From: Candidatus Parcubacteria bacterium
Lineage (GTDB): Bacteria; Patescibacteriota; Minisyncoccia; Minisyncoccales; JAGMDC01
Direction of reading: 5' to 3'
NCBI GenBank assembly: GCA_023131895.1
Contig: JAGLYZ010000004.1
Location: 29,895-93,894 of the forward strand
Length of the DNA stretch: 64,000 nt
Shown: one piece after another, positions 1 to 64,000 of the stretch
How the letters are laid out: the number at the start of each line of letters is the position of its first letter
Position numbering within the stretch: the first letter of the stretch is position 1
Position numbers and translations under genes: made by a program
The notes under the pieces: model-generated
Database searches by the model: none
What the model was told of the DNA's origin: nothing
The model's input: only the letters and a program-made list of their open reading frames with translations

Positions 1-8
1 AGCGAAGG

Positions 9-95
9 CGGAGAGGGCGGGATTTGAACCCACAAGCGGCTTTTTACACCGCGAGAGATTAGCAATCTCTTGCCGTACCATTGGGCCACCTCTCC
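9..95 (-). tRNA. tRNA-Ser (anticodon GCU), long variable arm
   Basis: Reverse complement folds as a cloverleaf: acceptor GGAGAGG/CCTCTCC, anticodon stem AGAGA/TCTCT with loop TTGCTAA, variable-arm stem GCGG/CCGC, T-loop TTCAAAT. Confidence 0.9.
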
Positions 96-135
96 TATAC
101 TATAATTCTATCTATAAAATGATGTTTAGTCAATA

Positions 136-804
136 TTATGGTTCTCTTGCCACGGTTATTCCCCAAACCTCTTTGGCGCCAGCAGATTTTAATACTTTAG
201 CGCATTCTTCAAGAGTCGCGCCAGTAGTAAAAACATCGTCAATCAAAAGAATTTTTTTGTTTTTTATTTCTTCAATATTTTTACAAGCAAAAGCGTTTTT
301 AATATTTTCTTTTCTTTGTTTTTTTGACAGTTCTGTTTGTGATTGAGTTTCTTTTATTGTAATTAAACCCTGTCTTGCTAATGGAATTTTTAAAACTTGA
401 GAAAGTTGTTTAGCGATTTCTTCTGATTGGTTAAAGCCGCGCATTTTTATTTTTTTTCTGTCCAAAGGCACTGGCATTAAAACAGGTTCTCCTGATAAAA
501 GAAATCTAATATTGTTTAATAAATAAAAATGAGTTATTATTAAAGAAGCTAATGTTTTTGCTAAGTCCCTGACAAATGGCTTATACTTGAATTGTCTAAT
601 TAGTTTTTTAATAATTTTGTCTTCATAGGAAACAGCGAAAAAGACGCCATTAAGTTTTGCAAGCTTTAAGCAACTGGAATATTCTAAAACATCAATTAAA
701 GATAAGCAATCAGAACAAAGATAATCTCCTTCTTTTCCGCAATTTAAACAAAATTTAGGAAATAGAGCGTCTATTAAAAAACCTTTTATTTTATAAATTT
801 TCAT
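136..804 (-). CDS. comFC: ComF family protein (phosphoribosyltransferase domain, competence-associated)
   Basis: N-terminal double CxxC zinc-finger-like motif (CLNCG...CSDC). C-terminal PRTase signature LLIDDVFTTGATL. Lies beside the type IV pilus genes. Confidence 0.8.
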   Translation of the reverse strand: MKIYKIKGFLIDALFPKFCLNCGKEGDYLCSDCLSLIDVLEYSSCLKLAKLNGVFFAVSYEDKIIKKLIRQFKYKPFVRDLAKTLASLIITHFYLLNNIRFLLSGEPVLMPVPLDRKKIKMRGFNQSEEIAKQLSQVLKIPLARQGLITIKETQSQTELSKKQRKENIKNAFACKNIEEIKNKKILLIDDVFTTGATLEECAKVLKSAGAKEVWGITVAREP

Positions 805-855
805 TTTCTTTTAGATGATGGTATAATAAAAACTGAATTTTAGCAAACTTTGTTT

Positions 856-1965
856 ATGGGTTTATTCAGCGGGAAACAAATTAAAAATTGCCTTGGCGTT
901 GATATTGGAACTAGTTCTATTAAAATCATTGAGCTGTCCAAGCCAAAAGAAAATATAAGATTAGAGAACTACGGCGAAATACCTGTGGAAGGTATTGAAT
1001 TTGATGATTCCAGGATGGATGTCCAAGGCAATAAAAATATTTCTTTTCTTTCTTCTTCAACCAAAGAAGTTTCAAAAGCAATTTCTGTTCTAACAGAAGA
1101 AGCTGGCTTTCGCGCAAAAAAGACTGTATTTTCCATTCCTGATTTTTCTACTTTTTTCACTAGTTTTGATTTGCCGCCCATGAGGGAAAAAGAAATTCCT
1201 GAAGCTATAAAATTTAAAGCAGGAAAATATATTCCTCTACCGCTTTCAGATATGAAAATTGATTGGGCAATTATTGAGGGGACGCCGAGTAAAAAGAAAA
1301 ATCTTTTTAACAAGGAGATAACAGGCACTAAACTGAAAATTCTTTTAGTAACAGTTCCGAATGAAGTAATTTTGAAATATCAAGAGATTGCCAAAATAGC
1401 CGGTTTAGAACTTTTAGCCCTAGAGGCAGAAGTTTTCAGTTTAGTGAGATCATTGATTAAAAAAAATAAAGGAGTTATAATCTTAGTAGATATTGGAGGA
1501 AGAAGCACCACTTGCAGTGTAATTAAGAACGGAGTTTTGCTGTCAAGCCACAGCTTTGATGTTTCCGGCAATGAGCTTACTTATTCTCTTTCCAGATCTT
1601 TGAATATTGATTATAATGAAGCTGAACGGCTTAAGAGAGAAATCGGCATAAGAAAGGGCACCAAAGAGGAAGAGATACTATATCCATTGATTGGTTTAAT
1701 TTTAAAAGAAATTAAAAAACTCTCTGGCTCTTTTTCTCAATCTGGAAATGACAAGGTGTCTAAAATATTTTTAGCTGGCGGAGGAGCTTTAACTCCTGGA
1801 TTGAAAGAATATTTTTCAGAACAGCTGGGGATAAAAACAGTTATTGCCGACCCTTTTGCAAATATTGTCTGCCCTTCTCCATTGACTGAAATTCTTAAAA
1901 AAATGGGGGCGTCTTATGGCATAGCAGTTGGTTCCGCTTTGAAAGGATTAGAAAGTGTTGTATAA
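856..1965 (+). CDS. pilM: Type IV pilus assembly protein PilM (actin-like ATPase fold)
   Basis: GVDIGTSSIKIIEL phosphate-1-like motif, second VDIGGRST motif, FLAGGGA near the C-terminus. First gene of the pil cluster. The ORF track starts at TTG 850; ATG 856 is preferred. Confidence 0.85.
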   Translation: MGLFSGKQIKNCLGVDIGTSSIKIIELSKPKENIRLENYGEIPVEGIEFDDSRMDVQGNKNISFLSSSTKEVSKAISVLTEEAGFRAKKTVFSIPDFSTFFTSFDLPPMREKEIPEAIKFKAGKYIPLPLSDMKIDWAIIEGTPSKKKNLFNKEITGTKLKILLVTVPNEVILKYQEIAKIAGLELLALEAEVFSLVRSLIKKNKGVIILVDIGGRSTTCSVIKNGVLLSSHSFDVSGNELTYSLSRSLNIDYNEAERLKREIGIRKGTKEEEILYPLIGLILKEIKKLSGSFSQSGNDKVSKIFLAGGGALTPGLKEYFSEQLGIKTVIADPFANIVCPSPLTEILKKMGASYGIAVGSALKGLESVV

Positions 1966-2016
1966 TATAGAAGAAAGAGGTAAAATAAAAAAAGAGAAAA
2001 ATTAAAATCAAAAAGC

Positions 2017-2556
2017 ATGGCTTTTAATGTTATTCCAAAAAAAGAAATAGAAAGAAAACCTTGGCTGGATTGGGTTTTTTATTTTTGTTTTATTTTGCTT
2101 ATATTGTCGGTTTTGAGTTATTTTGTTTTGGCATACTCTCTACAAAAAACAGATGAAGCGTTAAACAAAGTAGAAGCAAAAATATCCGAACAGGAGCAAA
2201 GCAAGGAAAACAAAGAGCTTAAAGAAAATCTTCTTGAAAAAGAAAAGAAAATAAATGATTTTTCAAATATACTAAAAGAGCATAGATTATATTCCCAGCT
2301 TTTTAGTTTCATTGAGAGTTTCACCCATCCAGAGGTAGTATTTGCAGGTTTTAATTTTTCCAGCGCAAATTTAATCCTTGCGCTTTCCGGCACAACATCT
2401 AACTTTAAAACATTGGGCGAACAGCTTCTTGTTTTGCAGGCGCAAAGCGATATAAAAAGCGTAGAGCTTTCTAATATATCTTTAATGGAAGACGGAGGCA
2501 TAGATTTTAATTTGGATATTTCTTTAAGTCCTAAAATATTTGATTTGATTAGATAA
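2017..2556 (+). CDS. PilN-like bitopic membrane protein (assignment by position and topology only)
   Basis: Single N-terminal TM helix followed by a coiled-coil-like Lys/Glu-rich segment. Immediately follows pilM. Confidence 0.5.
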   Translation: MAFNVIPKKEIERKPWLDWVFYFCFILLILSVLSYFVLAYSLQKTDEALNKVEAKISEQEQSKENKELKENLLEKEKKINDFSNILKEHRLYSQLFSFIESFTHPEVVFAGFNFSSANLILALSGTTSNFKTLGEQLLVLQAQSDIKSVELSNISLMEDGGIDFNLDISLSPKIFDLIR

Positions 2557-2557
2557 T

Positions 2558-2620
2558 TCACCCTGTTAAATGCTGCTTCGCAGCAATTTTGCCGAAGGCA
2601 AAATTATTTAACAGGGTAAA
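2558..2620 (+). repeat. Palindromic element PE copy 1 (intergenic, pilN-like/pilO-like spacer)
   Basis: TCACCCTGTTAAA ... TTTAACAGGGTA arms enclose hairpins GCTGC-TTC-GCAGC and TTTTGCC-GAA-GGCAAAA. Confidence 0.85.
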
Positions 2621-2625
2621 CAACA

Positions 2626-3204
2626 ATGAAAAGACCTATTATTTTTATAACCATTACATCTTTAATCGTCATTTTACTGGCCTTTTTTGTGCTTTTGCCA
2701 AAATATGAAGAATTAGATGCTAAAGATTATCAACTTGAAGGAAGAAAAGTGGCTCTTGAAAAGATAAATGATTATTTTGAGGATCTTGCTTCTCAAAACA
2801 AAAAATTAGCAGAATACGAAGAATCAATGGCAAAAATTAATTCAGCTTTGCCAGACAAACCTGCCATGCCTTCAGTCCTGAATTTTATTCAAAGGACAGC
2901 TAATGAAAACGGGGTTTCTTTAACATCAGCAGCATTAAGCTCTTCAAGAAAAACAACAAAAACAACAAAGACAGAAGAAACAGGAGCATCAGACATCAAA
3001 GAAAACACATTTTCCATTAGTGTTGCTGGTTCTTATTCTTCTTTTAAAAACTTTCTTTCGGTCTTAGAAAAATCAGCGCGCTTGATTGAGACAGAGACCC
3101 TGACTTTTTTTTCCTTTGGAGGAATGACAATGTATACAGGAATGCCTGATTATTCTTTAGATACTTTTCTTTTTGAGTTACAAATGAAAGTTTATTCTTA
3201 TTAA
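2626..3204 (+). CDS. PilO-like bitopic membrane protein (assignment by position and topology only)
   Basis: N-terminal TM helix, coiled-coil region, position after the pilN-like gene. Confidence 0.45.
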   Translation: MKRPIIFITITSLIVILLAFFVLLPKYEELDAKDYQLEGRKVALEKINDYFEDLASQNKKLAEYEESMAKINSALPDKPAMPSVLNFIQRTANENGVSLTSAALSSSRKTTKTTKTEETGASDIKENTFSISVAGSYSSFKNFLSVLEKSARLIETETLTFFSFGGMTMYTGMPDYSLDTFLFELQMKVYSY

Positions 3205-3212
3205 TTAATATT

Positions 3213-3491
3213 ATGAACCTGAATTTAAACGAAGACAAACAAAAAAGATTAGTGTATTTAATTATAATTCTTATTGTTTTGGTTATAATAGCTTTATTTG
3301 TTTTTAGTAAAAGCTTTTTTGTAAAACAGCCGTCAATCCCTTTAGGTACTAGTTTTGGATTACAAGAAATCAGTATCAATTTTAATATTTTAGAAAATCC
3401 TTTTGTGCAGATGCTTGAACCATTTGAAGAAATTTCTTATCCTTCAGAAGAAATAGAAATAGGCAGAGAAAACCCGTTTATTACATACTAA
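3213..3491 (+). CDS. Small single-pass membrane protein, unknown function
   Basis: ORF with one hydrophobic helix (LVYLIIILIVLVIIALFVF), tightly packed in the pil operon. Confidence 0.35.
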   Translation: MNLNLNEDKQKRLVYLIIILIVLVIIALFVFSKSFFVKQPSIPLGTSFGLQEISINFNILENPFVQMLEPFEEISYPSEEIEIGRENPFITY

Positions 3492-3586
3492 AACATTTTA
3501 ACATTTTAACATTTTAGCATTTAAACATTTCTGATTTCATTTTTTGTTAATATGTTAATATGTTAGTATGTTAATATGTTTAAATG
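3491..3586 (+). repeat. Phased 8-nt repeat array (AACATNNN units, then NNNNATGT units) ending in the pilB start codon
   Basis: Octamers in one register from 3492. ATGs at 3552, 3560, 3568, 3576 and 3584, the last being the pilB start. By-eye alignment shows about 85% identity to the array at 59675-59786. Confidence 0.8.
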
Positions 3587-5311
3587 AGTTTGATAAATCA
3601 GTTAGTAGAAAAAGGTGTCTTAAATAAAAAAGCAGCTGCTTCTTTAAAAAAGGAAATAGAATTATCTGGTAAAAGAGAAGAAGAAATAATTTTACAACAA
3701 GGAATAATTAAGGAAGATGCTTTATTCCAATTAAAAAGCGAGAGTTTGAAGGTTCCTTTAAAAGAAGTTGAGCCATCAGAAGTTCTTTTAGAAGTTTTGA
3801 GATTAATTCCCAGAGATGCTGCTGAGTTTTATCATATGGTTCCTATTAGTAAAAAAGATAGGACATTGGAGATAGGGATGGTTTATCCGGATAATTTAAA
3901 AGCCCAGGAAGCTTTAAAATTTTTAACAAGACGCGAAGGCTATTCTTTCAGAGTTTATCTAATCACTTTATCTAATTTCAGGGAGCTTTTAAAACGATAT
4001 TGGACCCTTAAAAAAGAAGTAAAAAAGGCGCTTACAGAGGTGGAAACAGAAATAGCTGAAGATGAAGTTGAAATTTCTAAGAAAGCGGCTGAATTAGAAA
4101 AGCTGGGAGAAGAGGCTCCTATTTCCAAAATTGTTTCTGTAATTCTAAAACACTCTGTAGACGGGAATGCTTCTGATATCCACATTGAACCAATAAGAGA
4201 ACAGCTGAGAGTAAGGTTTCGTCTTGATGGAATATTGCATTCCTCACTTTTTTTACCTTTAAAAATTCATCCGGCAGTGGTAGCTCGGATTAAGATTTTA
4301 GCAGAGCTAAAAATTGACGAAACTAGGGTTCCTCAAGACGGCAGGATTGGCGCTAAAATTAGCAATAAAGATATTGATTTCAGGGTTTCTACTTTCCCTA
4401 CTATATTGGGCGAGAAAGTAGTGATGAGAGTTCTTGACCCGTCCAAGGGATTAAAAGATTTTAAAAGATTAGGATTAGACGGAAGAAATCTTGAAATTTT
4501 AAACAAAGCAGCTGAAAGACCTTATGGAATGATTTTATCAACTGGGCCTACTGGCTCAGGAAAAAGCACTACATTATATGCTGTTTTACAGATTTTAAAT
4601 AGGGAAGGAGTAAATATTGTTACAATAGAAGATCCAGTGGAGTATTTTATGGAAGGTATTAACCAGTCCCAGACAAAAGAAGAGATTGGCTACGGTTTTG
4701 CTACAGCATTGCGTTCTATTTTAAGGCAGGACCCGGATGTGATTATGGTGGGTGAAATTAGAGATAAAGAGACAGCAGAATTAGCTGTTCATGCTGCTTT
4801 AACCGGGCATATTGTCTTGTCTACCCTTCATACAAATACAGCTGTTGGCGCTATGCCTCGGTTAATTGACTTGGGAATAGAGCCATTTTTACTGCCCCCA
4901 AGCTTAAGCGCAATTTTGGCGCAAAGATTAGTAAGGCGGCTTTGTCCTTTTTGTAAAGAAAAAGTAAAGGCGAATATTAAAGTTAGAGAAAAGATTTTAA
5001 AAGAAATAAATTTTTTGCCAGTTTCTACTAAAGCAGGAATTAAAGTTGATGAACCTATATCTATTTGGCAGGCAAAGGGATGTAAAAAATGCAGGATGCA
5101 GGGATACACTGGAAGGGTTGCTCTTTTTGAAATTTTGGAAATGACTAAAGAGCTTTCAGAAATAGTTTTAAAGGAGCCGTCAGAAAATAATTTCCAAAAA
5201 GAGGCAAAAAGGCAGGGTATGGTTACAATGGCTCAAGACGGCATAATTAAGGTTTTAAATGGAGTTACTTCTATAGAAGAAGTGATTAGGGTTACAAAGG
5301 AAGAAGAATAA
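3584..5311 (+). CDS. pilB: Type IV pilus assembly ATPase PilB (GspE family)
   Basis: Walker A GPTGSGKST, Asp/His boxes, C-terminal tetracysteine (CPFC...CKKC), GSPII_E N-terminal-like domain. Confidence 0.95.
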   Translation: MSLINQLVEKGVLNKKAAASLKKEIELSGKREEEIILQQGIIKEDALFQLKSESLKVPLKEVEPSEVLLEVLRLIPRDAAEFYHMVPISKKDRTLEIGMVYPDNLKAQEALKFLTRREGYSFRVYLITLSNFRELLKRYWTLKKEVKKALTEVETEIAEDEVEISKKAAELEKLGEEAPISKIVSVILKHSVDGNASDIHIEPIREQLRVRFRLDGILHSSLFLPLKIHPAVVARIKILAELKIDETRVPQDGRIGAKISNKDIDFRVSTFPTILGEKVVMRVLDPSKGLKDFKRLGLDGRNLEILNKAAERPYGMILSTGPTGSGKSTTLYAVLQILNREGVNIVTIEDPVEYFMEGINQSQTKEEIGYGFATALRSILRQDPDVIMVGEIRDKETAELAVHAALTGHIVLSTLHTNTAVGAMPRLIDLGIEPFLLPPSLSAILAQRLVRRLCPFCKEKVKANIKVREKILKEINFLPVSTKAGIKVDEPISIWQAKGCKKCRMQGYTGRVALFEILEMTKELSEIVLKEPSENNFQKEAKRQGMVTMAQDGIIKVLNGVTSIEEVIRVTKEEE

Positions 5312-5316
5312 AAATT

Positions 5317-5682
5317 ATGAAAAATATTTTATTAGTTGAAGATGATCCTTTTTTAATAGATATTTATACTACTAAGCTGGAACAGGATGATTTTGCCGTG
5401 CAAGTGGCAAAAAACGGAAAAAAAGCATTTGAATTATTAAAAAAAGAGATTCCAGACATTTTGGTCTTAGACATTGTTTTGCCGCAAGTTGACGGCTGGG
5501 AAGTTTTATCTGAACTTAAAAAAAATGCTCAATGGAAAGCAATACCAGTAATTATTCTTTCTAATCTTGGCCAGAAAGTAGAAGTAAAACGAGGACTGGA
5601 TTTAGGCGTTCAAAAATATCTTATTAAAGCCCATTATACTCCTGCAGAGGTAGTGGAGGAAATTAAAAAAATACTCAAATAA
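5317..5682 (+). CDS. Stand-alone response regulator receiver domain (CheY/PilH-like)
   Basis: 121 aa. ILLVEDD acidic pocket, phospho-acceptor context LVLDIVLP, conserved K in LIKAHY. Confidence 0.85.
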   Translation: MKNILLVEDDPFLIDIYTTKLEQDDFAVQVAKNGKKAFELLKKEIPDILVLDIVLPQVDGWEVLSELKKNAQWKAIPVIILSNLGQKVEVKRGLDLGVQKYLIKAHYTPAEVVEEIKKILK

Positions 5683-5686
5683 AATT

Positions 5687-6754
5687 ATGGCTACTTATCA
5701 AGAACAACTTAATGAACTGCTTCAATTAACGGTTCAAGAACAGGCATCTGACCTCCATCTTTCTGTTGATCACCCTCCAGTTTTAAGAATTAGCGGCCGT
5801 TTAATTCCTTTGACTAAAAAAAGCAAGTTATCAACAACAGATACACAGGGATTGGCTTTAGCTTTAATGACAGAGGAACAGCAGCAAAGATTTTCACAGC
5901 AAAAAGAAATTGATTTTTCCTACCATTTTGAGGATAAAGCCAGATTCAGGGTAAATATCTTTTATCAAAGAGGAAATGTTTCCTGCGCTCTCCGTTTGAT
6001 TCCTTTTAAAATTAGAACTATTGAAGAGCTGGGTTTGCCGCCTATTCTCCATGAATTTACCAAGCAAGTTCAAGGTTTCGTTATTGTTACCGCACCATCA
6101 AGTCATGGCAAGTCCACTACATTAGCTGCTATGATTGACGAAATAAACCATACAAGGACAGACCATATTATTACTATTGAGGATCCTATTGAATATGTTT
6201 TTGATGACGATAAATCAGTGATTGACCAAAGAGAAGTTTATCAAGATACTTTATCATTTGCCAGGGCGCTCCGTTCAACTTTTCGCCAGGATCCGGATGT
6301 GATTATGGTGGGCGAGATGAGGGATCCGGAAACCATAGCTACAGCTATTACTGCTGCAGAAACCGGGCATTTAGTTTTTGCTACTTTGCATACTAATTCT
6401 GCGTCTCAGACAATTCATAGAATTGTTGACAGTTTTACAGCAGAACAACAGGATCAGATTCGAGCCCAGTTATCCGGTTCTTTACTCGGCGTTATCTCGC
6501 AGCGTTTAGTGCCTAGAATTAGAGGCGGTTTGATTCCAGCTTGTGAAATAATGCTTTCCAGCCCGGCAGTGGCTAATTTAATTCGGGAAAACAAAATTCA
6601 TGAACTGCCTTTAGTTATTGAAACAAGCAGAAAGAAAGGAATGGTTTCTTTAAATTACGCTTTAGCCCAATTAGTCCGCAAGAGAGAAGTTGCTTTAAAA
6701 AATGCCTTGACTTATTCTTCAAATCCTGTTGAGCTAAAAAAACTTTTAGACTAA
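5687..6754 (+). CDS. pilT: Twitching-motility / pilus retraction ATPase PilT
   Basis: ASDLHL motif, P-loop APSSHGKST, DPIEY, RQDPDVIMVGEMRD, TGHLVFATLHT. Confidence 0.9.
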   Translation: MATYQEQLNELLQLTVQEQASDLHLSVDHPPVLRISGRLIPLTKKSKLSTTDTQGLALALMTEEQQQRFSQQKEIDFSYHFEDKARFRVNIFYQRGNVSCALRLIPFKIRTIEELGLPPILHEFTKQVQGFVIVTAPSSHGKSTTLAAMIDEINHTRTDHIITIEDPIEYVFDDDKSVIDQREVYQDTLSFARALRSTFRQDPDVIMVGEMRDPETIATAITAAETGHLVFATLHTNSASQTIHRIVDSFTAEQQDQIRAQLSGSLLGVISQRLVPRIRGGLIPACEIMLSSPAVANLIRENKIHELPLVIETSRKKGMVSLNYALAQLVRKREVALKNALTYSSNPVELKKLLD

Positions 6755-6769
6755 ATTAGACATTTTATC

Positions 6770-7984
6770 ATGAAATTTAAATACAAAGCAAGAACAGAAG
6801 AAGGGGAAATGCAAGAGGGTGTTATAGAAGCAAGCTCAAAAGAAAGCGCTTCGGATATCTTAGAAAGCTACAATCTTTTTGTGGTCTCTTTAGTTGAATC
6901 CCAGCTTATTCCTGTTTGGTTAAGGGATATAAAGATTTTTAATATGGTAAGCCAGAAAGATGTAGTGATTTTTTCCAGACAGCTTTCTATGATGTTTGAG
7001 GCAAATGTTCCTTTAATAGAGTCGTTGGAAACATTGGGTTCGCAGCAAAAAAATCCTATTTTTAAAGAAAATGTCTTAGAAATAGCCAAAACAGTAGAGG
7101 GAGGAACATCTTTGTCAGAGGCATTTAGTAAATATCCGGAAGTTTTTTCCCCTTTTTATGTTAATATGATAAAGTCAGGCGAGGCATCAGGAAAGCTTTC
7201 TGAAGTTTTAAAGTATTTAGCAGATCGTTTGGAAAGGCAGTATGAGTTTATGTCAAAAATAAAAGGGGCAATGATTTATCCAATTTTAGTGATATTTGTT
7301 TCTTTTATTGTAATTGGCATAATTGTTTTCTTTGTTATGCCCCAGTTTGCTGGCATATTTGCCGCTTCTGAAAATGAACTGCCTTTATTCACCAAGATAG
7401 TTCTTGGCGCGTCTGAATTTTTAAGGAACTGGATTTTAATCATACTGGTTTTAGTTTTAGGTCTTTTAGGTTTTGCTTTTTTCTATCTCAGGAAAACTAA
7501 GGAAGGCAAGGAGTTTATAGACGAACATATATTAAATATTCCTGTTTTAGGCAATTTTTTGAAAATGTTTTATCTCTCACGTTTTGCCCAGAATCTTTCT
7601 ACTTTAATTGCAGGCGGCCTGCCTATTGCCCAAGCCCTGAGAATCTGCAGTGATATTGTTAATAATAATATCTATAAAGACATTGTTTTAAAGACCCAGG
7701 AAGGAGTTAAGAAAGGAAGAACCATAAACTCTGTTTTAGTCAGGTATCCTGATTATTTTCCGCCTATTTTTACACAGATGGTTGCTACTGGAGAAAAAAC
7801 AGGACAGCTGGAAGACAGCTTGAGCAAGATAGCTATTTTCTTTCAAAAAGAAGTAGAAAGGGCTCTTGATGTTCTTTTAAGCGTTATTGAACCAGTATTG
7901 ATTGTGTTTTTAGCTTTGATCGTAGGAATCATTGCAGCTGCTGTCTTTATCCCTATGTACGACTTCATTGGAACAGCAATGTAA
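6770..7984 (+). CDS. pilC: Type IV pilus platform protein PilC (T2SS F family)
   Basis: Two T2SSF-like repeats, three TM segments, about 400 aa, follows pilB/pilT. Confidence 0.9.
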   Translation: MKFKYKARTEEGEMQEGVIEASSKESASDILESYNLFVVSLVESQLIPVWLRDIKIFNMVSQKDVVIFSRQLSMMFEANVPLIESLETLGSQQKNPIFKENVLEIAKTVEGGTSLSEAFSKYPEVFSPFYVNMIKSGEASGKLSEVLKYLADRLERQYEFMSKIKGAMIYPILVIFVSFIVIGIIVFFVMPQFAGIFAASENELPLFTKIVLGASEFLRNWILIILVLVLGLLGFAFFYLRKTKEGKEFIDEHILNIPVLGNFLKMFYLSRFAQNLSTLIAGGLPIAQALRICSDIVNNNIYKDIVLKTQEGVKKGRTINSVLVRYPDYFPPIFTQMVATGEKTGQLEDSLSKIAIFFQKEVERALDVLLSVIEPVLIVFLALIVGIIAAAVFIPMYDFIGTAM

Positions 7985-8072
7985 AAGTATTTTTTTAAAA
8001 TGCTTTTACCCCCTCAGAGTTTTCCACAGGTACAATTTCCAAAAATGAGTTATAATAAAAAAAGAAAATAAT

Positions 8073-8136
8073 TCACCCTGTTAAATCTTTCCGAAAATTT
8101 CGGAAAGAAAATCAAAGATTTTATTTAACAAGGTAA
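8073..8136 (+). repeat. Palindromic element PE copy 2 (intergenic, upstream of pilin gene; right arm degenerate)
   Basis: TCACCCTGTTAAAT ... ATTTAACAAGGTA with hairpins CTTTCCGAAA-AT-TTCGGAAAG and AAAATC-AAA-GATTTT. Confidence 0.8.
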
Positions 8137-8173
8137 AGGTCGAAAAATTAAAAGCTTTTAATTTAAATTTAAT

Positions 8174-8596
8174 ATGAAAAAATTTACTAAACGAGGTTTT
8201 ACCTTGATTGAACTATTAGTCGTCATCGCTGTTATCGGAATTCTGTCCTCAATCGTGTTGGTCTCCCTATCCGGCGCAAGAGATAAAGGTTATGATGCTC
8301 AAATTAAAGGAGAATTAGGTCAGGTAAGAGCAGATACAGAGATACATTATGATAATGCTGAGAGTTATACAGGATATACAATACCTACAAATTTATTGCC
8401 TCCTGCTTGCAGTGAAGATGGAGCTTATAATGTGGTAGTTTCAGCAGATGGACAGGATTACGCAGCTTGGGGAGATTTATGCTCATCAGCAGTAGATACT
8501 TGTGATTTTTGTATTGATTCTACTGGTGTAGCTTGTACGACTGTTGCAGCATCTCCCCACCCTACTGCTCTAGCTCCTGTTTGTGCTTGTCCATAA
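8174..8596 (+). CDS. Type IV pilin (prepilin-type N-terminal cleavage/methylation domain)
   Basis: Leader MKKFTKRG followed by FTLIELLVVIAVIGIL. C-terminal cysteines. Confidence 0.85.
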   Translation: MKKFTKRGFTLIELLVVIAVIGILSSIVLVSLSGARDKGYDAQIKGELGQVRADTEIHYDNAESYTGYTIPTNLLPPACSEDGAYNVVVSADGQDYAAWGDLCSSAVDTCDFCIDSTGVACTTVAASPHPTALAPVCACP

Positions 8597-8655
8597 TTCA
8601 TAAAGTATTCTTGTTGATTTGTAGAAATTCTTTATTTGTTTTTTGAGATTTATTT

Positions 8656-8698
8656 AAGAAGCTTTACGAAGGACTGTCTTTCGTAAAGCTTCTTTTTT
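8656..8698 (+). terminator. Rho-independent terminator after the first pilin gene
   Basis: 15-bp stem AAGAAGCTTTACGAA/TTCGTAAAGCTTCTT followed by a T-run. Confidence 0.7.
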
Positions 8699-8725
8699 GT
8701 GATATAATTATTAATACTACTACTA

Positions 8726-9190
8726 ATGACAATTAAAAAATACTCTAAACAAGGTTTTACATTGATTGAATTATTAGTAGTTATTGCTGTTATTGGAGTT
8801 CTTACTTCAATGATTTTTTCATTTACCAAGGCAAAAGATAAAGCCAGAAATACAAGAATTGTAATAGCTATCAGAGAAATAAAGCCCATTTTTGAAATGA
8901 TTTATGACGATGATTTTAAATATGATAACATTTGTAATAGTCCTGATATTAGAATAGACATTTCTGGTTATGAGAATGAATTAACCGCTATTAACGATGA
9001 AGTTTCAAAAAATGGTGGTGAAGCAAAATGTTATGCTGATGGAGATAATTACTGCGTATATTCCAAGTTGAATGTTGTAGGCATTGATCCAAGACAATAT
9101 TTTTGTGTTGACAGCACTGGAAATGCAGTCACTACACCTGTTGATCCTGGTATTTTACATTGTAAAGCCGGCAGTTATACCTGTCCGTAA
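8726..9190 (+). CDS. Type IV pilin (second paralog)
   Basis: Leader MTIKKYSKQG followed by FTLIELLVVIAVIGVL. C-terminal Cys pairs. Confidence 0.85.
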   Translation: MTIKKYSKQGFTLIELLVVIAVIGVLTSMIFSFTKAKDKARNTRIVIAIREIKPIFEMIYDDDFKYDNICNSPDIRIDISGYENELTAINDEVSKNGGEAKCYADGDNYCVYSKLNVVGIDPRQYFCVDSTGNAVTTPVDPGILHCKAGSYTCP

Positions 9191-9210
9191 AATTTTTCAG
9201 CAGAAGATCC

Positions 9211-9229
9211 ACGAAGGTCGGGCCTTCGT
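9211..9229. repeat. REP-like hairpin (left of the RAYT gene)
   Basis: ACGAAGG-TCGGG-CCTTCGT, a 7-bp stem. Confidence 0.75.
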
Positions 9230-9238
9230 TTATCTAAA

Positions 9239-9955
9239 ATGCCAACAAGAAAACACAAATTAGCTAATAATGAGATTTATCATATTATTATTAGAGGAGT
9301 AAATGACTCTGAGATTTTTAAAGATATAAATGATTATTATAGAGCAATTTTTTCCATTTACGAATTTAATACTATTAACTCTGTTGATATCAGACAAAAA
9401 AGAGAGCAACGAGCTCTCACAAAGAAAAACATAAACCAAGGTCGGGCCTTCGTTGATAATAGAGACTTGTTAGTAGAGATATTATGTTTTTGTTTTATGC
9501 CGAATCATGTTCATTTATTGCTCAAGCAGATAAAAGATGATGGAATAACTAAATTTATGAGAAAATTGGGTTCAGGTTATGCAAGTTATTTTAACAAAAA
9601 ATACAGTCGAAAAGGTTATCTTTTTCAAGGAAGATTTTTTCCGGTTCATATTAAAACAGACGAACAATTGCAAGTTATTTTTGCTTATATTCACGTTAAT
9701 TCCATATCTTTGATAGAGCCAAAATGGAAAGAAATTGGAATCCAAGATATAGAAAAAGTCATTAGTTTTTTAGAGGATTATAAATGGTCAAGTTATCCTG
9801 ATTATATTGGCAAGAAGAATTTTCCTTCAGTAACCCATAGAAATTTTATGTTAGAAATGATGAATAAAGAAAAAGGTTGCAAAGATTTTATTGAAAATTG
9901 GATTAGGTACAAAAGCAAGATTAAAAAATTGCCAGATATTGTCTTGAAGAGCTAA
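9239..9955 (+). CDS. REP-associated tyrosine transposase-like protein (IS200/IS605 TnpA Y1 family, RAYT-like)
   Basis: HUH motif in MPNHVHLLL. Tyr-containing AYIHVN motif typical of Y1 transposases. Flanked by REP-like hairpins in opposite orientation. Confidence 0.8.
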   Translation: MPTRKHKLANNEIYHIIIRGVNDSEIFKDINDYYRAIFSIYEFNTINSVDIRQKREQRALTKKNINQGRAFVDNRDLLVEILCFCFMPNHVHLLLKQIKDDGITKFMRKLGSGYASYFNKKYSRKGYLFQGRFFPVHIKTDEQLQVIFAYIHVNSISLIEPKWKEIGIQDIEKVISFLEDYKWSSYPDYIGKKNFPSVTHRNFMLEMMNKEKGCKDFIENWIRYKSKIKKLPDIVLKS

Positions 9956-9979
9956 ACGAAGGCCCGACCTTCGTTTAGC
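9951..9979. repeat. REP-like hairpin (right of the RAYT gene, inverted relative to the left copy)
   Basis: GCTAAACGAAGG-CCCGA-CCTTCGTTTAGC, a 12-bp stem overlapping the RAYT stop codon. Confidence 0.75.
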
Positions 9980-10013
9980 TTTGATTTTTAGGATAATTTA
10001 GTATAATAAAATA

Positions 10014-10850
10014 ATGGTAAATATTATTTTTTATATCTTTGTTTTTATTTTTGGTTTAACAGTTGGTTCATTTTTGAATTGTGTTATTTACAGGTTAGAA
10101 AAAAAGGAGAGCGCTTTAAAAGGGCGCTCTTATTGTCCCCATTGCAAGCATCAGCTTGCCTGGTATGATTTAATTCCAGTATTAAGTTTTATAATCCTTA
10201 AAGGCAAATGCCGTTATTGCTATAAAAAGATTTCTCTACAGTATCCATTAGTAGAAATAGCAACAGCAAGTTTATTTACTTTTATTTTTTGGCATTTGAG
10301 CTTTGGATTTGATTTGGAGCAATTTGGAACAATTTGGATTTTGGATTTTCTCGCTCTATTCGCAATTACTAGTTTTTTGATTGTGATTTTCGTCTATGAC
10401 TTAAAGCACTACATTATCCCAGACAAAGTAATTTTTCCTGCTATAGCAATAGTTTTTTTATATAAATTGTTTGAAATTTTGAATTTGGAATTTGTTTCGG
10501 ATTTCGGATTTCGGATTTCGGATTTTAAGCCGTTATTATATTCACTTGGTATAGCATTTGCCGCTTCCGCCTTTTTTTTAACGATTGTCCTTGTCACTCG
10601 CGGCAAGGGTATGGGAATTGGCGATATAAAACTGGCTTTTTTAATGGGTCTTTTGCTCGGCTGGCCAAATATCTTTGTTGCTCTCTTTCTTGCTTTTCTT
10701 ATTGGTGCTATAATAGGGATAGGTTTGATTTTAGCCCGCAAGAAAACTCTGAAATCAGAAGTTCCATTTGGCCCGTTTTTGGTAACTGGGACATTTATAG
10801 CGATGTTCTATGGTAATCAGATAATTGGATGGTATTTGAATTTATTTTAG
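10014..10850 (+). CDS. pilD: Prepilin peptidase / N-methyltransferase PilD (peptidase A24)
   Basis: Zinc-binding CPHC...CRYC, polytopic membrane protein, catalytic Asp contexts (FVYDLKHYIIPD and GMGIGDIKL). Confidence 0.9.
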   Translation: MVNIIFYIFVFIFGLTVGSFLNCVIYRLEKKESALKGRSYCPHCKHQLAWYDLIPVLSFIILKGKCRYCYKKISLQYPLVEIATASLFTFIFWHLSFGFDLEQFGTIWILDFLALFAITSFLIVIFVYDLKHYIIPDKVIFPAIAIVFLYKLFEILNLEFVSDFGFRISDFKPLLYSLGIAFAASAFFLTIVLVTRGKGMGIGDIKLAFLMGLLLGWPNIFVALFLAFLIGAIIGIGLILARKKTLKSEVPFGPFLVTGTFIAMFYGNQIIGWYLNLF

Positions 10851-10928
10851 TAAAATAATAATTTGAAATTTGTCATTTGACATTGATTTGGAATAATTTG
10901 AGATAATTTGAAATAATTTTAAAAGTTT

Positions 10929-11498
10929 ATGTTAAAATGTTATAATGTTAAAATGAATAAGGCAATGACCTTGATTGAAGTTTTGGTTGTTATTGCCATA
11001 ATGCTTATTCTTATGGCAGTAGCAGTATTTGTAAATCCCAGGCCTTCAGTAGAGCTTGATAACGCTGCTCGGCAATTGGTAAGCGACCTCCGCCGCGCCC
11101 AAAACATGGCAATGTCAGCTTCAACTCAAATAGATGGATGGGGTAATGAGATTGTTCCTTGCGGCTATGGAATTTATACTCCAAATACACAGAAATATGT
11201 TATATTTTATAACGAGACAGATTGTTCAAAATTTCAGCACTGGGGAGGACCCAATCCGCCCTGGCAGGGTAGTATAGATTTTGAAACAGTGGATTTTACA
11301 GATGTAGCTCCGGGCATTACAATAACTCAAGGAGTTTCTTTAAGCATTTATTTTATTCCTCCAAGTGGAACTACTTATATTAATGGAGATTATCCACTTA
11401 TTCCTCCTCCACCTTTGCCTTACTTTGAACTTACAGCTTCCGACGGCTCTATTAGAACTGTCACTGTCACTTCAGCCGGGAAGATTGAAATACAGTAA
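10929..11498 (+). CDS. Minor pilin, GspH/FimT-like (start probably ATG 10953)
   Basis: MNKA-MTLIEVLVVIAIM prepilin-type N-terminus. First of four consecutive pilin-like genes. The upstream part of the ORF lies in the 8-nt ATG ladder. Confidence 0.7.
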   Translation: MLKCYNVKMNKAMTLIEVLVVIAIMLILMAVAVFVNPRPSVELDNAARQLVSDLRRAQNMAMSASTQIDGWGNEIVPCGYGIYTPNTQKYVIFYNETDCSKFQHWGGPNPPWQGSIDFETVDFTDVAPGITITQGVSLSIYFIPPSGTTYINGDYPLIPPPPLPYFELTASDGSIRTVTVTSAGKIEIQ

Positions 11499-11536
11499 AT
11501 CATGTTAACATATTAACATACTAATATCTTAATAAT

Positions 11537-11569
11537 ATGCTTAAATGTTTAAATGCTAAAAAGTTAAAA
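11537..11569 (+). repeat. 33-nt direct repeat, left copy (duplicate of the 5' end of the gene at 12232)
   Basis: ATGCTTAAATGTTTAAATGCTAAAAAGTTAAAA versus ATGTTTAAATGTTTAAATGCTAAAAAGTTAAAA at 12232-12264 (one mismatch). Confidence 0.8.
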
Positions 11570-11664
11570 AGGGGACTTGACAAGATTTTTGGATTTGTTA
11601 AGATTAAAGTAGTTAACCCCCCCTGTGCTTATTTTTTATAGGTGCAGGGCTTTTTATTTCTTTT

Positions 11665-12208
11665 ATGGAAAATAGAGTTTTTATTATAATTGACGGAAGT
11701 AATTTCTATCATCGTTTAAAAGAATGAATTAAAACTTACAAATCTTTTAAATTTTGATTATGAAAAATTTACCCAATTTTTAATTAGCAAAAGAAGTTTA
11801 GTTTTAAAGAAATATTATATTGGAGCAATCAAAGAAGAATATAATAATCTCAAAAGTAGAATATTAATGAAAAATCAAAGAAAATTATTAGGCAAGCTCC
11901 AAAAACAAGGATGGGAAATAGGTTTTGGCCATATGTTAAAAACTGATAAATATCACGAAAAAGGAGTTGATGTTTTAATGGCAGTTGACTTATTAGCTGG
12001 GGCATGTGAAAATATATATGATACAGCAATTTTAGTAAGCTCTGACACTGATCTTATCCCAGCAATTGAAAAAGCTCGTTCAATGAAAAAGAAAATAGAA
12101 TATATTGGTTTGTCGCATAAACCTTCTTACGCTTTAATAGCAAATTCAGATATAAGAAAATTACTGATTGAGGACGAGTTGTTAAGGTGTTTCAAAGAAA
12201 CAAAATAA
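11665..12208 (+). pseudogene. NYN/LabA-like (DUF88) domain gene with a +1 frameshift
   Basis: ATG 11665 encodes MENRVFIIIDGSNFYHRLKE then TGA at 11725. Skipping the single T at 11725 continues as ELKLTNLLNFDYEKF...GVDVLMAVDLL...SSDTDLIPAIE into the ORF ending at 12208. Confidence 0.7.
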
Positions 12209-12231
12209 AAATTTAAAAAATAACTGTTTGT

Positions 12232-12879
12232 ATGTTTAAATGTTTAAATGCTAAAAAGTTAAAATGTGAGGGTTTCAGTTTGCTTGAGGTTTTGGTTGCC
12301 ATTACAGTGCTTATTGTTGGCTTGGTTGGTGCCATAGGTTTGATTGTTTATAATGTTTCTATCAGCAGGGCAAGCCCGGAGAAAATTATCGCTGTTAATT
12401 TAGCGCAGGAGGGAATAGAAGTGGTGAGAAACATCCGTGACAGCAACTGGCTGGCAGGTGTGGTTTGGGATCAAGATATTCCTTCTGGCAATTCTATTCC
12501 TATTTTTACAGATAATAATAGAAATGATTGGCCTTCTGACCCAGATAAATGGAGACTTAGTCATATAGGGGCTGCGGAAAGCTGGAAAGAAGATGTTTAC
12601 TATGATGATATTGATAAATTTTATGGCCAGTCAAAAAAGCAAAGCACTAACCCTGCTCAATTTCCAGACGATTGGATTTCAACAATTTTCACTCGTAAGA
12701 TCACTATTACTGAGTTTTTTGTTATTGATGAGAATCCACGTAAGTTCGCTTTTATTAAGATTGTTATGGCTAAGTTTTGGCCAGACCAAGTAAAAGTAAT
12801 TTCCCAAGTTGATTGGACTGACCGCAGCGGGAATTCTCATACCATCATTCTTGAAAACCATTTGTATAATTGGAGATAG
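12232..12879 (+). CDS. Minor pilin, PilV-like
   Basis: ...KLKCEG followed by FSLLEVLVAITVLIVGL. The only in-frame ATG (12232) is the first rung of the 8-nt ATG ladder. Confidence 0.65.
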   Translation: MFKCLNAKKLKCEGFSLLEVLVAITVLIVGLVGAIGLIVYNVSISRASPEKIIAVNLAQEGIEVVRNIRDSNWLAGVVWDQDIPSGNSIPIFTDNNRNDWPSDPDKWRLSHIGAAESWKEDVYYDDIDKFYGQSKKQSTNPAQFPDDWISTIFTRKITITEFFVIDENPRKFAFIKIVMAKFWPDQVKVISQVDWTDRSGNSHTIILENHLYNWR

Positions 12880-12906
12880 TAAATCACATAACACATAACA
12901 CATAAC

Positions 12907-13446
12907 ATGGAACACATAACACATAACAAAAAAGCTTTTACTCTTATTGAAATTCTTGTTGCAGTAACTATTTTTGTATTAGTTGTTGCTGCTGCAATAG
13001 GAATTTTTGTTTCCAGTATGCAAGGCAAGGAGCGAGTTAATCAATTAAAAGAAATAGAAGACAATGCTCGCTATGTAATGGAAATGATGAGCAGGGAAAT
13101 TAGAATGGGTTATGAAATTGCCAGTGATGAAGCAGATACCTTTGATTCAGAAATAGATTTTGTTGATTCTTCAGTTGTTTCAATAAAACTATGCAGAGCA
13201 GACGAAAATGGTAATTGCGATTCAAATGGAGATTATTTAGCAAAAAGAGAAGAAAGCGCTGCTCCTTCAAGTAATCATTTGATCACTTCCAGCAAAGTAA
13301 AAATTACTAATCTTATTTTCTATGTTAATGATTTTGATTTAACTAATAGTCCCCAACCAAGAGTAACTATCTCAATGACTGTTGCTTCAAAAGATGATGC
13401 AGTAAGCATGGATTTCCAGACCACTCTTTCTCCAAGAATATATTAA
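12907..13446 (+). CDS. Minor pilin, PilW-like
   Basis: MEHITHNKKA followed by FTLIEILVAVTIFVLVV. The leader is encoded by CACATAA heptamer repeats. Confidence 0.6.
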   Translation: MEHITHNKKAFTLIEILVAVTIFVLVVAAAIGIFVSSMQGKERVNQLKEIEDNARYVMEMMSREIRMGYEIASDEADTFDSEIDFVDSSVVSIKLCRADENGNCDSNGDYLAKREESAAPSSNHLITSSKVKITNLIFYVNDFDLTNSPQPRVTISMTVASKDDAVSMDFQTTLSPRIY

Positions 13447-13463
13447 TTTTAAACTAATCGCTT

Positions 13464-15137
13464 ATGTATTTTAAAATTTTTCATAATCAAAAAGGACAAA
13501 TCGCCTTATTAATCACCCTCGTCATTTTAGGCGCTATTTTATCCATTGGCGCTGGTTTAACTTTGGTTACTATTAAAGAAATGAGAATGTCAAAGACCAC
13601 AGTAGAATCAATTCAAGCTTTTTTTGTAGCTGATAGCGGAATGGAATATGCTTTGCACGAAACCTATAAAAGAGGAGGCACGCCGCCAACTGGTACTTGT
13701 GATAATATTGGCGAAGGCGAATATTGTCTGGATACTGATGAAGGAATTGAATCTATTGGAACAGTGAAAGGAAAAAGAAGAACTGTTCGGATTATTAATA
13801 ACTGGGCAAAAGTTTATGGAGGGACAGGCGATGATGAGATATCAGAGGCCTTTCGAATTCCTGGTGGAGGATATAGTTTGCTTATGGATACAACATCTTA
13901 TGGACCTCACGCTGCAGCAGGAGATTTTGTTATTGTGGATATAGATGCAGATGGAACACCAGAATTAGGAAAGGCGTTTGGAGGAAATAATAGAGAGACA
14001 ATCTACGAGGCAGTTTCACATAGGTTGCCAAGTGGAGGATATATTATAACCGGCAAAACAAAATCTTATGGTAATGGAGATTATGATATATTTGTACTTA
14101 AATTAGATGCTAATAAAGATCCACTATGGCAAAAGACTTTTGGAGGACCAGATTTTGAGGAAACACTTGACATTAAACTGACTCCGGCCGCTTCAAATGG
14201 AGGGTGTATATTATGGGGTGGAACAAAATCTTATGGCGCCGGAGATGAAGATACTCTTGTCATAAAATTAGATGATAATGGAAACCAGGAATGGGCGTAT
14301 ACTTTTGGAGGAGTAAATTGTGATAGGGGGGGATCAATGGATTTAGCTGGTTCAGGATATATTCTTATGGGCGACACAGAATCATACGGAGAGGGGTATA
14401 AGGATCTTTTTCTTATTAAATTAAATAGTAATGGTATTTTACAATGGGCAAAAACATTTGGATACAGCAACAGAAGTGAATATTGCGCTTCAAATATCAC
14501 AACTTCAGATGGGGGGCAAATAATGAGCACTTATGATATGTATAATCGTGTTGGAGGTTCTTTCAGAAAAATGTGTGGCACTTTAATTAAATTAGATAGT
14601 AGTGGTGATCAAGAGTGGGTAACAAGATGTTTTTCTCCAGGTGGCTGGGGCGGGCTTGGCGGGCCAGAAAAAGCATTAGATGGAGGCTATTTTAGTGTGG
14701 GAAGTTACTACGTAGGTGGTGGCAAATGGCATGGTTTTTTTGTTAAATTTGATGATAATGGAAATGAGCAATGGACAAAATATTTTGCAGGAGGTGGTTC
14801 GGACTCTTTTTCTAATCTTAGTGAAAACTATACTTTAGATAGAGGATATTTTATGGTTGGTAATACCACATCTTGGGGAGCAGGGGGTAAAGATGGCATT
14901 TTTTTGAAGATGTCTAAAGATGGTTTGATATATGATTGTCCGCCTTTTACGAGCGCTGCTGCGCCGATTTGCAGTTCAGTAGGTGCTGTGCCAACCCATG
15001 ACATAACAGGAGACATAATAGTTACTCCCCTTGTTGTTGACGAAACAAACTTTACTTTTGACATAGAAGATGACGTTGTTATAGATTCTTCTAATGTCTG
15101 CACTGGAGCTGGAGCAAAATGGATAGAGATTAGATAA
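13464..15137 (+). CDS. PilX_N-like minor pilin fused to a repeat (beta-propeller-like) domain; candidate pilus tip protein
   Basis: N-terminus GQIALLITLVILGAILSIG resembles the PilX N-terminal domain. Followed by about 8 repeats of about 50 aa (W..tFGG...GGy.l.G.T.SYG.G..D.l.iKld.nG...W). Confidence 0.6.
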   Translation: MYFKIFHNQKGQIALLITLVILGAILSIGAGLTLVTIKEMRMSKTTVESIQAFFVADSGMEYALHETYKRGGTPPTGTCDNIGEGEYCLDTDEGIESIGTVKGKRRTVRIINNWAKVYGGTGDDEISEAFRIPGGGYSLLMDTTSYGPHAAAGDFVIVDIDADGTPELGKAFGGNNRETIYEAVSHRLPSGGYIITGKTKSYGNGDYDIFVLKLDANKDPLWQKTFGGPDFEETLDIKLTPAASNGGCILWGGTKSYGAGDEDTLVIKLDDNGNQEWAYTFGGVNCDRGGSMDLAGSGYILMGDTESYGEGYKDLFLIKLNSNGILQWAKTFGYSNRSEYCASNITTSDGGQIMSTYDMYNRVGGSFRKMCGTLIKLDSSGDQEWVTRCFSPGGWGGLGGPEKALDGGYFSVGSYYVGGGKWHGFFVKFDDNGNEQWTKYFAGGGSDSFSNLSENYTLDRGYFMVGNTTSWGAGGKDGIFLKMSKDGLIYDCPPFTSAAAPICSSVGAVPTHDITGDIIVTPLVVDETNFTFDIEDDVVIDSSNVCTGAGAKWIEIR

Positions 15138-15157
15138 GTAATTGTGCAGAAATTTCA

Positions 15158-15181
15158 CAGGGGCCCGACCCCTGTTTTTTC
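15158..15181 (+). terminator. Rho-independent terminator after the pilus operon
   Basis: CAGGGG-CCCGA-CCCCTG followed by TTTTTT. The loop sequence is the same as in the REP family. Confidence 0.7.
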
Positions 15182-15216
15182 TTTTAAAAAGGGGTTATTT
15201 GAGATATAATTTAATT

Positions 15217-17274
15217 ATGGATAAGAAACAGACAAAAGAAAGAATTGAAAAACTGAAAAAAGTGATACGAGAAGCAAGATATAGCTATCATGTTTTAGAT
15301 AAATCAATAATGTCTGATGCGGCTTTGGATTCTTTAAAGCATGAGCTTTTTGAATTGGAGCAGAAATATCCTGAATTTATTACACAGGATTCTCCAAGCC
15401 AGAGAATAGGCGGGAAGCCATTAGATAAATTTAAAAAAGTGCGTCATACTGTTGCCCAATGGTCTTTTAATGATGTTTTTGATGAAAGCGAACTTAGAAA
15501 TTTTGACAAGAGAATGAAAAAAGAGCTTGGAACGCAAGAAATGAATTATACTGCTGAACTGAAGATTGACGGCATGCATATTATTTTAACTTATGAAAAA
15601 GGCGTTTTGAAAACTGGAGCAACCAGAGGCGACGGCAAAGTCGGTGAGGATGCCACACAAAATCTAAAAACAATTGAATCAATTCCTTTACGGATAAAAG
15701 AAAATATTGATGTGGTTGTTGAAGGAGAGATTTTTATGAGAAAATCAGTTTTTGAAAAGTTGAATAAACAGAGAAAAGAGCGAGGACAGACCTCGTTCGC
15801 TAATCCCAGGAACGCGGCTGCTGGCGCAATTCGCCAGCTTGATTCAAAAATCGTTAAAGAACGCAAGCTTGACTGTTTTATTTACGATTATTCCTGGCCT
15901 GAAAAAGATGTGCCAGAGACCCAAATTCAAGAGCTGAAAAAATTAATGGAGCTTGGTTTTAAGGTAAATAAAAATTTTCATTATTGTAAAAATATAGATG
16001 AAGTAATAAAATTCTGGAAAGATTGGCAGAAAAAAAGAGAATCCAAGGATTTTTGGATAGATGGAATAGTGGTAAAAGTAAATCGCAGGGAATATCAGAA
16101 CAAGCTTGGCTATACAGGCAAGGCGCCTAGATGGGCAATTGCTTTTAAGTGGCCTGGTGAACAGGCAGCAACGATTTTAGAAAAAGTAGTTTTTCAAATT
16201 GGCAGAACAGGCAGGCTTACGCCAGTTGCCTGCCTAAAGCCGGTCAATATTGGCGGAGCCGTTGTTTCCAGGGCAACCCTGCATAATGCTGATGAGATTA
16301 AGCGGCTGGGAGTAAAGACCGGCGATACAGTGATTGTTGAAAAAGCTGGCGATGTTATTCCTCATATTAATAGGTTTTTGCCAGCGCTTAGGCCAAAAGA
16401 TGCTAAAAATATTCAAACTCCGGGTGCCTGCCCTGTTTGCGGTTCAAAAGTAGTTAGGCCGAAAGGAGAGGTAGCGCATTATTGTTCAAACAAAAAATGC
16501 GGAGCCAGGCAAAGAAACAAACTTTCTTGGTTTGCTTCCAAGAAAGCATTTGATATTGAAGGATTAGGGCCAAAAATCATTGACCAGTTAATGGACAAGG
16601 GATTAGTTTCAAACCCTGCTGATTTATTTACATTGAAAAAAGGAGATATAATTCCTTTGGAAAGCTTGCACCGTAAGAAGCCGAAGGCTTTCCTTCGGGG
16701 ATTTGCTGAAAAATCAAGTTCTAATTTAATACAAGCTATTGAGAAAAGCAGGACAATAACTTTGCCAAAGTTTTTGATTTCTCTTGGTATAAAATATATT
16801 GGTGAGGAAACAGCAGAACTTCTTATTCGCAAGATACAAGATACAAGACACAAGATACAAAGCATTAATAATTTAATTGATTTTTTTGAAAGTAAAAATC
16901 AAGAATATTTTGAACAAATTGATGGCATAGGTCCAAAAGCAGCCACAAGTATTAAGAATTGGTTTTCCCAAAAAGAAAACATTCAGCTTTTGCGAGATTT
17001 GTTCAAAGCCGGCGTGAAGATAGAAAAAGAAAAATTAGTAAAAAGCAGTAAATTAACCGGTAGGTCTTTTGTTTTTACCGGAGAATTGAAATCAATGTCC
17101 AGAGACAAAGCAAAAGAAAGAATAAAAGAATCAGGAGGCAAAACGCCTAATTCAATAAGCAGGAATACTGATTTTCTGGTTGTTGGCAAAAGTCCTGGTT
17201 CTAAATATGAAAAAGCAAAAGCATTGGGAATTAATATAATTTTAGAAAAAGAATTTTTAGGAATGATAAAATGA
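15217..17274 (+). CDS. ligA: NAD-dependent DNA ligase LigA
   Basis: Adenylation motif ELKIDG, OB fold, Zn finger CPVCGS...C, HhH repeats, C-terminal BRCT (FVFTGEL). The start is moved to ATG 15217 because the TTG 15142 extension spans the terminator. Confidence 0.95.
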   Translation: MDKKQTKERIEKLKKVIREARYSYHVLDKSIMSDAALDSLKHELFELEQKYPEFITQDSPSQRIGGKPLDKFKKVRHTVAQWSFNDVFDESELRNFDKRMKKELGTQEMNYTAELKIDGMHIILTYEKGVLKTGATRGDGKVGEDATQNLKTIESIPLRIKENIDVVVEGEIFMRKSVFEKLNKQRKERGQTSFANPRNAAAGAIRQLDSKIVKERKLDCFIYDYSWPEKDVPETQIQELKKLMELGFKVNKNFHYCKNIDEVIKFWKDWQKKRESKDFWIDGIVVKVNRREYQNKLGYTGKAPRWAIAFKWPGEQAATILEKVVFQIGRTGRLTPVACLKPVNIGGAVVSRATLHNADEIKRLGVKTGDTVIVEKAGDVIPHINRFLPALRPKDAKNIQTPGACPVCGSKVVRPKGEVAHYCSNKKCGARQRNKLSWFASKKAFDIEGLGPKIIDQLMDKGLVSNPADLFTLKKGDIIPLESLHRKKPKAFLRGFAEKSSSNLIQAIEKSRTITLPKFLISLGIKYIGEETAELLIRKIQDTRHKIQSINNLIDFFESKNQEYFEQIDGIGPKAATSIKNWFSQKENIQLLRDLFKAGVKIEKEKLVKSSKLTGRSFVFTGELKSMSRDKAKERIKESGGKTPNSISRNTDFLVVGKSPGSKYEKAKALGINIILEKEFLGMIK

Positions 17275-18383
17275 CAAAAAGCTTTATTCATCATCTTAAA
17301 AGGTTAGACTGGGTTTTAATTGGCTGTGTTATTCTATTGGTTTTTATCGGGTTTTTGTCTCTTTATAGCTCTTCATTAGGGAAAGATAGCTTTCTTAATT
17401 TCAACAAACAGATTATTTTTTTCAGCATAGGCATACTTTTAATGTTTCTTGTTTCTTTTTTTGATTACAGAGCCATTAAAAACAGCCCTTATTCAATTTT
17501 GATTTTTTATTTCCTATGCTGTTTGGCTTTATTAGGCCTGTTTTTCTTTGCACCGGAAATAAGAGGCAGCAGGGGCTGGTATAAGATTGGAGGAATTTCT
17601 ATTGATCCCATAGAGTTTACCAAGCTTGCTTTAATTATTTTATTGGCAAAGTATTTTTCTATGAGGCATATTGAAATGTATGGCTTGAGGCATATTTTGA
17701 TTTCCAGTGTTTATTTTTTAATTCCATCTGCTTTAATCTTTTTCCAGCCTGATTTGGGATCAATTTTAATTTTGCTTTGTTTATGGGTCGGTGTTTTAGT
17801 TATTTCCGGCATTAAATTAAAACATTTTTTGATTTTAATTTTTTGCGGTATTTTAATTTTTACTTTAAGCTGGTCTTTCTTGCTTAAAGATTATCAAAAG
17901 TCCAGAATTTTAAGCTTTATTCAGCCGCAATTAGAGCCATTAGGTGTTGGCTGGAGCCAGAATCAGTCCAAAATTGCTATTGGCTCTGGCGGTCTTTTTG
18001 GACAGGGCATTGGGCATGGTTCTCAAACCCAATACGGCTTTTTGTCAGAACCGCAAACAGATTTTATTTTTGCTTCTATTGCTGAAGAAATGGGCTTAAT
18101 GGGCGTGGTTACAATATTAATTCTGTTTTTAATAGTTCTTTTTCGTATTTTTAAGATTGCTATAATAAGCTCAAGTAATTTCCAACGGCTTTTTGCTTCA
18201 GGAGTAGGAATTATTTTGATGGCTCAAATTTTTATTAATATTGGCATGAATTTAGGGCTTTTGCCTATTATTGGCATTTCCCTGCCTTTTATTAGTTATG
18301 GCGGCAATAATTTAGTTTTAACTTTTTTAGCTTTAGGAATTCTGCAAAACATATATTCTCAAAGAAAAGAAATGGAGCTTTAA
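17271..18383 (+). CDS. FtsW/RodA/SpoVE family (SEDS) peptidoglycan polymerase
   Basis: About 10 TM helices. Conserved SEPQTDFIFA and LPFISYGG motifs. Overlaps the ligA stop (ATGA). Confidence 0.9.
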   Translation: MTKSFIHHLKRLDWVLIGCVILLVFIGFLSLYSSSLGKDSFLNFNKQIIFFSIGILLMFLVSFFDYRAIKNSPYSILIFYFLCCLALLGLFFFAPEIRGSRGWYKIGGISIDPIEFTKLALIILLAKYFSMRHIEMYGLRHILISSVYFLIPSALIFFQPDLGSILILLCLWVGVLVISGIKLKHFLILIFCGILIFTLSWSFLLKDYQKSRILSFIQPQLEPLGVGWSQNQSKIAIGSGGLFGQGIGHGSQTQYGFLSEPQTDFIFASIAEEMGLMGVVTILILFLIVLFRIFKIAIISSSNFQRLFASGVGIILMAQIFINIGMNLGLLPIIGISLPFISYGGNNLVLTFLALGILQNIYSQRKEMEL

Positions 18384-18413
18384 ATTTTCAAGATAAAATG
18401 ATAAGATAATTAT

Positions 18414-20948
18414 ATGAGTAATAATTCAGAAAAAGAAAAACCAAAAGAAAAAACAGCTGAAATTGGTTATATAAAGCCCAGAGAAATTACTGAAGAAATG
18501 AAGGAATCATATATTGATTATGCTATGTCAGTAATTGTTGCCAGGGCTTTGCCTGATGTTAGAGACGGTTTAAAGCCGGTTCATCGCCGGATTTTGTATG
18601 CAATGTTTGAAGATGGCCTGAAGCATGATGCTAAATTTAGAAAATCAGCTACCGTAGTGGGTTCAGTTTTGGGTCGTTACCATCCTCATGGCGATACTGC
18701 TGTCTATGATTCTTTAGTGCGAATGGCACAGGATTTTTCTTTGAGATATCCTTTGATTAAAGGTCAAGGAAATTTTGGATCAATCGATGGCGATCCAGCG
18801 AGCGCCATGAGATATTCAGAGGCGAAACTTTCCAAAATTGGTGAGGAAACATTAAAAGATATCACTAGAGAGACAGTGGATTTTAGGGATAATTATGACG
18901 GGACCAGGAAAGAACCGACTGTCTTGCCCTCGCCAATGCCCCAGCTTTTATTAAATGGTTCTTTAGGAATCGCAGTTGGCATGATGACTAATATCCCTCC
19001 TCATAATTTGTCAGAAGTGGCAAATGGAGCTATTCATTTAATTGATAATCCAAAGGCAACGACAGAAGACCTTTTTGAATTTATTAAAGGGCCTGATTTT
19101 CCTACTGGCGGCATCATCTATAATAGAAAAGAAATTATCAGCGCTTATTGCCAAGGCAATGGTCCTATAGTAATAAGGGGAAAAACAGAAACATCTGAAG
19201 ATAAAAAAGGCAGGAACAGGATTTTAATTACAGAAATCCCATATCAAGTTCAAAAATCATCTTTGGTAGAACAGTTTGCCAAGCTTGTTCAAGAAAAAAA
19301 AATCACTGGTATTAGAGATATTAGAGACGAATCAGACAGGGAAGGTATGAGAATTGTTATTGAACTTCAGCGCGATGCTTTCCCGCAAAAAATCTTGAAT
19401 CGGCTTTATAAATTTTCCGATCTTCAAAAAACATTTCATCTTAATATGCTTGCTTTGGTAGATGGTATCCAGCCAAAGGTTTTATCACTTTTAGAGGTCT
19501 TAAACTACTTTATAATTCATAGAAAAGAAGTAGTAATCAGAAGAACCAAATATGATTTGCGCAAAGCAGAAGAAAGAGCGCATATTTTGGAAGGCTTGCA
19601 TAAATGTCTGTCAAAGATTGATGAAGTGATTAAGACAATTAAAGCATCGGCTAACCGGGAAGATGCGCTGAAGAATTTAATGAAAAAATTCAAGCTTACT
19701 GAAATTCAGGCAAACGCTATTTTAGAGACAAAGCTTTCTGCCTTAGCAAAGCTGGAAAGAAAGAAAATTGAGGAAGAATTGGCAGAAAAGAAAAGGCTAA
19801 TAAAAGAATTAGAAGCTATTTTAAAAAGCCCGCAAAAAATTAAAGAAGTCATTAAAAAAGAGCTTAGAGAAATTATTGAAAACTTCGGCGATGAAAGAAG
19901 AACCAAGCTTGTTGTCCAGAAAGTCGGCGAAATTGCTGAAGAGGATTTAATTCCGCAGGAAGAAACGATTATTACTTTAACCCAAGGCGGGTATATAAAA
20001 AGAGTGAATCCTAATGTTTATAAGATCCAAAAGAGAGGGGGCAAGGGCATTATGGGGATGAAAACTTTAGGAGAAGATATTGTAGAACATTTCCTTTTTT
20101 GCCAAACCCATGACGAACTTCTTTTCTTTACTGATTCAGGAAAGGTTTTTAAAATTCCTGCTTATGAAGTTCCTGAAGGAACAAGGGTTGCTAAAGGCAG
20201 AGGAATTTTGAATTTTTTAGAGCTTACTCCTCAAGATAAGATATTATCTATTCTTCATTTTAAAAAAAAGGGAGACCAAGAAGATGAAATGAAGTATTTA
20301 GTAATGGCAACGAAAAATGGTATGATAAAGAAAACAGATTTAAGCGAATTTGAAAATGTAAGAAGGTCAGGCTTAATTGCTATTAATCTTAAAAAAGGTG
20401 ATTCGCTTAGAAGTGTAAATAGAACCTCTGGCCATGATGAAATAGCCTTTGTGACCAAAAAAGGACAGTCAATTAGGTTTAAAGAAGATAATGTGCGACC
20501 TATGGGCAGGACAGCTGCTGGGGTGACTGGAATAAGATTAAAGGGGGACGATGAGTTGATTGGAATGGACGTTATTCACCCTGTTAAATTGTCCCGAAAG
20601 TTTTCGGGACACCTCGCAAAGCGAGGATTTAACAGGGTAAAAATTCAAAACTATCTTTTAGTTGTAAGCGAGAACGGATATGGAAAAAGAACTGATTTAA
20701 AAGAATACAGATTACAGACAAGGGGCGGTTCTGGAATAAAGACAGCCAATATTACTGAAAAGACAGGAGATTTGGTTGCCTCTAAGGTTCTTTCTGGAGA
20801 GGAGGAAGATTTAATCGTTATTTCTCGAAAAGGCCAGATTATCAGAACTCCTGTTAATTCTATTTCTATAATCAGCAGGTCAACGCAAGGCGTAAGAATA
20901 ATGCGCTTGGACAAAGGAGATAAGGTGGCATCAGGCGCTTGTATATAA
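18414..20948 (+). CDS. gyrA: DNA gyrase subunit A
   Basis: [16 protein letters not shown], catalytic Tyr context AMRYSEAKL, GyrA-box-like region and C-terminal beta-pinwheel repeats. Confidence 0.97.
20576..20640 (+). repeat. Palindromic element PE copy 3 (in-frame inside the gyrA C-terminal domain)
   Basis: TCACCCTGTTAAAT-GTCCCGAAA-GT-TTTCGGGAC-A-CCTCGC-AAA-GCGAGG-ATTTAACAGGGTAA. Translated as [22 protein letters not shown]. Confidence 0.85.
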
Positions 20949-20966
20949 AATATTTGCTCGGCAATA

Positions 20967-21097
20967 AAGTTTCAAAGTACCGAACCTCAAAATCCCAGCG
21001 AGATTTTGGGTTCTGCGTTCTCGCCTCGCCATTCCGACTCGGTCGGAAACCGTGCTGGCGAGGCTCCGAAAGCTACTTTGAAACCTTATCGCCTCGC
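20967..21097. ncRNA. Candidate structured RNA / cis-regulatory leader (unknown class; strand undetermined)
   Basis: GC-rich island between gyrA and a methyltransferase gene. Closing helix 20967-20979/21074-21087, hairpin 20982-21013, and nested helix 21023-21031/21056-21064 containing hairpin 21032-21048. Confidence 0.4.
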
Positions 21098-21140
21098 TTA
21101 TATTATTAGTATATTCGTAAGCATTCGTAATTCGTAGATT

Positions 21141-21653
21141 ATGAGTTTTCTTAATCCAGAACAAATTATAAAAAATCTTAGATTGCGCAAGGATATGATT
21201 GCCGCGGATTTTGGATGCGGTTCTGGTTCCTGGGTATTGCCTTTAGCTGAAAAACTAGAGGATGGCAAGGTTTATGCCATAGATATATTAGAAGAGCCGT
21301 TATCTGCTCTTCAGAGTAAGGCGAAAGCCAAGAATTTAGATAATATTGAAACAGTTTTAGCTGATATAGAAAAAAACTCTAAACTTGAAGATGGGATTGC
21401 TGATTTGGTTTTGATCACAGACCTTTTATTTGAAGTTGATGATGTTATGGCGGTTTTAGAAGAAGGGAAAAGAGTTCTTAAGAAAGGAGGAAGAATTTTA
21501 GTGGTGGACTGGAAAAAAGATGTTGCTTTAGGTCCAGAACAAGGTCGGGTTTTACCAAGCGAAATTAAAAAAATCGCCAAGGATTTAGGACTGAAATTGG
21601 AGAGGGAATTTGACGCCGGAATTTACCATTTTGCTTTACTATTTGAAAAATAA
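21141..21653 (+). CDS. Class I SAM-dependent methyltransferase
   Basis: Motif I DFGCGSG, acidic motif II YAIDI, motif IV-like LVLITDLL, post-I region. Confidence 0.8.
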   Translation: MSFLNPEQIIKNLRLRKDMIAADFGCGSGSWVLPLAEKLEDGKVYAIDILEEPLSALQSKAKAKNLDNIETVLADIEKNSKLEDGIADLVLITDLLFEVDDVMAVLEEGKRVLKKGGRILVVDWKKDVALGPEQGRVLPSEIKKIAKDLGLKLEREFDAGIYHFALLFEK

Positions 21654-21670
21654 TATAATATTGCTATAAT

Positions 21671-22000
21671 ATGAAAATGAGAAAGTTTCTATTTATGTTA
21701 TCAGTAGGATTAGTTCTTTTTGCGCCAGTAGTGATTCAAGGTATAGAAATAGAAAATCCTTTAGACTGCGCTACTATTGACTGTGTGATTGCTTCTATCG
21801 CTGGTTTTATTTTTATGCTTGCTATAGCGATTGCGCCAATAATGTTTATAATTGCCGGCTTTGCCTTTATCACTGCGGCTGGTGATCCAGTTAAGATTCA
21901 AAAAGCTAAAGATATTGTCCTATGGACAGTTATAGGACTAGCCATTGTTTTAATGGCTTATGGAATAATTAATGTAATTCAGGAGATTTTTATAGAATAA
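21671..22000 (+). CDS. Small secreted two-TM protein, TrbC/VirB2- or T4SS-pilin-like
   Basis: Signal peptide, then two hydrophobic helices around IIAGFAFITAAGDPVKIQKAKD, resembling T4SS pilin families (from memory, not searched). Confidence 0.55.
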   Translation: MKMRKFLFMLSVGLVLFAPVVIQGIEIENPLDCATIDCVIASIAGFIFMLAIAIAPIMFIIAGFAFITAAGDPVKIQKAKDIVLWTVIGLAIVLMAYGIINVIQEIFIE

Positions 22001-22013
22001 TTTTAGCCAATTT

Positions 22014-23084
22014 ATGAAAAAAATATTTATATTAGCGATTATTTTTGTTTTTTTGTTTATTTTTGCAGTATTAATAGAAGCTAAGGATTGTGATTGGAAT
22101 ACTCCTACTTGTGGGGGATGGGCCGGATGTGAAGAAACTAATATTCAAAGCGGGTGTTCAGAGATAGCAGATTGTAGTGTTGGAGAAGGTTTTGGCGGCT
22201 GGGCTTGGCCGAAATGTGATTGTAATCTTAAAACAGAAGGTGAAAGTGATTGTTGGTGCGAGTGTAATGAACAATGCGCAGATGATTGGTGTAAAGGTTT
22301 TGGTAGCGCTAAGGGAATATGCAAAAATGGAATAGGAATTTGTTGTGATGCCACAGAAACAAATTGCGAGATTGATTCAGATGATGAAGATTGTGACGGC
22401 AAATTAAATTGTAACGATAAAGAAGATTGTGAAGGTGAGATTTGTGATACAAATAAAGTATGCAAGAATGGAGCTTGTGTTGAGAGAAAACCAGCTTGTG
22501 GTGTTGATTGCCAGCAGATAACTCAAACTTGTCTTTGCGGCAGTAAAGAAATAAAAGTAGAAAGCGGAGAGTTTTGTTGTATTGCTTTAAGTAAAAAGTA
22601 TGCTTTAAAAACAGATTGCGAGGAACAATGTGAGCCGGTTTGTCCAGAAGATTGTGATAATTTAGCTCCTGCGCCTTGTTATTGCGGTTCAAAATTAATT
22701 GAAGCTGATGAGGAGAAGTATTGTTATAACAACAAAACTTATGCTGATCAAGAAAAGTGTAAAGAAGCTGAGGCAGCGCCGCCAGGACCGCCTCCAGTGG
22801 TAGAACCAGAATGTCCTCCAGGCTCAATTTGCATTGATAATCCTATAACATCAACTAGTTTTGAAGATTTAGTTAATTCTATTGTTAATTTTATTTTTAT
22901 GCTTGCCATAGCGATTGCTCCGATAATGTTTATTATTGCTGGATTTGCTTTTATCACTGCGGCTGGGGACCCAGCAAAAGTCCAGAAAGCAAAAGATATT
23001 GCTTTATGGACAGCAATAGGTTTAATGGTTGTTTTAATGGCTTATGGAATAATCAATGTTATTAAAGAAATTTTCAGCGGATAA
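22014..23084 (+). CDS. Cysteine-rich ectodomain fused to a T4SS-pilin-like C-terminal module
   Basis: Signal peptide, about 250 aa with about 38 Cys, Pro-rich linker APPGPPPVVEPECPPGS, then 62 aa nearly identical to the C-terminus of the 21671 product. Confidence 0.55.
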   Translation: MKKIFILAIIFVFLFIFAVLIEAKDCDWNTPTCGGWAGCEETNIQSGCSEIADCSVGEGFGGWAWPKCDCNLKTEGESDCWCECNEQCADDWCKGFGSAKGICKNGIGICCDATETNCEIDSDDEDCDGKLNCNDKEDCEGEICDTNKVCKNGACVERKPACGVDCQQITQTCLCGSKEIKVESGEFCCIALSKKYALKTDCEEQCEPVCPEDCDNLAPAPCYCGSKLIEADEEKYCYNNKTYADQEKCKEAEAAPPGPPPVVEPECPPGSICIDNPITSTSFEDLVNSIVNFIFMLAIAIAPIMFIIAGFAFITAAGDPAKVQKAKDIALWTAIGLMVVLMAYGIINVIKEIFSG

Positions 23085-23142
23085 AAAAATTAAAAATTTA
23101 CAAAGGTCGAGAATCAAAAATAATCTATAATTAAGAAATTTC

Positions 23143-23469
23143 ATGAAAAAAATCATTTCAGTATTAATTTTAGCAAGTTTGTTAGTTTTACCGTTAGGAA
23201 TTTTGGCGTATACTGAACCAACGCTTCCAAGTACAGAGTTAGATGCTGCTCTTGAAAATATTACGAATTTTCTGTTTTGGCTTTTAATGGCTGTAGCAAT
23301 TATATTTTTAATTGTTGCTGGTATTACTTTTGTTACTGCCCAAGGAGATCCAGAAAAAGTGAAAAAGGCACGCGATTATGTTTTATATGCCTTAATAGGA
23401 GTAGTGATTGGCGTAATGGCTAAAGGACTCACGACTTTTTTATCGAAAATAATTCAGGGAACGGCATAA
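23143..23469 (+). CDS. Small secreted two-TM protein, TrbC/VirB2- or T4SS-pilin-like (third paralog)
   Basis: Signal peptide; IVAGITFVTAQGDPEKVKKARD between two hydrophobic helices. Confidence 0.55.
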   Translation: MKKIISVLILASLLVLPLGILAYTEPTLPSTELDAALENITNFLFWLLMAVAIIFLIVAGITFVTAQGDPEKVKKARDYVLYALIGVVIGVMAKGLTTFLSKIIQGTA

Positions 23470-23485
23470 CTTAAATACTTTATAA

Positions 23486-23528
23486 AATCAACCCATACTG
23501 CTTTTAAAGCAGGAGGGTTGATTTTTTG
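23486..23528 (+). terminator. Rho-independent terminator after the pilin-like trio
   Basis: AATCAACCC ... GGGTTGATT stem with inner CTGCTT/AAGCAG hairpin, followed by a T-run. Confidence 0.6.
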
Positions 23529-23557
23529 TTTAAGTACCGATAGGATAATAAAGAGAT

Positions 23558-23639
23558 GTCCCTGTGACGAAATTGGTATACGTGCAGCGCTTAGGACGCT
23601 GTTCCGAAAGGAGTGCAGGTTCGAGTCCTGCCAGGGACA
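23558..23639 (+). tRNA. tRNA-Leu (anticodon UAG)
   Basis: Acceptor GTCCCTG/CAGGGAC, anticodon stem CAGCG/CGCTG with loop CTTAGGA, long variable arm, T-arm GCAGG-TTCGAGT-CCTGC. Confidence 0.9.
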
Positions 23640-23643
23640 CATC

Positions 23644-23672
23644 AAAAAAAGGAGCTAAGCTCCTTTTTTTTT
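23644..23672. terminator. Bidirectional terminator hairpin (tRNA-Leu / hsp20)
   Basis: A-run, GGAGC-TAA-GCTCC, T-run between convergent genes. Confidence 0.65.
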
Positions 23673-23674
23673 GT

Positions 23675-24214
23675 TTAAGTTTTTATGTTGATTTTTCTTT
23701 TCTTTTTTCTTTGTATTTTTGGTATTCTGATAGTTAAAATTCCTTGTTTCATTACTGCTTCAACATGGGAATTATCCACTTCTTCCTGCAGGATTATTCT
23801 TTTATAAAAAGGTCCCCAATAGCATTCTTGGTAGAAATAGTTTTTTTCTTCATTTTCATCTTCTAGCGGTTTTTCCCTTGTTCCTTCTATGGTTAAAATG
23901 TCATTTTCAATAATAATATCTAAGTTTTCTGGTTTTACGCCGGCAATAGCTGATTGAATCACTAAATCATCTTTAGTTTGAAAAACATCAACTGTTAATT
24001 CGCCTTTTTGTTCAAACCATTTTTCCTTGCTCGCTGAAGCTTTAGCAAGGGAGAGTTTTTCATTTGTTTTTTTATCCTCAACAATGTTTGACTCAATAAC
24101 TTTAATCTTTGATGATTTTTTGGTCTTTATTTTCTTTTTATTCGGCTTTTCTTCTGATTGTTTTTCTGATTCTTCAACTCCAATATTTTGTTTAAGTTTT
24201 TTTAAAAAAGACAT
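23675..24214 (-). CDS. Hsp20/alpha-crystallin family small heat-shock protein with Lys-rich N-terminal extension
   Basis: Alpha-crystallin domain: VDVFQTKDDLVIQSAIAGVKPENLDIIIENDILTIEG...GILTIRIPK. Confidence 0.85.
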   Translation of the reverse strand: MSFLKKLKQNIGVEESEKQSEEKPNKKKIKTKKSSKIKVIESNIVEDKKTNEKLSLAKASASKEKWFEQKGELTVDVFQTKDDLVIQSAIAGVKPENLDIIIENDILTIEGTREKPLEDENEEKNYFYQECYWGPFYKRIILQEEVDNSHVEAVMKQGILTIRIPKIQRKKKRKINIKT

Positions 24215-24218
24215 ATTT

Positions 24219-25010
24219 TTATAATTTACATACGCTTTTCATTTTTTTGAGTTTTTTAAACCCTAAAGAAACAAAAAGAGCAAGCGAAATTAGAATAATA
24301 GTTGGTATTAAAATCTTCAAACTTCCCTCAAACATTATTATAGAATAATTAAATAATCCATGCAATATGCTGGCTATTATCAAGCCGATGAAAAAGAATT
24401 TAAATTTATTTTTTGCTTCATAGATAGATAAGGCTAAGAAATAACCTATTATTCCTGAACACAGGGCATGTAGAAAGACCGGCCCTAAAAATCTAAAAGC
24501 AGTTATTTGCAAGCTTTCTGAAAATTTAATTATTGGAAGCAAATGAGGCTCTAAATACAAAATATTTTCCAAGGCAGCAAAACCCAACCCGGCAATTATC
24601 ATATAAACCATAGCATCTACTGGTTCGTCAAATTCAGGATGATTAAGCACTTTGCATTTTACTACTAAATATTTAAAAAATTCTTCTACAAAACCAATAG
24701 CAATAATATTATATAAAAAGAATATTAAAAGAGCGGAATAGCTTAGGCTTGATGCTTGAAGAAGTCCATATCTAAAAAGGGAGGAAATTTCGCTTGGAGA
24801 CGGAGATGCAGATATTAGCAAGGATATTGAATCAAAACCTTTTTGAAAACAGATTTCTAAACAAACAGCAGGGATAGTAATAAGCGCGCCGTAAATAAAT
24901 ATTTTTAATATCATTCTTTTTGGTTCAGGATGGACATCTTTTCGTAGATAATAAAAAAGCCAGATGATGCTGGGAGCAAGGCCAAAAACTATAAGTAGAA
25001 TATAATTCAT
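24219..25010 (-). CDS. PrsW family intramembrane metalloprotease
   Basis: Polytopic. EExxK motif (VEEFFKYLVV) and H....N motif (LHGLFN). Confidence 0.75.
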   Translation of the reverse strand: MNYILLIVFGLAPSIIWLFYYLRKDVHPEPKRMILKIFIYGALITIPAVCLEICFQKGFDSISLLISASPSPSEISSLFRYGLLQASSLSYSALLIFFLYNIIAIGFVEEFFKYLVVKCKVLNHPEFDEPVDAMVYMIIAGLGFAALENILYLEPHLLPIIKFSESLQITAFRFLGPVFLHALCSGIIGYFLALSIYEAKNKFKFFFIGLIIASILHGLFNYSIIMFEGSLKILIPTIILISLALFVSLGFKKLKKMKSVCKL

Positions 25011-25011
25011 A

Positions 25012-26211
25012 TTAATTTATTCTAAGATTAGCATTAACTTTAATATTTTTCCAATTTTGAGTTTCTTTTTTATGGAAATAAGCAGTTATGCCTATCATCG
25101 CAGCATTGTCAGTGCAGAATTTTTTTGTGGGAGCTAAAAAAACAAATTGGCTGCCAGTCATTGATAATTTCTTTTTAAATTGTTTTTGCAGTTCTTCATT
25201 AGCAGAAACGCCTCCGCCAAGAATAATTGTTCTTACTTTATAATCCTTTGCTGCTTTTATGGTTTTTTTAATTAAAATATCAATTACTGCTTGTTGTATT
25301 TCCTTGCACATTGCTTGAATATATTTTTCTTTTTTTACCCTGTTAAATAAAATCTCTGATTTTCTTTTGCTGGAAGCAAAAGATTTAACAGGGTGAACCG
25401 CATATAAAACAGCGGTTTTTAATCCAGAAAAACTAAAATCATAATCCTTGCTATACATCATCGGTCTAGGTAATTTTACCCTGTTAAATAAAATCTCTGA
25501 TTTTCTTTTGCTGGAAGCAAAAGATTTAACAGGGTGAATTTTAGATTTCCATTGCCGAGCTTGTTCCGCGATGGCTGGACCGCCAGGGTAACTAAGCCCT
25601 AAAATCCGAGCTGTTTTGTCAAAACATTCCCCTGCAGCATCATCTCTTGTTTCTCCGAGAATTTTGTATTTTCCAATATCTTTCATTAAAATCAATTGTG
25701 TATGCCCGCCGCTTACAACTAGGCATATCGCAGGAAATATTTTTTTTGGATTTTGGATTTTGGATTTCTCGCCAATTTGTAGGAGCAAATTGGCGAGAAT
25801 ATGTGCCTCAATATGGTTAACTGGTATAATTTTTAAATTCCATAAACGAGCTAAAGATTTAGCGAAGTTCACACCTGTCCATAAACAAGGTTCCAGGCCA
25901 GGGCCAGTAGTCACAGCAATCAAATCAATTTTCGGTTTTATAAAGTTTTTTATTCCTGCTTTTTTCAAAGCTTTTTTCAACACTGGTAAAAGATTTTTCT
26001 GGTGTTCTCTTTTTGCCATTGCCGGGTACACTCCTCCATATTTTTTGTGAATTTCTATCTGTGATGAAACAAAATTAGAGAGAATTTCTACCCTGTTAAA
26101 TAATTTCGCTTTTGGCGAAATTCCCCGATTTATCGGGGATTTAACAGGGTGAATTTTTAAAATACTAATACAAGTATCATCACAAGATGTTTCAATTGCT
26201 AAGATAATCAT
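25012..26211 (-). CDS. tsaD: tRNA N6-adenosine threonylcarbamoyltransferase TsaD, interrupted in-frame by three palindromic elements
   Basis: IETSCDDT, YGGVYP, HIEAH, VSGGHTQL, DDAAGECFDKTARILGL, PRPM, DFSFSGLKT, GGGVSAN, FCTDNAAMI. Confidence 0.93.
   Translation of the reverse strand: MIILAIETSCDDTCISILKIHPVKSPINRGISPKAKLFNRVEILSNFVSSQIEIHKKYGGVYPAMAKREHQKNLLPVLKKALKKAGIKNFIKPKIDLIAVTTGPGLEPCLWTGVNFAKSLARLWNLKIIPVNHIEAHILANLLLQIGEKSKIQNPKKIFPAICLVVSGGHTQLILMKDIGKYKILGETRDDAAGECFDKTARILGLSYPGGPAIAEQARQWKSKIHPVKSFASSKRKSEILFNRVKLPRPMMYSKDYDFSFSGLKTAVLYAVHPVKSFASSKRKSEILFNRVKKEKYIQAMCKEIQQAVIDILIKKTIKAAKDYKVRTIILGGGVSANEELQKQFKKKLSMTGSQFVFLAPTKKFCTDNAAMIGITAYFHKKETQNWKNIKVNANLRIN
25333..25397 (-). 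repeat. Palindromic element PE copy 4 (in-frame in tsaD)
   Basis: Identical over 65 nt to copy 5. Hairpins AAAATC-TCT-GATTTT and CTTTTGC-TGGAA-GCAAAAG. Read as HPVKSFASSKRKSEILFNRV. Confidence 0.9.
25474..25538 (-). repeat. Palindromic element PE copy 5 (in-frame in tsaD)
   Basis: Identical over 65 nt to copy 4, located 141 nt away. Confidence 0.9.
26088..26153 (-). repeat. Palindromic element PE copy 6 (in-frame in tsaD)
   Basis: Same arms. Hairpins ATTTCGC-TTTTG-GCGAAAT and TCCCCGA-TTTA-TCGGGGA. Read as HPVKSPINRGISPKAKLFNRV. Confidence 0.9.
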
Positions 26212-26270
26212 TACAATATTCTATCATCCGGGTTGATTTTTTACAAATTTTAGGGTAATATTCAAATGAC

Positions 26271-26342
26271 GACCCCATCATCTAGTGGTTAGGATATCAG
26301 GTTTTCATCCTGAAAACCGGAGTTCGACTCTCCGTGGGGTCG
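26271..26342 (+). tRNA. tRNA-Glu (anticodon UUC)
   Basis: Acceptor GACCCCA/TGGGGTC, anticodon stem TCAGG/CCTGA with loop TTTTCAT, T-arm CGGAG-TTCGACT-CTCCG. Confidence 0.9.
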
Positions 26343-26346
26343 CTAT

Positions 26347-28524
26347 TTATTCCAAATGAATTGTTTCTCTGAATTGTTTTAATCGCTCTAATAAAAAGGG
26401 GTAGTTTTTTAATTCTGGGTCTTGCTCTAATAATTCCTTAGCAGTTTGTCTGGTTTTTTCAACTAATGAGATGTCTTTAAAAGAATTCATTATTAAATCT
26501 GGAATTCCCCATTGTCTGGCTCCGGAAAAATTTCCTGGTCCTCTGATTTTTAGATCCTTTTCAGCTAATTCAAAACCATTTTCAGAAGAAATAAGAGCTT
26601 TTAACCGCTGATGTGTTTTTTTAGCAGGGGAATCAGTGAAAAGAAAACAATATGACTGATATTTTGATCTGCCAACTCTTCCTCTAAATTGATGAAGTTG
26701 AGCCAAGCCAAATCTTTCTGCGCCTTCAATAAGCATTACTGTAGCGTTGGGTATATCAATACCTACTTCAATAACTGATGTAGAAACTAAAACATCTGTT
26801 TTTTTATTTTTGAAACCTTGCATAATTCTTTCTTTTTCTTTTGGCGTCATTTTTCCGTGAAGCATTGATAGTTTTAATTTAGGGAAAATCTCTTTTGATA
26901 ATCTTTCATATTCTTCTTTGACAGCTTTCACTTCTGTCCAACCAGAAATCTCATCTTTTGTGATTTCAGTTTTTCCAGATTCAATTCTGGGGTATATTAT
27001 AAAAATCTGCCTTCCTTTTTTAACTTCTTTTTTAATAAAATCGTATGTTTTTTCTCTTTCTGCCGGTGGAATTACTTTTGTAATTATTTTTTTTCTTCCT
27101 TTTGGAAGCTCGTCTATCAAAGACAAGTCAAGATCGCCATAAATAGTTAGTGCTAAACTGCGGGGGATAGGAGTAGCAGTCATAGAAAGAAGATGCGGAA
27201 GAGGGGACTGTCCCTCCACTGTTCCTTTCCTGTCCCTTGTTAATTTAGCGCGTTGTTCTACTCCGAATCTATGCTGTTCATCTAAAATTACAAGCGCTAA
27301 TCCCGATGGGCCGGGACCAAACTTTACTTTATCCTGAATTAAAGCATGAGTGCCAATAAGAATATTTATCTCACCCATAGATGTTTTTTCTAAAAGCTTA
27401 TTGCGGGAAATTTCTATTGTTTCTTCTTTTAGTTTTTTGGAAATAAACTTATCTTCTTTTCCTGTTAAAAGTCCTATATTGATATTGAAATCTTTAAATC
27501 GTGAACTCACTTCTTTAAAATGCTGCTTGGCTAAAATTTCAGTTGGAGCCATGAAAGCAACTTGATAACCGGCTTTGATAATTTCTAATCCAGCTATTAA
27601 AGCAACGATTGTTTTTCCAGAACCAACATCTCCTTCTAAAAGTCGATTCATCGGCCGAGGTTTTTCCAAATCTTTTAAAATCTGCCAAGTAGATTTTTTT
27701 TGGGCATCAGTTAGTTTAAAAGAAAAAGTTTTTACAAATTTCTTCACTAATTCAATATCCATTGGAATAGCAATAGCTTTTTCTTTGTTTAATTTCATTC
27801 TTGCCCGTAAGACAGCTAATTCAATTAGGAATAATTCTTCAAATGAGAATCTCTTTTGAGCTTTTTCTGCCAATGTTATTGAATCAGGAAAGTGAATCTG
27901 CCAGATAGCTTTTTCTATTGATAAAAGTTTTTCTTTCTGGATAATTTCTTTTGGTATAATTTCTGGAATTCTGTTTTTGAAGCTCATCAAAAGAGGTTTT
28001 ATAATATAGCGAAGCCATCTTGAAGAAAGTCCTTCTGTTTCCGGATAAACAGGCACAATTCTTCCAGTATGTATTAAATTCGTTTGGGTTTTGTAATTTG
28101 TGATTTTTTCATATGCAGGATTAGAAAGATGCAGCCCATCGTCTCCAATTGTTATTTTGCCAGCTAAACAAACATTGTCTTTTGGTTTTAAAGTTTTTGT
28201 TAAATATGGCTGGTTGAACCAAACTACTTTTATGGCTCCTGTTTTGTCTTGAACAACAGCTTTGGTTAAAATCATTTTTCTTTTCCATGTTCTACTGTCT
28301 TTTATTTCTAATATTTCGCCCAAGATGCAGCAGTTTTCGTTTGCCTTTACTTTTGAGATAGGAATTATATTAGAAAAATCCTCATAACGGTGAGGAAAAT
28401 GATATAAAATGTCTCGGACGGTTTTAATCCCCAATTTCTTCAGTTTTTTTTGAAAAACCACACCAATCCGCGCAATTTGTTCAATTGGAGTTGATAAATC
28501 CATTGCCATTGCCATTGTCTTCAT
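26347..28524 (-). CDS. recG: ATP-dependent DNA helicase RecG
   Basis: Wedge/OB N-terminal domain, Walker A GDVGSGKT, DEQHRFG, TATPIPRS, helicase C-terminal motifs QLHQFRGRVGR. The exact start among several N-terminal Met codons is uncertain. Confidence 0.92.
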   Translation of the reverse strand: MKTMAMAMDLSTPIEQIARIGVVFQKKLKKLGIKTVRDILYHFPHRYEDFSNIIPISKVKANENCCILGEILEIKDSRTWKRKMILTKAVVQDKTGAIKVVWFNQPYLTKTLKPKDNVCLAGKITIGDDGLHLSNPAYEKITNYKTQTNLIHTGRIVPVYPETEGLSSRWLRYIIKPLLMSFKNRIPEIIPKEIIQKEKLLSIEKAIWQIHFPDSITLAEKAQKRFSFEELFLIELAVLRARMKLNKEKAIAIPMDIELVKKFVKTFSFKLTDAQKKSTWQILKDLEKPRPMNRLLEGDVGSGKTIVALIAGLEIIKAGYQVAFMAPTEILAKQHFKEVSSRFKDFNINIGLLTGKEDKFISKKLKEETIEISRNKLLEKTSMGEINILIGTHALIQDKVKFGPGPSGLALVILDEQHRFGVEQRAKLTRDRKGTVEGQSPLPHLLSMTATPIPRSLALTIYGDLDLSLIDELPKGRKKIITKVIPPAEREKTYDFIKKEVKKGRQIFIIYPRIESGKTEITKDEISGWTEVKAVKEEYERLSKEIFPKLKLSMLHGKMTPKEKERIMQGFKNKKTDVLVSTSVIEVGIDIPNATVMLIEGAERFGLAQLHQFRGRVGRSKYQSYCFLFTDSPAKKTHQRLKALISSENGFELAEKDLKIRGPGNFSGARQWGIPDLIMNSFKDISLVEKTRQTAKELLEQDPELKNYPFLLERLKQFRETIHLE

Positions 28525-28571
28525 CTTATATTATTATAAAGTAATTAACAATAAAAGTTTTATTTAAAAAT

Positions 28572-29282
28572 ATGTTTATAATTTTTACTGATTTGGACGG
28601 GACTTTGCTTGATGATAATTATTCATATAAACCAGCATTCACGGTTTTGAATAGTTTGAAAAAAAGAAAAGTGCCTATAATTTTTTGTTCCGCTAAAACA
28701 AAAGCAGAGCAGATTTTTTTTCAAAAAAAGATGGGAATAAGCCATCCCTTTATTGTTGAAAACGGTTCAGCTATTTATATTCCTAAAGCATATTTTAAAA
28801 AATTTAAGAAAACAAAGATTGTTTTAGATAATAAGTCTGATAAAATAAGAGAAGAGATTAAAAAGCTTCAAAAAAAATATCAGATAAAGTCCTTTTACGA
28901 TATAACTGAAGAAGAGATTTCCAAAATAACAGGGCTTGATTTAAAAAAGGCAAAATTGGCAAAATTGGCAAAGATCAGGGAATTTGGAGAAACAATAATT
29001 GAGGCAGATAAACAAGCTTTAAAAGAATTAAAAAAGAAATTTAATGTTGTGAGCGGAGGCAGATTTATTCAGGTTTTTGGCAAAAAAGCAGATAAAGGAA
29101 AAGCCGTAAGAATGCTCACTAAATTATATAAGGATGAGTTTGATAATGTGATAACCATAGGCATTGGAAATTCAGAAAACGACAAGCCGATGTTAAAAAA
29201 TGTAGATACGCCTGTTTTAGTTAAACATGGCCCTAAGGACTGGGCTGAATTTATTAAAAACTTTGTTTTGAAATATGAATAA
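28572..29282 (+). CDS. HAD-IIB hydrolase, mannosyl-3-phosphoglycerate phosphatase-like
   Basis: FTDLDGTLLD motif I, CSAKT motif II, PFIVENGSAIY, GNSENDKPM motif IV; resembles the YedP/MPGP family. Confidence 0.7.
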   Translation: MFIIFTDLDGTLLDDNYSYKPAFTVLNSLKKRKVPIIFCSAKTKAEQIFFQKKMGISHPFIVENGSAIYIPKAYFKKFKKTKIVLDNKSDKIREEIKKLQKKYQIKSFYDITEEEISKITGLDLKKAKLAKLAKIREFGETIIEADKQALKELKKKFNVVSGGRFIQVFGKKADKGKAVRMLTKLYKDEFDNVITIGIGNSENDKPMLKNVDTPVLVKHGPKDWAEFIKNFVLKYE

Positions 29283-31821
29283 TAAAATTTTTTTAGTTCC
29301 TCATACTCATTACGATGCTGTTTGGGTTTTTACCAGAGAGGATTATTTCCATATCAATATAGATATTATTCTTAAAAAAGTTGTTGAGCTAATCAAAAAA
29401 AAGAAAGATTACAGGTTTTTGATAGAGCAGACATATCTTTTAGAAGAAGTGAAAAAACATTATCCAGAGTTTTTTAGGGAGATTAGAAAATATGTCCAGC
29501 AGGGAAAGATTGAAATTGCAGACGGAGAATATTTAATGGCTGATACAATGCTTCCCCAAGGAGAGACATTGATTAGGGAAATAATGGTTGGCAAACAGTT
29601 TGTTAAAAAGGAATTTGATAAAGATGTGGAAGTAATGTGGCAGGCAGACAGTTTTGGCTTGAATGCCCAGCTTCCTCAAATATACAAAAAGTCTGGTTAT
29701 AAATATTTAGCTTTCAGGCGCGGTTCTTTCAAAAACAAGCCGTCAGAGTTTATCTGGCAGGCATTAGATGGAACAGGAATTATTTCTCATTTTATGCCAT
29801 TAGGTTACAGGGCTGGTCTGAATCTTGTGAATCTTGATAAGAGTTATGAAAAGCTTAAAAAACTATCTGCTACAAACAATATATTAATGCCTTCTGGAAG
29901 CGGGGTGACAATGCCTCAAGAAAAAACAATGAGGGCAGTGAGGAGTTGGAACAAAGACCATAACTCTAAAATGATAATTGCCTTGCCATCAGAATTTTTC
30001 AAAAGTTTAAATAAAGATATTAAAAAATTACCAATTAGAAAAGGGGAAATGTATTCAGGAAGGCATTCTCGTGTTTTCCCGAGCACTTCGTCAAGCAGGA
30101 TATGGCTTAAAATAAATTTAAGAGAATGTGAAAATAAACTAATTGCCTTTGAGAAATTCGATTTAATTAATTCTCTTTTTAGAAATAATTACTTTGAAGA
30201 AATCAATGGTTGCTGGAAAAGGGTTTTATTTTTAGCTTTTCACGATGTTGTTCCTGGGACAGGAATTGATGCTGGATACAATGAGGCAAGAGATGATATT
30301 GAGTTTTTAAATGAGAAACTTCCTAATTTAATTTCTGATGTTCTAGATTCAATTATTGCTAAAGATGCCAATAATGAGGATTACGGTGATATTGCAGTTT
30401 TTAATTCTTTATCCTGGGATGTTTCTAACTGGGCAGAAGTTATTTTAAATTTTAAACAAGGAAAAGTTTTGAAAATAAATGGAGTAAGAAGCGGAAAAGA
30501 GGAAAAGGAAGTTGAAATTATAGAATTATCAAAGCATCAAGATGGATCTTTTAAAAAAGTGAAAATAGGCTTTATCGCTGATGTTCCGGCAACAGGGTAT
30601 AAAGTATATAAGATTATCACAAACAAGCCAAAAACAATTAAAGATTCTTTTTTACAACAGAAAGATGATTCAATTGAAAATAAGTTTTTTAAACTTCAGT
30701 TTTCTAAAGAAAACGGACTTATAAAAGTTTTTAAACAAGGCAAGCAGATATGCCAAGGAAATGAAATAGTTATTGACGATGAAGCAGGGGATTTATACAC
30801 CCATAAAGAAAGTTTTGATTTCCCCCTAAAAACAGAAAGCGGACAAGGATTGAAATACGGCGCTTTTAAGCTCAAAAAGCTTTGGGTTGACAGCTCTTGT
30901 TTAAGAAAAATTATTAATATAGAGACTGATTATTATTCTTTAAAATGGCCATACAGATTAATAGACAGCTTAAAGCCAATAATTTGGAGATATCCTTTTA
31001 TAAAATTCAAAAAACAGATAATTGTCTATAAAGACATTCCAAGAATTGACTTTGCTATCAGGATTGAAAATAATCATCCAAAAATAAGATTAAGAGTAAA
31101 GCTTGACACTGATATAAATAAATCAGATTATACTTGCGACAGCCAATTCGGTATAGTAAAGAGAAAGACAAACCAGTATTTTTTAAAGAAAAAGGGCTGG
31201 TCAGAAAATCCATCAGGTTTGTTCCCTTGTTTGAGATGGTTTGATTATAGTAATAACAAAAAAGGTATAACTATTATAAATAAAGGTAATTCTGAAAGCG
31301 AGATAAGAGATAAAAGCATGTATTTAACATTATTAAGGTCAATAGATATGCTTTCTTGCGATGGCAGGGCAGGCCCTATAATTCCGGTTTCTGACGCTAG
31401 AGAATTAAAACATTATACTTTTCAGTATTCTATTTATCCTCATTCTCAAGACTGGAAAAAAGCAAAATCTTGGAAGCATGGTTATGAATTTAATAATTGT
31501 TTAGTTTCGTTTCAAACAGAAGGAAAGAAAAGATATAGGCCTAAAAATTCATTTTTAAAAATTAAACCTGATAATATTATAGTAAGCGCTTTGAAAAAAG
31601 CAGAAGATGATAAAGATATAATTGTTCGGTTTTATGAGGTATCTGGTAAAAACACAAAAGCATTAATAACTATATTTAAAAAAATAAAAGATGTGAAGGC
31701 AGTTAATTTAATGGAAAAGGAGAAGAAAGAATTGAATAAAAAAATTACTTTCAACGAAGGCAATATCAAGCTTGAAATTAAGCCGTTTGAAATTATCACT
31801 TTAAAAATAACTTTATTTTAA
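29275..31821 (+). CDS. Glycoside hydrolase family 38 alpha-mannosidase (MngB-like)
   Basis: N-terminal VPHTHYDAVW metal-binding motif, WQADSFG, about 850 aa multi-domain architecture typical of GH38. Confidence 0.8.
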   Translation: MNNKIFLVPHTHYDAVWVFTREDYFHINIDIILKKVVELIKKKKDYRFLIEQTYLLEEVKKHYPEFFREIRKYVQQGKIEIADGEYLMADTMLPQGETLIREIMVGKQFVKKEFDKDVEVMWQADSFGLNAQLPQIYKKSGYKYLAFRRGSFKNKPSEFIWQALDGTGIISHFMPLGYRAGLNLVNLDKSYEKLKKLSATNNILMPSGSGVTMPQEKTMRAVRSWNKDHNSKMIIALPSEFFKSLNKDIKKLPIRKGEMYSGRHSRVFPSTSSSRIWLKINLRECENKLIAFEKFDLINSLFRNNYFEEINGCWKRVLFLAFHDVVPGTGIDAGYNEARDDIEFLNEKLPNLISDVLDSIIAKDANNEDYGDIAVFNSLSWDVSNWAEVILNFKQGKVLKINGVRSGKEEKEVEIIELSKHQDGSFKKVKIGFIADVPATGYKVYKIITNKPKTIKDSFLQQKDDSIENKFFKLQFSKENGLIKVFKQGKQICQGNEIVIDDEAGDLYTHKESFDFPLKTESGQGLKYGAFKLKKLWVDSSCLRKIINIETDYYSLKWPYRLIDSLKPIIWRYPFIKFKKQIIVYKDIPRIDFAIRIENNHPKIRLRVKLDTDINKSDYTCDSQFGIVKRKTNQYFLKKKGWSENPSGLFPCLRWFDYSNNKKGITIINKGNSESEIRDKSMYLTLLRSIDMLSCDGRAGPIIPVSDARELKHYTFQYSIYPHSQDWKKAKSWKHGYEFNNCLVSFQTEGKKRYRPKNSFLKIKPDNIIVSALKKAEDDKDIIVRFYEVSGKNTKALITIFKKIKDVKAVNLMEKEKKELNKKITFNEGNIKLEIKPFEIITLKITLF

Positions 31822-31829
31822 GAAAAATT

Positions 31830-32177
31830 ATGGAAAATAAAAACAATAGAAAACCCTGGGGTTCTTTTGAAATCATAAAACAAGGCAAAGGTTATAAAAT
31901 TAAAAAATTGATGGTCCTGTCAGGTAAAAGATTAAGCTTGCAAAAACACAATAAAAGAAAAGAACATTGGGTGGTTGTCAGGGGGACAGCTAAGGTTGTT
32001 GTTGGAGAAAAAGAATTTATTTTAAAGCAAGGCGAGCATTGCTTTATAGATATAAAAGAAAAACATCGTTTGGAAAATCCTGGAGAATCAGTGCTTGAAG
32101 TTATTGAAATTCAAATAGGAGATTATTTAGGAGAAGATGATATAGAACGTCTTGAAGACGACTTCAATAGGGCATAA
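31830..32177 (+). CDS. Cupin domain protein, mannose-6-phosphate isomerase type II C-terminal-like
   Basis: PWGSFE...LSLQKHNKRKEHWVVVRGTAKV...H.LENPG pattern of type II PMI cupins. Confidence 0.7.
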   Translation: MENKNNRKPWGSFEIIKQGKGYKIKKLMVLSGKRLSLQKHNKRKEHWVVVRGTAKVVVGEKEFILKQGEHCFIDIKEKHRLENPGESVLEVIEIQIGDYLGEDDIERLEDDFNRA

Positions 32178-32324
32178 AAATATAATATATTTAAATAAAC
32201 AAAACTGTGAAAAAATTTACAAAAATCTGGAATTTTCCTGCGAAAAATTCCCAAATTCTTTTTTTTTGAAAAAACTTCAGATAAGCACATATGTTAGGCG
32301 ACATATTTTTTAGATATAATTAAA

Positions 32325-32855
32325 ATGAATAAAGAAATAATTTTTTTTGATGGTGATGGCACACTCTAGTATCCAGAATCAACTAAGTATATAGAAAAGC
32401 CACATTGGATATACTTGAAGAGTAAAAATGTAGATGATCATTACAAATATTTAGTTATGATACCAACAGTGATTTCTACTTTGAAAAAACTAAAGAAAGT
32501 GGGGATTCTTATCGTATTACTTTCAACACATCCACACCCACCAAAAGAAGCTGATTCTATAATCAATCATAAGGTAAAGCATTTCAAGTTAGATGAACTT
32601 TTTGATGAGATTCATGCGACCAAAGAATATCATGGTTCAAAAGGAGAATTTATTGTAAAAATATTAAAAGAACGCGGAATATCAAAAAGCAAAGCTCTAA
32701 TGGTTGGTGATCATTATTATTGGGATTATGAACCAGCAAGAAATGTAGGTGTGGATGCATTGCTGATTGAATCAGAATATATGAAGAAGTTTATTCAAAG
32801 TAGAAGAATAAAAAGAACGATCAAAAAATTATCAGATATATTTAATTATATTTAA
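32325..32855 (+). pseudogene. HAD-family hydrolase gene with an in-frame TAG (likely TGG to TAG) in motif I
   Basis: ATG 32325 encodes MNKEIIFFDGDGTL then TAG at 32367, then continues in the same frame (YPESTKYIEKPHWIY...) into ORF 32415-32855 with MVGDHYYWDYEPARNVG. Confidence 0.6.
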
Positions 32856-33277
32856 AAAATACGCTTCGGGGTCGTTGCACTTGATTTTCTTCCGCTATCG
32901 CTACATAACACAAGTATATCTGGCTCGCTCCTGCCGTTGCTCGACCCATATTTGCCTCCATAGATTGAAATGATAATATGGAATGGAGGCAAACATCAGA
33001 TATGCTGATACATTATATATCATAAAGTTTTGATAATTGAGAGAATAGCAAAAAGGTTTTCTTTTACCTTTTAAAAGGTAAAAGAAATGGTGCGCGAAGC
33101 ATGTCGTTAGTTTCGTTCAAAATAAGTTCGGATTTAATTAAACAACCATACCAAAAAATCGCCTTATGGCGATTTTTTTAGTGCACTATATTAAAGATAG
33201 TTAGAACATTTTTCGCTCGCTTCGCTGATGCCTCGGCGAAGCGGGCCGTCTGCGGCGGCGATGAAGCCCCCAAAAAT

Positions 33278-33303
33278 TCAGAGCGGCTTCGCCGCGTTCT
33301 TTA
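33278..33303. repeat. 26-bp inverted repeat, left copy
   Basis: TCAGAGCGGCTTCGCCGCGTTCTTTA is the exact reverse complement of 34137-34162. Contains hairpin GCGGC-TTC-GCCGC. Confidence 0.85.
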
Positions 33304-33372
33304 ACAATTTCAAGTTTTTCTTTGGCGGCAAATTCTAAAAAAGAAAAAAGCGGGCGAGGTTATCGCACCAAA

Positions 33373-34038
33373 TCAATCAATTAATATAAAACATCTACCA
33401 TAGATAGATCTAGTTTCATCTGAAAATGTTAAATTTTTGGGGCAACAAGCAAAATAACATTTTTTCTCTCCAGCAGTTGGTCCCAATTCGCAACCAAGCG
33501 GTCTCCATTCACAATTTGGAGTCTCTTCGCAGGGAAAATGTGAGCGTTCAGATGCTGAAACAATATCCTTTCCCACATTACACTTATCCATAATGGCTTC
33601 TGGCTTTCCTTTTAACTCGCAACAATCAAAATAACAAGTCCAGTTCCATTGTGAAACAAATTTCTCTATTTTCAGTCCTTCTTCTACAGCGGAGGCCTTA
33701 ACAAATTTACAATTGCAATTAGTAAAATCAAAATCTTTATATTTTTGCCATTCCTTGTACCAAATATTTTCTTTTCTCACCTCTTTTGAGATCATTATTT
33801 GAATGAAATCTTTCAATCTGTTTCCGCACAATTTCTTTTGTTCTTCTTGGTTGCCGGGAGGGCCTTCTTCATCACCGGCACCCATTCCAAAGTAAATATT
33901 ATGACAATCTAACTTTTCCACTTGCGAAGATTTAGATATGTCCTCTGGTTCTGTTTCTCTTTTTTCCCCACCGCCAGCGATGACGATAATGGTGATTAGA
34001 ACAATTATTCCACCAATAATTAGAATTACTTTTTTCAT
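33373..34038 (-). CDS. Secreted/membrane-anchored cysteine-rich protein, unknown function
   Basis: N-terminal hydrophobic helix, then a domain with about 16 Cys including CC and CxC pairs. No recognisable family. Confidence 0.6.
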   Translation of the reverse strand: MKKVILIIGGIIVLITIIVIAGGGEKRETEPEDISKSSQVEKLDCHNIYFGMGAGDEEGPPGNQEEQKKLCGNRLKDFIQIMISKEVRKENIWYKEWQKYKDFDFTNCNCKFVKASAVEEGLKIEKFVSQWNWTCYFDCCELKGKPEAIMDKCNVGKDIVSASERSHFPCEETPNCEWRPLGCELGPTAGEKKCYFACCPKNLTFSDETRSIYGRCFILID

Positions 34039-34136
34039 ATTTTTGAAAGTTAAAATGAATAAAACTTATGTAAATTTTCTTTTATTAAAATGTGGTTCGA
34101 GCCGATATTTTTTACAGGTTCTTTAGTAGTTTTTAA

Positions 34137-34162
34137 TAAAGAACGCGGCGAAGCCGCTCTGA
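34137..34162. repeat. 26-bp inverted repeat, right copy
   Basis: TAAAGAACGCGGCGAAGCCGCTCTGA. Lies 11 nt from the 3' end of tRNA-Leu(GAG). Confidence 0.85.
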
Positions 34163-34173
34163 CTTTTTCTCGG

Positions 34174-34262
34174 TGGTGCGGACGAAGGGACTCGAACCCT
34201 TATGGAGAAAAATCTCCCAGGAGCCTCAGTCCTGTGCGTCTAGCCAATTGCGCCACGTCCGC
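34174..34262 (-). tRNA. tRNA-Leu (anticodon GAG), CCA encoded
   Basis: Acceptor GCGGACG/CGTCCGC, anticodon stem CAGGA/TCCTG with loop CTGAGGC, variable-arm stem GGAGA/TCTCC, T-arm AAGGG-TTCGAGT-CCCTT, 3' ACCA. Confidence 0.9.
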
Positions 34263-34883
34263 TTATTTGTTTTCTTTGTCCGTTGGAGTTTCAGAAGAAA
34301 CGGATTTCTTTTCTTCTATTTTTTCTTCATTGCTTTCTGTGGTTTCAGCAACAGCTGGTTTTTTTTCTGTTTCTTTCCCCTCTACTTTTTGTTCTGGTTC
34401 CGGTTTTGATTCTGGTTCAATTTTAGGTTCCAGCCCAGATTCTTCTGGGCGAGGCTCGCTCCCTTCGGGAGCAGCTGGAGTTGCTGTGACATCAGGAAGG
34501 CCTTTTCTTTTTAAACGTGCCTTTCTACCTTTTGCTTCTCTTAAATAAAATAGTTTTGCTCTTCTTACTTTTCCTCTTTTAGTTATCTCTATTTTTTGAA
34601 TAAGAGGTGAATTGATAGGAAGAATTTTTTCTACTCCAATACCAGCAATAATTTTTCTTACAGTTATAGTAGCATTTATCCCTTTTCCATGTTTTCTAGC
34701 TAAGACCAAGCCTTCAAATACTTGAATTTTTTCTTTGTCTTTTTCCGCACTTTTTGTCTTTTTGCTTTTCACGCCAGATATTGCTGGAATTATCTGATGA
34801 ATGCGAACAGTATCACCAGGCCTGATATCTGGCAGGCCCTTTCTTAATTGCGACTTATTAAATTGTTCAACGATATTTGACAT
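34263..34883 (-). CDS. rplS: 50S ribosomal protein L19 with internal insertion and long Glu/Lys/Pro-rich C-terminal tail
   Basis: LPDIRPGDTVRIH, FEGLVLARKHGKG, ATITVRKI, GVEKILPINSP, RAKLFYLR. Confidence 0.9.
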   Translation of the reverse strand: MSNIVEQFNKSQLRKGLPDIRPGDTVRIHQIIPAISGVKSKKTKSAEKDKEKIQVFEGLVLARKHGKGINATITVRKIIAGIGVEKILPINSPLIQKIEITKRGKVRRAKLFYLREAKGRKARLKRKGLPDVTATPAAPEGSEPRPEESGLEPKIEPESKPEPEQKVEGKETEKKPAVAETTESNEEKIEEKKSVSSETPTDKENK

Positions 34884-34893
34884 ACTAATAAAA

Positions 34894-35526
34894 TTATTTT
34901 AACGTTTTTATTACTTTTTTCAAGTCCACTGACAATTCTGAACTAAACTTTTTTCTCTCTCCATTCGGTAATTTTATGGTTAGTTCGTGGGCGTGTAGAA
35001 ATTGTCGTTTTAATCCTTTTGGACAGGGCTGATTTTTAAAACCGTATAATTTATCTCCAGCAATAGGATGTCCTAAAGCTGCAAAATGGCATCTGATTTG
35101 ATGTTTTCTGCCAGTTTTTGGCTCTGCTTCTATTAAAGAATACTCCTTAAATCTCTCTAAAATCCTATATTCTGTTATTGCTTTTCTTAATCCTTTTCTT
35201 TTTGCATCTGGCTCATTTGGTAAATATGTTTTTTGTTTTTTTCTATTTTTTAGAGACCGTCCTATTAAAGTTTCGATTTTACCTTTTACGGAGGACGGGC
35301 CTCCGGAGACTAATGCAAGATATTTTTTAATTACCGTTCTATTCTTAAACTGTTTTTGAAAAAAATCAAGAGCTTTGCTGTTCTTAGCTATTAACAAAAT
35401 TCCAGATGTATCTTTATCTAAACGGTGGATTCTCTTTTCAAAATCGTCAGAATTTATTCCTGCTGGCTTATCAATCACTAATAAATCATCATCTTGATAA
35501 ATAATTTTTAGCTTTTCTTTTTTCAT
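34894..35526 (-). CDS. RluA family pseudouridine synthase
   Basis: VIDKPAG, catalytic HRLDKDTSGILLIAK, KKYLALV, GRKHQIR, FLHAHEL. Confidence 0.85.
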   Translation of the reverse strand: MKKEKLKIIYQDDDLLVIDKPAGINSDDFEKRIHRLDKDTSGILLIAKNSKALDFFQKQFKNRTVIKKYLALVSGGPSSVKGKIETLIGRSLKNRKKQKTYLPNEPDAKRKGLRKAITEYRILERFKEYSLIEAEPKTGRKHQIRCHFAALGHPIAGDKLYGFKNQPCPKGLKRQFLHAHELTIKLPNGERKKFSSELSVDLKKVIKTLK

Positions 35527-35534
35527 CTTTTCTG

Positions 35535-35608
35535 TGGACGATGCAGGACTCGAACCTGCGGCCTTTTCGATGTCACCGAAACGCTCTAGCCAACTGAGCT
35601 AATCGTCC
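35535..35608 (-). tRNA. tRNA-Val (anticodon GAC)
   Basis: Acceptor GGACGAT/ATCGTCC, D-arm GCTC-AGTTGGCTA-GAGC, anticodon stem TTTCG/CGAAA with loop GTGACAT, T-arm GCAGG-TTCGAGT-CCTGC. Confidence 0.9.
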
Positions 35609-35610
35609 AT

Positions 35611-35686
35611 TGGTGGGCGTGGCAGGACTCGAACCTGCGAACCTAACGCTTATAAGACGTTTGCTCTACCACTGAGCTACACGCCC
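35611..35686 (-). tRNA. tRNA-Ile (anticodon UAU), CCA encoded
   Basis: Acceptor GGGCGTG/CACGCCC, D-arm GCTC-AGTGGTA-GAGC, anticodon stem AACGT/GCGTT with loop CTTATAA, T-arm GCAGG-TTCGAGT-CCTGC. The variable region appears to be 6 nt. Confidence 0.75.
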
Positions 35687-35693
35687 AATTTAA

Positions 35694-36368
35694 TTATATA
35701 TTTTTACTTAAATAATAATCACTGATAGATTTCAATCCCATAAGTATTTTTTCCGTCAGCCTCGCATCCCCAATTTTCACATTACAAGTACCATGACCAA
35801 AACTTCCTTTATGATTTATACTCGCCTTATCTGTTTTTTTGATATAGGGTTTATTAAATTGGGAAATGGGAATATTTAAAATTTCTGACCAAAATTTTAT
35901 TTCTTTAGCAATATTCATATCTTTATATAAATGAAGATGAACCTTAAGTTTCTCCTTAGGTACCTTTAAACTTTTTATTAGCCAATCCATAAAAAATTTT
36001 ATAATTGAGGGATCTGTATTTGATACAGAAAGACGACACATACCAACTTTTGCTCCTTCTCCCCAATAAAGAAATAAACCGGCAAGATATAATTCTCGTT
36101 TATCAAAGGGAAAAATAATTCTTTTTTGTTCTTTACAAAATTTATTTAACCTTTCTTCTTTCTTTTTTCTTTTTGTTTCTCGGCATTTTTCAATTCTCTG
36201 CTCATTCCAGTCACGAAGTTCCCTTATTCTTTTTTTAGATAAAGGGTAATCTTTAAGCCAAGCACTCAAAGTACTTTTACTTACTTTTAATATCTTTTTG
36301 ATTTGGCTATAACTCATTCCTTGTTTTCTTAGAGTTAAGGCCATTTGATGATCTTTAAACTTAGCCAT
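35694..36368 (-). CDS. HTH domain protein with a LAGLIDADG-like motif (possible free-standing homing endonuclease)
   Basis: N-terminal HTH-like QGMSYSQIKKILKVSKSTLSAWL. YLAGLFLYWGEGAK resembles the LAGLIDADG/GEG motif. Sits between a tRNA gene and a duplicated tRNA 5' stub. Confidence 0.5.
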   Translation of the reverse strand: MAKFKDHQMALTLRKQGMSYSQIKKILKVSKSTLSAWLKDYPLSKKRIRELRDWNEQRIEKCRETKRKKKEERLNKFCKEQKRIIFPFDKRELYLAGLFLYWGEGAKVGMCRLSVSNTDPSIIKFFMDWLIKSLKVPKEKLKVHLHLYKDMNIAKEIKFWSEILNIPISQFNKPYIKKTDKASINHKGSFGHGTCNVKIGDARLTEKILMGLKSISDYYLSKNI

Positions 36369-36463
36369 AATCGAACCATTAAACTATTTAATATCAATAC
36401 TAATTCATTAGTTCATTTTAACAAAAATATTATTAAAGAGCAAATAGTAAATATATCTTTTTT

Positions 36464-36479
36464 ATTGAGCTATACGCCC
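36464..36479 (-). other. 16-nt tRNA 5' fragment (stub)
   Basis: Minus strand reads GGGCGTATAGCTCAAT versus GGGCGTGTAGCTCAGT at the 5' end of tRNA-Ile(UAU). Similarity stops after about 16 nt. Confidence 0.6.
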
Positions 36480-36481
36480 GG

Positions 36482-38344
36482 TTACTTCTTCTTTTTGGTT
36501 TTTGCTTTCTTGATTTTGACCAAACTTTCAAATTCTTCTCTTTCAATTGTTTCTTTTTTGATTAATGTTTTAGCAATTTTTTCTAAAAGTTTTTTGTTTC
36601 TGCTTAAAAGCTTCTTTGCGGTAGATTCTGCGTCTTTAATAAACTTTGCTATTTCTTTATCAATTTTAGCAGCTATCTTTTCAGAGTAATTTCTTTGTTC
36701 AGAAATTTCTCTTCCTAAAAAGACCAACTCTTCTTTTTCGCCAAAAGAAATAGGTCCCAGAGGCGACATTCCGTATTCTTTTACCAGCTTTCTGGCTAAA
36801 TCTGATGCTCTCTCCAAGTCATTTGCCGCGCCGGTAGACATTTCTTTGAATTTTAATTTTTCTGCGCAATAGCCGCCAAGCAAAACCGCCATTTCAGCCA
36901 AGAATTCTGATTTAGTTTTCAATCGTTTCTCTTCAGCAGGAACTTTTAGGGTATAGCCAGCTGCCATTCCACGAGCCACAATAGAAACCTTTCTCACTGG
37001 TTCAGTGTTAGGGATTAAAGCAGATACAAGCGCGTGTCCGGCTTCGTGATAAGCAGCCATCTTTTTTTCTTTTGCTGATAAAATATGTGATTTTCTTTCC
37101 GGGCCTAACAAAACTTTTTCAATTGAGTCCAAAAATTCTTCTTGGAAAACCTGATGCTTGTTTTTTCGAGCAGCCAAAATAGCTGCTTCATTAACCACAT
37201 TAGCTAAATCAGCGCCAGAAAATCCTGGTGTTCTTTCTGCCACTTCTCGCATGTTTATATTCAAAGCTAATGGCTTGCCTCGACAATGAATTTTTAGAAT
37301 TTCTTCCCGGTCACTGATATCAGGTAAATCTAAAACCACTTTTCTGTCAAATCTACCCGGCCGTAAGAGAGCGGGATCAAGGACATCCCCGCGATTTGTA
37401 GCTGACAGAACTATAGTTTTAGAATCTCTTTCAAATCCGTCCATTTCTACCAGAATTTGGTTCAGGGTTTGTTCTCTTTCGTCATGGCCGCCGCCAATTC
37501 CAGCTCCTCTTACTCTGCCAATAGCATCAAGTTCATCAATAAAAATAATGGATGTACCTGCTTTTTTAGCTGTAGCAAAAAGATCCCTGACTCGCGCTGA
37601 ACCAACACCGACAAACATTTCAACAAATTCTGAGCCAGAGACCGAAAAGAACGGGACATTAGCTTCTCCAGCCACTGCTCTTGCCAAGAGGGTTTTGCCT
37701 ACGCCAGCCGGACCTAAAAGCAGGACTCCTCTGGGTATTCTTGCTCCCATATCTAAATATTTCTTTGGATTTTTTAAAAAACCGACAATTTCCTGCAGTT
37801 CCTGCTTTGCTTCTTTTAAGCCAGCTACATCTTTAAAAGTAATTTTTTCTTTGCCATGGCCTTCAGCTCCGAAAAGCCGGGCTTTAGCTTTTCCAAAATC
37901 AAATGCCTGCATAGCTCCTGTTTTTGCCTGGCGAAAAATCAACCAAAAAAATAAAAGAAAAAACAATAAAGGCAAAATAAGAATAGAAATCGGGCCAAGC
38001 CAAAATAAGAATCCTCCTTCTTTTTTTACTGCAATATTTGCTTTATTAATTTTTTCTTCGCTTAATCCGTAATTTAGTAAAGTATCGCTGAGAGCTATTT
38101 CAGTTTCTTTTCTTGTTTCTGCTTTTGCATTATCGAGATAAGTGATAGAGATTTCGTTTCCAGAAACAATAATTTCTGCGATTTTTTCATCGCCTATGTC
38201 TTTTACTAATTGCGTTAAAGAAATTTCTGTTTTTTCTTCAAACGGCTGGGAGAACAAAGCAAAAATTGCGGAAATAGTCAGAAAAATAAGGAAAATAAAT
38301 AATATATTTTTAGATATATTTTTAATATTTTTAGCTTTTGCCAT
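36482..38344 (-). CDS. ftsH: ATP-dependent zinc metalloprotease FtsH
   Basis: Two N-terminal TM helices, Walker A GPAGVGKT, Walker B IIFIDELD, SRH region, HEAGHA zinc site. Confidence 0.97.
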   Translation of the reverse strand: MAKAKNIKNISKNILFIFLIFLTISAIFALFSQPFEEKTEISLTQLVKDIGDEKIAEIIVSGNEISITYLDNAKAETRKETEIALSDTLLNYGLSEEKINKANIAVKKEGGFLFWLGPISILILPLLFFLLFFWLIFRQAKTGAMQAFDFGKAKARLFGAEGHGKEKITFKDVAGLKEAKQELQEIVGFLKNPKKYLDMGARIPRGVLLLGPAGVGKTLLARAVAGEANVPFFSVSGSEFVEMFVGVGSARVRDLFATAKKAGTSIIFIDELDAIGRVRGAGIGGGHDEREQTLNQILVEMDGFERDSKTIVLSATNRGDVLDPALLRPGRFDRKVVLDLPDISDREEILKIHCRGKPLALNINMREVAERTPGFSGADLANVVNEAAILAARKNKHQVFQEEFLDSIEKVLLGPERKSHILSAKEKKMAAYHEAGHALVSALIPNTEPVRKVSIVARGMAAGYTLKVPAEEKRLKTKSEFLAEMAVLLGGYCAEKLKFKEMSTGAANDLERASDLARKLVKEYGMSPLGPISFGEKEELVFLGREISEQRNYSEKIAAKIDKEIAKFIKDAESTAKKLLSRNKKLLEKIAKTLIKKETIEREEFESLVKIKKAKTKKKK

Positions 38345-38345
38345 G

Positions 38346-39425
38346 TTATTTAATTAAACTTAATGTCATTTTATGCTCTTTTGAATCCAGGGACAGGATT
38401 TTAAATTCATAGTCTTTTCCTATTTTTATTTTCTCTTCCATTTTTTCATTAGTGCCGAATTCAGAGATATGACAGAGACCTTGAATTTTTGTTTTTTCAA
38501 TCTGGACAAAGGCCCCAAAATCATTTAGCTTTGCCACTTTTCCTTTTATCGTATCGCCCTTTTTATATTCTTTTTCAATATCCTGCCACGGATCTTTTTT
38601 TAGGGCTTTCAAAGAAAGAAAAATTTTATTATCAGCAATATTAACAATTTTCGCTTTTATTTTTTCTCCTGTTTTTACTATTTCTGAAGGATGTTTTACT
38701 ATTTGCCAGTCAAGTTCAGAAATATGGCAAAGTCCTTCTAAATATTTTTCCGTTTTATTTTCAACGGCTGGGAATTTAATAAATGCTCCAAAATCAGTAA
38801 TTTTAGTGATTTCTCCTTCAATGATATCTCCAGCCTTATAATTTTTTAAGTATTCCTTAATACTTTCTATTTCGCCGGCTTTTTCAGAAAGAACTAATTT
38901 TTCTCCGCTTAGGTCTAGATTAATTATTTTTACTTCTATTTCTTGGCTGATAAATTTTTGAAGCTCCCTTACTATTTGCGACCTGTCTTCTCCTTCTATA
39001 TGCGGATAGTGCTGTGAAGAAAGCTGGGAGACCGGTAAAAAGGCAGGTATGCCAAAGATATCTGTTAATAACCCTCCTTTATTAGCGCCGGTAATTTTTA
39101 CTTTTATAATTTCTTCTTTTTCTTTTATGTCTCTGAGTTTTTTCCAATTTATTTCTCTGCTGGCTTCAGAGACAGAAAGTTCAATATAGCCGTCTTCGTT
39201 TTCTAACCCAATTATCTTAGCAGAAATATTATCTCCGATTTTTGCATCTTTAAGAATATTTTTAGCTTCTTGGAATTCTTTGCCAAAAATTATTCCTGTT
39301 CCAGTTGGCCCTAAATCAATAAAAATACTGGAACGGTCAATACCGACCACTTTTCCATCAATAATTTCTCCAGTTCTTGGAGGTTTTATTTCATCATCTT
39401 TAGTTGCTAAAAAAGTATTTTTCAT
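38346..39425 (-). CDS. rpsA: 30S ribosomal protein S1 (four S1 domains)
   Basis: Repeated S1/OB motifs (G.i..G.V......g.fi.l...g....G..his.l). Confidence 0.85.
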   Translation of the reverse strand: MKNTFLATKDDEIKPPRTGEIIDGKVVGIDRSSIFIDLGPTGTGIIFGKEFQEAKNILKDAKIGDNISAKIIGLENEDGYIELSVSEASREINWKKLRDIKEKEEIIKVKITGANKGGLLTDIFGIPAFLPVSQLSSQHYPHIEGEDRSQIVRELQKFISQEIEVKIINLDLSGEKLVLSEKAGEIESIKEYLKNYKAGDIIEGEITKITDFGAFIKFPAVENKTEKYLEGLCHISELDWQIVKHPSEIVKTGEKIKAKIVNIADNKIFLSLKALKKDPWQDIEKEYKKGDTIKGKVAKLNDFGAFVQIEKTKIQGLCHISEFGTNEKMEEKIKIGKDYEFKILSLDSKEHKMTLSLIK

Positions 39426-39516
39426 ATTTCAAATTTAATATTACATTATTTTTTTATTTTTTACAAGAGATGGGCTTAATATTGAGTTTCAAATTTGTTT
39501 ATGCTAAACTGAAAAT

Positions 39517-40095
39517 ATGAACATAACTTGGTTTGGACAATCTTGTTTCCAAATAATTACTCAAAAGAATAAGGATAGTTCTGTGAAAATAGTCATTGAT
39601 CCTTTTGGAAAAGATACTGGCTTGACAATGCCTAAATTAGAGGCAGATATTTTGCTGCTTACAAGCAAGGATTATGATTTAGGCAGGATTAAGAACAGCG
39701 ATTATTTTTTAATTAATGAGCCGGGAGAATATGATGTCCAAGATGTTTTTGTCCAAGGAATAGAAATAGAATCAAACATCTTTGTTATTGAAATAGAAGG
39801 AATGCGGCTTTGCCATTTAGGATGTGTTCAGCAAAAAGAGCTGCAAAACGGACAAGTAGAAAAAATTGGCGACATTGATATTTTAATGGTTTCAGTCGGT
39901 GAAGATGTTCAAACCGCTTCAAAAATTATCAGCCAGATAGAGCCGAAGATTATTATTCCTATGCGTTATCATAATAAAATAGATGATTTTTTGAAAATAA
40001 TGGGTGGAAAATCAATTGAACCGCAAGCTAAGCTGTCTATCAAAAAAAAGGATTTGCCAAAACAAGGAAGGGGAATAGTGCTTTTAAAAATATAA
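39517..40095 (+). CDS. MBL-fold metal-dependent hydrolase (UPF0173-like)
   Basis: ITWFGQSCFQI...VIDPF N-terminus and overall size typical of this family. The canonical HxHxDH motif was not clearly seen. Confidence 0.65.
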   Translation: MNITWFGQSCFQIITQKNKDSSVKIVIDPFGKDTGLTMPKLEADILLLTSKDYDLGRIKNSDYFLINEPGEYDVQDVFVQGIEIESNIFVIEIEGMRLCHLGCVQQKELQNGQVEKIGDIDILMVSVGEDVQTASKIISQIEPKIIIPMRYHNKIDDFLKIMGGKSIEPQAKLSIKKKDLPKQGRGIVLLKI

Positions 40096-40280
40096 TGACT
40101 GTTTTTAAAAAAATCAAAGATCAACCAGAATATGTAAGGAAAGCTATCTTCTGGATTGTGATAATGATTTTAGCTATAAGTTTATTTTTCATATGGCTGA
40201 AGATTGCTGATCAAAGAATAGAAAGTTTTAAAAATCAAGGATCCCTGCAAAATGTTGTTGACAAATTTCCAGAGATGTAA
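40095..40280 (+). CDS. Small single-pass membrane protein
   Basis: 61 aa with one TM helix (IFWIVIMILAISLFFIWL). Start overlaps the upstream stop (ATAATG). Confidence 0.35.
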   Translation: MTVFKKIKDQPEYVRKAIFWIVIMILAISLFFIWLKIADQRIESFKNQGSLQNVVDKFPEM

Positions 40281-40420
40281 TATACTACAATTATTCGCAG
40301 TTTAATAATATTTTATTAGAAGTAACTTTTTTACTTTGATTGCTTCTTTTTTTTAAAATTTCAAGATTATTCTCAACCCTAAAAATCTAAGATTAGGGTA
40401 ATTTTTGTTTATAATTTATT

Positions 40421-43400
40421 ATGGAAGAGATAAAAATTAAAAATTTTGGAAAATCAAAAGTTAATCTGCCTCTGTTTTATCTCTTAAATGTCCAAAAAGA
40501 AAATTGGCAGCAATTTTGGGATAATGATTTAAAAGAGCTGTTTTCCGAGATTTCTCCGATTAAAGACCATACTGGCAAAGAATTGGAGCTTTGGTTTTCA
40601 GATTATAAATTGTCAAAATCCAAATACAAAAATGACTTAGAGGCAAAGCAGAATAACGATTCTTATGAAGTTTCTCTTAGGGTAAAGACAAGATTGGTCA
40701 ATCTTAAAACAAAAGAAACTAAGGAGCAAGAGGTCTTTTTAGCTGATTTTCCATTAATGTCAGAAAGAGGAACTTTTATTGTTAATGGGGTTGAAAGAGT
40801 AGTTATTTCACAGCTTATTCGGTCCCCAGGCGCTTTTTTCACCAGTAAGATAGTAAATAGTAAAAACTATTTTGGAGCAAAAATTATTCCTAATAGAGGA
40901 GCCTGGCTTGAGTTTGAAACAGAGTCATCCGGCCTTATAGGCATCAAGATTGACAGGAGAAGAAAAGTGCCAGCCACTACTTTATTAAGAGCGTTTGGTT
41001 TGAGCGAAGATGAAGATATAATAAAGGCGTTTAAAGATATTGATAACGGCAAGATTAAGTATATTGAAAAAACTCTAGCTAAAGACAGCGCTAAAAACCA
41101 AACAGAGGCAATAGTTGAGGTTTATCAAAGATTAAGGCCTGGTGATTTAGCAAGCCCTGATTCAGCAAAAGAATTGATTGAAAATATGTTTTTCAATTTT
41201 GATAGGTATGATTTATCAAAGGTAGGACGTTGGAAAACCTTGGAGCGTCTGCCAGAATTAAAAAAAGAGAAAAACAAGCAGGATATTAAAATAGAAGACA
41301 GAGTTCTTCATCTTGAGGATATTATCGCAGTAATAAGAGAAATTATCCGTTTGAATAATGATCCAGAAGCTCAGCCAGACCAAATTGATCATTTAGGGAA
41401 CAGGAGGGTGCGAACCATAAATGAATTGCTTCAAAACCGTTTAAGGGTTGGCATGATGAGAATGGAAAGAATTATAAAAGACAGGATGTCAACCTTGGAA
41501 ATTTCTGAGATGATGCCTGTACAGCTTATAAATCCAAAGCCTTTTATCGCAGTAGTAAAAGAATTTTTCTCTTCCAGCCAATTTTCCCAATTTATGGACA
41601 ATGAAAATCCTTTAGCTGAACTTGAACATAAACGGACTTTAACTGCCACAGGTCCGGGCGGGCTTACTCGGGAAAGGGCTGGTTTTGATGTTCGGGATGT
41701 TCAGCCGTCCCACTATGGAAGGATTTGCCCTATTCAGACCCCAGAGGGCGCTAACATTGGATTGGTAAGTCATTTGGCCAGTTATGCTAGAATTAATCCT
41801 TATGGTTTTCTTGAGACCCCTTATTATAAAGTAAAGAAAGGCAAGGTTACTTCAGAGCTTCATTATCTTACGGCTTATGAAGAGGAAAAATTTAATATTG
41901 CTCATGCCGGAGTGCCTATTGGCGAAAATGCTATGATTACGTCTCAAGTGGTTGAGGCAAGAATTCTCGGGCTTCCAGGCGAAATACAAAGAGAGAGAAT
42001 TGACTTTATTGATGTTTCTCCTCAGCAGTCTATTTCTATTGCTACTTCTCTTATTCCCTTTTTACAAAATAATGATGCCAATCGAGCCTTAATGGGATCT
42101 AATATGCAGAGGCAGTCAGTCCCTTTAGTCAAGCCGGAAGTGCCTTTGGTGTCCACTGGTATTGAAGAGAAAATAGCTAAAGATTCCGGCCAGGCAGTAG
42201 TCACCAATGAAAAAGGAGTAGTTACAGAAGTAGATTCTGACCATATAATAGTAAAAGAGAAAAACAGAACCAAAAAAGAATATAATCTGCGAACATTTAT
42301 CAGGACTAATCAATATACTTGTTTGCATCAGAAACCAATTGTTAAAAAAGGCCAAACAGTAAAAGCAGGGGATGTTTTAGCTGACGGCGGATCTATTGAT
42401 AGAGGCCATTTAGCATTAGGCCAAAATGTTTTAGTTGCTTTTATGCCATGGAGAGGAGGTAATTATGAGGATGCTATTATTATTTCAGAAAAGTTAGTAA
42501 AAGATGATTGTTATACTTCTATTCATATTGAGAGCTTTACTTGTGATGTAAGAGAAACAAAGCTTGGCCCTGAAATTACTACTTCTGATATTCCTAATGT
42601 CAGCTTGGAGAAATTAAAGGATTTAGACGAAGAAGGAATTATTAGAACCGGGGCTGATGTAGCGCCTAATGATATTTTGGTTGGAAAAATTTCTCCAAAA
42701 GGAGAAGCAGATTTAACGCCGGAAGAAAGATTACTGAGGGCAATTTTTGGAGAAAAAGCAAAAGAAGTGAAAGATAGTTCTTTGCGGATGGAGCATGGCA
42801 AGAAAGGGAGAGTAGTTGGAGTGAAAATTTTTGACAGGGAAAAAGGAGATAAGCTGGAGCCCGGAGTGATAAGGAGAATTCAGGTAGAGGTTGCGGAAAT
42901 TAGAAAGATTGGAGCAGGAGATAAGCTTTCCGGCAGGCATGGAAACAAAGGAGTGATTTCCAAAGTTTTGCCGGAAGAAGAAATGCCTTTTTTAAAAGAT
43001 GGGACTCCTATTGATGTAATTTTAAACCCTTTGGGCGTTGCTTCCAGAAAAAACATCGGACAGATTCTTGAAACCCATTTGGGTTTTGCCGCCAAGAAGC
43101 TGGGTTATGTAGCAGCTACTCCTTCTTTAAGCGGAGCTAATGAACAGGATATTAAGAGAGAGCTTAATAGCGCTGGTCTTTCAGAAGACGGAAAAGTTGA
43201 GTTGTTTGACGGAAGAACAGGCCTTGCTTTTCCAGAAAATATTACTGTTGGATATTCATATTTAATGAAGTTAATTCATATGGTTGAAGATAAAATCCAT
43301 ATGCGTTCTATCGGTCCTTATTCTTTAATCACACAGCAGCCATTAGGGGGAAAGGCCCAGTTTGGCGGACAGAGATTTGGAGAAATGGAAGTTTGGGCGT

Positions 43401-43618
43401 TGGAAGGATTTGGCGCTGCGCATACCCTGCAGGAGATGTTGACTATAAAATCAGATGATGTTATTGGCAGGGCGACTACTTATGAAGCAATTTTAAAAGG
43501 AGAAAAAATTAGAAATCCTAATATTCCTGCTTCTTTTAATCTATTAGTTTTAGAATTGAAATCATTAGGGCTTAACATAGAACAAAAAGAAAAACCACAG
43601 GAAGAAAATAAAAATTAA
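40421..43618 (+). CDS. rpoB: DNA-directed RNA polymerase subunit beta
   Basis: GTFIVNGVERVVISQL, NPLAELEHKRTLTATGPGGL, GRICPIQTPEGANIGL, NRALMGSNMQRQ, GNKGVISKV, GGQRFGEMEVWALE. Confidence 0.98.
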   Translation: MEEIKIKNFGKSKVNLPLFYLLNVQKENWQQFWDNDLKELFSEISPIKDHTGKELELWFSDYKLSKSKYKNDLEAKQNNDSYEVSLRVKTRLVNLKTKETKEQEVFLADFPLMSERGTFIVNGVERVVISQLIRSPGAFFTSKIVNSKNYFGAKIIPNRGAWLEFETESSGLIGIKIDRRRKVPATTLLRAFGLSEDEDIIKAFKDIDNGKIKYIEKTLAKDSAKNQTEAIVEVYQRLRPGDLASPDSAKELIENMFFNFDRYDLSKVGRWKTLERLPELKKEKNKQDIKIEDRVLHLEDIIAVIREIIRLNNDPEAQPDQIDHLGNRRVRTINELLQNRLRVGMMRMERIIKDRMSTLEISEMMPVQLINPKPFIAVVKEFFSSSQFSQFMDNENPLAELEHKRTLTATGPGGLTRERAGFDVRDVQPSHYGRICPIQTPEGANIGLVSHLASYARINPYGFLETPYYKVKKGKVTSELHYLTAYEEEKFNIAHAGVPIGENAMITSQVVEARILGLPGEIQRERIDFIDVSPQQSISIATSLIPFLQNNDANRALMGSNMQRQSVPLVKPEVPLVSTGIEEKIAKDSGQAVVTNEKGVVTEVDSDHIIVKEKNRTKKEYNLRTFIRTNQYTCLHQKPIVKKGQTVKAGDVLADGGSIDRGHLALGQNVLVAFMPWRGGNYEDAIIISEKLVKDDCYTSIHIESFTCDVRETKLGPEITTSDIPNVSLEKLKDLDEEGIIRTGADVAPNDILVGKISPKGEADLTPEERLLRAIFGEKAKEVKDSSLRMEHGKKGRVVGVKIFDREKGDKLEPGVIRRIQVEVAEIRKIGAGDKLSGRHGNKGVISKVLPEEEMPFLKDGTPIDVILNPLGVASRKNIGQILETHLGFAAKKLGYVAATPSLSGANEQDIKRELNSAGLSEDGKVELFDGRTGLAFPENITVGYSYLMKLIHMVEDKIHMRSIGPYSLITQQPLGGKAQFGGQRFGEMEVWALEGFGAAHTLQEMLTIKSDDVIGRATTYEAILKGEKIRNPNIPASFNLLVLELKSLGLNIEQKEKPQEENKN

Positions 43619-43629
43619 ACATTTTATCT

Positions 43630-46600
43630 ATGAGAGTTGCAGATCTTGAATCAATTATAATAAAACTTGCTTCGCCAGAAGATATTTTGAGCTGGTCGCA
43701 TGGCGAAGTAGTTAAACCGGAGACTATTAATTACCGGACACAAAGAGCTGAGAAAGACGGTCTTTTTTGCGAAAAGATTTTTGGTCCGCAAAAAGATTAC
43801 GAATGTTATTGCGGCAAGTATAAAAGAATTCGCTATAAAGGGGTGGTTTGTGATAAATGCGGGGTAGAAGTGACAAAATCGTCAGTTAGAAGAGAGAGAA
43901 TGGGGCATATAAGCTTAGCTTGCCCGGTTTCCCATATTTGGTTTTTAAGAGGAGTTCCTTCTAGAATAGGGGCAGTTTTAGATGTTCCTGTCCAGCAATT
44001 AGAAAAAGTAATTTATTTCGCTTCTTATATTATTACTGAAGTTGACGAGCAGGGCAAAAAGAAAATATTAGAAGAAATTGACAAGGAATACCAGCAAAAG
44101 TTAAAAGTGAAAAGTGAAAAGTTAAAAGTTGACAAAGAGGGATTGAAAGCGTCAAGAAACAAGGCGAGAGAGGAGGTTTTAGGGTTGAAACCATTGAAAA
44201 TTATCTCTGAACTTGATTATCATAGCTTTTCTTTGAAATACGGAGAGATTTTTAAGGCTGGCACTGGCGCGGAAACATTGAGAAAGATTTTTGAAAAGAT
44301 TGATTTAAAGAAAATGGTGAAAGAATTAGAGAAAGAATATAGAGCAGGAGCAAGCAGTTCTAATGAAGAAACGGATAATCCGAAAGAGAAAACAGAAAGT
44401 TCATTAGTTATACGGAGAAAATTTCTAAGGCGGTTAAGAATAATCCAAAAAATGGCGGAGGCGGATGTCCGTCCAGAGTGGATGTTGCTGACTACTATTC
44501 CTGTCTTGCCTCCTGATTTAAGGCCAATGGTTCAATTAGACGGAGGAAGATACGCTTCTTCTGATTTAAACGACCTTTACAGAAGAGTAATCAATAGAAA
44601 TAATCGGTTAAAATATCTTTTAGAAATTAACGCGCCGGAAGTTATTGTTAGGAACGAAAAAAGAATGCTCCAAGAAGCAGTAGACGCTTTGATAGATAAT
44701 ACTATGAGAAAAGGAACAATGACTCAAGCTACTACTGGCGGACAGCGGCTTTTGAAATCATTAGCTGATATGCTTAAAGGAAAGCAGGGCAGATTTAGGC
44801 AGAATCTTTTAGGTAAGAGAGTGGATTATTCCGGCCGGTCAGTGATTGTAGTTGGAGCTGATTTAAAGCTTAATCAATGCGGTCTTCCTAAAAAAATGGC
44901 TTTAGAGCTTTTTAAACCATTTGTTATCAAAGGTATCTTAGACAAGGAATTGGCTTACAATGTGAGAGGCGCTACACGGCTTATTGAAGATGAAATAGAT
45001 GATATTTGGGCTATTTTAGAGGATGTTGTTAAGGGCAAGTTGGTTTTGTTAAACAGGGCGCCTACTCTGCACCGTTTAGGCGTTCAGGCGTTTCAGCCAA
45101 TTCTTATTGAAGGAGATGCAATTAGAGTTCATCCTTTAGTTTGTTCTGCCTTTAACGCTGATTTTGACGGTGATCAAATGGCTGTTCATCTGCCGCTTTC
45201 AGATGAAGCTCAAAAAGAAGCAAAACAGTTAATGCTTTCCACTGTTAATTTATTAAAGCCAGCCACTGGGACTGCGGTTGTCAGTCCAAGCAAGGATATT
45301 GTTTTAGGATGTTACTGGATTACTAGAATAAAAGAAGGCGTTTTAGGCGAGGGTAAAATATTTGGTTCAAAGAATGAAGCAATTTTGGCTAAGGATACAG
45401 GATTAGTGGACTTAAGGGCAAAGATTAAAGTGAGATTCAAAGAAGGAAAAATAGTTGAAACATCAGTAGGAAGAATTCTTTTTAATATAACACTTCCTAA
45501 CAGTTATTCTTTTGTTAATGAGCAAATAAAATCAAAGAAATTGGAAAAAATAGTAAATGAAGTTATTGAAGATTACGATAATGAAGTTGCTTGGCATTGT
45601 CTTGATAAAATCAAGGATTTAGGTTTTGAGTACTCAACTTTATCTGGTATTACTTGGGGGATGGATGATTTAGTTGTTCCAAAAGAAAAGCCAAGGCTAA
45701 TGGAACAAGCGGAAAGAGATGTTGAGGCAATATATAAAAATTATAAAAAAGGATTGTTATCTAAGGAAGAAAAAATATCTAAGACCATTGAGGTTTGGCA
45801 GAAAATTAAATCTCAAATAGAAAAGTTGGTTCCAGATGCCTTGCCTCCTTTAGGTTCGGTTTTCTCTATTGTTGATTCTGGAGCAAGAGGTTCCTGGGCA
45901 CAGCCGGTTCAAATGTCTGGCATGATAGGATTGGTTATTAATCCAGTTGGTCAAATTATTGAATTACCGGTAAAGGGTTCTTATAAGGAAGGACTTAATG
46001 CTTTAGAGTATTTTATTTCTACCCATGGAGCAAGAAAAGGAACTACAGATACTGCTTTACGGACTTCTACTGCTGGTTATCTCACAAGGAGATTAATTGA
46101 TGTGGCGCATGAAATGATTATTACAGAGGAAGATTGCAAGGATAAGACCGGAATTATGGTTTATAAAAAAGACGCTGATGATTCTAGCCAGGATTTCTAT
46201 TTCAAACTTGTAAGCAAAGTAGCCCTGGAAGATGTTAAGAGTAAAAACAAAATTCTTGTGAAAACAGGAGAAATTATTAACCAGGAACAAGCAAGGGCGA
46301 TTGTTGATGCTGACATTCAAGAGTTGAGAGTCCGTTCTCCAATGAGTTGTAATACTAAAAGAGGAATATGCAGGAAATGTTATGGTTGGGAGCTTGGTTC
46401 AAATAAGTTGGTTCAATTAGGTATGGCAGTTGGCATTGTAGCTGCGCAAGCCATTGGAGAACCAGGAACACAGCTTACTTTGAGAACTTTCCATACAGGC
46501 GGAGTAGCAAGCGCTGGTGATATCACTCAAGGTTTGCCAAGAGTAGAAGAAATTTTTGAATGCAGGATTCCGTCAGGAAAAGCAATAATCTCTTCAGTAG

Positions 46601-47226
46601 ATGGGACAATAGAAGCAATTAAAGATGGAGTAATAAAAGTAAAAAGTAAAAATGAAAAAGTAAAAACAAAGAAGAAAGAGATTGTTGAATTTCAAGTTCC
46701 TGAAAAAAGAGCATACTGGGTAAAGGCTGGAGAAGAGATTAAAAAGGGCCAGCAGTTTTGCGAAGGGAATTTAGATTTAAAAGAATTATTTAAATTAATT
46801 GGAACAGAAGAAACCCAACGTTATATTGTGAAAGAAATCCAAAACATTTATGCTTCTCAAGGAGCGGTTATTCATGATAAGCATATTGAGGTAATTGTTC
46901 GCCAGATGTTTTCTAGGGTAAAAATTAAGGACGCGGGAGACAGTTTCTTATTTAAAGGAGAAATTTTAGAGCAGGCAAAGATAACTGAAGAAAATGCCCG
47001 GCTTAAAAAAGAAGGAAAAAAACTAATTAAGACAGAGCAAACCCTATTAGGAATTTCAAAGGTATCTTTGACAACAGATAGTTTCTTGTCTGCCGCTTCT
47101 TTCCAGGAGACATCACGGATTTTGATTAAGGCATCTTTAGAAGGAAAAGAAGATAAATTAAGAGGATTGAAAGAAAATGTCATTATCGGCAAACTCATCC
47201 CAGCCGGCACCGGTTTCAAAAAGTAA
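43630..47226 (+). CDS. rpoC: DNA-directed RNA polymerase subunit beta'
   Basis: Zn finger CYCGKYKR...CDKCG, RFRQNLLGKRVDYSGRSVIVVG, catalytic NADFDGDQMAVH, GEPGTQLTLRTFHTGG. Confidence 0.98.
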   Translation: MRVADLESIIIKLASPEDILSWSHGEVVKPETINYRTQRAEKDGLFCEKIFGPQKDYECYCGKYKRIRYKGVVCDKCGVEVTKSSVRRERMGHISLACPVSHIWFLRGVPSRIGAVLDVPVQQLEKVIYFASYIITEVDEQGKKKILEEIDKEYQQKLKVKSEKLKVDKEGLKASRNKAREEVLGLKPLKIISELDYHSFSLKYGEIFKAGTGAETLRKIFEKIDLKKMVKELEKEYRAGASSSNEETDNPKEKTESSLVIRRKFLRRLRIIQKMAEADVRPEWMLLTTIPVLPPDLRPMVQLDGGRYASSDLNDLYRRVINRNNRLKYLLEINAPEVIVRNEKRMLQEAVDALIDNTMRKGTMTQATTGGQRLLKSLADMLKGKQGRFRQNLLGKRVDYSGRSVIVVGADLKLNQCGLPKKMALELFKPFVIKGILDKELAYNVRGATRLIEDEIDDIWAILEDVVKGKLVLLNRAPTLHRLGVQAFQPILIEGDAIRVHPLVCSAFNADFDGDQMAVHLPLSDEAQKEAKQLMLSTVNLLKPATGTAVVSPSKDIVLGCYWITRIKEGVLGEGKIFGSKNEAILAKDTGLVDLRAKIKVRFKEGKIVETSVGRILFNITLPNSYSFVNEQIKSKKLEKIVNEVIEDYDNEVAWHCLDKIKDLGFEYSTLSGITWGMDDLVVPKEKPRLMEQAERDVEAIYKNYKKGLLSKEEKISKTIEVWQKIKSQIEKLVPDALPPLGSVFSIVDSGARGSWAQPVQMSGMIGLVINPVGQIIELPVKGSYKEGLNALEYFISTHGARKGTTDTALRTSTAGYLTRRLIDVAHEMIITEEDCKDKTGIMVYKKDADDSSQDFYFKLVSKVALEDVKSKNKILVKTGEIINQEQARAIVDADIQELRVRSPMSCNTKRGICRKCYGWELGSNKLVQLGMAVGIVAAQAIGEPGTQLTLRTFHTGGVASAGDITQGLPRVEEIFECRIPSGKAIISSVDGTIEAIKDGVIKVKSKNEKVKTKKKEIVEFQVPEKRAYWVKAGEEIKKGQQFCEGNLDLKELFKLIGTEETQRYIVKEIQNIYASQGAVIHDKHIEVIVRQMFSRVKIKDAGDSFLFKGEILEQAKITEENARLKKEGKKLIKTEQTLLGISKVSLTTDSFLSAASFQETSRILIKASLEGKEDKLRGLKENVIIGKLIPAGTGFKK

Positions 47227-47323
47227 CTGTTTAGTACTACTTTGTTATGGATTTTATTCTTGATAAAAACGGCTATAGATCTGGCTGTTTTTTTGTAGAA
47301 ATCGGGTTTTTGTGATAGAATAA

Positions 47324-47403
47324 AACATATAAACATACTAACATATAAACATACTAACATATAAACGAATGCTTAAATGTTAAAATGTTTGAATGTTTAG
47401 ATG
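47324..47403 (+). repeat. Phased 8-nt repeat array (5 x AACATNNN then 5 x NNNNNATG) ending in the ftsK start codon
   Basis: Ten octamers in a single register. ATGs at 47369, 47377, 47385, 47393 and 47401, the last being the ftsK start. Confidence 0.85.
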
Positions 47404-49620
47404 ATATTGGTGGCTAAGAAAAAGAAAAACAAGAAGAATAAAAAAAATATAACCAGAAAAAAAGAGAGAAAACCTCTTTTTCACCTTGATTTGTTAGAAG
47501 ACACAAAGAGAAAAATTTATGGCGTCTTAATGTTTTTAGGCGCAATTATTATTTCTCTTTCTTTTTTTAACTTATTTGGCAGAGCTGGCCAGATTTTTAT
47601 GGATTTTTCTGACTCGTTGATTGGAAAGGCGCTTTTTATTCTGCCTTTGCTTTTTATTTTAGGAGGAGTAGTTTTCTTTAGCCAGAAATATGAGCCAGAA
47701 ATAAAAAAGAATAAATTAGCTATATTTTTTGGAATTATTGTTTTGGTCTTAGGCGTATCTGGAATTTTAGGCATTACAAGCATAGATGAAGAAATAAAGC
47801 AGGGCGGATGGCTTGGTTATTTAATATCTTTTCCTTTAATCAAGGCATTTGGGACTTTGGGCGCTAGTATTGTGTTTATAACAGTAATTATTATCGGCGG
47901 CTTAATTCTTTGGCAGATTAGCCCAAAGCCGTTGAAAAAAGAAGAACCCGCCTTTGCTAAAGCTCCGGCGGGCAAGGAAAAGCCTTCATTCGCGCCCACC
48001 TTTGCTAAAGCTACGGTGAGTGAAAAAGAAAAACCGATAATTAGCGATATTTTAAAGAAAAAAGAAATTAAACTTGAATCTGCGATAGAGAAAGAAAAAG
48101 AGGAGACATCGTCCATTTTTAAATTAAAAACAAAACCGCTTACTATTTTTTCAGGAGAGGACTATCAGCCGTTGCCATTGGATTTGCTGGCAAAAGATCA
48201 GGGCTCTCCTACTTCTGGAGATACTAAAATAAATGCAGCTATAATTCAGAGAACTCTTCAAAATTTTGATATTCCAGTAGAAATGGCGGAAGTAAATATT
48301 GGACCAACAGTTACACAGTATACTTTTAAGCCCGCAGAAGGAGTAAAACTCTCAAAAATTACTTCTTTGAATAATGATTTATCATTAGCTTTAGCCGCTC
48401 ATCCTATTAGGATTGAAGCCCCTGTTCCTGGCAGGTCATTAGTAGGAGTTGAAATACCTAACAAAGGCAGAGCCAGGGTTGGCTTAAGAAACCTATTAGA
48501 GCAGCCGGAATTCCAGAATTCTCCTTCTAAACTTACTTTTCCTTTAGGAAGAGATGTAGCCGGCAATCCTGTTTTTGGCGATTTAAGCAAAATGCCGCAT
48601 CTTTTAGTGGCTGGAAGCACTGGCAGTGGGAAAACCATTTGTCTTAATAATATTATTGCAAGCTTGCTTTATAGAAATTCTTCAGAGAGTTTAAGATTTA
48701 TTTTAGTTGATCCCAAAAGAGTAGAATTTTCTATTTACAATGGTTTGCCGCATTTACTGTCTTCAGTGATCCTAACCCCGCAGAAAACAATCAATGTTTT
48801 AAAATGGTTGATTACAGAAATGGAAAGAAGATTTGACGTGCTATCTGAAGCCAAGACAAAAAATATAGCCGGCTATAATGAGATTGCAGCTGGAACTCAG
48901 AAAATAAATGGAGAAGCATTAGAGCCATTGCCTTATATTGTTTTGATTATTGATGAATTAGCTGATGTTATGGCTGCTCGCGGCAGAGAGGTTGAGGCAG
49001 GTATTGTCCGCTTGGCGCAGATGTCTCGCGCAGTAGGAATTCATTTAATTCTAGCTACTCAAAGGCCTTCAGTAGAAGTAATTACAGGACTTATCAAAGC
49101 AAATATTACAAGCAGAATCGCTTTTCAGGTTGCTTCTCAGATTGATTCTCGAACTATTTTAGATATGGCTGGCGCAGAAAAGCTTTTAGGTTTGGGAGAT
49201 ATGCTGTTTATTTCTGCAGAAGTTGCGAAACCGAAAAGAATCCAATGCGCTTATGTTTCAGAAAAAGAGATGAAGAATGTAACTAATTGGCTGAAAAAAT
49301 CAGAAGTTCCGTCAAAAGAAATTTCAGAGGAAAAAGAAAAAATAGATAAAGAAATCTCAAATTCAGTCAGTTCCATAGAAGAAGCATTGGAAAAAGAAGA
49401 GAGTTTTTATGATGAAGATCCGCTTTACGAGGAAGCGAAAAGAATCATCATTGAATCAAAAAAAGCGTCTGCTTCTCTGCTGCAAAGAAGATTGCGGCTT
49501 GGATATGCCCGGGCTGCCCGTTTGATAGATACATTAGAGGAAAGAGGAATAGTTGGTCCGTCAGACGGAGCAAAACCAAGAGAAGTTTATATTATTGAAG
49601 AAAACGAAGAAAAGATATAG
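47401..49620 (+). CDS. ftsK: DNA translocase FtsK/SpoIIIE
   Basis: N-terminal TM helices, low-complexity linker, motor domain with Walker A GSTGSGKT, Walker B IVLIIDELAD, C-terminal gamma winged-helix (LLQRRLRLGYARAARLID). Confidence 0.93.
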   Translation: MILVAKKKKNKKNKKNITRKKERKPLFHLDLLEDTKRKIYGVLMFLGAIIISLSFFNLFGRAGQIFMDFSDSLIGKALFILPLLFILGGVVFFSQKYEPEIKKNKLAIFFGIIVLVLGVSGILGITSIDEEIKQGGWLGYLISFPLIKAFGTLGASIVFITVIIIGGLILWQISPKPLKKEEPAFAKAPAGKEKPSFAPTFAKATVSEKEKPIISDILKKKEIKLESAIEKEKEETSSIFKLKTKPLTIFSGEDYQPLPLDLLAKDQGSPTSGDTKINAAIIQRTLQNFDIPVEMAEVNIGPTVTQYTFKPAEGVKLSKITSLNNDLSLALAAHPIRIEAPVPGRSLVGVEIPNKGRARVGLRNLLEQPEFQNSPSKLTFPLGRDVAGNPVFGDLSKMPHLLVAGSTGSGKTICLNNIIASLLYRNSSESLRFILVDPKRVEFSIYNGLPHLLSSVILTPQKTINVLKWLITEMERRFDVLSEAKTKNIAGYNEIAAGTQKINGEALEPLPYIVLIIDELADVMAARGREVEAGIVRLAQMSRAVGIHLILATQRPSVEVITGLIKANITSRIAFQVASQIDSRTILDMAGAEKLLGLGDMLFISAEVAKPKRIQCAYVSEKEMKNVTNWLKKSEVPSKEISEEKEKIDKEISNSVSSIEEALEKEESFYDEDPLYEEAKRIIIESKKASASLLQRRLRLGYARAARLIDTLEERGIVGPSDGAKPREVYIIEENEEKI

Positions 49621-49631
49621 AATAAAAGAAT

Positions 49632-50624
49632 ATGAAGAAAAAAGAAGAAAAAAAACCAAATACTGATTTAACTGAAGCAGTTGATGAGATTAAACAGCGC
49701 TTTGGCGAGGGTGCTATTATGAAATTAAAAGATGTGCAGGCAGTAGATGTAGATGTTATCCCTACTGGTTCAATTTCTGTAGATATGGCTTTAGGTGTAG
49801 GCGGTGTTCCGCGAGGAAGAGTAATTGAAATTTATGGCGGTGAGGCAACTGGGAAAACCACTTTGGCGTTGCATATTTTAGCTGAAGCTCAAAAAAAAGG
49901 AGGGATAGGCGCTTTTATTGATGCTGAACATGCTATGGATCCTGATTATGCTAAAAAAATTGGTGTAAATATTGATGAACTTTTAATTTCCCAGCCTGAT
50001 TCTGGAGAGCAGGCGCTTCAAATTGTAGAAACATTAGTGAGATCAGGAACTGTTGATGTGATTGTTATTGATTCAGTTGCCGCTTTAACTCCCAAAACAG
50101 AAATTGCTGGTGAAATGGGTGAGTTTCAGATTGGTCTTCAAGCCCGTCTGATGTCGCAAGCGCTTCGAAAGTTGTCAGGGATTATTTCCAAAACAAAAAC
50201 TGTTGTTATTTTCTTAAACCAGACCAGAATGAAAATCGGTATCAGCTGGGGCAACCCAGAAACCACGCCGGGCGGTTTGGCTTTGAAGTTTTATTCTTCT
50301 GTAAGAATAAACTTAAAAAGAATTGCCCAGATAAAACAAAAAGATGAAATTGTCGGCTCTCGAATTAGAGCGAAAATAGTTAAAAATAAAGTAGCCGCTC
50401 CATTTAAAACAGTTGAATTTGACATTTATTATGCTGAAGGAATTTCCAGGGCATCAGATTTAATAAACGCTGGCTTAAAAGAAGAAATTATTAAGAAAAG
50501 CGGAAATACTTATAGTTTTGAGAATACTAAACTTGGCGTAGGCACAGAAGCAGTTAGAAATTTTTTAAAGGAAAATTCAGATGTAGCCTCAAAAATAGAA
50601 AAAGCAATTATTAAAAATCAATAA
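49632..50624 (+). CDS. recA: Recombinase RecA
   Basis: [56 protein letters not shown]. Confidence 0.98.
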
Positions 50625-50671
50625 AAAGGTCGGAGCAACATTATTTATATTCTAATCTATATTCTATTTCT

Positions 50672-50767
50672 ATGAACTTAAATAAAACAATATCTACAAG
50701 ATCAGGGTCTGTAATTATTATTTTAGTTTTTCTTATTGCTGTTAGCGTGATTTTATCTTACCAATAA
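50672..50767 (+). CDS. Possible 31-aa membrane peptide (below the ORF-track cutoff)
   Basis: ATG...TAA ORF encoding MNLNKTISTRSGSVIIILVFLIAVSVILSYQ, followed directly by a terminator. No other support. Confidence 0.25.
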   Translation: MNLNKTISTRSGSVIIILVFLIAVSVILSYQ

Positions 50768-50770
50768 ACT

Positions 50771-50803
50771 AAAAAAACTGCGGCTAAGCCGCAGTTTTTT
50801 TTG
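50771..50803. terminator. Bidirectional terminator (recA side / rpsR side)
   Basis: A-run, CTGCGG-CTAAG-CCGCAG, T-run between convergent genes. Confidence 0.7.
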
Positions 50804-50819
50804 CGTGGCGATATAACAA

Positions 50820-51017
50820 TTATTTTTCAGTAGCAGATAATAATCCCAAATGGCGGGCTCTTTTGACTGCTCGTGATAGTTTTCTTTGATGCATGGCGCA
50901 AAGCCCTGTTTTTTTTCGAGGTCTTATTTTGCCCAAACCAGAAATAAACCTACGGAGAATTTCTGTCTCCTTAAAATCTATTTCTTTCCTGTTTTTTTTA
51001 CAAAAATAACAATCCAT
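50820..51017 (-). CDS. rpsR: 30S ribosomal protein S18
   Basis: CYFC...IDFK....LRRFIS..GKI.PR..TG.C..HQRKL..A+KRAR. Confidence 0.9.
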   Translation of the reverse strand: MDCYFCKKNRKEIDFKETEILRRFISGLGKIRPRKKTGLCAMHQRKLSRAVKRARHLGLLSATEK

Positions 51018-51020
51018 GTT

Positions 51021-51952
<932 letters not shown>

Positions 51953-51990
51953 AGTTATAAAACAGGCATATCATATCATTCCAGAGCGAA

Positions 51991-53682
51991 TTAGTCAACT
52001 TCTATAATGACAGGGAGAACCATAGGACGTCTTTGAGTTTTGTGGAATAAAAATTTACCGATTTTATTTCTAACTTCTTCTTTAATGTTGGTCCAGTTGA
52101 TTGTTTTTTCCGAAGCAATAGCTTTGTTTATAATGCCTATGACCTGCTTTCTGGTCGCAGCGAGCAATGGTTTTGATTCCCTTAAATAAACAAAGCCTCT
52201 TGATATAATATCTGGAGAACCTTTAACTTTTCCGGTCTTTTTATCAACTATTGCCACAATAACAAACATTCCGTCTTCAGCTAAAACCCGCCTGTCTCTC
52301 AAAACAATTTCACCTACGTCGCCTACGCCTAAACCGTCAACCATTATGTAATTTGACGGAACAGTTTTTTTCTCAATATAAATTTTTTCCCTGCTTAGGT
52401 TAATTATTTGGCCGTTTTCAGCTATAACTATGTTTTTCTCTGGAATACCCAAAGAATAAGCAATTTGAGCATGATTAACCAGCATTGAGTATTGTCCGTG
52501 GATAGGCATAAAAAACTTTGGCCTCATAATTTCAATCATTTCTTTTAATTCTTCCTGCTGGGCATGGCCTCCTGCATGAATATCCATCATTTTATAATGA
52601 AAGACCTTTACTCCTTGCCTTAGAATATTGTCTTTAATAAATTGAACTGTTCTCTCATTTCCAGGTATAACCGAAGATGAAAGGATTACTGAATCTCCTT
52701 TTTTAAATCTTAAAAATTGATAGTCATTATTGCTTATTCTTGTTAACATTGAGGATTCTTCGCCTTGGGCGCCGGTACAAAGAAAAGTTATTTGAGAATC
52801 ATGCAGGTTTTTCATTTCTTTTGCAGATATAAGAGTTCCTTTTTTTGCTTTAATATATCCTAATATTTTACAAATTTCTACATTAGTTTTCATTGAATAT
52901 CCTTCTACGACCACTTTTCTATTGTATTTTTCTGACAAAGTAATTATTTGCTGGATTCTGTTGATTAAAGACGCAAAAGTAGCAACAATAATTCTTCCTT
53001 TGACCTTAATAAAGATTTTTTCTAAGTTCCTTTGGATGTCTTGCTCTGAAAGAGAATGGTTTTCTTCTTCAGATCCAGTTGAATCAGACATTAATAATAA
53101 AATTTTTCTTTGAGAGAGTTCTTTTAGTTTTCTAAAATCAGTAGGCAGCTCATTTACTGGCGCATTATCAAATTTAAAATCAGAAGTATGCAAGATATTT
53201 CCTACTGGGGTTTGAATAAATAATCCTAAGTTGTCTGGAATATTATGGTTCATTCTAAAAAATTCAATTTTAAAAACACCAAGACTTATTCTTGAACCGT
53301 TTTTTACTTCTTGTATATTTAATCTTGGCTGGCTTGGAAAATCATCCTGTCTTTTTAAAATAATTCCTTTGGTTAAAGCAGAGGCAAACATTGGCGGATT
53401 TCCGATTTTTTCAATAAAATATGGGATAGCGCCAATATGGTCATAATGACCATGAGTGAAGACAACTCCTAAGATATTTTTTTCTTTGCCCTTGAGATAG
53501 CCAATGTTGGGAATAATATAATCAATGCCGTGCATATCTTCTTCCGGCATTCTAAAACCCATATCAATAATCAAAATCTGGTCATTGTATTCCATGACCA
53601 TCATATTTCTTCCAACTTCGCCAAGTCCCCCTAAGGGGATAATGCGAAGATTGTTATATTTTTGTTGTTGAGAATTATACAT
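51991..53682 (-). CDS. rnj: Ribonuclease J (beta-CASP metallo-beta-lactamase RNase)
   Basis: GGLGEVGRNM, THGHYDHIG, beta-CASP region, HGQY..L..HA, C-terminal domain. Confidence 0.9.
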   Translation of the reverse strand: MYNSQQQKYNNLRIIPLGGLGEVGRNMMVMEYNDQILIIDMGFRMPEEDMHGIDYIIPNIGYLKGKEKNILGVVFTHGHYDHIGAIPYFIEKIGNPPMFASALTKGIILKRQDDFPSQPRLNIQEVKNGSRISLGVFKIEFFRMNHNIPDNLGLFIQTPVGNILHTSDFKFDNAPVNELPTDFRKLKELSQRKILLLMSDSTGSEEENHSLSEQDIQRNLEKIFIKVKGRIIVATFASLINRIQQIITLSEKYNRKVVVEGYSMKTNVEICKILGYIKAKKGTLISAKEMKNLHDSQITFLCTGAQGEESSMLTRISNNDYQFLRFKKGDSVILSSSVIPGNERTVQFIKDNILRQGVKVFHYKMMDIHAGGHAQQEELKEMIEIMRPKFFMPIHGQYSMLVNHAQIAYSLGIPEKNIVIAENGQIINLSREKIYIEKKTVPSNYIMVDGLGVGDVGEIVLRDRRVLAEDGMFVIVAIVDKKTGKVKGSPDIISRGFVYLRESKPLLAATRKQVIGIINKAIASEKTINWTNIKEEVRNKIGKFLFHKTQRRPMVLPVIIEVD

Positions 53683-53703
53683 ACTTAAAATTTAGTTTGT
53701 TAG

Positions 53704-53786
53704 TGCGGGCGAGAGGATTTGCACCTCTACAACCTTTCGGATACAACGTTCTGAACGTTGCGCGTCTTCTGTTCCGCCACGCCCGC
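53704..53786 (-). tRNA. tRNA-Leu (anticodon CAG) with non-canonical D- and T-loops
   Basis: Acceptor GCGGGCG/CGCCCGC, anticodon stem CAACG/CGTTG with loop TTCAGAA, long variable region, T-arm AGAGG-TGCAAAT-CCTCT. D-loop GAACAGAAGA lacks GG. Confidence 0.7.
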
Positions 53787-53879
53787 CAATTGACTTTTTT
53801 TATTTTAATGTTAAACTATTATTAGTTCCCGATAAGGAAACAATCTTGTCGGCGTAAAAGTGAATATAGGAGGTATCAA

Positions 53880-54110
53880 ATGATATGGAGAGAGGTTACA
53901 AAAGAGGAATATGAAGAAGCATTTCAGCGAATATATCAGGACGTCAGAGATTTAATAGAGAAGATAGAGCACGATCCTGATTTAGATTACGAGAAAGGAT
54001 TTATTGAGTGGAAACAAGAAATCATAAGATATCAGATACTTCATCCATTAGCGAAGATTGAGGATGTGCTGAATACTGAAATTGAAAAATTAAGAAAGAA
54101 AAAAATTTAG
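53880..54110 (+). CDS. Hypothetical 76-aa acidic protein
   Basis: ORF preceded by a strong Shine-Dalgarno sequence (TAGGAGGT, 6 nt before the ATG). Confidence 0.4.
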   Translation: MIWREVTKEEYEEAFQRIYQDVRDLIEKIEHDPDLDYEKGFIEWKQEIIRYQILHPLAKIEDVLNTEIEKLRKKKI

Positions 54111-54129
54111 GAGGCAAAGTAGAGAAAAA

Positions 54130-54342
54130 ATGGAAATAAAAGAACCATTAAAAGCTGGGTTGATAGGAGTGATAATAGGAGCTGCATTGAGCGGAATGAT
54201 AAATTATTTCGTGATTGGCATGCCAGTGAACCTTTTAGCCACAGGAGTTAACAATGGAATTTCCGGTCTTATCTCTGGCTTTATGGGAGGTTTCATGGGG
54301 GTGATATTTTTTATTAAAAAACTAAATAATACAAATCAGTGA
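54130..54342 (+). CDS. Hypothetical Gly-rich two-TM membrane protein
   Basis: ORF preceded by AGGAGG. Two Gly-rich hydrophobic helices. Confidence 0.4.
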   Translation: MEIKEPLKAGLIGVIIGAALSGMINYFVIGMPVNLLATGVNNGISGLISGFMGGFMGVIFFIKKLNNTNQ

Positions 54343-54415
54343 AATTGAATACACAAACCCAATTTTTTTGATATTCCTACAAAGGAAAATAAACATTTCT
54401 ATGTAGGGATTTTTT

Positions 54416-55042
54416 TTATTCTTCTTTCAAAAAATCTAAATTTTTTGGCATTTTCTTTAAAGGTTTTTCAAAGCGCAGTTTTGGGACTTTTTTATAGTTT
54501 TTGTTTTTTATCCAGCCGGTTTTAGTATAAAAATAACCGGCGCCTCCCATTTTTCCTAATTCATCATAAATATTTTTATTTTTTATAGAAACCCAATTCG
54601 CGATTTTCAACTCTTTTTTTAATGGGTTGATAGTTATGGCAGCATATTTTGGCGGAAAAATTACGCATTCTCCTTTTTTTGCTTCAACAACAACAATGTC
54701 TTCAATAATCTTTCCTTTTGTTTTTTGCATTAAAAAAATTGCTTTTCCATCAAGTACAATATATAACTCTTGGAAATTTTTTGAGTTCATATTGCCTTTA
54801 GTCCTTACAAACTCTTTGCCCAGCATTCTTGCAGGAATAATCGTAATATCATATCTTAACCCTGTTAAATGCCGCTTTGCGGCACCCCGCCTTTTATGTA
54901 AAGGCTGGGTATTTAACAGGGTAAATTCTCCTTTATGTTTTATACCGCGATGCATATAATAAAGCTCAAGATTTGGTGCTGTTTTTACCCATTTCTGGTC
55001 ATAAAGAACTTTTTTCATGTCATTTAAATATCTTATTTCCAT
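54416..55042 (-). CDS. Cupin-type glucose-6-phosphate isomerase-like protein (metal ligands substituted), with in-frame palindromic element
   Basis: LGKEFVRTKGNMNSKNFQELYIVLDGKAIFLMQ and VIFPPKYAAITIN align by eye with the archaeal cupin PGI blocks GKEFFFTKGHFH...EVY and PPYWAHRTVN. Confidence 0.65.
   Translation of the reverse strand: MEIRYLNDMKKVLYDQKWVKTAPNLELYYMHRGIKHKGEFTLLNTQPLHKRRGAAKRHLTGLRYDITIIPARMLGKEFVRTKGNMNSKNFQELYIVLDGKAIFLMQKTKGKIIEDIVVVEAKKGECVIFPPKYAAITINPLKKELKIANWVSIKNKNIYDELGKMGGAGYFYTKTGWIKNKNYKKVPKLRFEKPLKKMPKNLDFLKEE
54857..54925. repeat. Palindromic element PE copy 7 (in-frame in the cupin gene, in a different reading frame of the arms)
   Basis: AACCCTGTTAAAT-GCCGC-TTT-GCGGC-A-CCCGCCTTT-TATGT-AAAGGCTGGG-T-ATTTAACAGGGTAAA. 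Read on the minus strand as TLLNTQPLHKRRGAAKRHLTGL. Confidence 0.85.
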
Positions 55043-57054
55043 GTTTTTTTTGTCTTAATATACCAGTTTTCAACTTCATTAAATCTTTTTGATGGTTCGG
55101 CAATTATGCCTTGCTCAACCCCTTTTATTTCTTTAGAAATAAAATAAAGATAATTCGGGCTGTATAAGAAAACGCATGGAGCGTCGCTGATTAAAATTTC
55201 CTGAAATTTTTCTAACTTTTCTTTTCTTAATTCAAAATCTTGAGTTTGTCTCGCATCTTCTAATAACTTGTCTGTTTTTTTGTTTTCATACATAGCTAAA
55301 TTTAATCCAGGATGTATTTTTTGCAAAGAATGCCAGAAAGGATAAGGGTCAGGAATAATAGCCAATACTTCTCCAAAGAGCAAGGAATCATATTTTCTTG
55401 GTTTTATAAAATTATTTTGAATATCAGAAATAGAATGGCTTTGAATTTCAAGCTCTACTCCGATTTCTCTCCACTGTTCTTTTAATAATTCAGCCACTTT
55501 TTTAAAAACAGGGTTTTCAACTATTGATAAGGAAAATTTTAATTGTATATTTTTATAAGGGTCTCCAAAACAAAGCTCATTAAGCTTGTCTCTTGTTGTT
55601 TTCCCGACTGTTCCAGTCCCTTTAGCATATCCCCAAGGATCAAGGATTTCTTCTTTATATTTTTCTTGAAATCTGATTACTGCCGCTTTTGTTTTTGAAC
55701 CGAAATAACCAGTTATTTTTCCTTCTGGATATATTTCCGGTCCTACAATATCGGGATCAGCCAGGCATTTCTGGAGCTCTTCTACTTCTTTTCCTTTTGA
55801 GCCAGTTGTTAATCTGCTTTTAAATGTGAAAGCCAGTTCTTTTTTAACAGTTTTTTCTCTTAATCCGCTTTCTGTTTCTTTAAAGCTGTTTTTATCTAAT
55901 ATTTCCTTTGCTTTTTCCAAATCATACTCGTATATTTCAGCAGGTAATTCATAATTAAAAATTTCAGAGAGAATAGGCGATGATATTACCTGTCCTTGTC
56001 CCAATAAAGCTTTTTCAATGATTTCTTGCTTATTAGTTCCGTAATTCAGCGCTTTTCTTATATCTTTATCATCTAATATGTCTGATTCATTAGGATTGAA
56101 GAACACAGCAAAATATCTTGGCAGAACAAAGTTGTATTCAGAAAAAGAGCCCTCAAAAAGATTTTTATTTTCAAAAGAAGCTAAAGAAAATCCTTTGATT
56201 TTATTCTGTTTGGCAGCTTTGATAAGCGCTTCTTCGTTCTCAAAGAAATAAAAAATAATTTTAGAAATATAAGGTTTGTTATCAAAATAATCAGGATCTC
56301 TTTCCAATGTTAATGACTTTACAATACTTAGCTTTTTATACGGGTCTATTTCTTTTTGATCCAGCTTTTTTAGTTCATAAGGACCGCAGCTTATTGGATG
56401 AAGATTGTAATAAGTTTGTGAGAAATTTTCAGGAGAAATATCCTGCCAGATATGCGCAGGCAGAATTTTTAAAGTTAACCGTTCTAAAAAGCCGCTGTAT
56501 GGCTTGTTAAGTTTAAATTTAATGGCATTATCTGATATTTTTTCTACTTCTACGCCCAACCAGTTAGTCCGGAGATCGCTTTTGTAATCAGAGTTTTGAA
56601 TTGTTTTGATAGTAAAGACAATATCATCAGCAGAAAATTTTTCTCCATCTGACCAAACAATGTTTTCTTTTAAGTAAAAAATATATGTCCTGCCTTCGTC
56701 TTCTGATTTGTAATCTTTGGCAAAATCTGGAATAATTTCACCTTTATTATTGTATTTCATTAATCCAGAAAACAACAATTCTGTTAAATCCCTGTCCACA
56801 TCATTTGAAGTAGCATAAATAGGATTAATATATCTTGGCTGTCCGACAATTCCTTCAATATAAGTTCCTCCATTTTTAGGAACGATTTCAGTATTTTTGT
56901 AATACGAATTTGTTGCAAGGAATAAAGAAGAGAAAAGGAACAAAACAAAAAAAACAAGAAACCATTTTTTCTCTTTTTTGTTTAAGATTTTAAACAATTG
57001 TTTCCATTGGCCCAATGAAGGCCATTTTTGATTAGAGAGCTTTGGAAAATGCAT
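55033..57054 (-). CDS. ABC transporter substrate-binding protein, family 5 (peptide/nickel type), with embedded peptidoglycan-binding-like module
   Basis: N-terminal TM anchor, SBP_bac_5-like body, and segment GSKGKEVEELQKCL...GYFGSKTKAAVIRFQEKY resembling PG_binding_1. The start is moved to ATG 57054 to avoid overlap with secG. Confidence 0.8.
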   Translation of the reverse strand: MHFPKLSNQKWPSLGQWKQLFKILNKKEKKWFLVFFVLFLFSSLFLATNSYYKNTEIVPKNGGTYIEGIVGQPRYINPIYATSNDVDRDLTELLFSGLMKYNNKGEIIPDFAKDYKSEDEGRTYIFYLKENIVWSDGEKFSADDIVFTIKTIQNSDYKSDLRTNWLGVEVEKISDNAIKFKLNKPYSGFLERLTLKILPAHIWQDISPENFSQTYYNLHPISCGPYELKKLDQKEIDPYKKLSIVKSLTLERDPDYFDNKPYISKIIFYFFENEEALIKAAKQNKIKGFSLASFENKNLFEGSFSEYNFVLPRYFAVFFNPNESDILDDKDIRKALNYGTNKQEIIEKALLGQGQVISSPILSEIFNYELPAEIYEYDLEKAKEILDKNSFKETESGLREKTVKKELAFTFKSRLTTGSKGKEVEELQKCLADPDIVGPEIYPEGKITGYFGSKTKAAVIRFQEKYKEEILDPWGYAKGTGTVGKTTRDKLNELCFGDPYKNIQLKFSLSIVENPVFKKVAELLKEQWREIGVELEIQSHSISDIQNNFIKPRKYDSLLFGEVLAIIPDPYPFWHSLQKIHPGLNLAMYENKKTDKLLEDARQTQDFELRKEKLEKFQEILISDAPCVFLYSPNYLYFISKEIKGVEQGIIAEPSKRFNEVENWYIKTKKTWK

Positions 57055-57056
57055 TA

Positions 57057-57296
57057 TTATTGAAGACCAAGGGTTAAAAGAGATAACCCGATAAAAACTA
57101 TTCCTAAAATGATAGTAGCCCAAAATATTTTTTGCTGTATTCCTCGTCTAGTAGCGTAGAATCCTCCGCCTTCGCCTCCTCCTCCGCCTCCGCCTCCAAA
57201 AGCAGAGCCAAGAGCAGTGCCTCTTTGCTGGAAAAGGATAAGGACAATCAAGAGGACAGCAACAGCGATTTGTATATAAGAAATTAATTCTTGCAT
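57057..57296 (-). CDS. secG: Preprotein translocase subunit SecG
   Basis: 79 aa, two TM helices, LFQQ....LGSAFGGGG motif. Confidence 0.8.
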   Translation of the reverse strand: MQELISYIQIAVAVLLIVLILFQQRGTALGSAFGGGGGGGGEGGGFYATRRGIQQKIFWATIILGIVFIGLSLLTLGLQ

Positions 57297-57301
57297 GTTT
57301 A

Positions 57302-57667
57302 TTATTCTATGATCACTTTCTTTTTAGGAAAGAATTTAGGAATTATAATATTTATTGTCCAGACAATAAGCGTTGTCCAGAAAAGCGGCGCAATGCCTTG
57401 AATATCAATTTCTACAAACAAAACATCTATTACCCAGATAATACCCATATTAATTACCAAGCTAAATAATCCAAGGGTGAGTATCCGCAAAGGCAGAGCA
57501 ATAAGATTTAAAATTGGTTTAATAAAATAATTTATCAGACCTAAGATTAAACCAGCCAAAATAAAAATTTGCCAGGAATCTATAATTTCTACGCCAGAAA
57601 CAAATTGCGCAGCCAGCCAAATTCCTATTATCCCGGCAATAATTTTCAGAACGAGTTCTTTAAACAC
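57302..57667 (-). CDS. Phage holin family 4 / YvlD-like 4-TM membrane protein
   Basis: 121 aa, four TM helices, pattern LINYFIKPIL..IALPLRILTLGLFSLVIN typical of this family. Confidence 0.7.
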   Translation of the reverse strand: MFKELVLKIIAGIIGIWLAAQFVSGVEIIDSWQIFILAGLILGLINYFIKPILNLIALPLRILTLGLFSLVINMGIIWVIDVLFVEIDIQGIAPLFWTTLIVWTINIIIPKFFPKKKVIIE

Positions 57668-57712
57668 TGTAATTATAATATCAGAAAATAATATAAAAGT
57701 AAAGCCTTGTAG

Positions 57713-59119
57713 CTATTCAAGATAATTCTTTTCAAACCACCAGGTTAGGATTTTTTGGACATCATCTTTGAGGTCGTCGGATTTTAAAAGAACAATTATA
57801 ATATTGTGCGAAGTGTTGTCTGGCAATGGCAATTCAAATATAAATATGCCGGTATATTTTGATTCTATAATAAATCCGGTTTTGCCGCCTAAAAAGTCCT
57901 TGCTTTCCGGAAAAATATTTTTGTTATGCAAATCTTCAAAATGAACTGTTCCAAAATCCTCTATTGTTTCTCCTTTGCTGATTTTCAAAAGAGGAGGCCT
58001 GGTATTGAAAATATATTGGCTCAAATAGAAAAGATCTTGTGCAGTAGAAACGTTTTTTTCGCTTAAGCCGCTCGGGTCGTCGTAAAAAGTATTTTTCATG
58101 CCAATCATTTTTGTTTTTTCATTCATTAATCTTATTGTTTTTTCTCTTCCTGAAAAGCGGGTTAAAATTTCAGCAGCGTCATTAGATGATTGAGTTAAAA
58201 GAGGATGAAGGAGTTCAACTAAATTGTATTTTTTTCCAGCTTCTAATCCTGGCGTAGAGCCATATGCTTTTAACATTTCTTTTGTAACCCAGATTGATTT
58301 TCTTAAATCATTATTCTCAATAGCAGCTATGGCAGTCATTAGTTTAGTTAAAGAAGCTATGGGCATTATTTTTTCAGGATTTTTTTCAGCCAAAATATAA
58401 TAATTATCAAGGTCGGCAATTAAATAAGATTCAGCAGATATTTCAGAAATAACGAAGGTCGGGCCTTCGTTGGCTAACGAAGGCCCGACCTTCGTTAGCT
58501 TGTCAATTATTAAAACAGGCATTTCTATCTCTGCAGCATTATAAATGTATTCTGCATCTTCATTAGAGAATCTAACACAACCGCCAGTATAATTGAATTC
58601 AGTTGATTGGCCATTGGAATAATACGGTTCTCCGTGAATATAGTATTTACCGTAAAAATTAATGCTCCATGGCATATAAACATGAGCAATATTGGAAAAA
58701 GCAGTTTTGTGTCCGGAAATCACTTTATAAAGACCCGAAGGAACTCCTCCCCAAAATTCAGGATCTCCTTTGGCTAAAATAGGAAGTTCTTTTTCTAATG
58801 CGCCATTTTTATAAATTTGAGCTTTCATTTCTGAAAGATTAATTTCTAAAAAATCTGTTTTTTTAGAAATAAATTCCTGCCTTTTTTCAAAACCAAAATC
58901 TTTTAATTGTTTTAGTTTTATTTCTTTTTGCTTGAGTCCTTGAAGCGTATCAGCGCTGAGAATAGTCTGATTACTTTTAGTCTCTACAAAAATTTCATTG
59001 CCAGGCATTATAAAAATTAAAAAAGCAAAAAGCCCGATTAAAAGGGCTAAAAAAATAATAGATATGCAGTTTTTTTTCAGTTTAGAACTAATCATCAGTT
59101 TATCCCGCACCTTTTTCAA
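57713..59119 (-). CDS. Fusion of an L,D-transpeptidase (YkuD) domain and a D-alanyl-D-alanine carboxypeptidase (peptidase S11) domain
   Basis: YkuD catalytic block YIHGEP...TGGCVRF. S11 SxxK motif PIASLTKLMT plus SSND (SxN). REP pair in-frame between the domains. Confidence 0.8.
   Translation of the reverse strand: MKKVRDKLMISSKLKKNCISIIFLALLIGLFAFLIFIMPGNEIFVETKSNQTILSADTLQGLKQKEIKLKQLKDFGFEKRQEFISKKTDFLEINLSEMKAQIYKNGALEKELPILAKGDPEFWGGVPSGLYKVISGHKTAFSNIAHVYMPWSINFYGKYYIHGEPYYSNGQSTEFNYTGGCVRFSNEDAEYIYNAAEIEMPVLIIDKLTKVGPSLANEGPTFVISEISAESYLIADLDNYYILAEKNPEKIMPIASLTKLMTAIAAIENNDLRKSIWVTKEMLKAYGSTPGLEAGKKYNLVELLHPLLTQSSNDAAEILTRFSGREKTIRLMNEKTKMIGMKNTFYDDPSGLSEKNVSTAQDLFYLSQYIFNTRPPLLKISKGETIEDFGTVHFEDLHNKNIFPESKDFLGGKTGFIIESKYTGIFIFELPLPDNTSHNIIIVLLKSDDLKDDVQKILTWWFEKNYLE
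58451..58497. repeat. Inverted pair of REP-like hairpins inside a CDS
   Basis: AACGAAGG-TCGGG-CCTTCGTT GGC TAACGAAGG-CCCGA-CCTTCGTTA. Translated (minus strand) within KLTKVGPSLANEGPTFVI. Confidence 0.85.
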
Positions 59120-59135
59120 AGAAAAGGTGCGGGAT

Positions 59136-59594
59136 TTATCCGGCTATTTCTATTGAATCTATGTAATATTTGTCTAATGTTAGAATTTTAGTTATAGTGA
59201 TTATTTCAACTATTTCATAGCCCTCGTTTTCTTCTTGAATTTTTACAGAAGACCTGTAGGCTTTGTCGCTTATTTTTTCAGTTTTTAATATTTCAAAACT
59301 TTTGAAATTATTTATAAGCAGGAATTTTCCCTGGTTTTTTTGCTCAACTGCATTTTCTGTAAGATAAACCATGGCTTGATTTTCATTTTTTTCAATTCTA
59401 TACTGCATAAACTGGTCCACTAAATTTTCTGCCGAGCCTTGTTCTATTGTTTCTTTAAGAGAAGGAATTTCTTTTTCTGATATTTTATGGTACTGCCAGC
59501 TTAGAATTGCAATGCCTGAAAAAGCTACTAAAAAAGCGAAAATTAAAACAAACAAAGAGGAATTTTTTATTTTTTCTAATTTATTGCCTTCCAT
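59136..59594 (-). CDS. Hypothetical membrane-anchored protein
   Basis: N-terminal TM helix; no recognisable motif. Confidence 0.45.
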   Translation of the reverse strand: MEGNKLEKIKNSSLFVLIFAFLVAFSGIAILSWQYHKISEKEIPSLKETIEQGSAENLVDQFMQYRIEKNENQAMVYLTENAVEQKNQGKFLLINNFKSFEILKTEKISDKAYRSSVKIQEENEGYEIVEIITITKILTLDKYYIDSIEIAG

Positions 59595-59674
59595 ATTATA
59601 TTAGAATATCACAATAATTATTTTCTGGCAATGTTGACAAAAATTTTGTTTTGTTTAAGATAGAGAAGTGATTA

Positions 59675-59786
59675 CAACATCTTAACATTTTAACATTCAA
59701 ACATCTTAACATTTCTGATTTTATCTTTTGTTAATATGTTAGCATGTTAGTATGCTTAAATGTTATTATGTTAAAATGATTTTATG
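59675..59786 (+). repeat. Phased 8-nt repeat array ending in the groES start codon (homologous to 3491-3586)
   Basis: AACATNNN x5, conserved core TTCTGATTTTATCTTTTG, then ATGs at 59736, 59744, 59752, 59760, 59768, 59776 and 59784, the last being the groES start. Confidence 0.85.
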
Positions 59787-60077
59787 ACTATCCAGCCATT
59801 AACCGATCATATTCTTATTGAGCCGATGAAAAAGGAAGAAAAAACCAAGGCCGGTATTTTGCTTCCAGAAACAGCAGATAAAGAAAGTCCTGAACAAGGA
59901 AAGGTTATTGCTGTTGGTCCTGGCAAAAAAAACAATTCTGGCAATATAGTTCCCATAACAGGGATTAAGCCAGGAGACAGGGTTTTGTTTACAAAATACG
60001 GACCAAATGAAATAAAAATAGATGACAAAGAATATTTAATCGCTAAAGAAGAAGACATACTTGCAATTTTAGAATAA
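59784..60077 (+). CDS. groES: Co-chaperonin GroES
   Basis: IQPLTDHILIEP, mobile-loop-like TKAGILLPE, GKVIAVGPG, GDRVLFTKY. Confidence 0.95.
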   Translation: MTIQPLTDHILIEPMKKEEKTKAGILLPETADKESPEQGKVIAVGPGKKNNSGNIVPITGIKPGDRVLFTKYGPNEIKIDDKEYLIAKEEDILAILE

Positions 60078-60085
60078 ATTTATAG

Positions 60086-61897
<1,812 letters not shown>

Positions 61898-62050
61898 ATA
61901 ACCTGATTGAGTATTATTAATCCTCAATCAGGAATTTCTAATTTCTAATTTCTAAACAAATCCTCTGGCTTTGCCAAATTTGGCATGGCCAGATAATTTC
62001 TAAACAAATTCTAAAATTCCAAACAAAACCCAAATTACAAAAAAAACTCA

Positions 62051-62075
62051 AAAAACTCGGCATCGCCGAGTTTTT
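62051..62075. terminator. Hairpin with flanking A/T runs (bidirectional terminator-like)
   Basis: AAAAACTCGGC-ATC-GCCGAGTTTTT. Confidence 0.6.
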
Positions 62076-62232
62076 GGGTTATAACACATATACCACGGCC
62101 GTTGTATATGTGTTATGTTTTTAGTAATGTTATTAGCAAGATAACTCGCAGAGCGATTTTTTTTGACAAAAGGGTTAAATTTTAATATAATTAGCTAAGA
62201 AAGGTCGTAATTAACACCTAAAATTTAATACA

Positions 62233-62790
62233 ATGACTACTATTCAAATAATTATTTTAATAGTCGCTGTCGGAATTACTCTTTGGCTGATTATCACTTA
62301 TAATGGTTTGATTAAGTTGAGAACTAGGTCAAAAGAGGCATGGTCAGACATTGATGTTCAGTTAAAAAGAAGATATAATTTAATTCCTAATTTAGTTGAA
62401 ACAGTTAAGGGATATGCAACGCATGAAAGGGAACTTTTTCAAAAGGTTACAGAAGCCAGAACTCAAGCAATGGGCGCTACTGGCATAAAAGAAAAAGGCC
62501 AAGCGGAAAATATGCTTAGCGATACCCTGAAATCACTTTTTGCTGTGGCTGAAAACTATCCGCAATTGCGCGCTTCAGAAAATTTTGTGGAATTACAAAG
62601 AGAACTGCGCGACACTGAAGACAAAATTCAGGCGTCTAGAAGATTTTACAACACCAATGTCCGCGATTTGAATATTAAGATTCAAAGTTTTCCTGTTAAT
62701 CTTATCGCTAAAAAGTTCGGTTTTATCAAAATGGATTTCTTTGAGATAGAGGAAGCTGCTGCTCGCGAACCAGTGAAAGTGAATTTCTAA
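62233..62790 (+). CDS. lemA: LemA family protein
   Basis: N-terminal TM helix, YNGLI.LR, QLKRRYNLIPNLV, AENYPQLRASENF. Confidence 0.9.
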   Translation: MTTIQIIILIVAVGITLWLIITYNGLIKLRTRSKEAWSDIDVQLKRRYNLIPNLVETVKGYATHERELFQKVTEARTQAMGATGIKEKGQAENMLSDTLKSLFAVAENYPQLRASENFVELQRELRDTEDKIQASRRFYNTNVRDLNIKIQSFPVNLIAKKFGFIKMDFFEIEEAAAREPVKVNF

Positions 62791-63692
62791 TGCCAACATT
62801 ATATACTCAAGCCGAATCAAATACTCGGAAAACTTGGCTGTTAATGACAGGATTTTTCATTTTTATCATAGCTGTTGGCTGGTTTTTTAGCTTTTTGCTG
62901 GATACCAGCATCATTTTAATAATCGCTGTTGCTTTAAGCGTCTTAATGAGTTTTGGGTCCTATTGGTATTCTGATAAGCTTGTTTTAAGAATGTGCCGTG
63001 CCAAGCCGATTGAAAAAAGAGATAATCCTGAACTTTTTCGCCTTGTAGAAAATCTTTGCATTACTGCCGGCCTTCCATTGCCTAAAATTTTTATAATTCA
63101 GGAATCCCAGCCAAATGCTTTTGCCACTGGCAGGGATGCTGAACATGCTGTTGTCGCAGTAACTGCAGGACTTTTAGAAAAATTGGAAAGAGCAGAATTA
63201 GAAGGCGTGATTGCGCATGAACTTTCCCATATTGGAAATAAGGATATGCTTTTACAAACAGTGATTGTGGTTTTAGTTGGTGTTGTTGCAATGCTTTCAA
63301 ATATGTTCTTGCGCATTACTTTTTGGGGCGGCGGACGGCGCGATTCCCAAGGTTCTAGCGGCGCAATCCTATTAGTCCTAGGAATTTTAGCAGCGATTTT
63401 AGCGCCTATTGCCGCTTCTTTAATACGGCTGTCAATTTCCAGAAAAAGGGAATTTTTGGCTGATGCCAGCGGCGCTTTGCTCACCCGTTATCCAGAAGGT
63501 TTGGCGCGTGCTTTGGAAAAGATTTCTGCTGACTCAAACCCTATGCGAACAGCTAATAATTCTACTGCTCATCTCTTTATCTCAAATCCTTTTAAGGGAG
63601 AGCAAAGAAAAAGCTGGTTTACTAAATTATTTATGACCCATCCGCCTATGGAGGAACGGATAGCAAACCTCCGCGGAATGAAAATAAAATAA
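62790..63692 (+). CDS. htpX: M48 family zinc metalloprotease HtpX-like
   Basis: HELSHIGNKD (HExxH), four TM helices, REFLADASGA, THPPMEERI. Overlaps the lemA stop by 1 nt. Confidence 0.9.
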   Translation: MPTLYTQAESNTRKTWLLMTGFFIFIIAVGWFFSFLLDTSIILIIAVALSVLMSFGSYWYSDKLVLRMCRAKPIEKRDNPELFRLVENLCITAGLPLPKIFIIQESQPNAFATGRDAEHAVVAVTAGLLEKLERAELEGVIAHELSHIGNKDMLLQTVIVVLVGVVAMLSNMFLRITFWGGGRRDSQGSSGAILLVLGILAAILAPIAASLIRLSISRKREFLADASGALLTRYPEGLARALEKISADSNPMRTANNSTAHLFISNPFKGEQRKSWFTKLFMTHPPMEERIANLRGMKIK

Positions 63693-63729
63693 AGGTCGTT
63701 TGATAATTAAAATTATAAAATTAAGAATT

Positions 63730-64000
63730 ATGGAAAAATTAAATCCTAAAGTAGTTTGGATATTCTTTGTTCGATTTTTGTTTGCAGGATTGTTTATTGC
63801 TATTATTTTTTTCTGGATGTGGATTCCATTGATATTGGCAGGGGGAATACTATCCGGTAAAGTTTTTCTTTTTCCTGTTGCTGTTTTTATGTTCTATGTT
63901 CTTTTCTGCTATGCTTGGGCAAAGCTCACTTATCGTTTCTGGCTTTACGATATTACTGAAGACACGTTTAAAATGGAGCATGGAGTAATCTGGAAAAGAT
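63730..64000 (+). CDS. Membrane protein with bacterial PH (YdbS/YdbT-like) domain; 5' part only, truncated by the window end
   Basis: Two TM helices followed by YRFWLYDITEDTFKMEHGVIWKR, typical of the bPH_2 N-terminus. Confidence 0.55.
   Translation, partial: MEKLNPKVVWIFFVRFLFAGLFIAIIFFWMWIPLILAGGILSGKVFLFPVAVFMFYVLFCYAWAKLTYRFWLYDITEDTFKMEHGVIWKR

Follow-up and report, generated by a model that had tools for sequence, protein, structure and literature searches.

A dispersed palindromic repeat and its putative in-frame insertion in the GyrA C-terminal domain of a Candidatus Parcubacteria bacterium

The gyrA gene, encoding a DNA gyrase subunit A of 844 amino acids, lies on the plus strand of the 64,000-nt stretch of DNA that was analysed as a whole (hereafter, the window). 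Its product was 100% identical to a database entry, 'DNA gyrase subunit A (Candidatus Parcubacteria bacterium)', on which Pfam identified PF00521 and PF03989. The reading frame contained a palindromic unit in the order CA, arm ACCCTGTTAAAT, two hairpins, arm ATTTAACAGGGT and TA (Table 1), which was in frame and added 21 residues reading HPVK...FNRV, the H codon (CAC) being at 20577-20579. The encoded peptide was strongly basic, with 7 Lys/Arg, 2 His and no acidic residue. An earlier note on this DNA had described a palindromic element lying in frame inside gyrA, and this was confirmed by the sequence, the ORF, and shuffle and fold statistics; the copy folded at -37.6 kcal/mol (z = -10.6), and 0 of 200 shuffled sequences were equally stable.

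Table 1. Positions in the window of gyrA, the parts of its palindromic unit and the six other copies
Feature	Position	Strand	Basis
gyrA, DNA gyrase subunit A (844 aa), host of the insertion	18414..20948	+	ORF list; database match
Left flank TT of gyrA unit (..ATT/AAA..), probably target-derived	20575..20576	+	Flank profile; empty alleles ATT/AAA
Putatively inserted palindromic unit in gyrA, 63 nt, CA-CCCTG...CAGGG-TA	20577..20639	+	Sequence; ortholog presence/absence; tsaD filled/empty sites
5' arm ACCCTGTTAAAT of gyrA unit, codes part of HPVK	20578..20589	+	Sequence
Hairpin 1 of gyrA unit, TGTCCCGAAAGTTTTCGGGACA = TGTCCCGAAA-GT-TTTCGGGACA	20590..20611	+	Sequence, folding
Hairpin 2 of gyrA unit, CCTCGCAAAGCGAGG = CCTCGC-AAA-GCGAGG	20612..20626	+	Folding
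3' arm ATTTAACAGGGT of gyrA unit, codes FNRV	20627..20638	+	Sequence
Right flank AAA (Lys) of gyrA unit, probably target-derived	20640..20642	+	Flank profile; empty alleles AAA or GTAAAA
tsaD, host gene of three copies	25012..26211	-	Pfam TsaD
tsaD copy 1 (63 nt), HPVKSPINRGISPKAKLFNRV	26089..26151	-	Sequence
tsaD copy 2 (60 nt)	25477..25536	-	Repeat family D14; absent from relatives L121 and L123
tsaD copy 3 (60 nt), HPVKSFASSKRKSEILFNRV	25336..25395	-	Sequence; filled/empty comparison
Copy within cupin-type glucose-6-phosphate isomerase ORF (54416..55042)	54858..54923	-	Pfam PF06560
Intergenic copy, pilN-like ORF / pilO	2559..2618	+	Sequence; neighbour ORFs
Intergenic copy, pilC (T2SSF) / pilin gene; 62 nt, not a multiple of 3	8074..8135	+	

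The unit in gyrA was one of seven copies in the window, the others being three in tsaD, one in a cupin-type glucose-6-phosphate isomerase (GPI) gene and two between genes. Sequences matching CCCTGTTAAA with at most one mismatch numbered 22 in the window, where 6.4 +/- 2.3 were expected and 0 of 100 shuffles reached 22; its exact matches formed seven close inverted pairs, and all copies in the window folded very stably (z = -5 to -10.6). The three tsaD copies shared frame and sense, each reading HPVK...FNRV, and so bore out the proposal that gyrA and tsaD use the element in the same frame; it was also correct that the element has the same orientation relative to the coding strand in both genes, despite these being on opposite genomic strands. 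Copies 2 and 3 in tsaD were 100% identical across 65 nt, copy 3 was a precise gain of 60 nt relative to a 92% relative (between AV and KKEK), without duplication, and a syntenic relative possessed none of the three, a pattern that speaks for recent mobility. The copy in the GPI gene used the other open frame (FTLLN...HLTGL).

The boundaries of the gyrA unit were set through comparison of filled and empty tsaD sites. The earlier note had placed the element at 20576-20640 and assigned exactly 22 amino acids to it; the location and the in-frame insertion stood, while the ends were displaced by 1-2 nt and the residue count needed revision. Judging from the alleles compared, the inserted unit most likely comprises 63 nt (21 residues, HPVK..FNRV), with the next Lys derived from the target. 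In gyrA itself the precise insertion boundary is hard to fix: the loop is of low complexity, and indels at this point separate it from the nearest empty alleles.

Alignment with related GyrA proteins, which had been suggested as a check, distinguished filled from empty orthologs. The 92%-identity ortholog (P0002) possessed the insert, with an identical hairpin 2 and a remodelled hairpin 1 (TGTCCGCC-GAA-GGCGAACA) that was 3 nt shorter than its counterpart here, the frame being kept. P0003-P0008 and P0044 (84-88% identity) were without the insert; they had a short K/Q-rich loop at the site and read GMDII-KTQKVKEK-TQNY. The same segment in GyrA proteins of unrelated lineages, lacking the palindrome, had been named as evidence against insertion; the sole other GyrA with an HPVK..FNRV segment (P0064, 73% identity) had the palindrome in its DNA too, as a different, unrelated copy in the same loop. 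Because the 84-88% orthologs lacked the insert, and the element also occurred in tsaD, GPI and intergenic positions, these sequence comparisons supported the view that the gyrA segment is a lineage-specific, in-frame insertion by a dispersed palindromic repeat, and not native to GyrA. When mapped on to a GyrA CTD structure, again as had been suggested, the insertion site aligned to a tight turn (NVV-REG-TYLL) of the M. tuberculosis GyrA CTD (4G3N); solved GyrA CTDs have a tight beta-turn at this site. An AlphaFold2 model (mean pLDDT 84) scored the insert at 50-61 and the bordering strands at 95-97, and shows the insert as a predicted, low-confidence excursion from an intact pinwheel.

Exact arms, identical to the 5' arm of the gyrA unit, were found at more than 120 public loci, in Patescibacteria, Omnitrophota, WOR-3, Desulfobacterota and others, and the family was present in more than 100 assemblies of different projects, including the complete chromosome CP179888.1. 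Units were 60-66 nt long, with inverted arms of 12-16 nt (TT-Y-ACCCTGTTAAAT ... ATTTAACAGGGT-R-AA); the arms reach 16 nt, and their penultimate position has a conserved asymmetry (C.A / G.T). Nearly every locus had an interior of its own sequence; of 130 distinct interiors, 108 had exactly two hairpins, and interiors folded at -0.379 kcal/mol per nt, compared with -0.165 in shuffles. Compensated arm variants existed, and hairpins showed double-sided changes. In the encoded peptide, only the four residues at either end (HPVK and FNRV) were conserved, the interior being hypervariable. With two hairpins enclosed by the inverted arms, each of the two strands forms a perfect three-way junction when single-stranded. 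Hairpin loops were without strand asymmetry (GAA 14 vs TTC 12; AAA 9 vs TTT 12), and strand-specific loop motifs of the UUCG or GNRA type, as a sign of selection on RNA, were therefore ruled out.

A long-form subfamily occurred directly upstream of recA, nusA, dnaJ, rpsL and other genes, with TATAAT-like boxes. Seven loci with similar flanks were assigned to this subfamily, and not to one orthologous site, because their neighbouring genes differed. Matches in WOR-3 and Stahlbacteria had non-hairpin interiors of 39-41 nt and repeated flanks; a CRISPR array was rejected as their explanation, since the copies were dispersed, with conserved ATCTGCG flanks and no tandem array. No Rfam match (RNA family, ribozyme or intron) was obtained for the element, a search of viral contigs for the family returned 0 matches, and the literature searched yielded neither a paper giving these arm sequences in a relevant context nor one that treats MITE or REP elements of CPR genomes. 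The repeat family is apparently undescribed so far.

Copies were gained and lost between close relatives. Flanking positions were strongly biased, to T at -4 and -3 (0.79 and 0.74) and to A at +3 and +4 (0.93 and 0.94), and 73 of 138 copies combined one C end with one T end, where 43 were expected (p = 2e-7). No target-site duplication of fixed length was consistent at any boundary offset; a small excess of direct repeats at variable offsets corresponded to subfamily-specific conserved flanks. Arm pairs at kb distance, as expected of a parent IS, were absent from about 1 Mb of DNA, in which solo arms were rare. No transposase was found near the copies inspected or among the window ORFs tested, where the search returned only an HTH plus LAGLIDADG-like protein. 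The CA..TA strand was the sense strand in a ratio of 36:13 (12:1 in genes; 24:12 between tandem genes), and the orientation of copies in the window followed transcription, not replichore. An explanation of the sense-strand bias through an AAA-TAA stop in the other orientation was withdrawn, because the interior was not polarised relative to the ends. Neither the 36:13 bias nor the conservation of arms across phyla is obviously predicted of a purely neutral passenger, and some function of the element at the level of DNA or RNA is therefore possible.

The frame was kept in 21 of the 22 copies spanned by an ORF, including 17 in other genomes, and none of about 139 copies split a gene out of frame. 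Several genes terminated on the element's own TAA (...HPVK-stop). Split genes, which would be a sign of removal at the RNA level, were not found, the tight cases being either separate genes or TAA-terminated genes. The same arms encoded HPVK/FNRV ends in unrelated proteins, namely TsaD (three times), GPI, the C-termini of LigA and GAPDH, and others. Unit lengths were multiples of 3 in 73 of 138 copies, and these were commoner than expected even outside ORFs, where the length classes were 52/37/28. Given that 21/22 copies were frame-preserving and no gene was split, translation, and not removal, is the most likely fate of the element; the frame statistics behind this carry some ascertainment bias, in that an ORF can span only frame-preserving copies.

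These patterns are probably explained by a non-autonomous mobile palindrome that inserted in frame, was tolerated in a Lys-rich loop of GyrA and is translated. The insertion would have taken place in a recent ancestor shared with the 92% relative, landing where an Ile/Val codon (..TT) met a Lys codon (AAA..) in a length-variable beta-hairpin loop, rich in A and in Lys, of the C-terminal beta-pinwheel. Being a multiple of 3 in length and having no stop in frame, the unit would be transcribed and translated as 21 basic residues, and these would protrude from the domain with the fold undisturbed. It would persist through tolerance; nothing indicates that GyrA needs it. The favoured mode of movement relies on a putative enzyme acting in trans, which would recognise the arms when these are paired in folded single-stranded DNA; this would fit the absence of consistent target duplications, the heritably different C and T ends and interiors that need only to fold. 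A tentative and rather unlikely extension is that the family represents a new class of structure-defined mobile DNA, in which a three-way junction of ~60 nt moves as folded single-stranded DNA and a conserved recombinase or nuclease, possibly encoded by the host, recognises its outer stem of 12-16 bp. This would explain the conservation of arms across phyla, the C/T asymmetry, the missing target duplication and the interiors constrained by fold only; were the enzyme a universally conserved recombinase, as a likeness to the XerD arm might suggest, the first of these would follow.

Tolerance is not the only way to read the gyrA insert, since an adaptive basic loop on the DNA-wrapping CTD could tune the binding or wrapping of DNA by gyrase, with the element acting as a source of peptide cassettes. 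A strongly basic peptide has indeed taken the place of an already Lys-rich loop, an independent second copy is found at the same loop in the 73% ortholog, and the insert has been kept since the split from the 92% relative, its frame intact despite the remodelling of a hairpin. However, the closest orthologs without the insert (84-88%) manage without it, and model confidence for the insert is low; furthermore, the same HPVK/FNRV ends occur in unrelated proteins, the interior peptide differs in every copy, and recurrence at the same loop is equally explained by a preference for ATT/AAA combined with tolerance. An adaptive loop was thought unlikely on these grounds. Strand-symmetric loops, which leave nothing to favour one transcribed strand, and an interior unpolarised relative to the ends argue against a selected function at the nucleic-acid level, exerted by the very stable three-way junction in mRNA or single-stranded DNA (mRNA stabiliser or processing signal, translational pause, promoter carrier or protein-binding site), of which the coding copies would be by-products. 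Such a function would be consistent with the extreme fold stability of all copies in the window, the conservation of arms across phyla with compensated variants, the CA..TA sense bias and the window orientation that tracks transcription, and with the long-form subfamily found upstream of genes with TATAAT-like boxes. Yet the element matches no Rfam family and lacks a T-run such as termination would need, and its gain and loss between close relatives is typical of mobile DNA, not of fixed regulators; this reading seems improbable.

It is very doubtful that the element goes untranslated, whether through intron-like or RNase removal or through ribosome bypass (as with mitochondrial 'byp' and T4 gene 60), even though the perfect junction joins both ends of the element in a geometry suiting excision and ribosomes would have difficulty translating through so stable a fold. 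If the element were removed or bypassed, neither its length nor its stop codons would be constrained; of the 22 ORF-spanning copies, however, 21 are frame-preserving and stop-free, 0 of about 139 split a gene out of frame, and genes end on the element's TAA where the frame allows. Neither conserved unpaired junction nucleotides, such as a catalytic core would have, nor an Rfam ribozyme or intron match were seen. All sources are metagenome-assembled genomes and palindromes can cause misassemblies, but an artefact of assembly or binning is hardly credible, given that two relatives assembled independently of each other share the insert between flanks that have diverged, that the more than 100 assemblies with the family come from different projects and include the complete chromosome, and that copies are in frame in conserved genes.

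That selfish palindromes colonise essential genes in frame has been a textbook curiosity, largely confined to Rickettsia. A similar phenomenon would be represented here by a shorter, fold-defined family common to several mostly uncultivated phyla with small genomes. For the annotation and modelling of CPR proteins, loops of ~20 aa reading HPVK...FNRV become recognisable and can be masked, and C-terminal extensions ending ...HPVK-stop are explained. In evolutionary terms, the family may supply new surface loops and mark the recent genome changes that separate close relatives, while its conserved arms, asymmetric ends and hairpins of free sequence provide a clear substrate for an enzyme search. 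If the element were indeed structure-defined mobile DNA, a side effect would be that short basic peptides are systematically seeded into essential proteins of ultra-small bacteria.

The core consensus motifs of integron attC sites are RYYYAAC and GTTRRRY, and arm segments GTTAAAT and ATTTAAC fit GTTRRRY and RYYYAAC respectively. Like attC sites (about 55-140 nt), the units have short conserved ends, a variable centre that keeps structure and not sequence, and a mismatch or asymmetry by which one of the folded strands might be distinguished. However, an attC identity was rejected because the order was reversed, being GTTAAAT...ATTTAAC in all copies as opposed to RYYYAAC...GTTRRRY, so that the half-site is inverted in the folded stem. 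Unlike attC sites, the units formed no cassette arrays, copies being in or between housekeeping genes, and neither the window ORFs tested nor the surroundings of the copies inspected contained an integrase. The XerD-binding arm of E. coli dif is TTATGTTAAAT (PMC3025954), and the outer 8 bp of the present arm (TGTTAAAT) equal its outer part, although this likeness may have arisen by chance. A dif/Xer site was also rejected, since dif comprises 11 + 6 + 11 bp with its AAAT end outwards, whereas the half-sites here face inwards, 25-70 nt apart; moreover, there are many copies per genome, unlike dif, with one site per replicon. No dif-like full site was seen in the DNA searched, where abutting copies were only 3-4 nt apart. 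One XerD-like neighbour, in L037, was at chance level, and the resemblance to the XerD arm serves as a lead only.

The PATEs of IS200/IS605 and REP/REPIN elements are non-autonomous and hairpin-rich, make no target duplication and presumably act as folded single strands, a mode for which biased orientation is expected. The present units resemble them in being non-autonomous, rich in hairpins and without target duplication, and presumably also in acting as folded single strands. They differ in that PATEs and REPINs have conserved subterminal hairpins, or a REP with a conserved 5' tetranucleotide, for recognition by a Y1 transposase or RAYT, and no long terminal inverted repeat, whereas here the hairpins are hypervariable and the outer stem conserved; a Y1 transposase or RAYT gene was found neither among the window ORFs tested nor beside the copies that were inspected. 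Like MITEs (Correia, ERIC, Nezha), the units are small (<300 bp) and multicopy, with terminal inverted repeats, no transposase gene and no coding capacity of their own; they too occur within genes as well as between them, and one long-form subfamily lies near gene starts with promoter-like boxes. Unlike classical MITEs, which are deletion derivatives of a DDE-type IS, they lack a consistent target-site duplication, their ends differ heritably (C / T), and the interior is constrained by fold and not by sequence. No cognate IS with the same ends was found in about 1 Mb of DNA searched.

Rickettsia palindromic elements (RPEs) are about 150 bp long, comprise ten sequence families (RPE-1 to RPE-10), each element encoding a conserved peptide, and are confined to Rickettsia (MITE review PMC10969869). 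The present family is set apart by these descriptions, having units of 60-66 nt, arms in several phyla and hosts among Patescibacteria and others; only the HPVK and FNRV ends are conserved, on either side of a hypervariable interior with two hairpins. As with RPEs, however, it is short, palindromic, non-autonomous and dispersed in a reduced genome, and many copies stand in frame in unrelated housekeeping genes, probably adding peptides where the fold tolerates them (for RPEs, PMC10969869). From these comparisons, the closest known system is best read as the Rickettsia palindromic elements.

The palindromic segment that the earlier note had described in the C-terminal domain (CTD) of GyrA is real; the sequence, the ORF and the fold placed it within 1–2 nt of the coordinates given there, and the interpretation holds overall. 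The window GyrA was 100% identical to a database GyrA from a Candidatus Parcubacteria/Minisyncoccales MAG, and 22 of its residues were encoded by 20577–20642. Two complementary arms enclose two hairpins, and on either strand the copy folds into a perfect three-way junction without unpaired junction bases (-37.6 kcal/mol, z = -10.6; 0 of 200 shuffles were equally stable). With 4 K, 3 R and 2 H and neither D nor E, the insert peptide was strongly basic; the loop it replaced was already Lys-rich.

Features of the window, with coordinates
Feature	Position	Strand	Remark
gyrA	18414..20948	+	844 aa ORF
gyrA copy, 12-nt arm ACCCTGTTAAAT	20578-20589	+	
gyrA copy, hairpin 1 TGTCCCGAAAGTTTTCGGGACA	20590-20611	+	
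gyrA copy, hairpin 2 CCTCGCAAAGCGAGG	20612-20626	+	
gyrA copy, complementary arm ATTTAACAGGGT	20627-20638	+	
Element copy	2561-2616		intergenic, pilN-like ORF / pilO
Element copy	8076-8133		intergenic, pilC / pilin gene
Element copy, gyrA	20579-20637	+	
Three element copies, tsaD	25338-25393, 25479-25534, 26091-26149	-	single ORF, TsaD by Pfam
Element copy	54860-54921		in cupin-type glucose-6-phosphate isomerase (Pfam assignment)
LigA segment SLHRKKPKAFLR	16660-16720		extra, in frame, around small hairpin AAGCC-GAA-GGCTT
Second hairpin family AACGAAGGTCGGGCCTTCGTT, 21 nt	9199-9233, 9423-9457, 9944-9978, 58440-58496		triple overlapping structure at 58451-58496
8-bp periodic motif arrays (TTAACATT / AACATNTT)	3473-3596, 47321-47404, 59665-59784; also 10928, 11496-11569, 12223-12267		inverted blocks, intergenic
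32-nt inverted repeat	33272-33303 / 34137-34168		97% complementary
ORF, 221 aa	33373..34038	-	flanked by the 32-nt repeat
Ribosomal protein L19	34263-34883	-	205 aa
tRNA-Ile	35611-35686	-	anticodon TAT (ARAGORN)
ORF	35694-36368	-	adjoins tRNA-Ile and tRNA-Val genes
252-nt direct repeat	21749-22000 / 22833-23084		77% identity

Alignment of 120 GyrA homologs bore out the reading of this segment as an insertion. It was carried by P0002, the ortholog with 92% identity, while in P0003–P0008 and P0044 (84–88%) its place was taken by a short loop (GMDII-KTQKVKEK-TQNY or GMDVI-KLK-VKDY); over the whole family this loop was variable in length and K- and Q-rich. A distant GyrA, P0064 (73%), had HPVKSVRGGAAKPQFNRVK at exactly the same place. 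Its DNA (locus L123) had the same arms with unrelated hairpins, and its insert is an independent copy within the same loop. Between the window and L121, the locus of the 92% relative, hairpin 2 was identical and one base differed in the arms; hairpin 1 had been rebuilt from TGTCCGCC-GAA-GGCGAACA in L121 to TGTCCCGAAA-GT-TTTCGGGACA in the window, where it remained a hairpin and, being 3 nt longer, kept the frame.

The earlier note had also proposed mapping the insert onto a CTD structure. It aligned to a tight turn in M. tuberculosis GyrA (4G3N: ...LLSLNVV-REG-TYLLVATSGGYAKRT), the turn being about 21 residues longer in the window protein. When the CTD was modelled with AlphaFold2 from 46 homologs (mean pLDDT 84, pTM 0.84), the insert (CTD residues ~222–243) scored 50–61, the flanking strands (215–221 and 247–252) scored 95–97 and the pinwheel was otherwise complete. 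The gyrA copy is most likely a passenger, tolerated by a permissive loop. Other insertions were seen in close relatives: P0007 (1309 aa) and P0044 (937 aa) had an intein (PF14890), and P0004 and P0007 an 11-aa insert (TSGPSGQQPGG) in the CTD loop neighbouring the element site; gyrA in this clade is host to several insertion kinds.

The gyrA element is a dispersed repeat. A 10-mer of the arm (at most one mismatch) occurred 22 times in the window against 6.4 expected, a count reached by none of 100 shuffles, and exact arm matches formed seven close inverted pairs. The arms of these copies were all alike; the two inner hairpins differed in sequence in every independent copy. Translation of the gyrA copy and the three tsaD copies showed the common frame (HPVK...FNRV) and the common orientation relative to the coding strand that the earlier note had recognised, the host genes being on opposite strands. 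Orientation tracked gene direction at the window's only four independent sites, and GC skew was without a replichore switch.

Comparisons of filled and empty alleles point to an inserted unit CA-CCCTG...CAGGG-TA, of 60, 63 or 66 nt, that enters between ..TT and AA(A).., bases already in the empty alleles. Empty tsaD site 2 in L123 read AAA ATT/AAA TTG (slash at the insertion point), empty site 3 in L121 read GCAGTAAAAAAAG, and gyrA relatives read ATT/AAA. A TT/AA(A) target would account for the Ile/Val-Lys junctions, the Lys-rich loops and the one fully open frame. A consistent target duplication was searched for at the copies and not found; abutting copies were 3–4 nt apart. Since the syntenic relative L121 lacked all three tsaD copies (TsaD of 360 aa against 399 aa in the window), copies 2 and 3 were 100% identical over 65 nt, and copy 3 was a clean 60-nt gain (AV/KKEK to AV[HPVK..FNRV]KKEK), the element has moved recently.

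Of 139 copies, 22 lay within long ORFs and 21 of these preserved the frame, a count that is partly ascertainment; a search was therefore made for genes that a copy splits out of frame, and none was found among the 139. Copies outside ORFs were divided 52/37/28 between the three length classes. Some tight cases were separate genes (the pilN-like gene and pilO in the window); in others the gene read into the first arm and stopped on the element's own TAA, ending ...IIIHPVK (TyrRS), ...LLHPVK (LigA), ...LIHPVK (GAPDH), ...KIHPVK (L13) or ...IHPVK (uracil-DNA glycosylase). The frame, the TAA endings and the 3-nt hairpin step are the pattern that would be expected of ribosome read-through, and not that of splicing or bypass.

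The interest of the finding lies in the family more than in the gyrA copy itself. A scan for ACCCTGTTAAAT-N25-55-ATTTAACAGGGT, one genome per species, returned at least 120 loci. Among the matches listed were many Patescibacteria classes, several Omnitrophota MAGs (each with multiple contigs), WOR-3, Stahlbacteria, seven Desulfobacterota-type MAGs, single MAGs labelled Bacteroidetes, Spirochaetales, Udaeobacter and Gammaproteobacteria, and one complete chromosome. Their interiors were nearly all different (130 distinct sequences), and 108 of the 130 formed exactly two hairpins (-0.379 against -0.165 kcal/mol per nt for shuffles). Arm conservation in the scan is biased because exact arms were required; further copies in the same loci had arm variants, several compensated on both arms (e.g., ACCCCGTGAAAT/ATTTCACGGGGT). 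In a gap-free subset of 11 copies there were double-sided changes at 7 hairpin pairs, equalled by 0 of 500 shuffles; the 100% pairing of this subset is partly by construction, because it was picked by fold. Solo arms were rare and no kb-scale partner for the arms was found in the loci examined, nor was the element found in the viral contigs searched. Rfam gave no match and a literature search no paper describing the element, and the family is apparently undescribed, and widespread.

Each arm is 16 nt long in its extended form (TT-Y-A... / ...T-R-AA), with flanks signal-free beyond them apart from A-richness. At the penultimate position 73 of 138 copies combined a C end with a T end, where 43 would be expected (p = 2e-7), so the two ends are heritably different; the stem terminates in a C.A or G.T pair. 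Within genes the CA..TA strand was the sense strand in a ratio of 12:1, and between tandem genes in a ratio of 24:12. The intragenic bias was at first put down to a stop codon in the opposite orientation, an explanation dropped on finding that the interior has no polarity with respect to the ends; the hairpin loops were symmetric between strands, and thus give no support for a strand-specific RNA. The preferred, hypothetical model is a trans-acting enzyme, which would recognise the paired arms and terminal mismatch in folded single-stranded DNA, the interior hairpins being needed only so that the arms can meet. Unit length (core + 4) was divisible by 3 in 73 of 138 copies overall and in ~44% of those outside long ORFs, an excess that is unexplained if intergenic copies are free of coding constraint.

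Several subfamilies were distinguished. In a long form (L019, L053, L059, L076, L103, L110, L119) the three-way-junction core centres a longer imperfect palindrome of ~110–150 nt, with conserved flanks (~50 nt each side) bearing TATAAT-like boxes; it lies 40–50 nt upstream of unrelated genes (recA, a GTPase, atpF, nusA, rplB, dnaJ, rpsL) and may be a promoter donor. A WOR-3/Stahlbacteria subfamily (L026, L049, L054, L062, L037, L064, L016) has the family arms but a conserved non-hairpin interior of 39–41 nt, and extra ATCTGCG repeats beyond both arms; superficially these resemble CRISPR repeats, yet the copies lie dispersed. In another subfamily, conserved asymmetric flanks, ATAAAATTCAGC-[core]-AAAGGTTTG..., are common to different genomes (L046, L052, L077, L093, L112; reversed in L004, L020, L032, L063, L068, L069, L071, L094, L120); a further subfamily has AGAAGCTCTTAC-[core]-TAAGAATTTGTA (L045, L047, L050).

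Perfect GC-containing hairpins numbered 14 in the window, against 0–3 in shuffles. The LigA segment, also present in the 92% relative, is a small palindromic insertion distinct from the element, again in an essential gene; some copies of the second hairpin family lie within ORFs. The 8-bp arrays might be iteron- or operator-like. The 221-aa ORF had no Pfam or NCBIfam match. The ORF beside the tRNA genes combines a transposase/resolvase-type HTH at its N-terminus with a LAGLIDADG-like motif (LAGLFLYWGEG) and is possibly a homing-endonuclease-like gene of the free-standing kind. A tRNA-Ile with a TAT anticodon is unusual in bacteria, where AUA is normally decoded by a modified CAU anticodon. In two neighbouring genes the direct repeat makes up the C-terminal T4SS-pilin (TrbC/VirB2-like) domain; one of these genes is fused to a Cys-rich N-terminal region. 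L19 is 148 aa in L123; its Pfam domain covers residues 2–125 of the window protein, which therefore has a long C-terminal extension.

Among known systems, attC, dif, IS200/IS605-type elements, introns and CRISPR all have a defining architecture that the element does not match. The XerD arm of E. coli dif has TGTTAAAT in common with the element arm (PMC3025954), but dif differs in architecture, and no dif-like site was found in the DNA searched. Size, copy number and inverted ends are those of a MITE, whereas target duplication is lacking and no parent IS is known. Closest of the known phenomena are the Rickettsia palindromic elements, palindromic repeats found in frame in many unrelated genes at fold-compatible positions (reviewed in PMC10969869). 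These are ~150 bp long (PMC10969869), against 60–66 nt here; the present element differs also in that its peptide is conserved at just four residues per end, its interior is constrained by fold and not by sequence, and it is present in several phyla.

Follow-up and report, generated by a model that had tools for sequence, protein, structure and literature searches.

The spacer between gyrA and a SAM-methyltransferase gene in the stretch of DNA analysed here (64 kb, hereafter the window) contains an uncatalogued, real, conserved, structured and mobile-like element. Positions 20956–21109 of the plus strand are tentatively regarded as one copy of an uncatalogued non-coding family, about 145–160 nt long, of Parcubacteria/Minisyncoccota (CPR). 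Eight copies have been collected, namely the one in the window and seven more on Parcubacteria/Minisyncoccota contigs, six of them intact and one decayed. In our opinion, these copies may belong to one new family of structure-constrained elements, low in copy number, mobile or recently acquired, and co-transcribed with host operons, and we offer this explanation with less than even confidence. The element is not a ligand sensor of the methyltransferase gene.

The spacer separates gyrA (18414–20948) from the methyltransferase gene (21141–21653) and measures 192 nt, in good agreement with the roughly 190 nt given by the first-pass annotation of this DNA, which had also described it as GC-rich; its GC content indeed rises to 0.48–0.56 vs a window mean of 0.34. 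The order of the gyrA, methyltransferase, pilin, pilin and HSP20 genes is kept in relatives. The genomes nearest to the window are labelled Minisyncoccales and Candidatus Nealsonbacteria (CPR/Patescibacteria, now Minisyncoccota); run SRR13892599 contains the region as well. The 192-nt spacer folds with −66.5 kcal/mol as the plus strand (z −6.3) and with −79.0 kcal/mol as the minus strand (z −8.0), and the 142-nt element at 20956–21097 with −61.2 kcal/mol (z −7.2); in each of these three cases 0 of 200 shuffles were as stable.

All the helices picked out earlier by eye were located at their positions on the plus strand. These are a closing helix, AAGTTTCAAAGTA (20967–20979) with TACTTTGAAAC (21074–21084), a hairpin GAACC(T)CAAAATC-CCAGCGA-GATTTTGGGTTC (20982–21013), a helix GCCTCGCCA (21023–21031) with TGGCGAGGC (21056–21064) around TTCCGAC-TCG-GTCGGAA (21032–21048), and a third copy of GCCTCGC at 21091–21097. 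The closing helix proved to be longer than described, about 24 bp, and pairs 20956–20979 with 21074–21097, and there is an additional helix, GCgTTC/GAAaGC, between 21015–21020 and 21068–21073. Given this length of the closing helix, the third GCCTCGC forms its 3' base and is no free competitor.

The architecture common to the family consists of a closing stem of about 20–24 bp (P1), a tight three-way junction and two arms, P2 and P3, the latter being built, in order, of P3a, an internal loop UC/UNC, P3b, a 7-nt bulge ACCNUGC and a variable tip. In the minimum free energy fold of the window copy, the 5' strand of P1, GCTCGGCAATAAAGTTTCAAAGTA (20956–20979), has a semi-conserved terminal motif YTCGG and a 2x2 TC/TC internal loop, and the 3' strand, TACTTTGAAACCTTATCGCCTCGC (21074–21097), holds the third GCCTCGC and the terminal motif CCTCRY. 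P1 is joined to P2 by CC (20980–20981); in two alignments, four members have CC here and the others UC, C or AC. The P2 hairpin (20982–21013) includes a 5-bp stem, a bulged T at 20987, a 7-bp stem and a 7-nt loop CCAGCGA (20995–21001). It is followed at 21014–21022 by the junction T, the 5' strand of P3a, GCgTTC (21015–21020), and the TC of the internal loop (21021–21022). P3b spans 21023–21064, its two strands being the already mentioned GCCTCGCCA and TGGCGAGGC, and contains the variable hairpin P3c (21032–21048) and the conserved 7-nt bulge ACCGTGC (21049–21055). The internal-loop TCC and the 3' strand of P3a, GAAaGC, occupy 21065–21073. All these parts are given on the plus strand.

On the same strand, P1 is followed by an A/T-rich 3' tail, TTATATTATTAG (21098–21109), with the counterparts TTTATATTTTTAG in L104, an independent insertion, and TTTATATATTTTATG in L003. 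A consensus scan (10/12) marked a promoter-like TTGAAA-17-TATTAT at 21078–21106 (plus strand), overlapping the 3' strand of P1 and the tail; this match may be incidental, and by inspection its spacing is not kept in other members. Outside the element, between it and the start of the methyltransferase gene, there are three ATTCGTA repeats (21113–21136, plus strand), and these resemble the CACGAAT/ATTCGTG repeats of the L004 spacer.

The 77-aa open reading frame called here on the minus strand was rightly considered to be devoid of coding features. It has no Pfam match, and its profile found no real homologue among 5.8 billion proteins, giving two spurious matches with E>1. The idea of a coding element was rejected, as no frame is kept across the members and their length changes are not multiples of three. 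No second copy was found in the 64-kb window by pattern, repeat search, blastn-short or a covariance model with filters off, the last of which gave, beyond the element, just generic hairpins of at most 23 bits.

Searches of 82 loci with the spacer by nhmmer and blastn matched only the source contig, and homologues were therefore sought by a structure-aware pattern. In the closest relative, L003, the C-terminal domain of GyrA is 89% identical and a GC-rich spacer occurs at the same place, with short blocks common to the window copy. Two of the blocks shared by the window and L003 were made into the pattern CTCGCCTCGC-N25-40-GGCTNCGNAAGCT, which matched 29 metagenome stretches, 25 of them by chance (in GC-rich contigs) and four being clear homologues (L102, L103, L104 and L118) on contigs of 34–42% GC. 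In 241 million metagenome records, the true copies recognised by this strict core pattern thus numbered just four. A covariance model built on five sequences yielded three further copies: a diverged second copy on L102 (L102:2044-2192, 75 bits; L102-2 below), a diverged copy on L134 (L134:700-847, 55 bits, with filters off) and the decayed copy of L003 (56 bits). Folded on its own, the L134 copy adopts the family architecture. The two diverged copies on L102 lie 1.4 kb apart, both within 1.5 kb; a single copy was counted in the 64-kb window, and L129 likewise has one in 20 kb. No copy was detected in about 180 kb of other CPR loci, two degenerate patterns had no match in IMG/VR, and BLAST gave none in phage and plasmid collections.

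The first-pass annotation had looked to homologues in related genomes and to covariation as support for its candidate non-coding RNA; such homologues exist and their stems covary. In a five-sequence MAFFT alignment, which was not fitted to structure, RNAalifold predicted 53 pairs, compensatory double changes being present in 26, and 92.8% of the cells were paired, as compared with 10.6 ± 2.3 double-change pairs in shuffles and 4–6 in slid controls. The alignment of all eight sequences, which leans toward the structure because it is model-fitted, shows double changes in 46 of 53 pairs and 93.1% of the cells paired, a level reached by 0 of 500 shuffles; slid controls gave 7–14 pairs with double changes. 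Compensatory changes affect 20 of 21 pairs of P1 (helices 1 and 2) and 11 of 12 pairs of P2 in this alignment, and all six pairs of P3c covary. The apparent invariance of P3a and P3b in five members is partly due to the search pattern, in which these bases were fixed; in the two members that only the covariance model detected, both helices covary. In these divergent members, L102-2 and L134, the pairs of P3a turn into UCC/GGA and AA/UU, and P3b is swapped for GUCCUGCCA/UGGCAGGAC in the former and for GGUAAAUU/AAUUUGCC in the latter.

While the stems vary, the unpaired motifs are fixed in the seven intact members, bar two single-base variants. The core of the P2 loop, CCAGCG, occurs in seven of the eight copies, including the decayed one, and one member has CCAACGA. 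All seven intact members keep the bulge ACCNU(G/A)C and the internal loop UC/U(C/G)C; the decayed L003 copy has ACCAAGC and has lost the P3 pairing. The bulged pyrimidine of P2 is present in six copies, and the termini YUCGG...CCUCRY are semi-conserved. A conceivable contact between the loop and the bulge (GCG with UGC) finds no support, as it is broken in L118 and in the first copy on L102 (L102-1) with no compensating change. The loops are conserved although the hosts are deeply diverged, HolB of L104 and L129 being 41% identical.

The eight copies are situated at seven gene junctions, in all cases in sense orientation relative to the flanking genes. These junctions are gyrA and the methyltransferase gene (the window copy and L003), rpsI and a PD-(D/E)XK nuclease gene, khpA and trmD (L102), rpmG and a terminator (L102-2), mreB and holB (L104), a class II aminoacyl-tRNA synthetase gene and serS, and rnc and an open reading frame. 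Some copies occur amid stable-RNA and ribosomal genes, for example, in the cluster of tRNA-Tyr, tRNA-Thr, rpmG and rpsI. The L102-2 copy has the rpmG stop codon on one side and a canonical terminator on the other, a position which implies that it would be transcribed in sense as a part of the 3' UTR.

The same junctions are empty in near relatives at three loci. In L083, L089 and L093, where the C-terminal domain of GyrA is 83–86% identical, the gyrA–methyltransferase junction reads TAAAA(A)TTATG. Unrelated AT-rich palindromes are seen at this junction in other relatives. The spacer of L104 between mreB and holB is about 160 nt long, and in a Staskawiczbacteria relative with 95% identical MreB the corresponding site reads TAAAATG. 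In L129, a more distant carrier, this junction is tight and the copy is located after rpsI instead. The khpA–trmD spacer has 76–79 nt in four relatives without the element vs 263 nt in L102, where the extra DNA directly follows a conserved terminator hairpin. Insertion once per lineage is a more parsimonious account than a multitude of exact losses.

The element looks mobile, as it occupies varied housekeeping junctions and is missing from the corresponding sites of close relatives. Flanks of up to 20 kb showed no transposase, integrase or reverse transcriptase gene next to any copy. Nor was a consistent target-site duplication seen at the three pairs of filled and empty sites, where at most a 2–3 bp AT/ATT repeat can be read, a repeat without significance in DNA so rich in AT. 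No target tetranucleotide is common to the left flanks, which read AAAAT, AAAAT, ATAAC, CAAGA, TTATT and TAGCA. A decayed fragment of a mobile element had also been considered at the outset, and of this idea the data favour mobility, but not decay, the window copy being intact and structure-constrained.

The data on the strand are of a mixed nature. Evidence in favour of the sense strand is indirect, namely the orientation at all seven junctions and the place of L102-2 within a 3' UTR. In the seven intact copies, 335 pairs are Watson–Crick, six are G.U on the plus strand and eight are A.C, equal to G.U on the minus strand, so that the wobble pairs show no strand bias. The minus strand folds 5–14 kcal/mol better in all five members tested, these five advantages not being independent, since they come largely from the conserved loop sequences. 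On the sense strand, C makes up 40% of the unpaired core positions, an unusual share for a functional RNA. The wobble counts, the better minus-strand fold and the C-rich unpaired core together make a DNA-level role of the folded single strand conceivable.

Proceeding from the observed structure, conservation, varied contexts, fixed orientation and presence/absence polymorphism, we prefer, tentatively, the explanation by a low-copy, mobile or recently acquired element. Its way of spreading may be insertion, in sense orientation, into the few bases that separate the stop codon of one gene from the start codon of the co-directional one after it. From the sense placement between co-directional genes we infer transcription within the host operon, and the sense RNA would then fold co-transcriptionally. 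Purely conjecturally, and by analogy with rRNA intervening sequences and Correia/ERIC elements, the long P1 duplex might insulate or process the two cistrons as an RNase III-type substrate, and the invariant unpaired nucleotides might represent a recognition surface for a trans-acting factor needed for persistence or spread. Several findings speak against this explanation: mobility genes were not seen beside the copies, a consistent target-site duplication was not found, the copy number is low, variable stems with invariant loops are the pattern expected of a host-beneficial RNA gene, and the pair counts do not identify the strand, with a better fold of the minus strand and a C-rich unpaired core on the sense strand. 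A further-reaching possibility, which we consider unlikely, is a CPR-specific functional RNA class with a core having its own activity (self-cleavage/ligation or recruitment of a host enzyme) that would enable spread from junction to junction. In that case the element would be no passive palindrome but would be mobile at the RNA level or constitute a new class of ribozyme or ribonucleoprotein.

The pattern of stems and loops may alternatively be explained by an independent gene whose product, a new trans-acting small RNA of a housekeeping or accessory kind, would be processed at P1 from operon transcripts, by analogy with operon-embedded tRNAs or 6S/4.5S-type RNAs, and would bind a conserved protein partner. 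Such a gene is consistent with the covarying stems and with loops and bulges fixed across hosts having 41% identical HolB, as well as with the low copy number (one in 64 kb, one in 20 kb of L129) and the location of some copies amid stable-RNA and ribosomal genes. We nevertheless find it somewhat doubtful. The orthologous junction is empty in near relatives at three loci, the copy of the closest relative, L003, is decayed, two diverged paralogues are present on one contig (L102), the members do not share a promoter or terminator belonging to the element, and the strict core pattern gives just four true copies in 241 million metagenome records.

Known RNAs offer no place for the element, and here the first-pass annotation, which could not match the fold to SRP, 6S, RNase P, tmRNA or common riboswitches, agrees with Rfam 15. 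At the gathering threshold, the 4227 families of this database matched in the window only tRNAs, located elsewhere than the element, and scans of both strands of four members at E<=10 gave no match to the element itself, the scattered, mutually inconsistent low-score matches (E 0.17–8) in or near it belonging to unrelated families. None of the universal small RNAs (SRP/4.5S, 6S, RNase P, tmRNA, 5S, tRNA) was detected at the element with Rfam models and ARAGORN. Likenesses to SRP helix 8, the 6S central bubble, 5S loops, the hammerhead core and the K-turn were considered by eye and rejected, as was the TPP aptamer, with which just 'CCAGCG' and 'ACC..CUGG' are in common. The candidate non-coding RNA is supported as a genuine structured non-coding element, conserved and covarying in related genomes.

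The element might also act at the level of DNA, its folded single strand being the substrate of a recombinase or transposase supplied in trans, similarly to attC sites or to IS200/IS605-like (PATE/REP) elements, and its fixed orientation would then follow the direction of replication rather than transcription. The nearly complete Watson–Crick pairing with wobbles free of strand bias, the conserved extrahelical bases (the bulged U/C of P2 and the 7-nt bulge), the structure being more conserved than the sequence, the presence/absence polymorphism at tight junctions and the same orientation relative to co-directional genes at seven junctions are all compatible with this. Integron attC sites share with the element the prevalence of structural over sequence conservation, extrahelical bases, a variable and in some cases branched tip, a position directly after an ORF and a fixed orientation. 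However, the attC core sites R''/R' (RYYYAAC...GTTRRRY) are absent by inspection, neither an integrase nor a cassette array was seen in flanks of up to 20 kb, and the neighbours are core housekeeping genes, in place also without the element. The left- and right-end hairpins of IS200/IS605 elements resemble each other, but the P2 and P3 arms are dissimilar; neither the two similar subterminal hairpins nor the flanking tetranucleotide of PATE/REP elements was found. The flanks examined contain no Y1 transposase, RAYT or integrase, the left flanks lack a conserved target tetranucleotide, and IMG/VR, phage and plasmid collections gave no match. A DNA-level element is, in our view, decidedly unlikely.

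A new class of self-cleaving ribozymes cutting polycistronic transcripts between cistrons appears very improbable. Bacterial self-cleaving ribozymes (hammerhead, twister, pistol, hatchet) typically occur in varied contexts, with occasional tandem or paralogous copies, and the same is true of the element, which additionally has a three-way junction with conserved internal-loop and bulge nucleotides and a sense orientation within operons. At the same time, scans at a threshold as loose as E<=10 gave no match to any Rfam ribozyme model (hammerhead, twister, twister-sister, pistol, hatchet, HDV-like). By inspection, the hammerhead core CUGANGA...GAAA is missing at the junction, where the strands are CC, U and zero nt, and the junction nucleotides are poorly conserved.

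Still less probable is an elaborate intrinsic terminator or mRNA-stabilising hairpin of gyrA having no family-specific function. It would account for the U-rich tail after a long stem in four of the eight copies and for the unrelated AT-rich palindromes of other relatives at the gyrA–methyltransferase junction, but invariant loop and bulge motifs with a branched core are not expected of a plain terminator across deeply diverged genomes, a separate canonical terminator follows the L102-2 copy, and a scan of the plus strand finds none.

The riboswitch-like or attenuator leader of the methyltransferase/pilin operon put forward by the first-pass annotation, suggested by the position directly upstream of the methyltransferase gene and by the three GCCTCGC of the window copy, which allow an alternative helix there, is already contradicted by the data and scarcely credible, because the downstream genes (SAM-methyltransferase, PD-(D/E)XK nuclease, trmD, holB, serS and an unknown ORF) are unrelated, L102-2 is followed by a terminator and no gene to regulate, orthologous methyltransferase genes lack the element, no riboswitch model matches, no terminator-like site was found in the plus-strand scan, and the third GCCTCGC, which reads GCUUUGC, GCCUCAC, CCCUCGU, GCUCCAU or CACUUCG in other members, is not conserved and pairs with the 5' end within P1.

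Genomes of CPR/Patescibacteria are tiny and gene-dense, and the element adds to them about 150 nt without an Rfam match at junctions of essential genes. To our knowledge, almost nothing is known about the non-coding RNAs of these bacteria. Because the element covaries, has no Rfam match and seems to move between junctions, it would be either a new functional RNA class or a new structure-constrained selfish element. Eight examples, a covariance model and three pairs of filled and empty sites provide a concrete handle, which makes testable such questions as the gain and loss of intergenic DNA, the punctuation of operon transcripts and a novel RNA–protein or ribozyme activity in this lineage.

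Among known systems, the intervening sequences of 23S and 16S rRNA are inside rRNA helices, are excised by RNase III and occur sporadically among strains; hosts tolerate them thanks to processing of the transcript at the stem. The element has in common with them a long closing stem around a variable interior and a sporadic presence, but it is located between protein-coding genes and has a conserved branched core. Correia elements of Neisseria, enterobacterial ERIC/IRU elements and Rickettsia palindromic elements (RPE) are high-copy and have conserved terminal repeats; in Correia elements, there is a TA duplication and the stem is a substrate of RNase III. The element is similar to Correia, ERIC and RPE elements in its length of about 100–150 nt, its long stem, its intergenic and sporadic occurrence and its presumed transcription with the neighbours. 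Unlike them, it is low-copy, its closing stem covaries, its internal loops are conserved and it has no evident duplication of the target site. Orthologous sites at three loci show presence/absence polymorphism, as in MITE-type elements, and the terminal inverted repeats are not conserved in sequence, 20 of the 21 P1 pairs being covarying.

Mitochondrial GC clusters, double-hairpin elements and repetitive hairpin-forming elements are GC-rich hairpin inserts in AT-rich compact genomes (PMC4478555, PMC2800124). Like mitochondrial GC clusters, the element is a palindrome rich in GC within an AT-rich genome; its distribution is sporadic, close relatives differ by indels, structural constraint is evident, and it encodes no transposase (PMC4478555, PMC2800124). 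In the yeast cluster GC42, which has 42 nt and is high-copy, substitutions are concentrated in the loops and the stems are conserved (PMC4478555, PMC2800124). The pattern of the element is opposite to these conserved stems with variable loops: its loops are invariant, its stems turn over by compensatory change, and it is low-copy and about 150 nt long.

Finally, orphan structured non-coding RNA motifs have been discovered through GC-rich intergenic regions of AT-rich bacteria by the GC-IGR/DIMPL approach (PMC6429828, PMC8632094, PMC11109978). As with these motifs, the element is characterized by a GC-rich spacer in an AT-rich genome, covariation, variable contexts and no assignable function, and none of the 4227 families of Rfam 15 matched it. 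It differs from most of them in that it shows insertion polymorphism between close relatives.

The gene rnc (12-701) for RNase III in the contig L134 is followed directly, on its 3' side, by a copy of the GC-rich element (700-847). The adjacency of the two may be a coincidence; this neighbour is of note because the long closing stem P1 is a plausible RNase III substrate. In the metagenome contig L102, a complete rpmG (L33) open reading frame is followed, at 2190-2310 (minus strand), first by sequence rich in hairpins and then by a partial second L33 C-terminus (...GKWCKKHTAHKEAKR*), which immediately precedes the second element copy of this contig. The partial C-terminus looks like the displaced original 3' end of rpmG.

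The gyrA genes of three relatives that lack the element (L083, L086 and L093) contain an intein, and their products, which include an Intein_splicing domain, reach 1309 aa in L083 and L086 and at least 937 aa in L093, where the gene is truncated by the contig end. The gyrA product of the window has 844 aa and no intein. Shortly 5' of the start of the methyltransferase gene, the window carries ATTCGTA three times (21113-21136), and at the equivalent position of the relative L004 (3745-3810) CACGAAT/ATTCGTG repeats were found in both direct and inverted arrangement. These ATTCGTA and CACGAAT repeats may serve the methyltransferase-pilin operon as an operator or promoter motif. Further downstream in the window, two neighbouring pilin-like genes share a 252-nt direct repeat with 77% identity (21749-22000 and 22833-23084), the copies of which match their C-terminal T4SS_pilin domains.

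Several other repeats were revealed by the repeat scan of the window. A GC-rich hairpin, ACGAAGGTCGGGCCTTCGTT, recurs in both orientations at 9199-9233, 9423-9457, 9944-9978 and 58440-58499, and two inverted copies of it stand side by side at 58451-58499. The motif TT(T/C)ACCCTGTTAAAT repeatedly adjoins small hairpins (2557-2618, 8104-8148, 25323-25538, 26085-26122 and 54856-54884; repeats D14, D17, D18, I2, I8 and I14), and this set includes a perfect 65-nt direct repeat (25333-25397 and 25474-25538). A 32-nt inverted repeat (33272-33303 and 34137-34168; 97% complementary), with the GC hairpin GCGGCTTCGCCGC inside it, flanks 833 nt and is adjoined by a tRNA at 34177-34262.

The window has long AT-rich palindromes at 3473-3596, 11496-11569, 12223-12267, 47321-47404 and 59665-59780 (repeats D1, D3, D4, D8, I1, I3, I6 and I7), in which a tandem array of an 8-nt unit, (AACATTTT)n, is continued by the inverted array (ATGTTAAT)n. 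AT-rich palindromes also occupy the junction between gyrA and the methyltransferase gene in the relatives L092 (1350-1500) and L004 (3733-3826); they are analogous to those of the window and take the same position as its GC-rich element.

Another region, very strongly folded and of 217 nt (-91.9 kcal/mol, z -8.4), lies on the minus strand of L102 at 2573-2789, between the genes of tRNA-Tyr(GTA) and tRNA-Thr(GGT). Its long closing stem, GCCCCCACACCAAUCC/GGAUUGGUGUGGGGGU, encloses a branched core, and the search of this region against Rfam gave no match. It shares with the element between gyrA and the methyltransferase gene the appearance of a long stem with a branched GC-rich core and may represent a second such family.

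Follow-up and report, generated by a model that had tools for sequence, protein, structure and literature searches.

Rickettsia palindromic elements (RPEs) are repeats of about 100-150 bp that occur only in Rickettsia, in families whose sequence is conserved from end to end. They are selfish palindromic repeats found in frame in unrelated, often essential genes, at positions compatible with the protein fold (PMC10969869). The element described here lies three times in the tsaD gene of the window, which is the whole 64-kb stretch of DNA that was analysed. It resembles RPEs in that its palindromic inserts are in frame and are apparently tolerated as extra peptide at fold-compatible positions, the same effect on the host. 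Compared by length, hosts and description rather than by sequence, it differs from RPEs in being 50-70 nt long, in occurring in several phyla and in having only its arms conserved, and its interior consists of two free-sequence hairpins that form a three-way junction. The likeness to RPEs as selfish DNA within ORFs, which had been proposed in a sequence-only reading of the window, is therefore supported in effect although the architecture differs.

Bacterial MITEs (Correia, RUP, ERIC, Nezha, QMITE1) are likewise short, non-coding, multi-copy elements with terminal inverted repeats and a presumed mobilisation in trans (PMC10969869), and their copies, like those of the present element, are found both between and within genes. 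A typical MITE can be traced to a parent IS, is flanked by a perfect target duplication and has a freely drifting interior, whereas here no parent was found in the loci searched, the flanks usually read TTCA...TAAA and the interior is under a strict, structure-only constraint.

The element also shares several properties with IS200/IS605-derived elements and the REP/REPIN-RAYT system. It is rich in hairpins, its copies appear to insert beside a short AT-rich tetranucleotide with no perfect duplication of the target, the retained target would lead to tandem units through repeated insertion, and for all of them a folded single strand is a plausible form. According to one account (PMC3733652), IS200/IS605 and REP sequences carry conserved hairpins recognised by a Y1 transposase, and REPs are tagged GTAG or CGTC. 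The hairpins of the present element, however, vary freely within one genome and it is the closing stem that is conserved, so that on this point the element departs from IS200/IS605. REP/REPIN-RAYT units, which are extragenic palindromes of 20-40 nt beside such a tag, with REPs on either side of a RAYT gene, were rejected, as there is no GTAG/CGTC tag, about 16-18% of the copies among the matches listed are genic, and no neighbouring gene recurs at the loci compared. No Y1 transposase gene was seen near the element.

Integron attC sites are recombination-type sites that are likewise structure-defined, with short conserved inverted cores around a variable, sometimes branched centre, and the GTTAAAT/ATTTAAC of the arm fit the attC cores GTTRRRY/RYYYAAC. 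An attC site was nevertheless rejected because the order of the cores is reversed (GTTAAAT...ATTTAAC here, RYYYAAC...GTTRRRY in attC). Unlike attC, which comes in cassette arrays adjoining intI, the element has no extrahelical bases, cassette ORFs or nearby integrase, and its copies are dispersed and lie inside genes. Literature searches by arm sequence and by keywords returned no description of the element, which is apparently undescribed.

Architecture of the element

The element is about 50-70 nt in length, with variants of 30-150 nt, and is bounded by two mutually inverted arms of invariant sequence, CCCTGTTAAAT ... ATTTAACAGGG, mostly extended to TTCA-/-TAAA, the ends reading TTCA-CCCTG / CAGGG-TAAA. 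Between the arms stand two hairpins. A three-way junction without unpaired junction nucleotides is formed in 48 of 53 copies, and triloops make up 72% of the loops. The hairpins are highly diverse (69 distinct hairpin-1 and 74 distinct hairpin-2 sequences in 85 unique copies), and their stems are 94-98% Watson-Crick paired, compared with 35-41% after permutation; G.T pairs account for only 0.6-2.6%. The GC content of the interior tracks that of the host (rho 0.45, p=1e-7), and the arms are unchanged across hosts of 26-56% GC. The arms are constrained by sequence and the inner hairpins by structure alone, any sequence that pairs being accepted. The element has no coding capacity and is probably non-autonomous. 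Nested, tandem and long forms were also found. An asymmetry of loops and wobble pairs relative to the asymmetry of the ends, which would indicate strand-specific folding, is weak and is confounded by related copies.

The tsaD gene and its three inserted copies

The window's TsaD product is identical to NCBI MCK4520870.1, which is annotated there as TsaD, and matches PF00814 with E=5e-82 (Pfam) and solved TsaD chains with E=2e-57. The protein has the metal site (HxxxH) and signature motifs of the Kae1/TsaD fold, and NHIEAH, SGGHT, GETRDD, YPGGP, FSFSGLKT and TDNAAM are all intact in the 399-residue protein. The three in-frame palindromic copies that the sequence-only reading had located in this gene were confirmed in place, each laid out as TTCACCCTGTTAAAT, two successive hairpins and ATTTAACAGGGTAAA (Table 1). 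The copies at sites 2 and 3 are, as had been noted, identical (65/65 nt, 100%). The site 1 copy folds with -32.7 kcal/mol (z -7.8).

Table 1. The tsaD gene and the copies of the element in the 64-kb window.
Feature	Position	Strand	Description
tsaD	25012..26211	(-)	399 codons; host of three in-frame copies of the element; ORF, Pfam PF00814
tsaD site 1 copy	26087..26153	(-)	63-nt insert 26089-26151 = residues 21-41, HPVKSPINRGISPKAKLFNRV
tsaD site 2 copy	25475..25538	(-)	60-nt insert 25477-25536 = residues 226-245, HPVKSFASSKRKSEILFNRV
tsaD site 3 copy	25334..25397	(-)	60-nt insert 25336-25395 = residues 273-292, HPVKSFASSKRKSEILFNRV
gyrA copy	20575..20641	(+)	in ORF 18414-20948; 21 residues, frame HPVK..FNRV; C-terminal beta-pinwheel domain
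GPI copy	54856..54925	(+)	in ORF 54416-55042 (-); antisense to the gene; would translate as FTLLNTQPLHKRRGAAKRHLTGL
intergenic copy	2557..2620	(+)	between an ORF without known function (stop 2556) and pilO (start 2626)
intergenic copy	8072..8137	(+)	between a pilC/T2SS-F gene and a pilin gene; right arm with one mismatch (AAGGT)

In an alignment with solved TsaD structures all three inserts correspond to gaps. Structure prediction had been proposed as a check on their placement, and in an otherwise confident AlphaFold2 model (pLDDT 85.3) all three are low-confidence protrusions between well-predicted elements, the site 1 insert (residues 21-40, block pLDDT 63-67) lengthening the beta1-beta2 hairpin. 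The inserts in tsaD thus appear, in this model, to occupy surface loops. The view that they are insertions of 20-21 codons into an otherwise intact gene is supported by the intact catalytic motifs together with the empty sites in close relatives that are described below. As a separate observation, other in-frame palindromes, unrelated to the element, are present in the same gene family.

Other copies in the window

Beyond the tsaD copies, the window holds four that the sequence-only reading had not reported, giving seven in all: three in tsaD, one in gyrA, one in the gene for a cupin-type glucose-6-phosphate isomerase (GPI) and two that are intergenic. Five of the seven are in frame, spread over three genes. 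The gyrA site is empty in a syntenic relative (locus L124). The GPI copy is read in the frame FTLLN..LTGL, its orientation relative to the gene being opposite to that of the tsaD and gyrA copies, and its end variant TTAACCC abolishes the in-frame TGA that the canonical end would give. The window contains 13 occurrences of the 12-nt arm, where shuffles give an expectation of 0.29. The window copies fold with z-scores of -5 to -10.6, the closing stem being highly stable (-20 to -38 kcal/mol), and the seven copies have six different hairpin pairs. Decayed or degenerate copies were sought in the window and none were found.

Insertion rule

A search of orthologs for empty sites, another check that had been proposed, showed that presence is polymorphic and that site 1 is a clean insertion. 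Locus L122 carries the empty allele of site 1, from which the filled allele differs by an insertion of exactly 63 nt (AAT ATC / AAA AAG when empty, AAG ATT (CAC..GTA) AAA AAG when filled), that is, a 59-nt core plus 4 nt. A further search for empty sites among the examined loci yielded one clean pair, L195 and L183, which differ by a clean insertion of the core plus TTTA, and one pair of low identity; these are compatible both with a 4-bp duplication and with a unit that brings one 4-mer along. The 4-mers at the empty sites are TCAA, TTAA and TTAA (three sites only, all in AT-rich loops), and these empty sites read TTAA or TCAA, not TTCA.

In a metagenome scan, 90 loci had head-to-head arms, and the spacer between them is nearly always 4 nt, drawn from TAAA, TTCA, TTTA and TGAA. 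The two flanking 4-mers are the same in 40 of 86 array members but in only 11 of 217 single copies (p=2e-16). On the left, most copies have TTCA or TTTA, and the arrays are compatible with repeated insertion at a retained target, as in IS200/IS605-derived elements, which insert 3' of a fixed tetra- or pentanucleotide without duplicating it; the empty sites given above, however, do not read TTCA. Single copies mostly have the flanks TTCA...TAAA, with no identical 4-bp direct repeat, so that a simple target duplication is not what is seen. A reading of the empty sites as "no target duplication" was set aside in light of the 4-nt spacer rule. Insertion adds the core and 4 nt at an AT-rich, TTAA-like 4-mer (TNNA), and insertion is favoured at the 4-mer beside a copy already in place, giving rise to tandem arrays that share single 4-nt spacers.

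Distribution and polymorphism

A genome scan gave at least 120 loci against a chance expectation of 1-2.4 hits. The hosts among the matches listed include many classes of Patescibacteria, Omnitrophota, Desulfobacterales and WOR-3, and a screen of viral contigs gave no match. The position of the copies relative to genes is not conserved.

Among close relatives, all three tsaD sites are filled in P0002, only site 2 in P0003 and none in P0005. The window's site 2 copy has orthologous counterparts in L121 and L122, and this site is empty in L124; at the orthologous site 3 in L121 the interior differs from that of the window's copy. The same TsaD codon positions hold copies of differing interior and of both orientations, and the native loop beside an insert often has fewer residues than the empty allele. 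Between genomes whose tsaD is only 79% identical, orthologous copies share about 97% identity (p=1.8e-8), and this slow divergence holds at synonymous positions too. As inert junk would decay, 97% identity and the absence of decayed copies require gene conversion, repeated turnover or function.

Probable mobility and possible maintenance

These observations are probably best explained by a family of short, non-autonomous, structure-dependent mobile DNA elements that are translated as loops when they lie in genes. An enzyme acting in trans would recognise the arm sequence, and the inner palindromes would be needed only as structure, perhaps to bring together the ends of so short an element. The leading candidate mechanism would be cut-and-paste transposition as in piggyBac/IS1380, with an offset of 4 nt. 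The ends of piggyBac also begin CCC...GGG. By this route, the properties of which are documented (PMC7351741, PMC10140906), the donor's flanking 4 nt would travel with the element and excision would be seamless. The element resembles piggyBac/IS1380 in its apparently TTAA-like target, in the addition of the core plus 4 nt, in flanking 4-mers that look as if carried along, in footprint-free empty sites and in the tolerance of non-TTAA flanks (PMC7351741). A point against this account is that the donor 4-mers must stay at both ends, as they do in most single copies, which the mechanism does not simply predict and simple heteroduplex segregation does not give. The piggyBac transposon is eukaryotic and IS1380 only its distant relative, and no transposase of the piggyBac/IS1380 family was identified in any locus. 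The main alternative would be a single-strand HUH (IS200/IS605-like) route.

Searches for the mobilising partner were made around the copies. All-against-all clustering of 1515 ORFs from 120 loci gave no family that lies near the element in more than 9 loci, and no autonomous parent or transposase with these ends was found when about 1.5 Mb of loci were searched for solo arms and for arms paired at a distance of 130-5000 nt; arm-to-arm intervals of IS size hold host genes (ribosomal protein, thiolase, dehydrogenase). The sequence-only arms, the structure-only interior and the junction rule together make the mobilising enzyme searchable and testable. A seamless, small bacterial element of the TTAA type would be a potential genetic tool for organisms that have almost none, and the copies are usable as strain-level markers in metagenomes.

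A bolder and rather doubtful proposal is that the element represents a new class of structure-defined mobile DNA. It would be a three-way-junction mini-element, its short arms read by some enzyme or by a hijacked, conserved Xer-type host recombinase, that moves seamlessly with a 4-nt offset, crosses phyla among co-resident uncultivated bacteria and generally generates surface loops in essential proteins of the genome-reduced Patescibacteria. If this were true, the slow divergence of resident copies would reflect ongoing excision and re-insertion or conversion, possibly with a host-level role.

It is improbable that the copies, genic ones included, are instead functional sites maintained for a role at the DNA or RNA level, the arms binding a conserved host protein such as a Xer-type tyrosine recombinase, a nucleoid protein or a regulator. 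Such a role would fit arms that are invariant across phyla and host GC, orthologous copies that evolve much more slowly than the host gene, synonymous positions included, and a window without decayed copies. The WOR-3 subfamily adjoins promoters, and 8 of 11 nt (TGTTAAAT) are common to the arm and the XerD arm of dif, TTATGTTAAAT (PMC2731167). However, presence is polymorphic between close relatives, position relative to genes is not conserved, and mobile DNA typically shows such tandem arrays, nesting and variation in length. A rough estimate puts at about 5-10% the chance that 8 nt would match one of many known sites at random, and no dif-like site was seen in the approximately 1 Mb of DNA examined. 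A Xer/dif-type site (IMEX) in particular was rejected, as it requires two 11-nt arms facing each other across 6-8 bp, whereas the arms of the element face outward, the wrong direction for a dif-like site, and are 34-40 bp apart; arms that do stand head to head are spaced by 4 nt and not 6-8 nt.

Probable translation of the genic copies

Where a mobile element of the kind we favour enters a gene, selection would remove frame-breaking copies, and the survivors would be 3n long, stop-free and situated in surface loops; they would be kept in the mRNA and translated as loops of 20-23 residues (HPVK...FNRV in the common frame). Among the matches listed, 21 of 23 genic copies belong to the 3n length class compared with 51 of 119 intergenic ones (p=1.6e-5), and at least two open frames are found in all genic copies compared with 52 of 119 intergenic ones (p=6.6e-8). 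The sequence-only reading had argued for translation from the arm, one frame of which holds a stop (CCC TGT TAA) while the frame used never does. This observation is correct, and its argument gains support from the enrichment in length and open frames and from the stop-removing variant of the GPI copy. Because the length and open-frame statistics favour translation, we infer that genic copies are retained in mRNA and protein and read as extra loops.

The opposite view, that the element is removed or skipped through intron-like excision from the mRNA at the closing stem or through ribosomal bypassing, is very unlikely. Bypassing has precedents in T4 gene 60 and the mitochondrial "byp" elements, and the stable closing stem would juxtapose the flanks. 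Introns are, moreover, reported to be numerous in the RNA genes of Patescibacteria (PMC13011429). However, with removal or skipping the 3n length and open frames would be needless, yet genic copies are strongly filtered for both, and the compensating end variant of the GPI copy eliminates a stop codon. The element is below the size of a self-splicing intron, its junctions are without matched take-off and landing codons, and the near-absence of G.U pairs in its stems is unlike selected RNA structure. Neither does it match any Rfam ribozyme or intron: Rfam 15 at the gathering threshold returned only tRNA and rRNA in the window and 18 loci, and a permissive scan of the tsaD region gave only noise. 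An intein was also considered and rejected, since it needs at least about 130 residues, splicing blocks and junction nucleophiles, whereas the inserts have 20-23 residues and a variable interior; Pfam shows no intein domain in either TsaD or GyrA of the window.

Translated copies would mean that essential genes of very small genomes tolerate and keep repeated selfish insertions that join the protein, offering a natural test of how far extra loops are tolerated in TsaD, GyrA and further core enzymes. The element may be the source of many unexplained insertions in Patescibacteria proteins. Its copies would inflate protein lengths, and they can mislead homology-based annotation and structure prediction.

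Origin of the palindromes

Slighter still is the probability that the palindromes arise in place, made and perfected through replication template switching (quasi-palindrome correction), with gene conversion between existing copies as their only means of spread. Near-perfect Watson-Crick stems with triloops fit templated correction, interiors are swapped between copies at orthologous sites, and the unrelated in-frame palindromes of the TsaD family could be read in the same way. Nevertheless, independent origin cannot account for identical arms of 11-15 nt at hundreds of loci that are unrelated and belong to different phyla, and exact unit-length insertions into empty sites and the 4-nt junction rule in arrays also speak against this origin. 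For elements that are mobile, as we favour, template switching could still be what keeps the hairpins perfect. An assembly artefact or an ordinary conserved loop, either of which would have undone the sequence-only reading, can be dismissed with near certainty, as the same insertions recur in independent NCBI, JGI, Logan and ENA assemblies, and most TsaD homologues are without the inserts, the solved structures being gapped there.

Element Copies in the Window

The tsaD product matches PF00814 (Pfam, E=5e-82) and solved TsaD structures (E about 1e-57), and an NCBI protein of identical sequence carries a TsaD annotation. The sequence-only reading had described three in-frame copies of a palindromic element in an otherwise intact gene, two of them identical, and this description holds: the layout TTCACCCTGTTAAAT-[hairpin 1][hairpin 2]-ATTTAACAGGGTAAA occurs three times in tsaD, the copies at sites 2 and 3 run for 65 nt without any difference, and the metal-binding and signature motifs are all intact. 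Four other copies lie in the window, two intergenic, one in gyrA, and one in the cupin-type glucose-6-phosphate isomerase (GPI) gene. Thirteen occurrences of the 12-nt arm lie in the window, where 0.29 would be expected, and the folding of each window copy is far above that of shuffled sequence (z -5 to -10.6).

Positions of the host gene, element copies, variant forms, and other repeats (window coordinates unless a locus is named)
Feature	Position or locus	Context	Remark
tsaD	25012-26211	minus strand	ORF, 399-residue product
Element, site 1	26087-26153	in tsaD	frame HPVK...FNRV
Element, site 2	25475-25538	in tsaD	frame HPVK...FNRV
Element, site 3	25334-25397	in tsaD	frame HPVK...FNRV
Element	2557-2620	intergenic	type IV pilus gene cluster
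Element	8072-8137	intergenic	type IV pilus gene cluster
Element	20575-20641	in gyrA	frame HPVK...FNRV
Element	54856-54925	in GPI gene, antisense	read FTLLN...LTGL
Nested form	L108		whole element replaces hairpin 1
150-nt form	L052		long hairpin 1
Short forms			interiors 8-13 nt
WOR-3/Stahlbacteria subfamily	L010, L014, L018, L023, L044, L049, L055, L057, L071, L076, L099, L107	adjoins promoters	conserved 40-nt interior
Desulfobacterales ~200-nt repeat	L011, L013, L015, L021, L030, L031, L048, L062, L063, L065, L078, L080, L086, L103, L112		48-nt element version at centre
Solo-arm repeat	L161:3630, L161:5251, L150:4061	between ribosomal protein genes
Element in rRNA operon	L053:1198-1253	spacer	Ca. 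Nealsonbacteria
8-nt arrays	3473-3596, 59665-59780
Shorter 8-nt arrays	10928-10960, 11536-11569, 12223-12267, 47368-47404		families D1, D3, D6, D11 (long and shorter arrays together)
AACGAAGGTCGGGCCTTCGTT	9199-9233, 9423-9457, 9944-9978, 58440-58474		family D9
252-nt direct repeat	21749-22000, 22833-23084		family D2

Occupied and Empty Sites

Empty sites, which the same reading had suggested seeking in orthologues, were found. Element-derived peptides are carried by only a few close relatives among 120 TsaD homologues, which is not the pattern of an ordinary conserved loop. All three sites are filled in P0002 (76% identical), only site 2 in P0003, P0008, P0036, and P0050, only site 1 in P0004, P0006, and P0007, and none in P0005. 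In DNA comparisons of syntenic loci (gene order recG-tsaD-prsW-hsp20), site 1 reads ...AAT ATC/AAA AAG CAA... when empty and ...AAG ATT[CAC CCT ... AGG GTA]AAA AAG CAA... when filled, an insert of exactly 63 nt; the empty alleles of sites 2 and 3 read ...AAA ATT/AAA AAT... and ...AAA GTT/AAA AAA.... The gyrA site is unoccupied in a relative (L124). The element copies are insertions that are polymorphic among close relatives, and an assembly artefact is ruled out because they recur in independent assemblies from four sources. Filled alleles have a shorter native loop beside the insert, by 5-11 residues at each of the four comparable sites, which may be compensation or may come from the alignment of low-complexity sequence.

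At the same TsaD codon positions in different lineages, the copies differ in their interiors and occur in both orientations. At site 3 the window copy equals the window's own site 2 copy, and that of the closest relative (L121) resembles L121's own site 1 copy. This pattern suggests that the few permissive sites were hit repeatedly, or that the shared arms allowed one copy to convert another.

A fourth loop of the L121 TsaD (L121:10001-11242), equivalent to window TsaD residues about 145-155, contains LTPTPNFGVGV, the translation of a different perfect in-frame palindrome, CTTACCCCCACACCAAATTTTGGTGTGGGGGTAG (a 15-bp stem with a triloop, z -7.4); more than one in-frame palindrome family thus colonises tsaD. 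P0006 and P0036 (beyond the KKAG region) and P0004 (YKNHASLRSAEPCFLPSVE) have other lineage-specific loop insertions, 19-45 residues long, and the one checked as DNA is not palindromic. In this clade, TsaD also accepts insertions at a number of additional positions. The gyrA genes of the syntenic relatives L124 (14218-18147) and L126 (7814-9412) contain an intein (Pfam Intein_splicing, LAGLIDADG); window gyrA (18414-20948) has the palindromic element and no such intein, and L124 gyrA lacks the element. This essential gene has received two different selfish insertions, both polymorphic.

Probable Translation of the Inserts

Frame and length statistics cover 142 copies, drawn from the window and from 127 loci. 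Lengths of the class yielding a 3n insert are found in 21/23 genic copies versus 51/119 outside genes (Fisher p=1.6e-5), and at least two frames are open in 23/23 versus 52/119 (p=6.6e-8). Each arm, on either strand, closes one frame and leaves two open, and TAA or TGA at the canonical right end closes one further frame; the antisense GPI copy uses the frame closed by the canonical end, but its variant end removes the stop. Insert placement was checked by structure prediction, as had been proposed: an AlphaFold2 model of the window TsaD, for which 120 homologues were used, has a mean pLDDT of 85.3 and loses confidence only in the three inserts (residues about 21-40, 221-245, and 271-292) and in one naturally variable loop, and the inserts fall in alignment gaps against solved TsaD structures. 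The length and frame filters, the stop-removing variant, and the loop location argue for the earlier view that the inserts are translated and would be kept in mRNA and protein, since splicing-out or bypass of the element would require none of these features.

Architecture and Distribution of the Family

A scan of one genome per species with the pattern CCCTGTTAAAT-N25-55-ATTTAACAGGG returned at least 120 loci against 1-2.4 matches by chance. Among the matches listed, the patescibacterial hosts are Nealsonbacteria, Doudnabacteria, Saccharibacteria, Moranbacteria, Kaiserbacteria, Niyogibacteria, Nomurabacteria, and Paceibacterota, and those beyond Patescibacteria include Omnitrophota, many Desulfobacterales MAGs, and WOR-3/Stahlbacteria; some isolated single matches in other taxa may reflect chance or mis-binning.

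The ends are asymmetric, TTCA...TAAA or the complement TTTA...TGAA, in 81 of 142 copies and symmetric in 23. A three-way junction with zero unpaired junction nucleotides is present in 48 of 53 parsed copies, where triloops make up 72% of loops. The 85 unique two-hairpin copies hold 69 hairpin-1 and 74 hairpin-2 sequences, all distinct, and all four Watson-Crick pair types are represented at every stem position. Stem positions are Watson-Crick paired in 94-98% of cases versus 35-41% with partners permuted, percentages that are somewhat inflated because these copies were chosen for folding; the real evidence for structural constraint lies in how many distinct sequences fit a single gapless frame. 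Interior GC tracks host GC (rho 0.45, p=1e-7), climbing from 0.36 to 0.70, while the arms stay the same at 36% GC. Variable paired interiors between invariant arms show that the arms are constrained in sequence and the interior in structure only. G.T pairs form only 0.6-2.6% of hairpin stems, and such scarce wobble pairs, together with the triloops, point to palindromy at the DNA level and not to selection for an RNA fold. We suggest that template switching during replication may help to keep the stems perfect.

The WOR-3/Stahlbacteria subfamily has the same arms without the two hairpins; TCTGTGG stands on each side, followed by a TTGACA-like box, with an RBS and ATG ~70 nt downstream. This variant may carry a promoter or resemble an operator. 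The conserved, structured Desulfobacterales repeat is multi-copy per MAG and has its own long-range stem (GACGGC..GTAAAAAGC / GCTTTTTAC..GCCGTC), an extra hairpin (GGCGTAC..GTACGCC), a fold of -90 to -120 kcal/mol, and no match in Rfam. Solo left arms followed by a common sequence (ATCATTTAAGTTTAAAAAACTCA...), each before an ORF start reading QGNIFLIRCARKKNIM, are another repeat built on the same arm. In the complete genome CP179888.1, the element copy that lies ~30 nt before the 5' end of the gene for 23S rRNA is presumably transcribed within the rRNA precursor.

Insertion Rule and Possible Mechanism

The net gain of 63 nt at tsaD site 1 equals a 59-nt core plus 4, and the 4-mers at the three empty tsaD sites are TCAA, TTAA, and TTAA. 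A metagenome scan for arms in head-to-head order yielded 90 loci, and with few exceptions the spacer there measures exactly 4 nt. The spacer sequences (TAAA 27, TTCA 21, TTTA 16, TGAA 13) are the four 4-mers also seen beside single copies. Elements stand in tandem arrays at these loci, with up to six members (L176). At least one member has identical flanking 4-mers in 31 of 40 arrays, as do 40/86 array members versus 11/217 single copies (p=2e-16). In one clean filled/empty pair (L195 versus L183), coreX+TTTA was inserted at TTTA between two existing cores. Each insertion adds the core and 4 nt at a TNNA 4-mer, and a 4-mer adjoining an existing copy is a favoured target; insertion without duplication, our initial reading of the empty tsaD sites, was revised on the metagenome spacers.

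The rule could reflect a 4-bp duplication in which the two copies mostly come to differ (TTCA and TAAA). This would resemble the documented piggyBac reaction, with its TTAA target, 4-nt offset, seamless excision, and tolerance of non-TTAA flanks; the piggyBac hairpin intermediate takes in the four nucleotides at its flank, and the element thereby carries donor 4-mers along (PMC7351741), and IS1380 is a distant prokaryotic relative (PMC10140906). A piggyBac-like reaction would also account for empty alleles without a footprint. Alternatively, the unit would bring one 4-mer and land beside a retained target, as in IS200/IS605-type single-strand transposition, although that family recognises hairpins of conserved sequence, whereas those of the element are not conserved. 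Extruded hairpins might bring the two ends of the 60-bp element together, which would possibly explain the structure-only constraint on the interior. No recurrent gene near the element emerged from ORF clustering across 120 loci, no autonomous parent was found in IS-sized intervals between solo arms, which hold host genes, and none of the viral contigs searched carries the element.

Between genomes, only 4 of 123 element positions are changed at the orthologous sites 1 and 2 (binomial p=1.8e-8), less than in the surrounding tsaD, which in the same pair is 79% identical overall and 60-64% at third codon positions; no decayed copy was found in the window with up to 3 mismatches per arm. Slow divergence and absent decay do not fit a purely inert selfish element. 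Conversion via shared arms, excision/re-insertion turnover, or a host-level function could each suffice as an explanation. The main rival, a functional or host-factor role, would draw on both observations and on a likeness to dif, whose XerD arm is conserved across phyla. The element arm has TGTTAAAT in common with that XerD arm (PMC2731167), but the match is only marginally beyond chance, the element geometry is wrong for a dif-like site, and head-to-head arms lie 4 nt apart rather than at the dif-like spacing of 6-8 nt; we regard such a role as quite unlikely.

Relation to Known Systems

Rickettsia palindromic elements are in-frame selfish palindromes in essential genes (PMC10969869), and the analogy drawn in the sequence-only reading holds for this effect on the host; the likeness to MITEs is one of general nature, as a non-autonomous element. 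The element belongs to none of the Rickettsia sequence families (set apart by length and hosts), the REP/RAYT systems, IS200/IS605 derivatives, attC sites, dif-type sites, or known Rfam families, a defining feature of each being absent. It is distinguished by a three-way junction whose arms are invariant and whose hairpins are free in sequence, its junction rule (core + 4, arrays sharing 4-mers), its cross-phylum distribution, and the slow divergence of resident copies. The 8 million full texts searched by sequence and keyword, with subscription literature outside the search, held no published description. The kind of phenomenon is already known, and the element family itself appears undescribed; it is widespread in poorly understood bacteria, and its sharply defined anatomy makes the mechanism testable.

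Other Repeats in the Window

In the 8-nt periodic arrays, (AACATTTT)n and (ATATGTTA)n face each other with a short centre between them. Arrays lie directly upstream of or overlap ORF starts at 3584, 59784, 10929, 12232, and 47401, several of these ORFs being type IV pilus genes, and may form a shared promoter, leader, or iteron-like regulatory array. The four AACGAAGGTCGGGCCTTCGTT copies, a second palindromic repeat with no relation to the main element, stand mostly just 3' of pilin-like ORFs and could be a terminator-like or REP-like family. Two adjacent ORFs, 21671-22000 and 22014-23084, each end in one unit of the 252-nt direct repeat (77% identity), which is probably a paralogous C-terminal domain.
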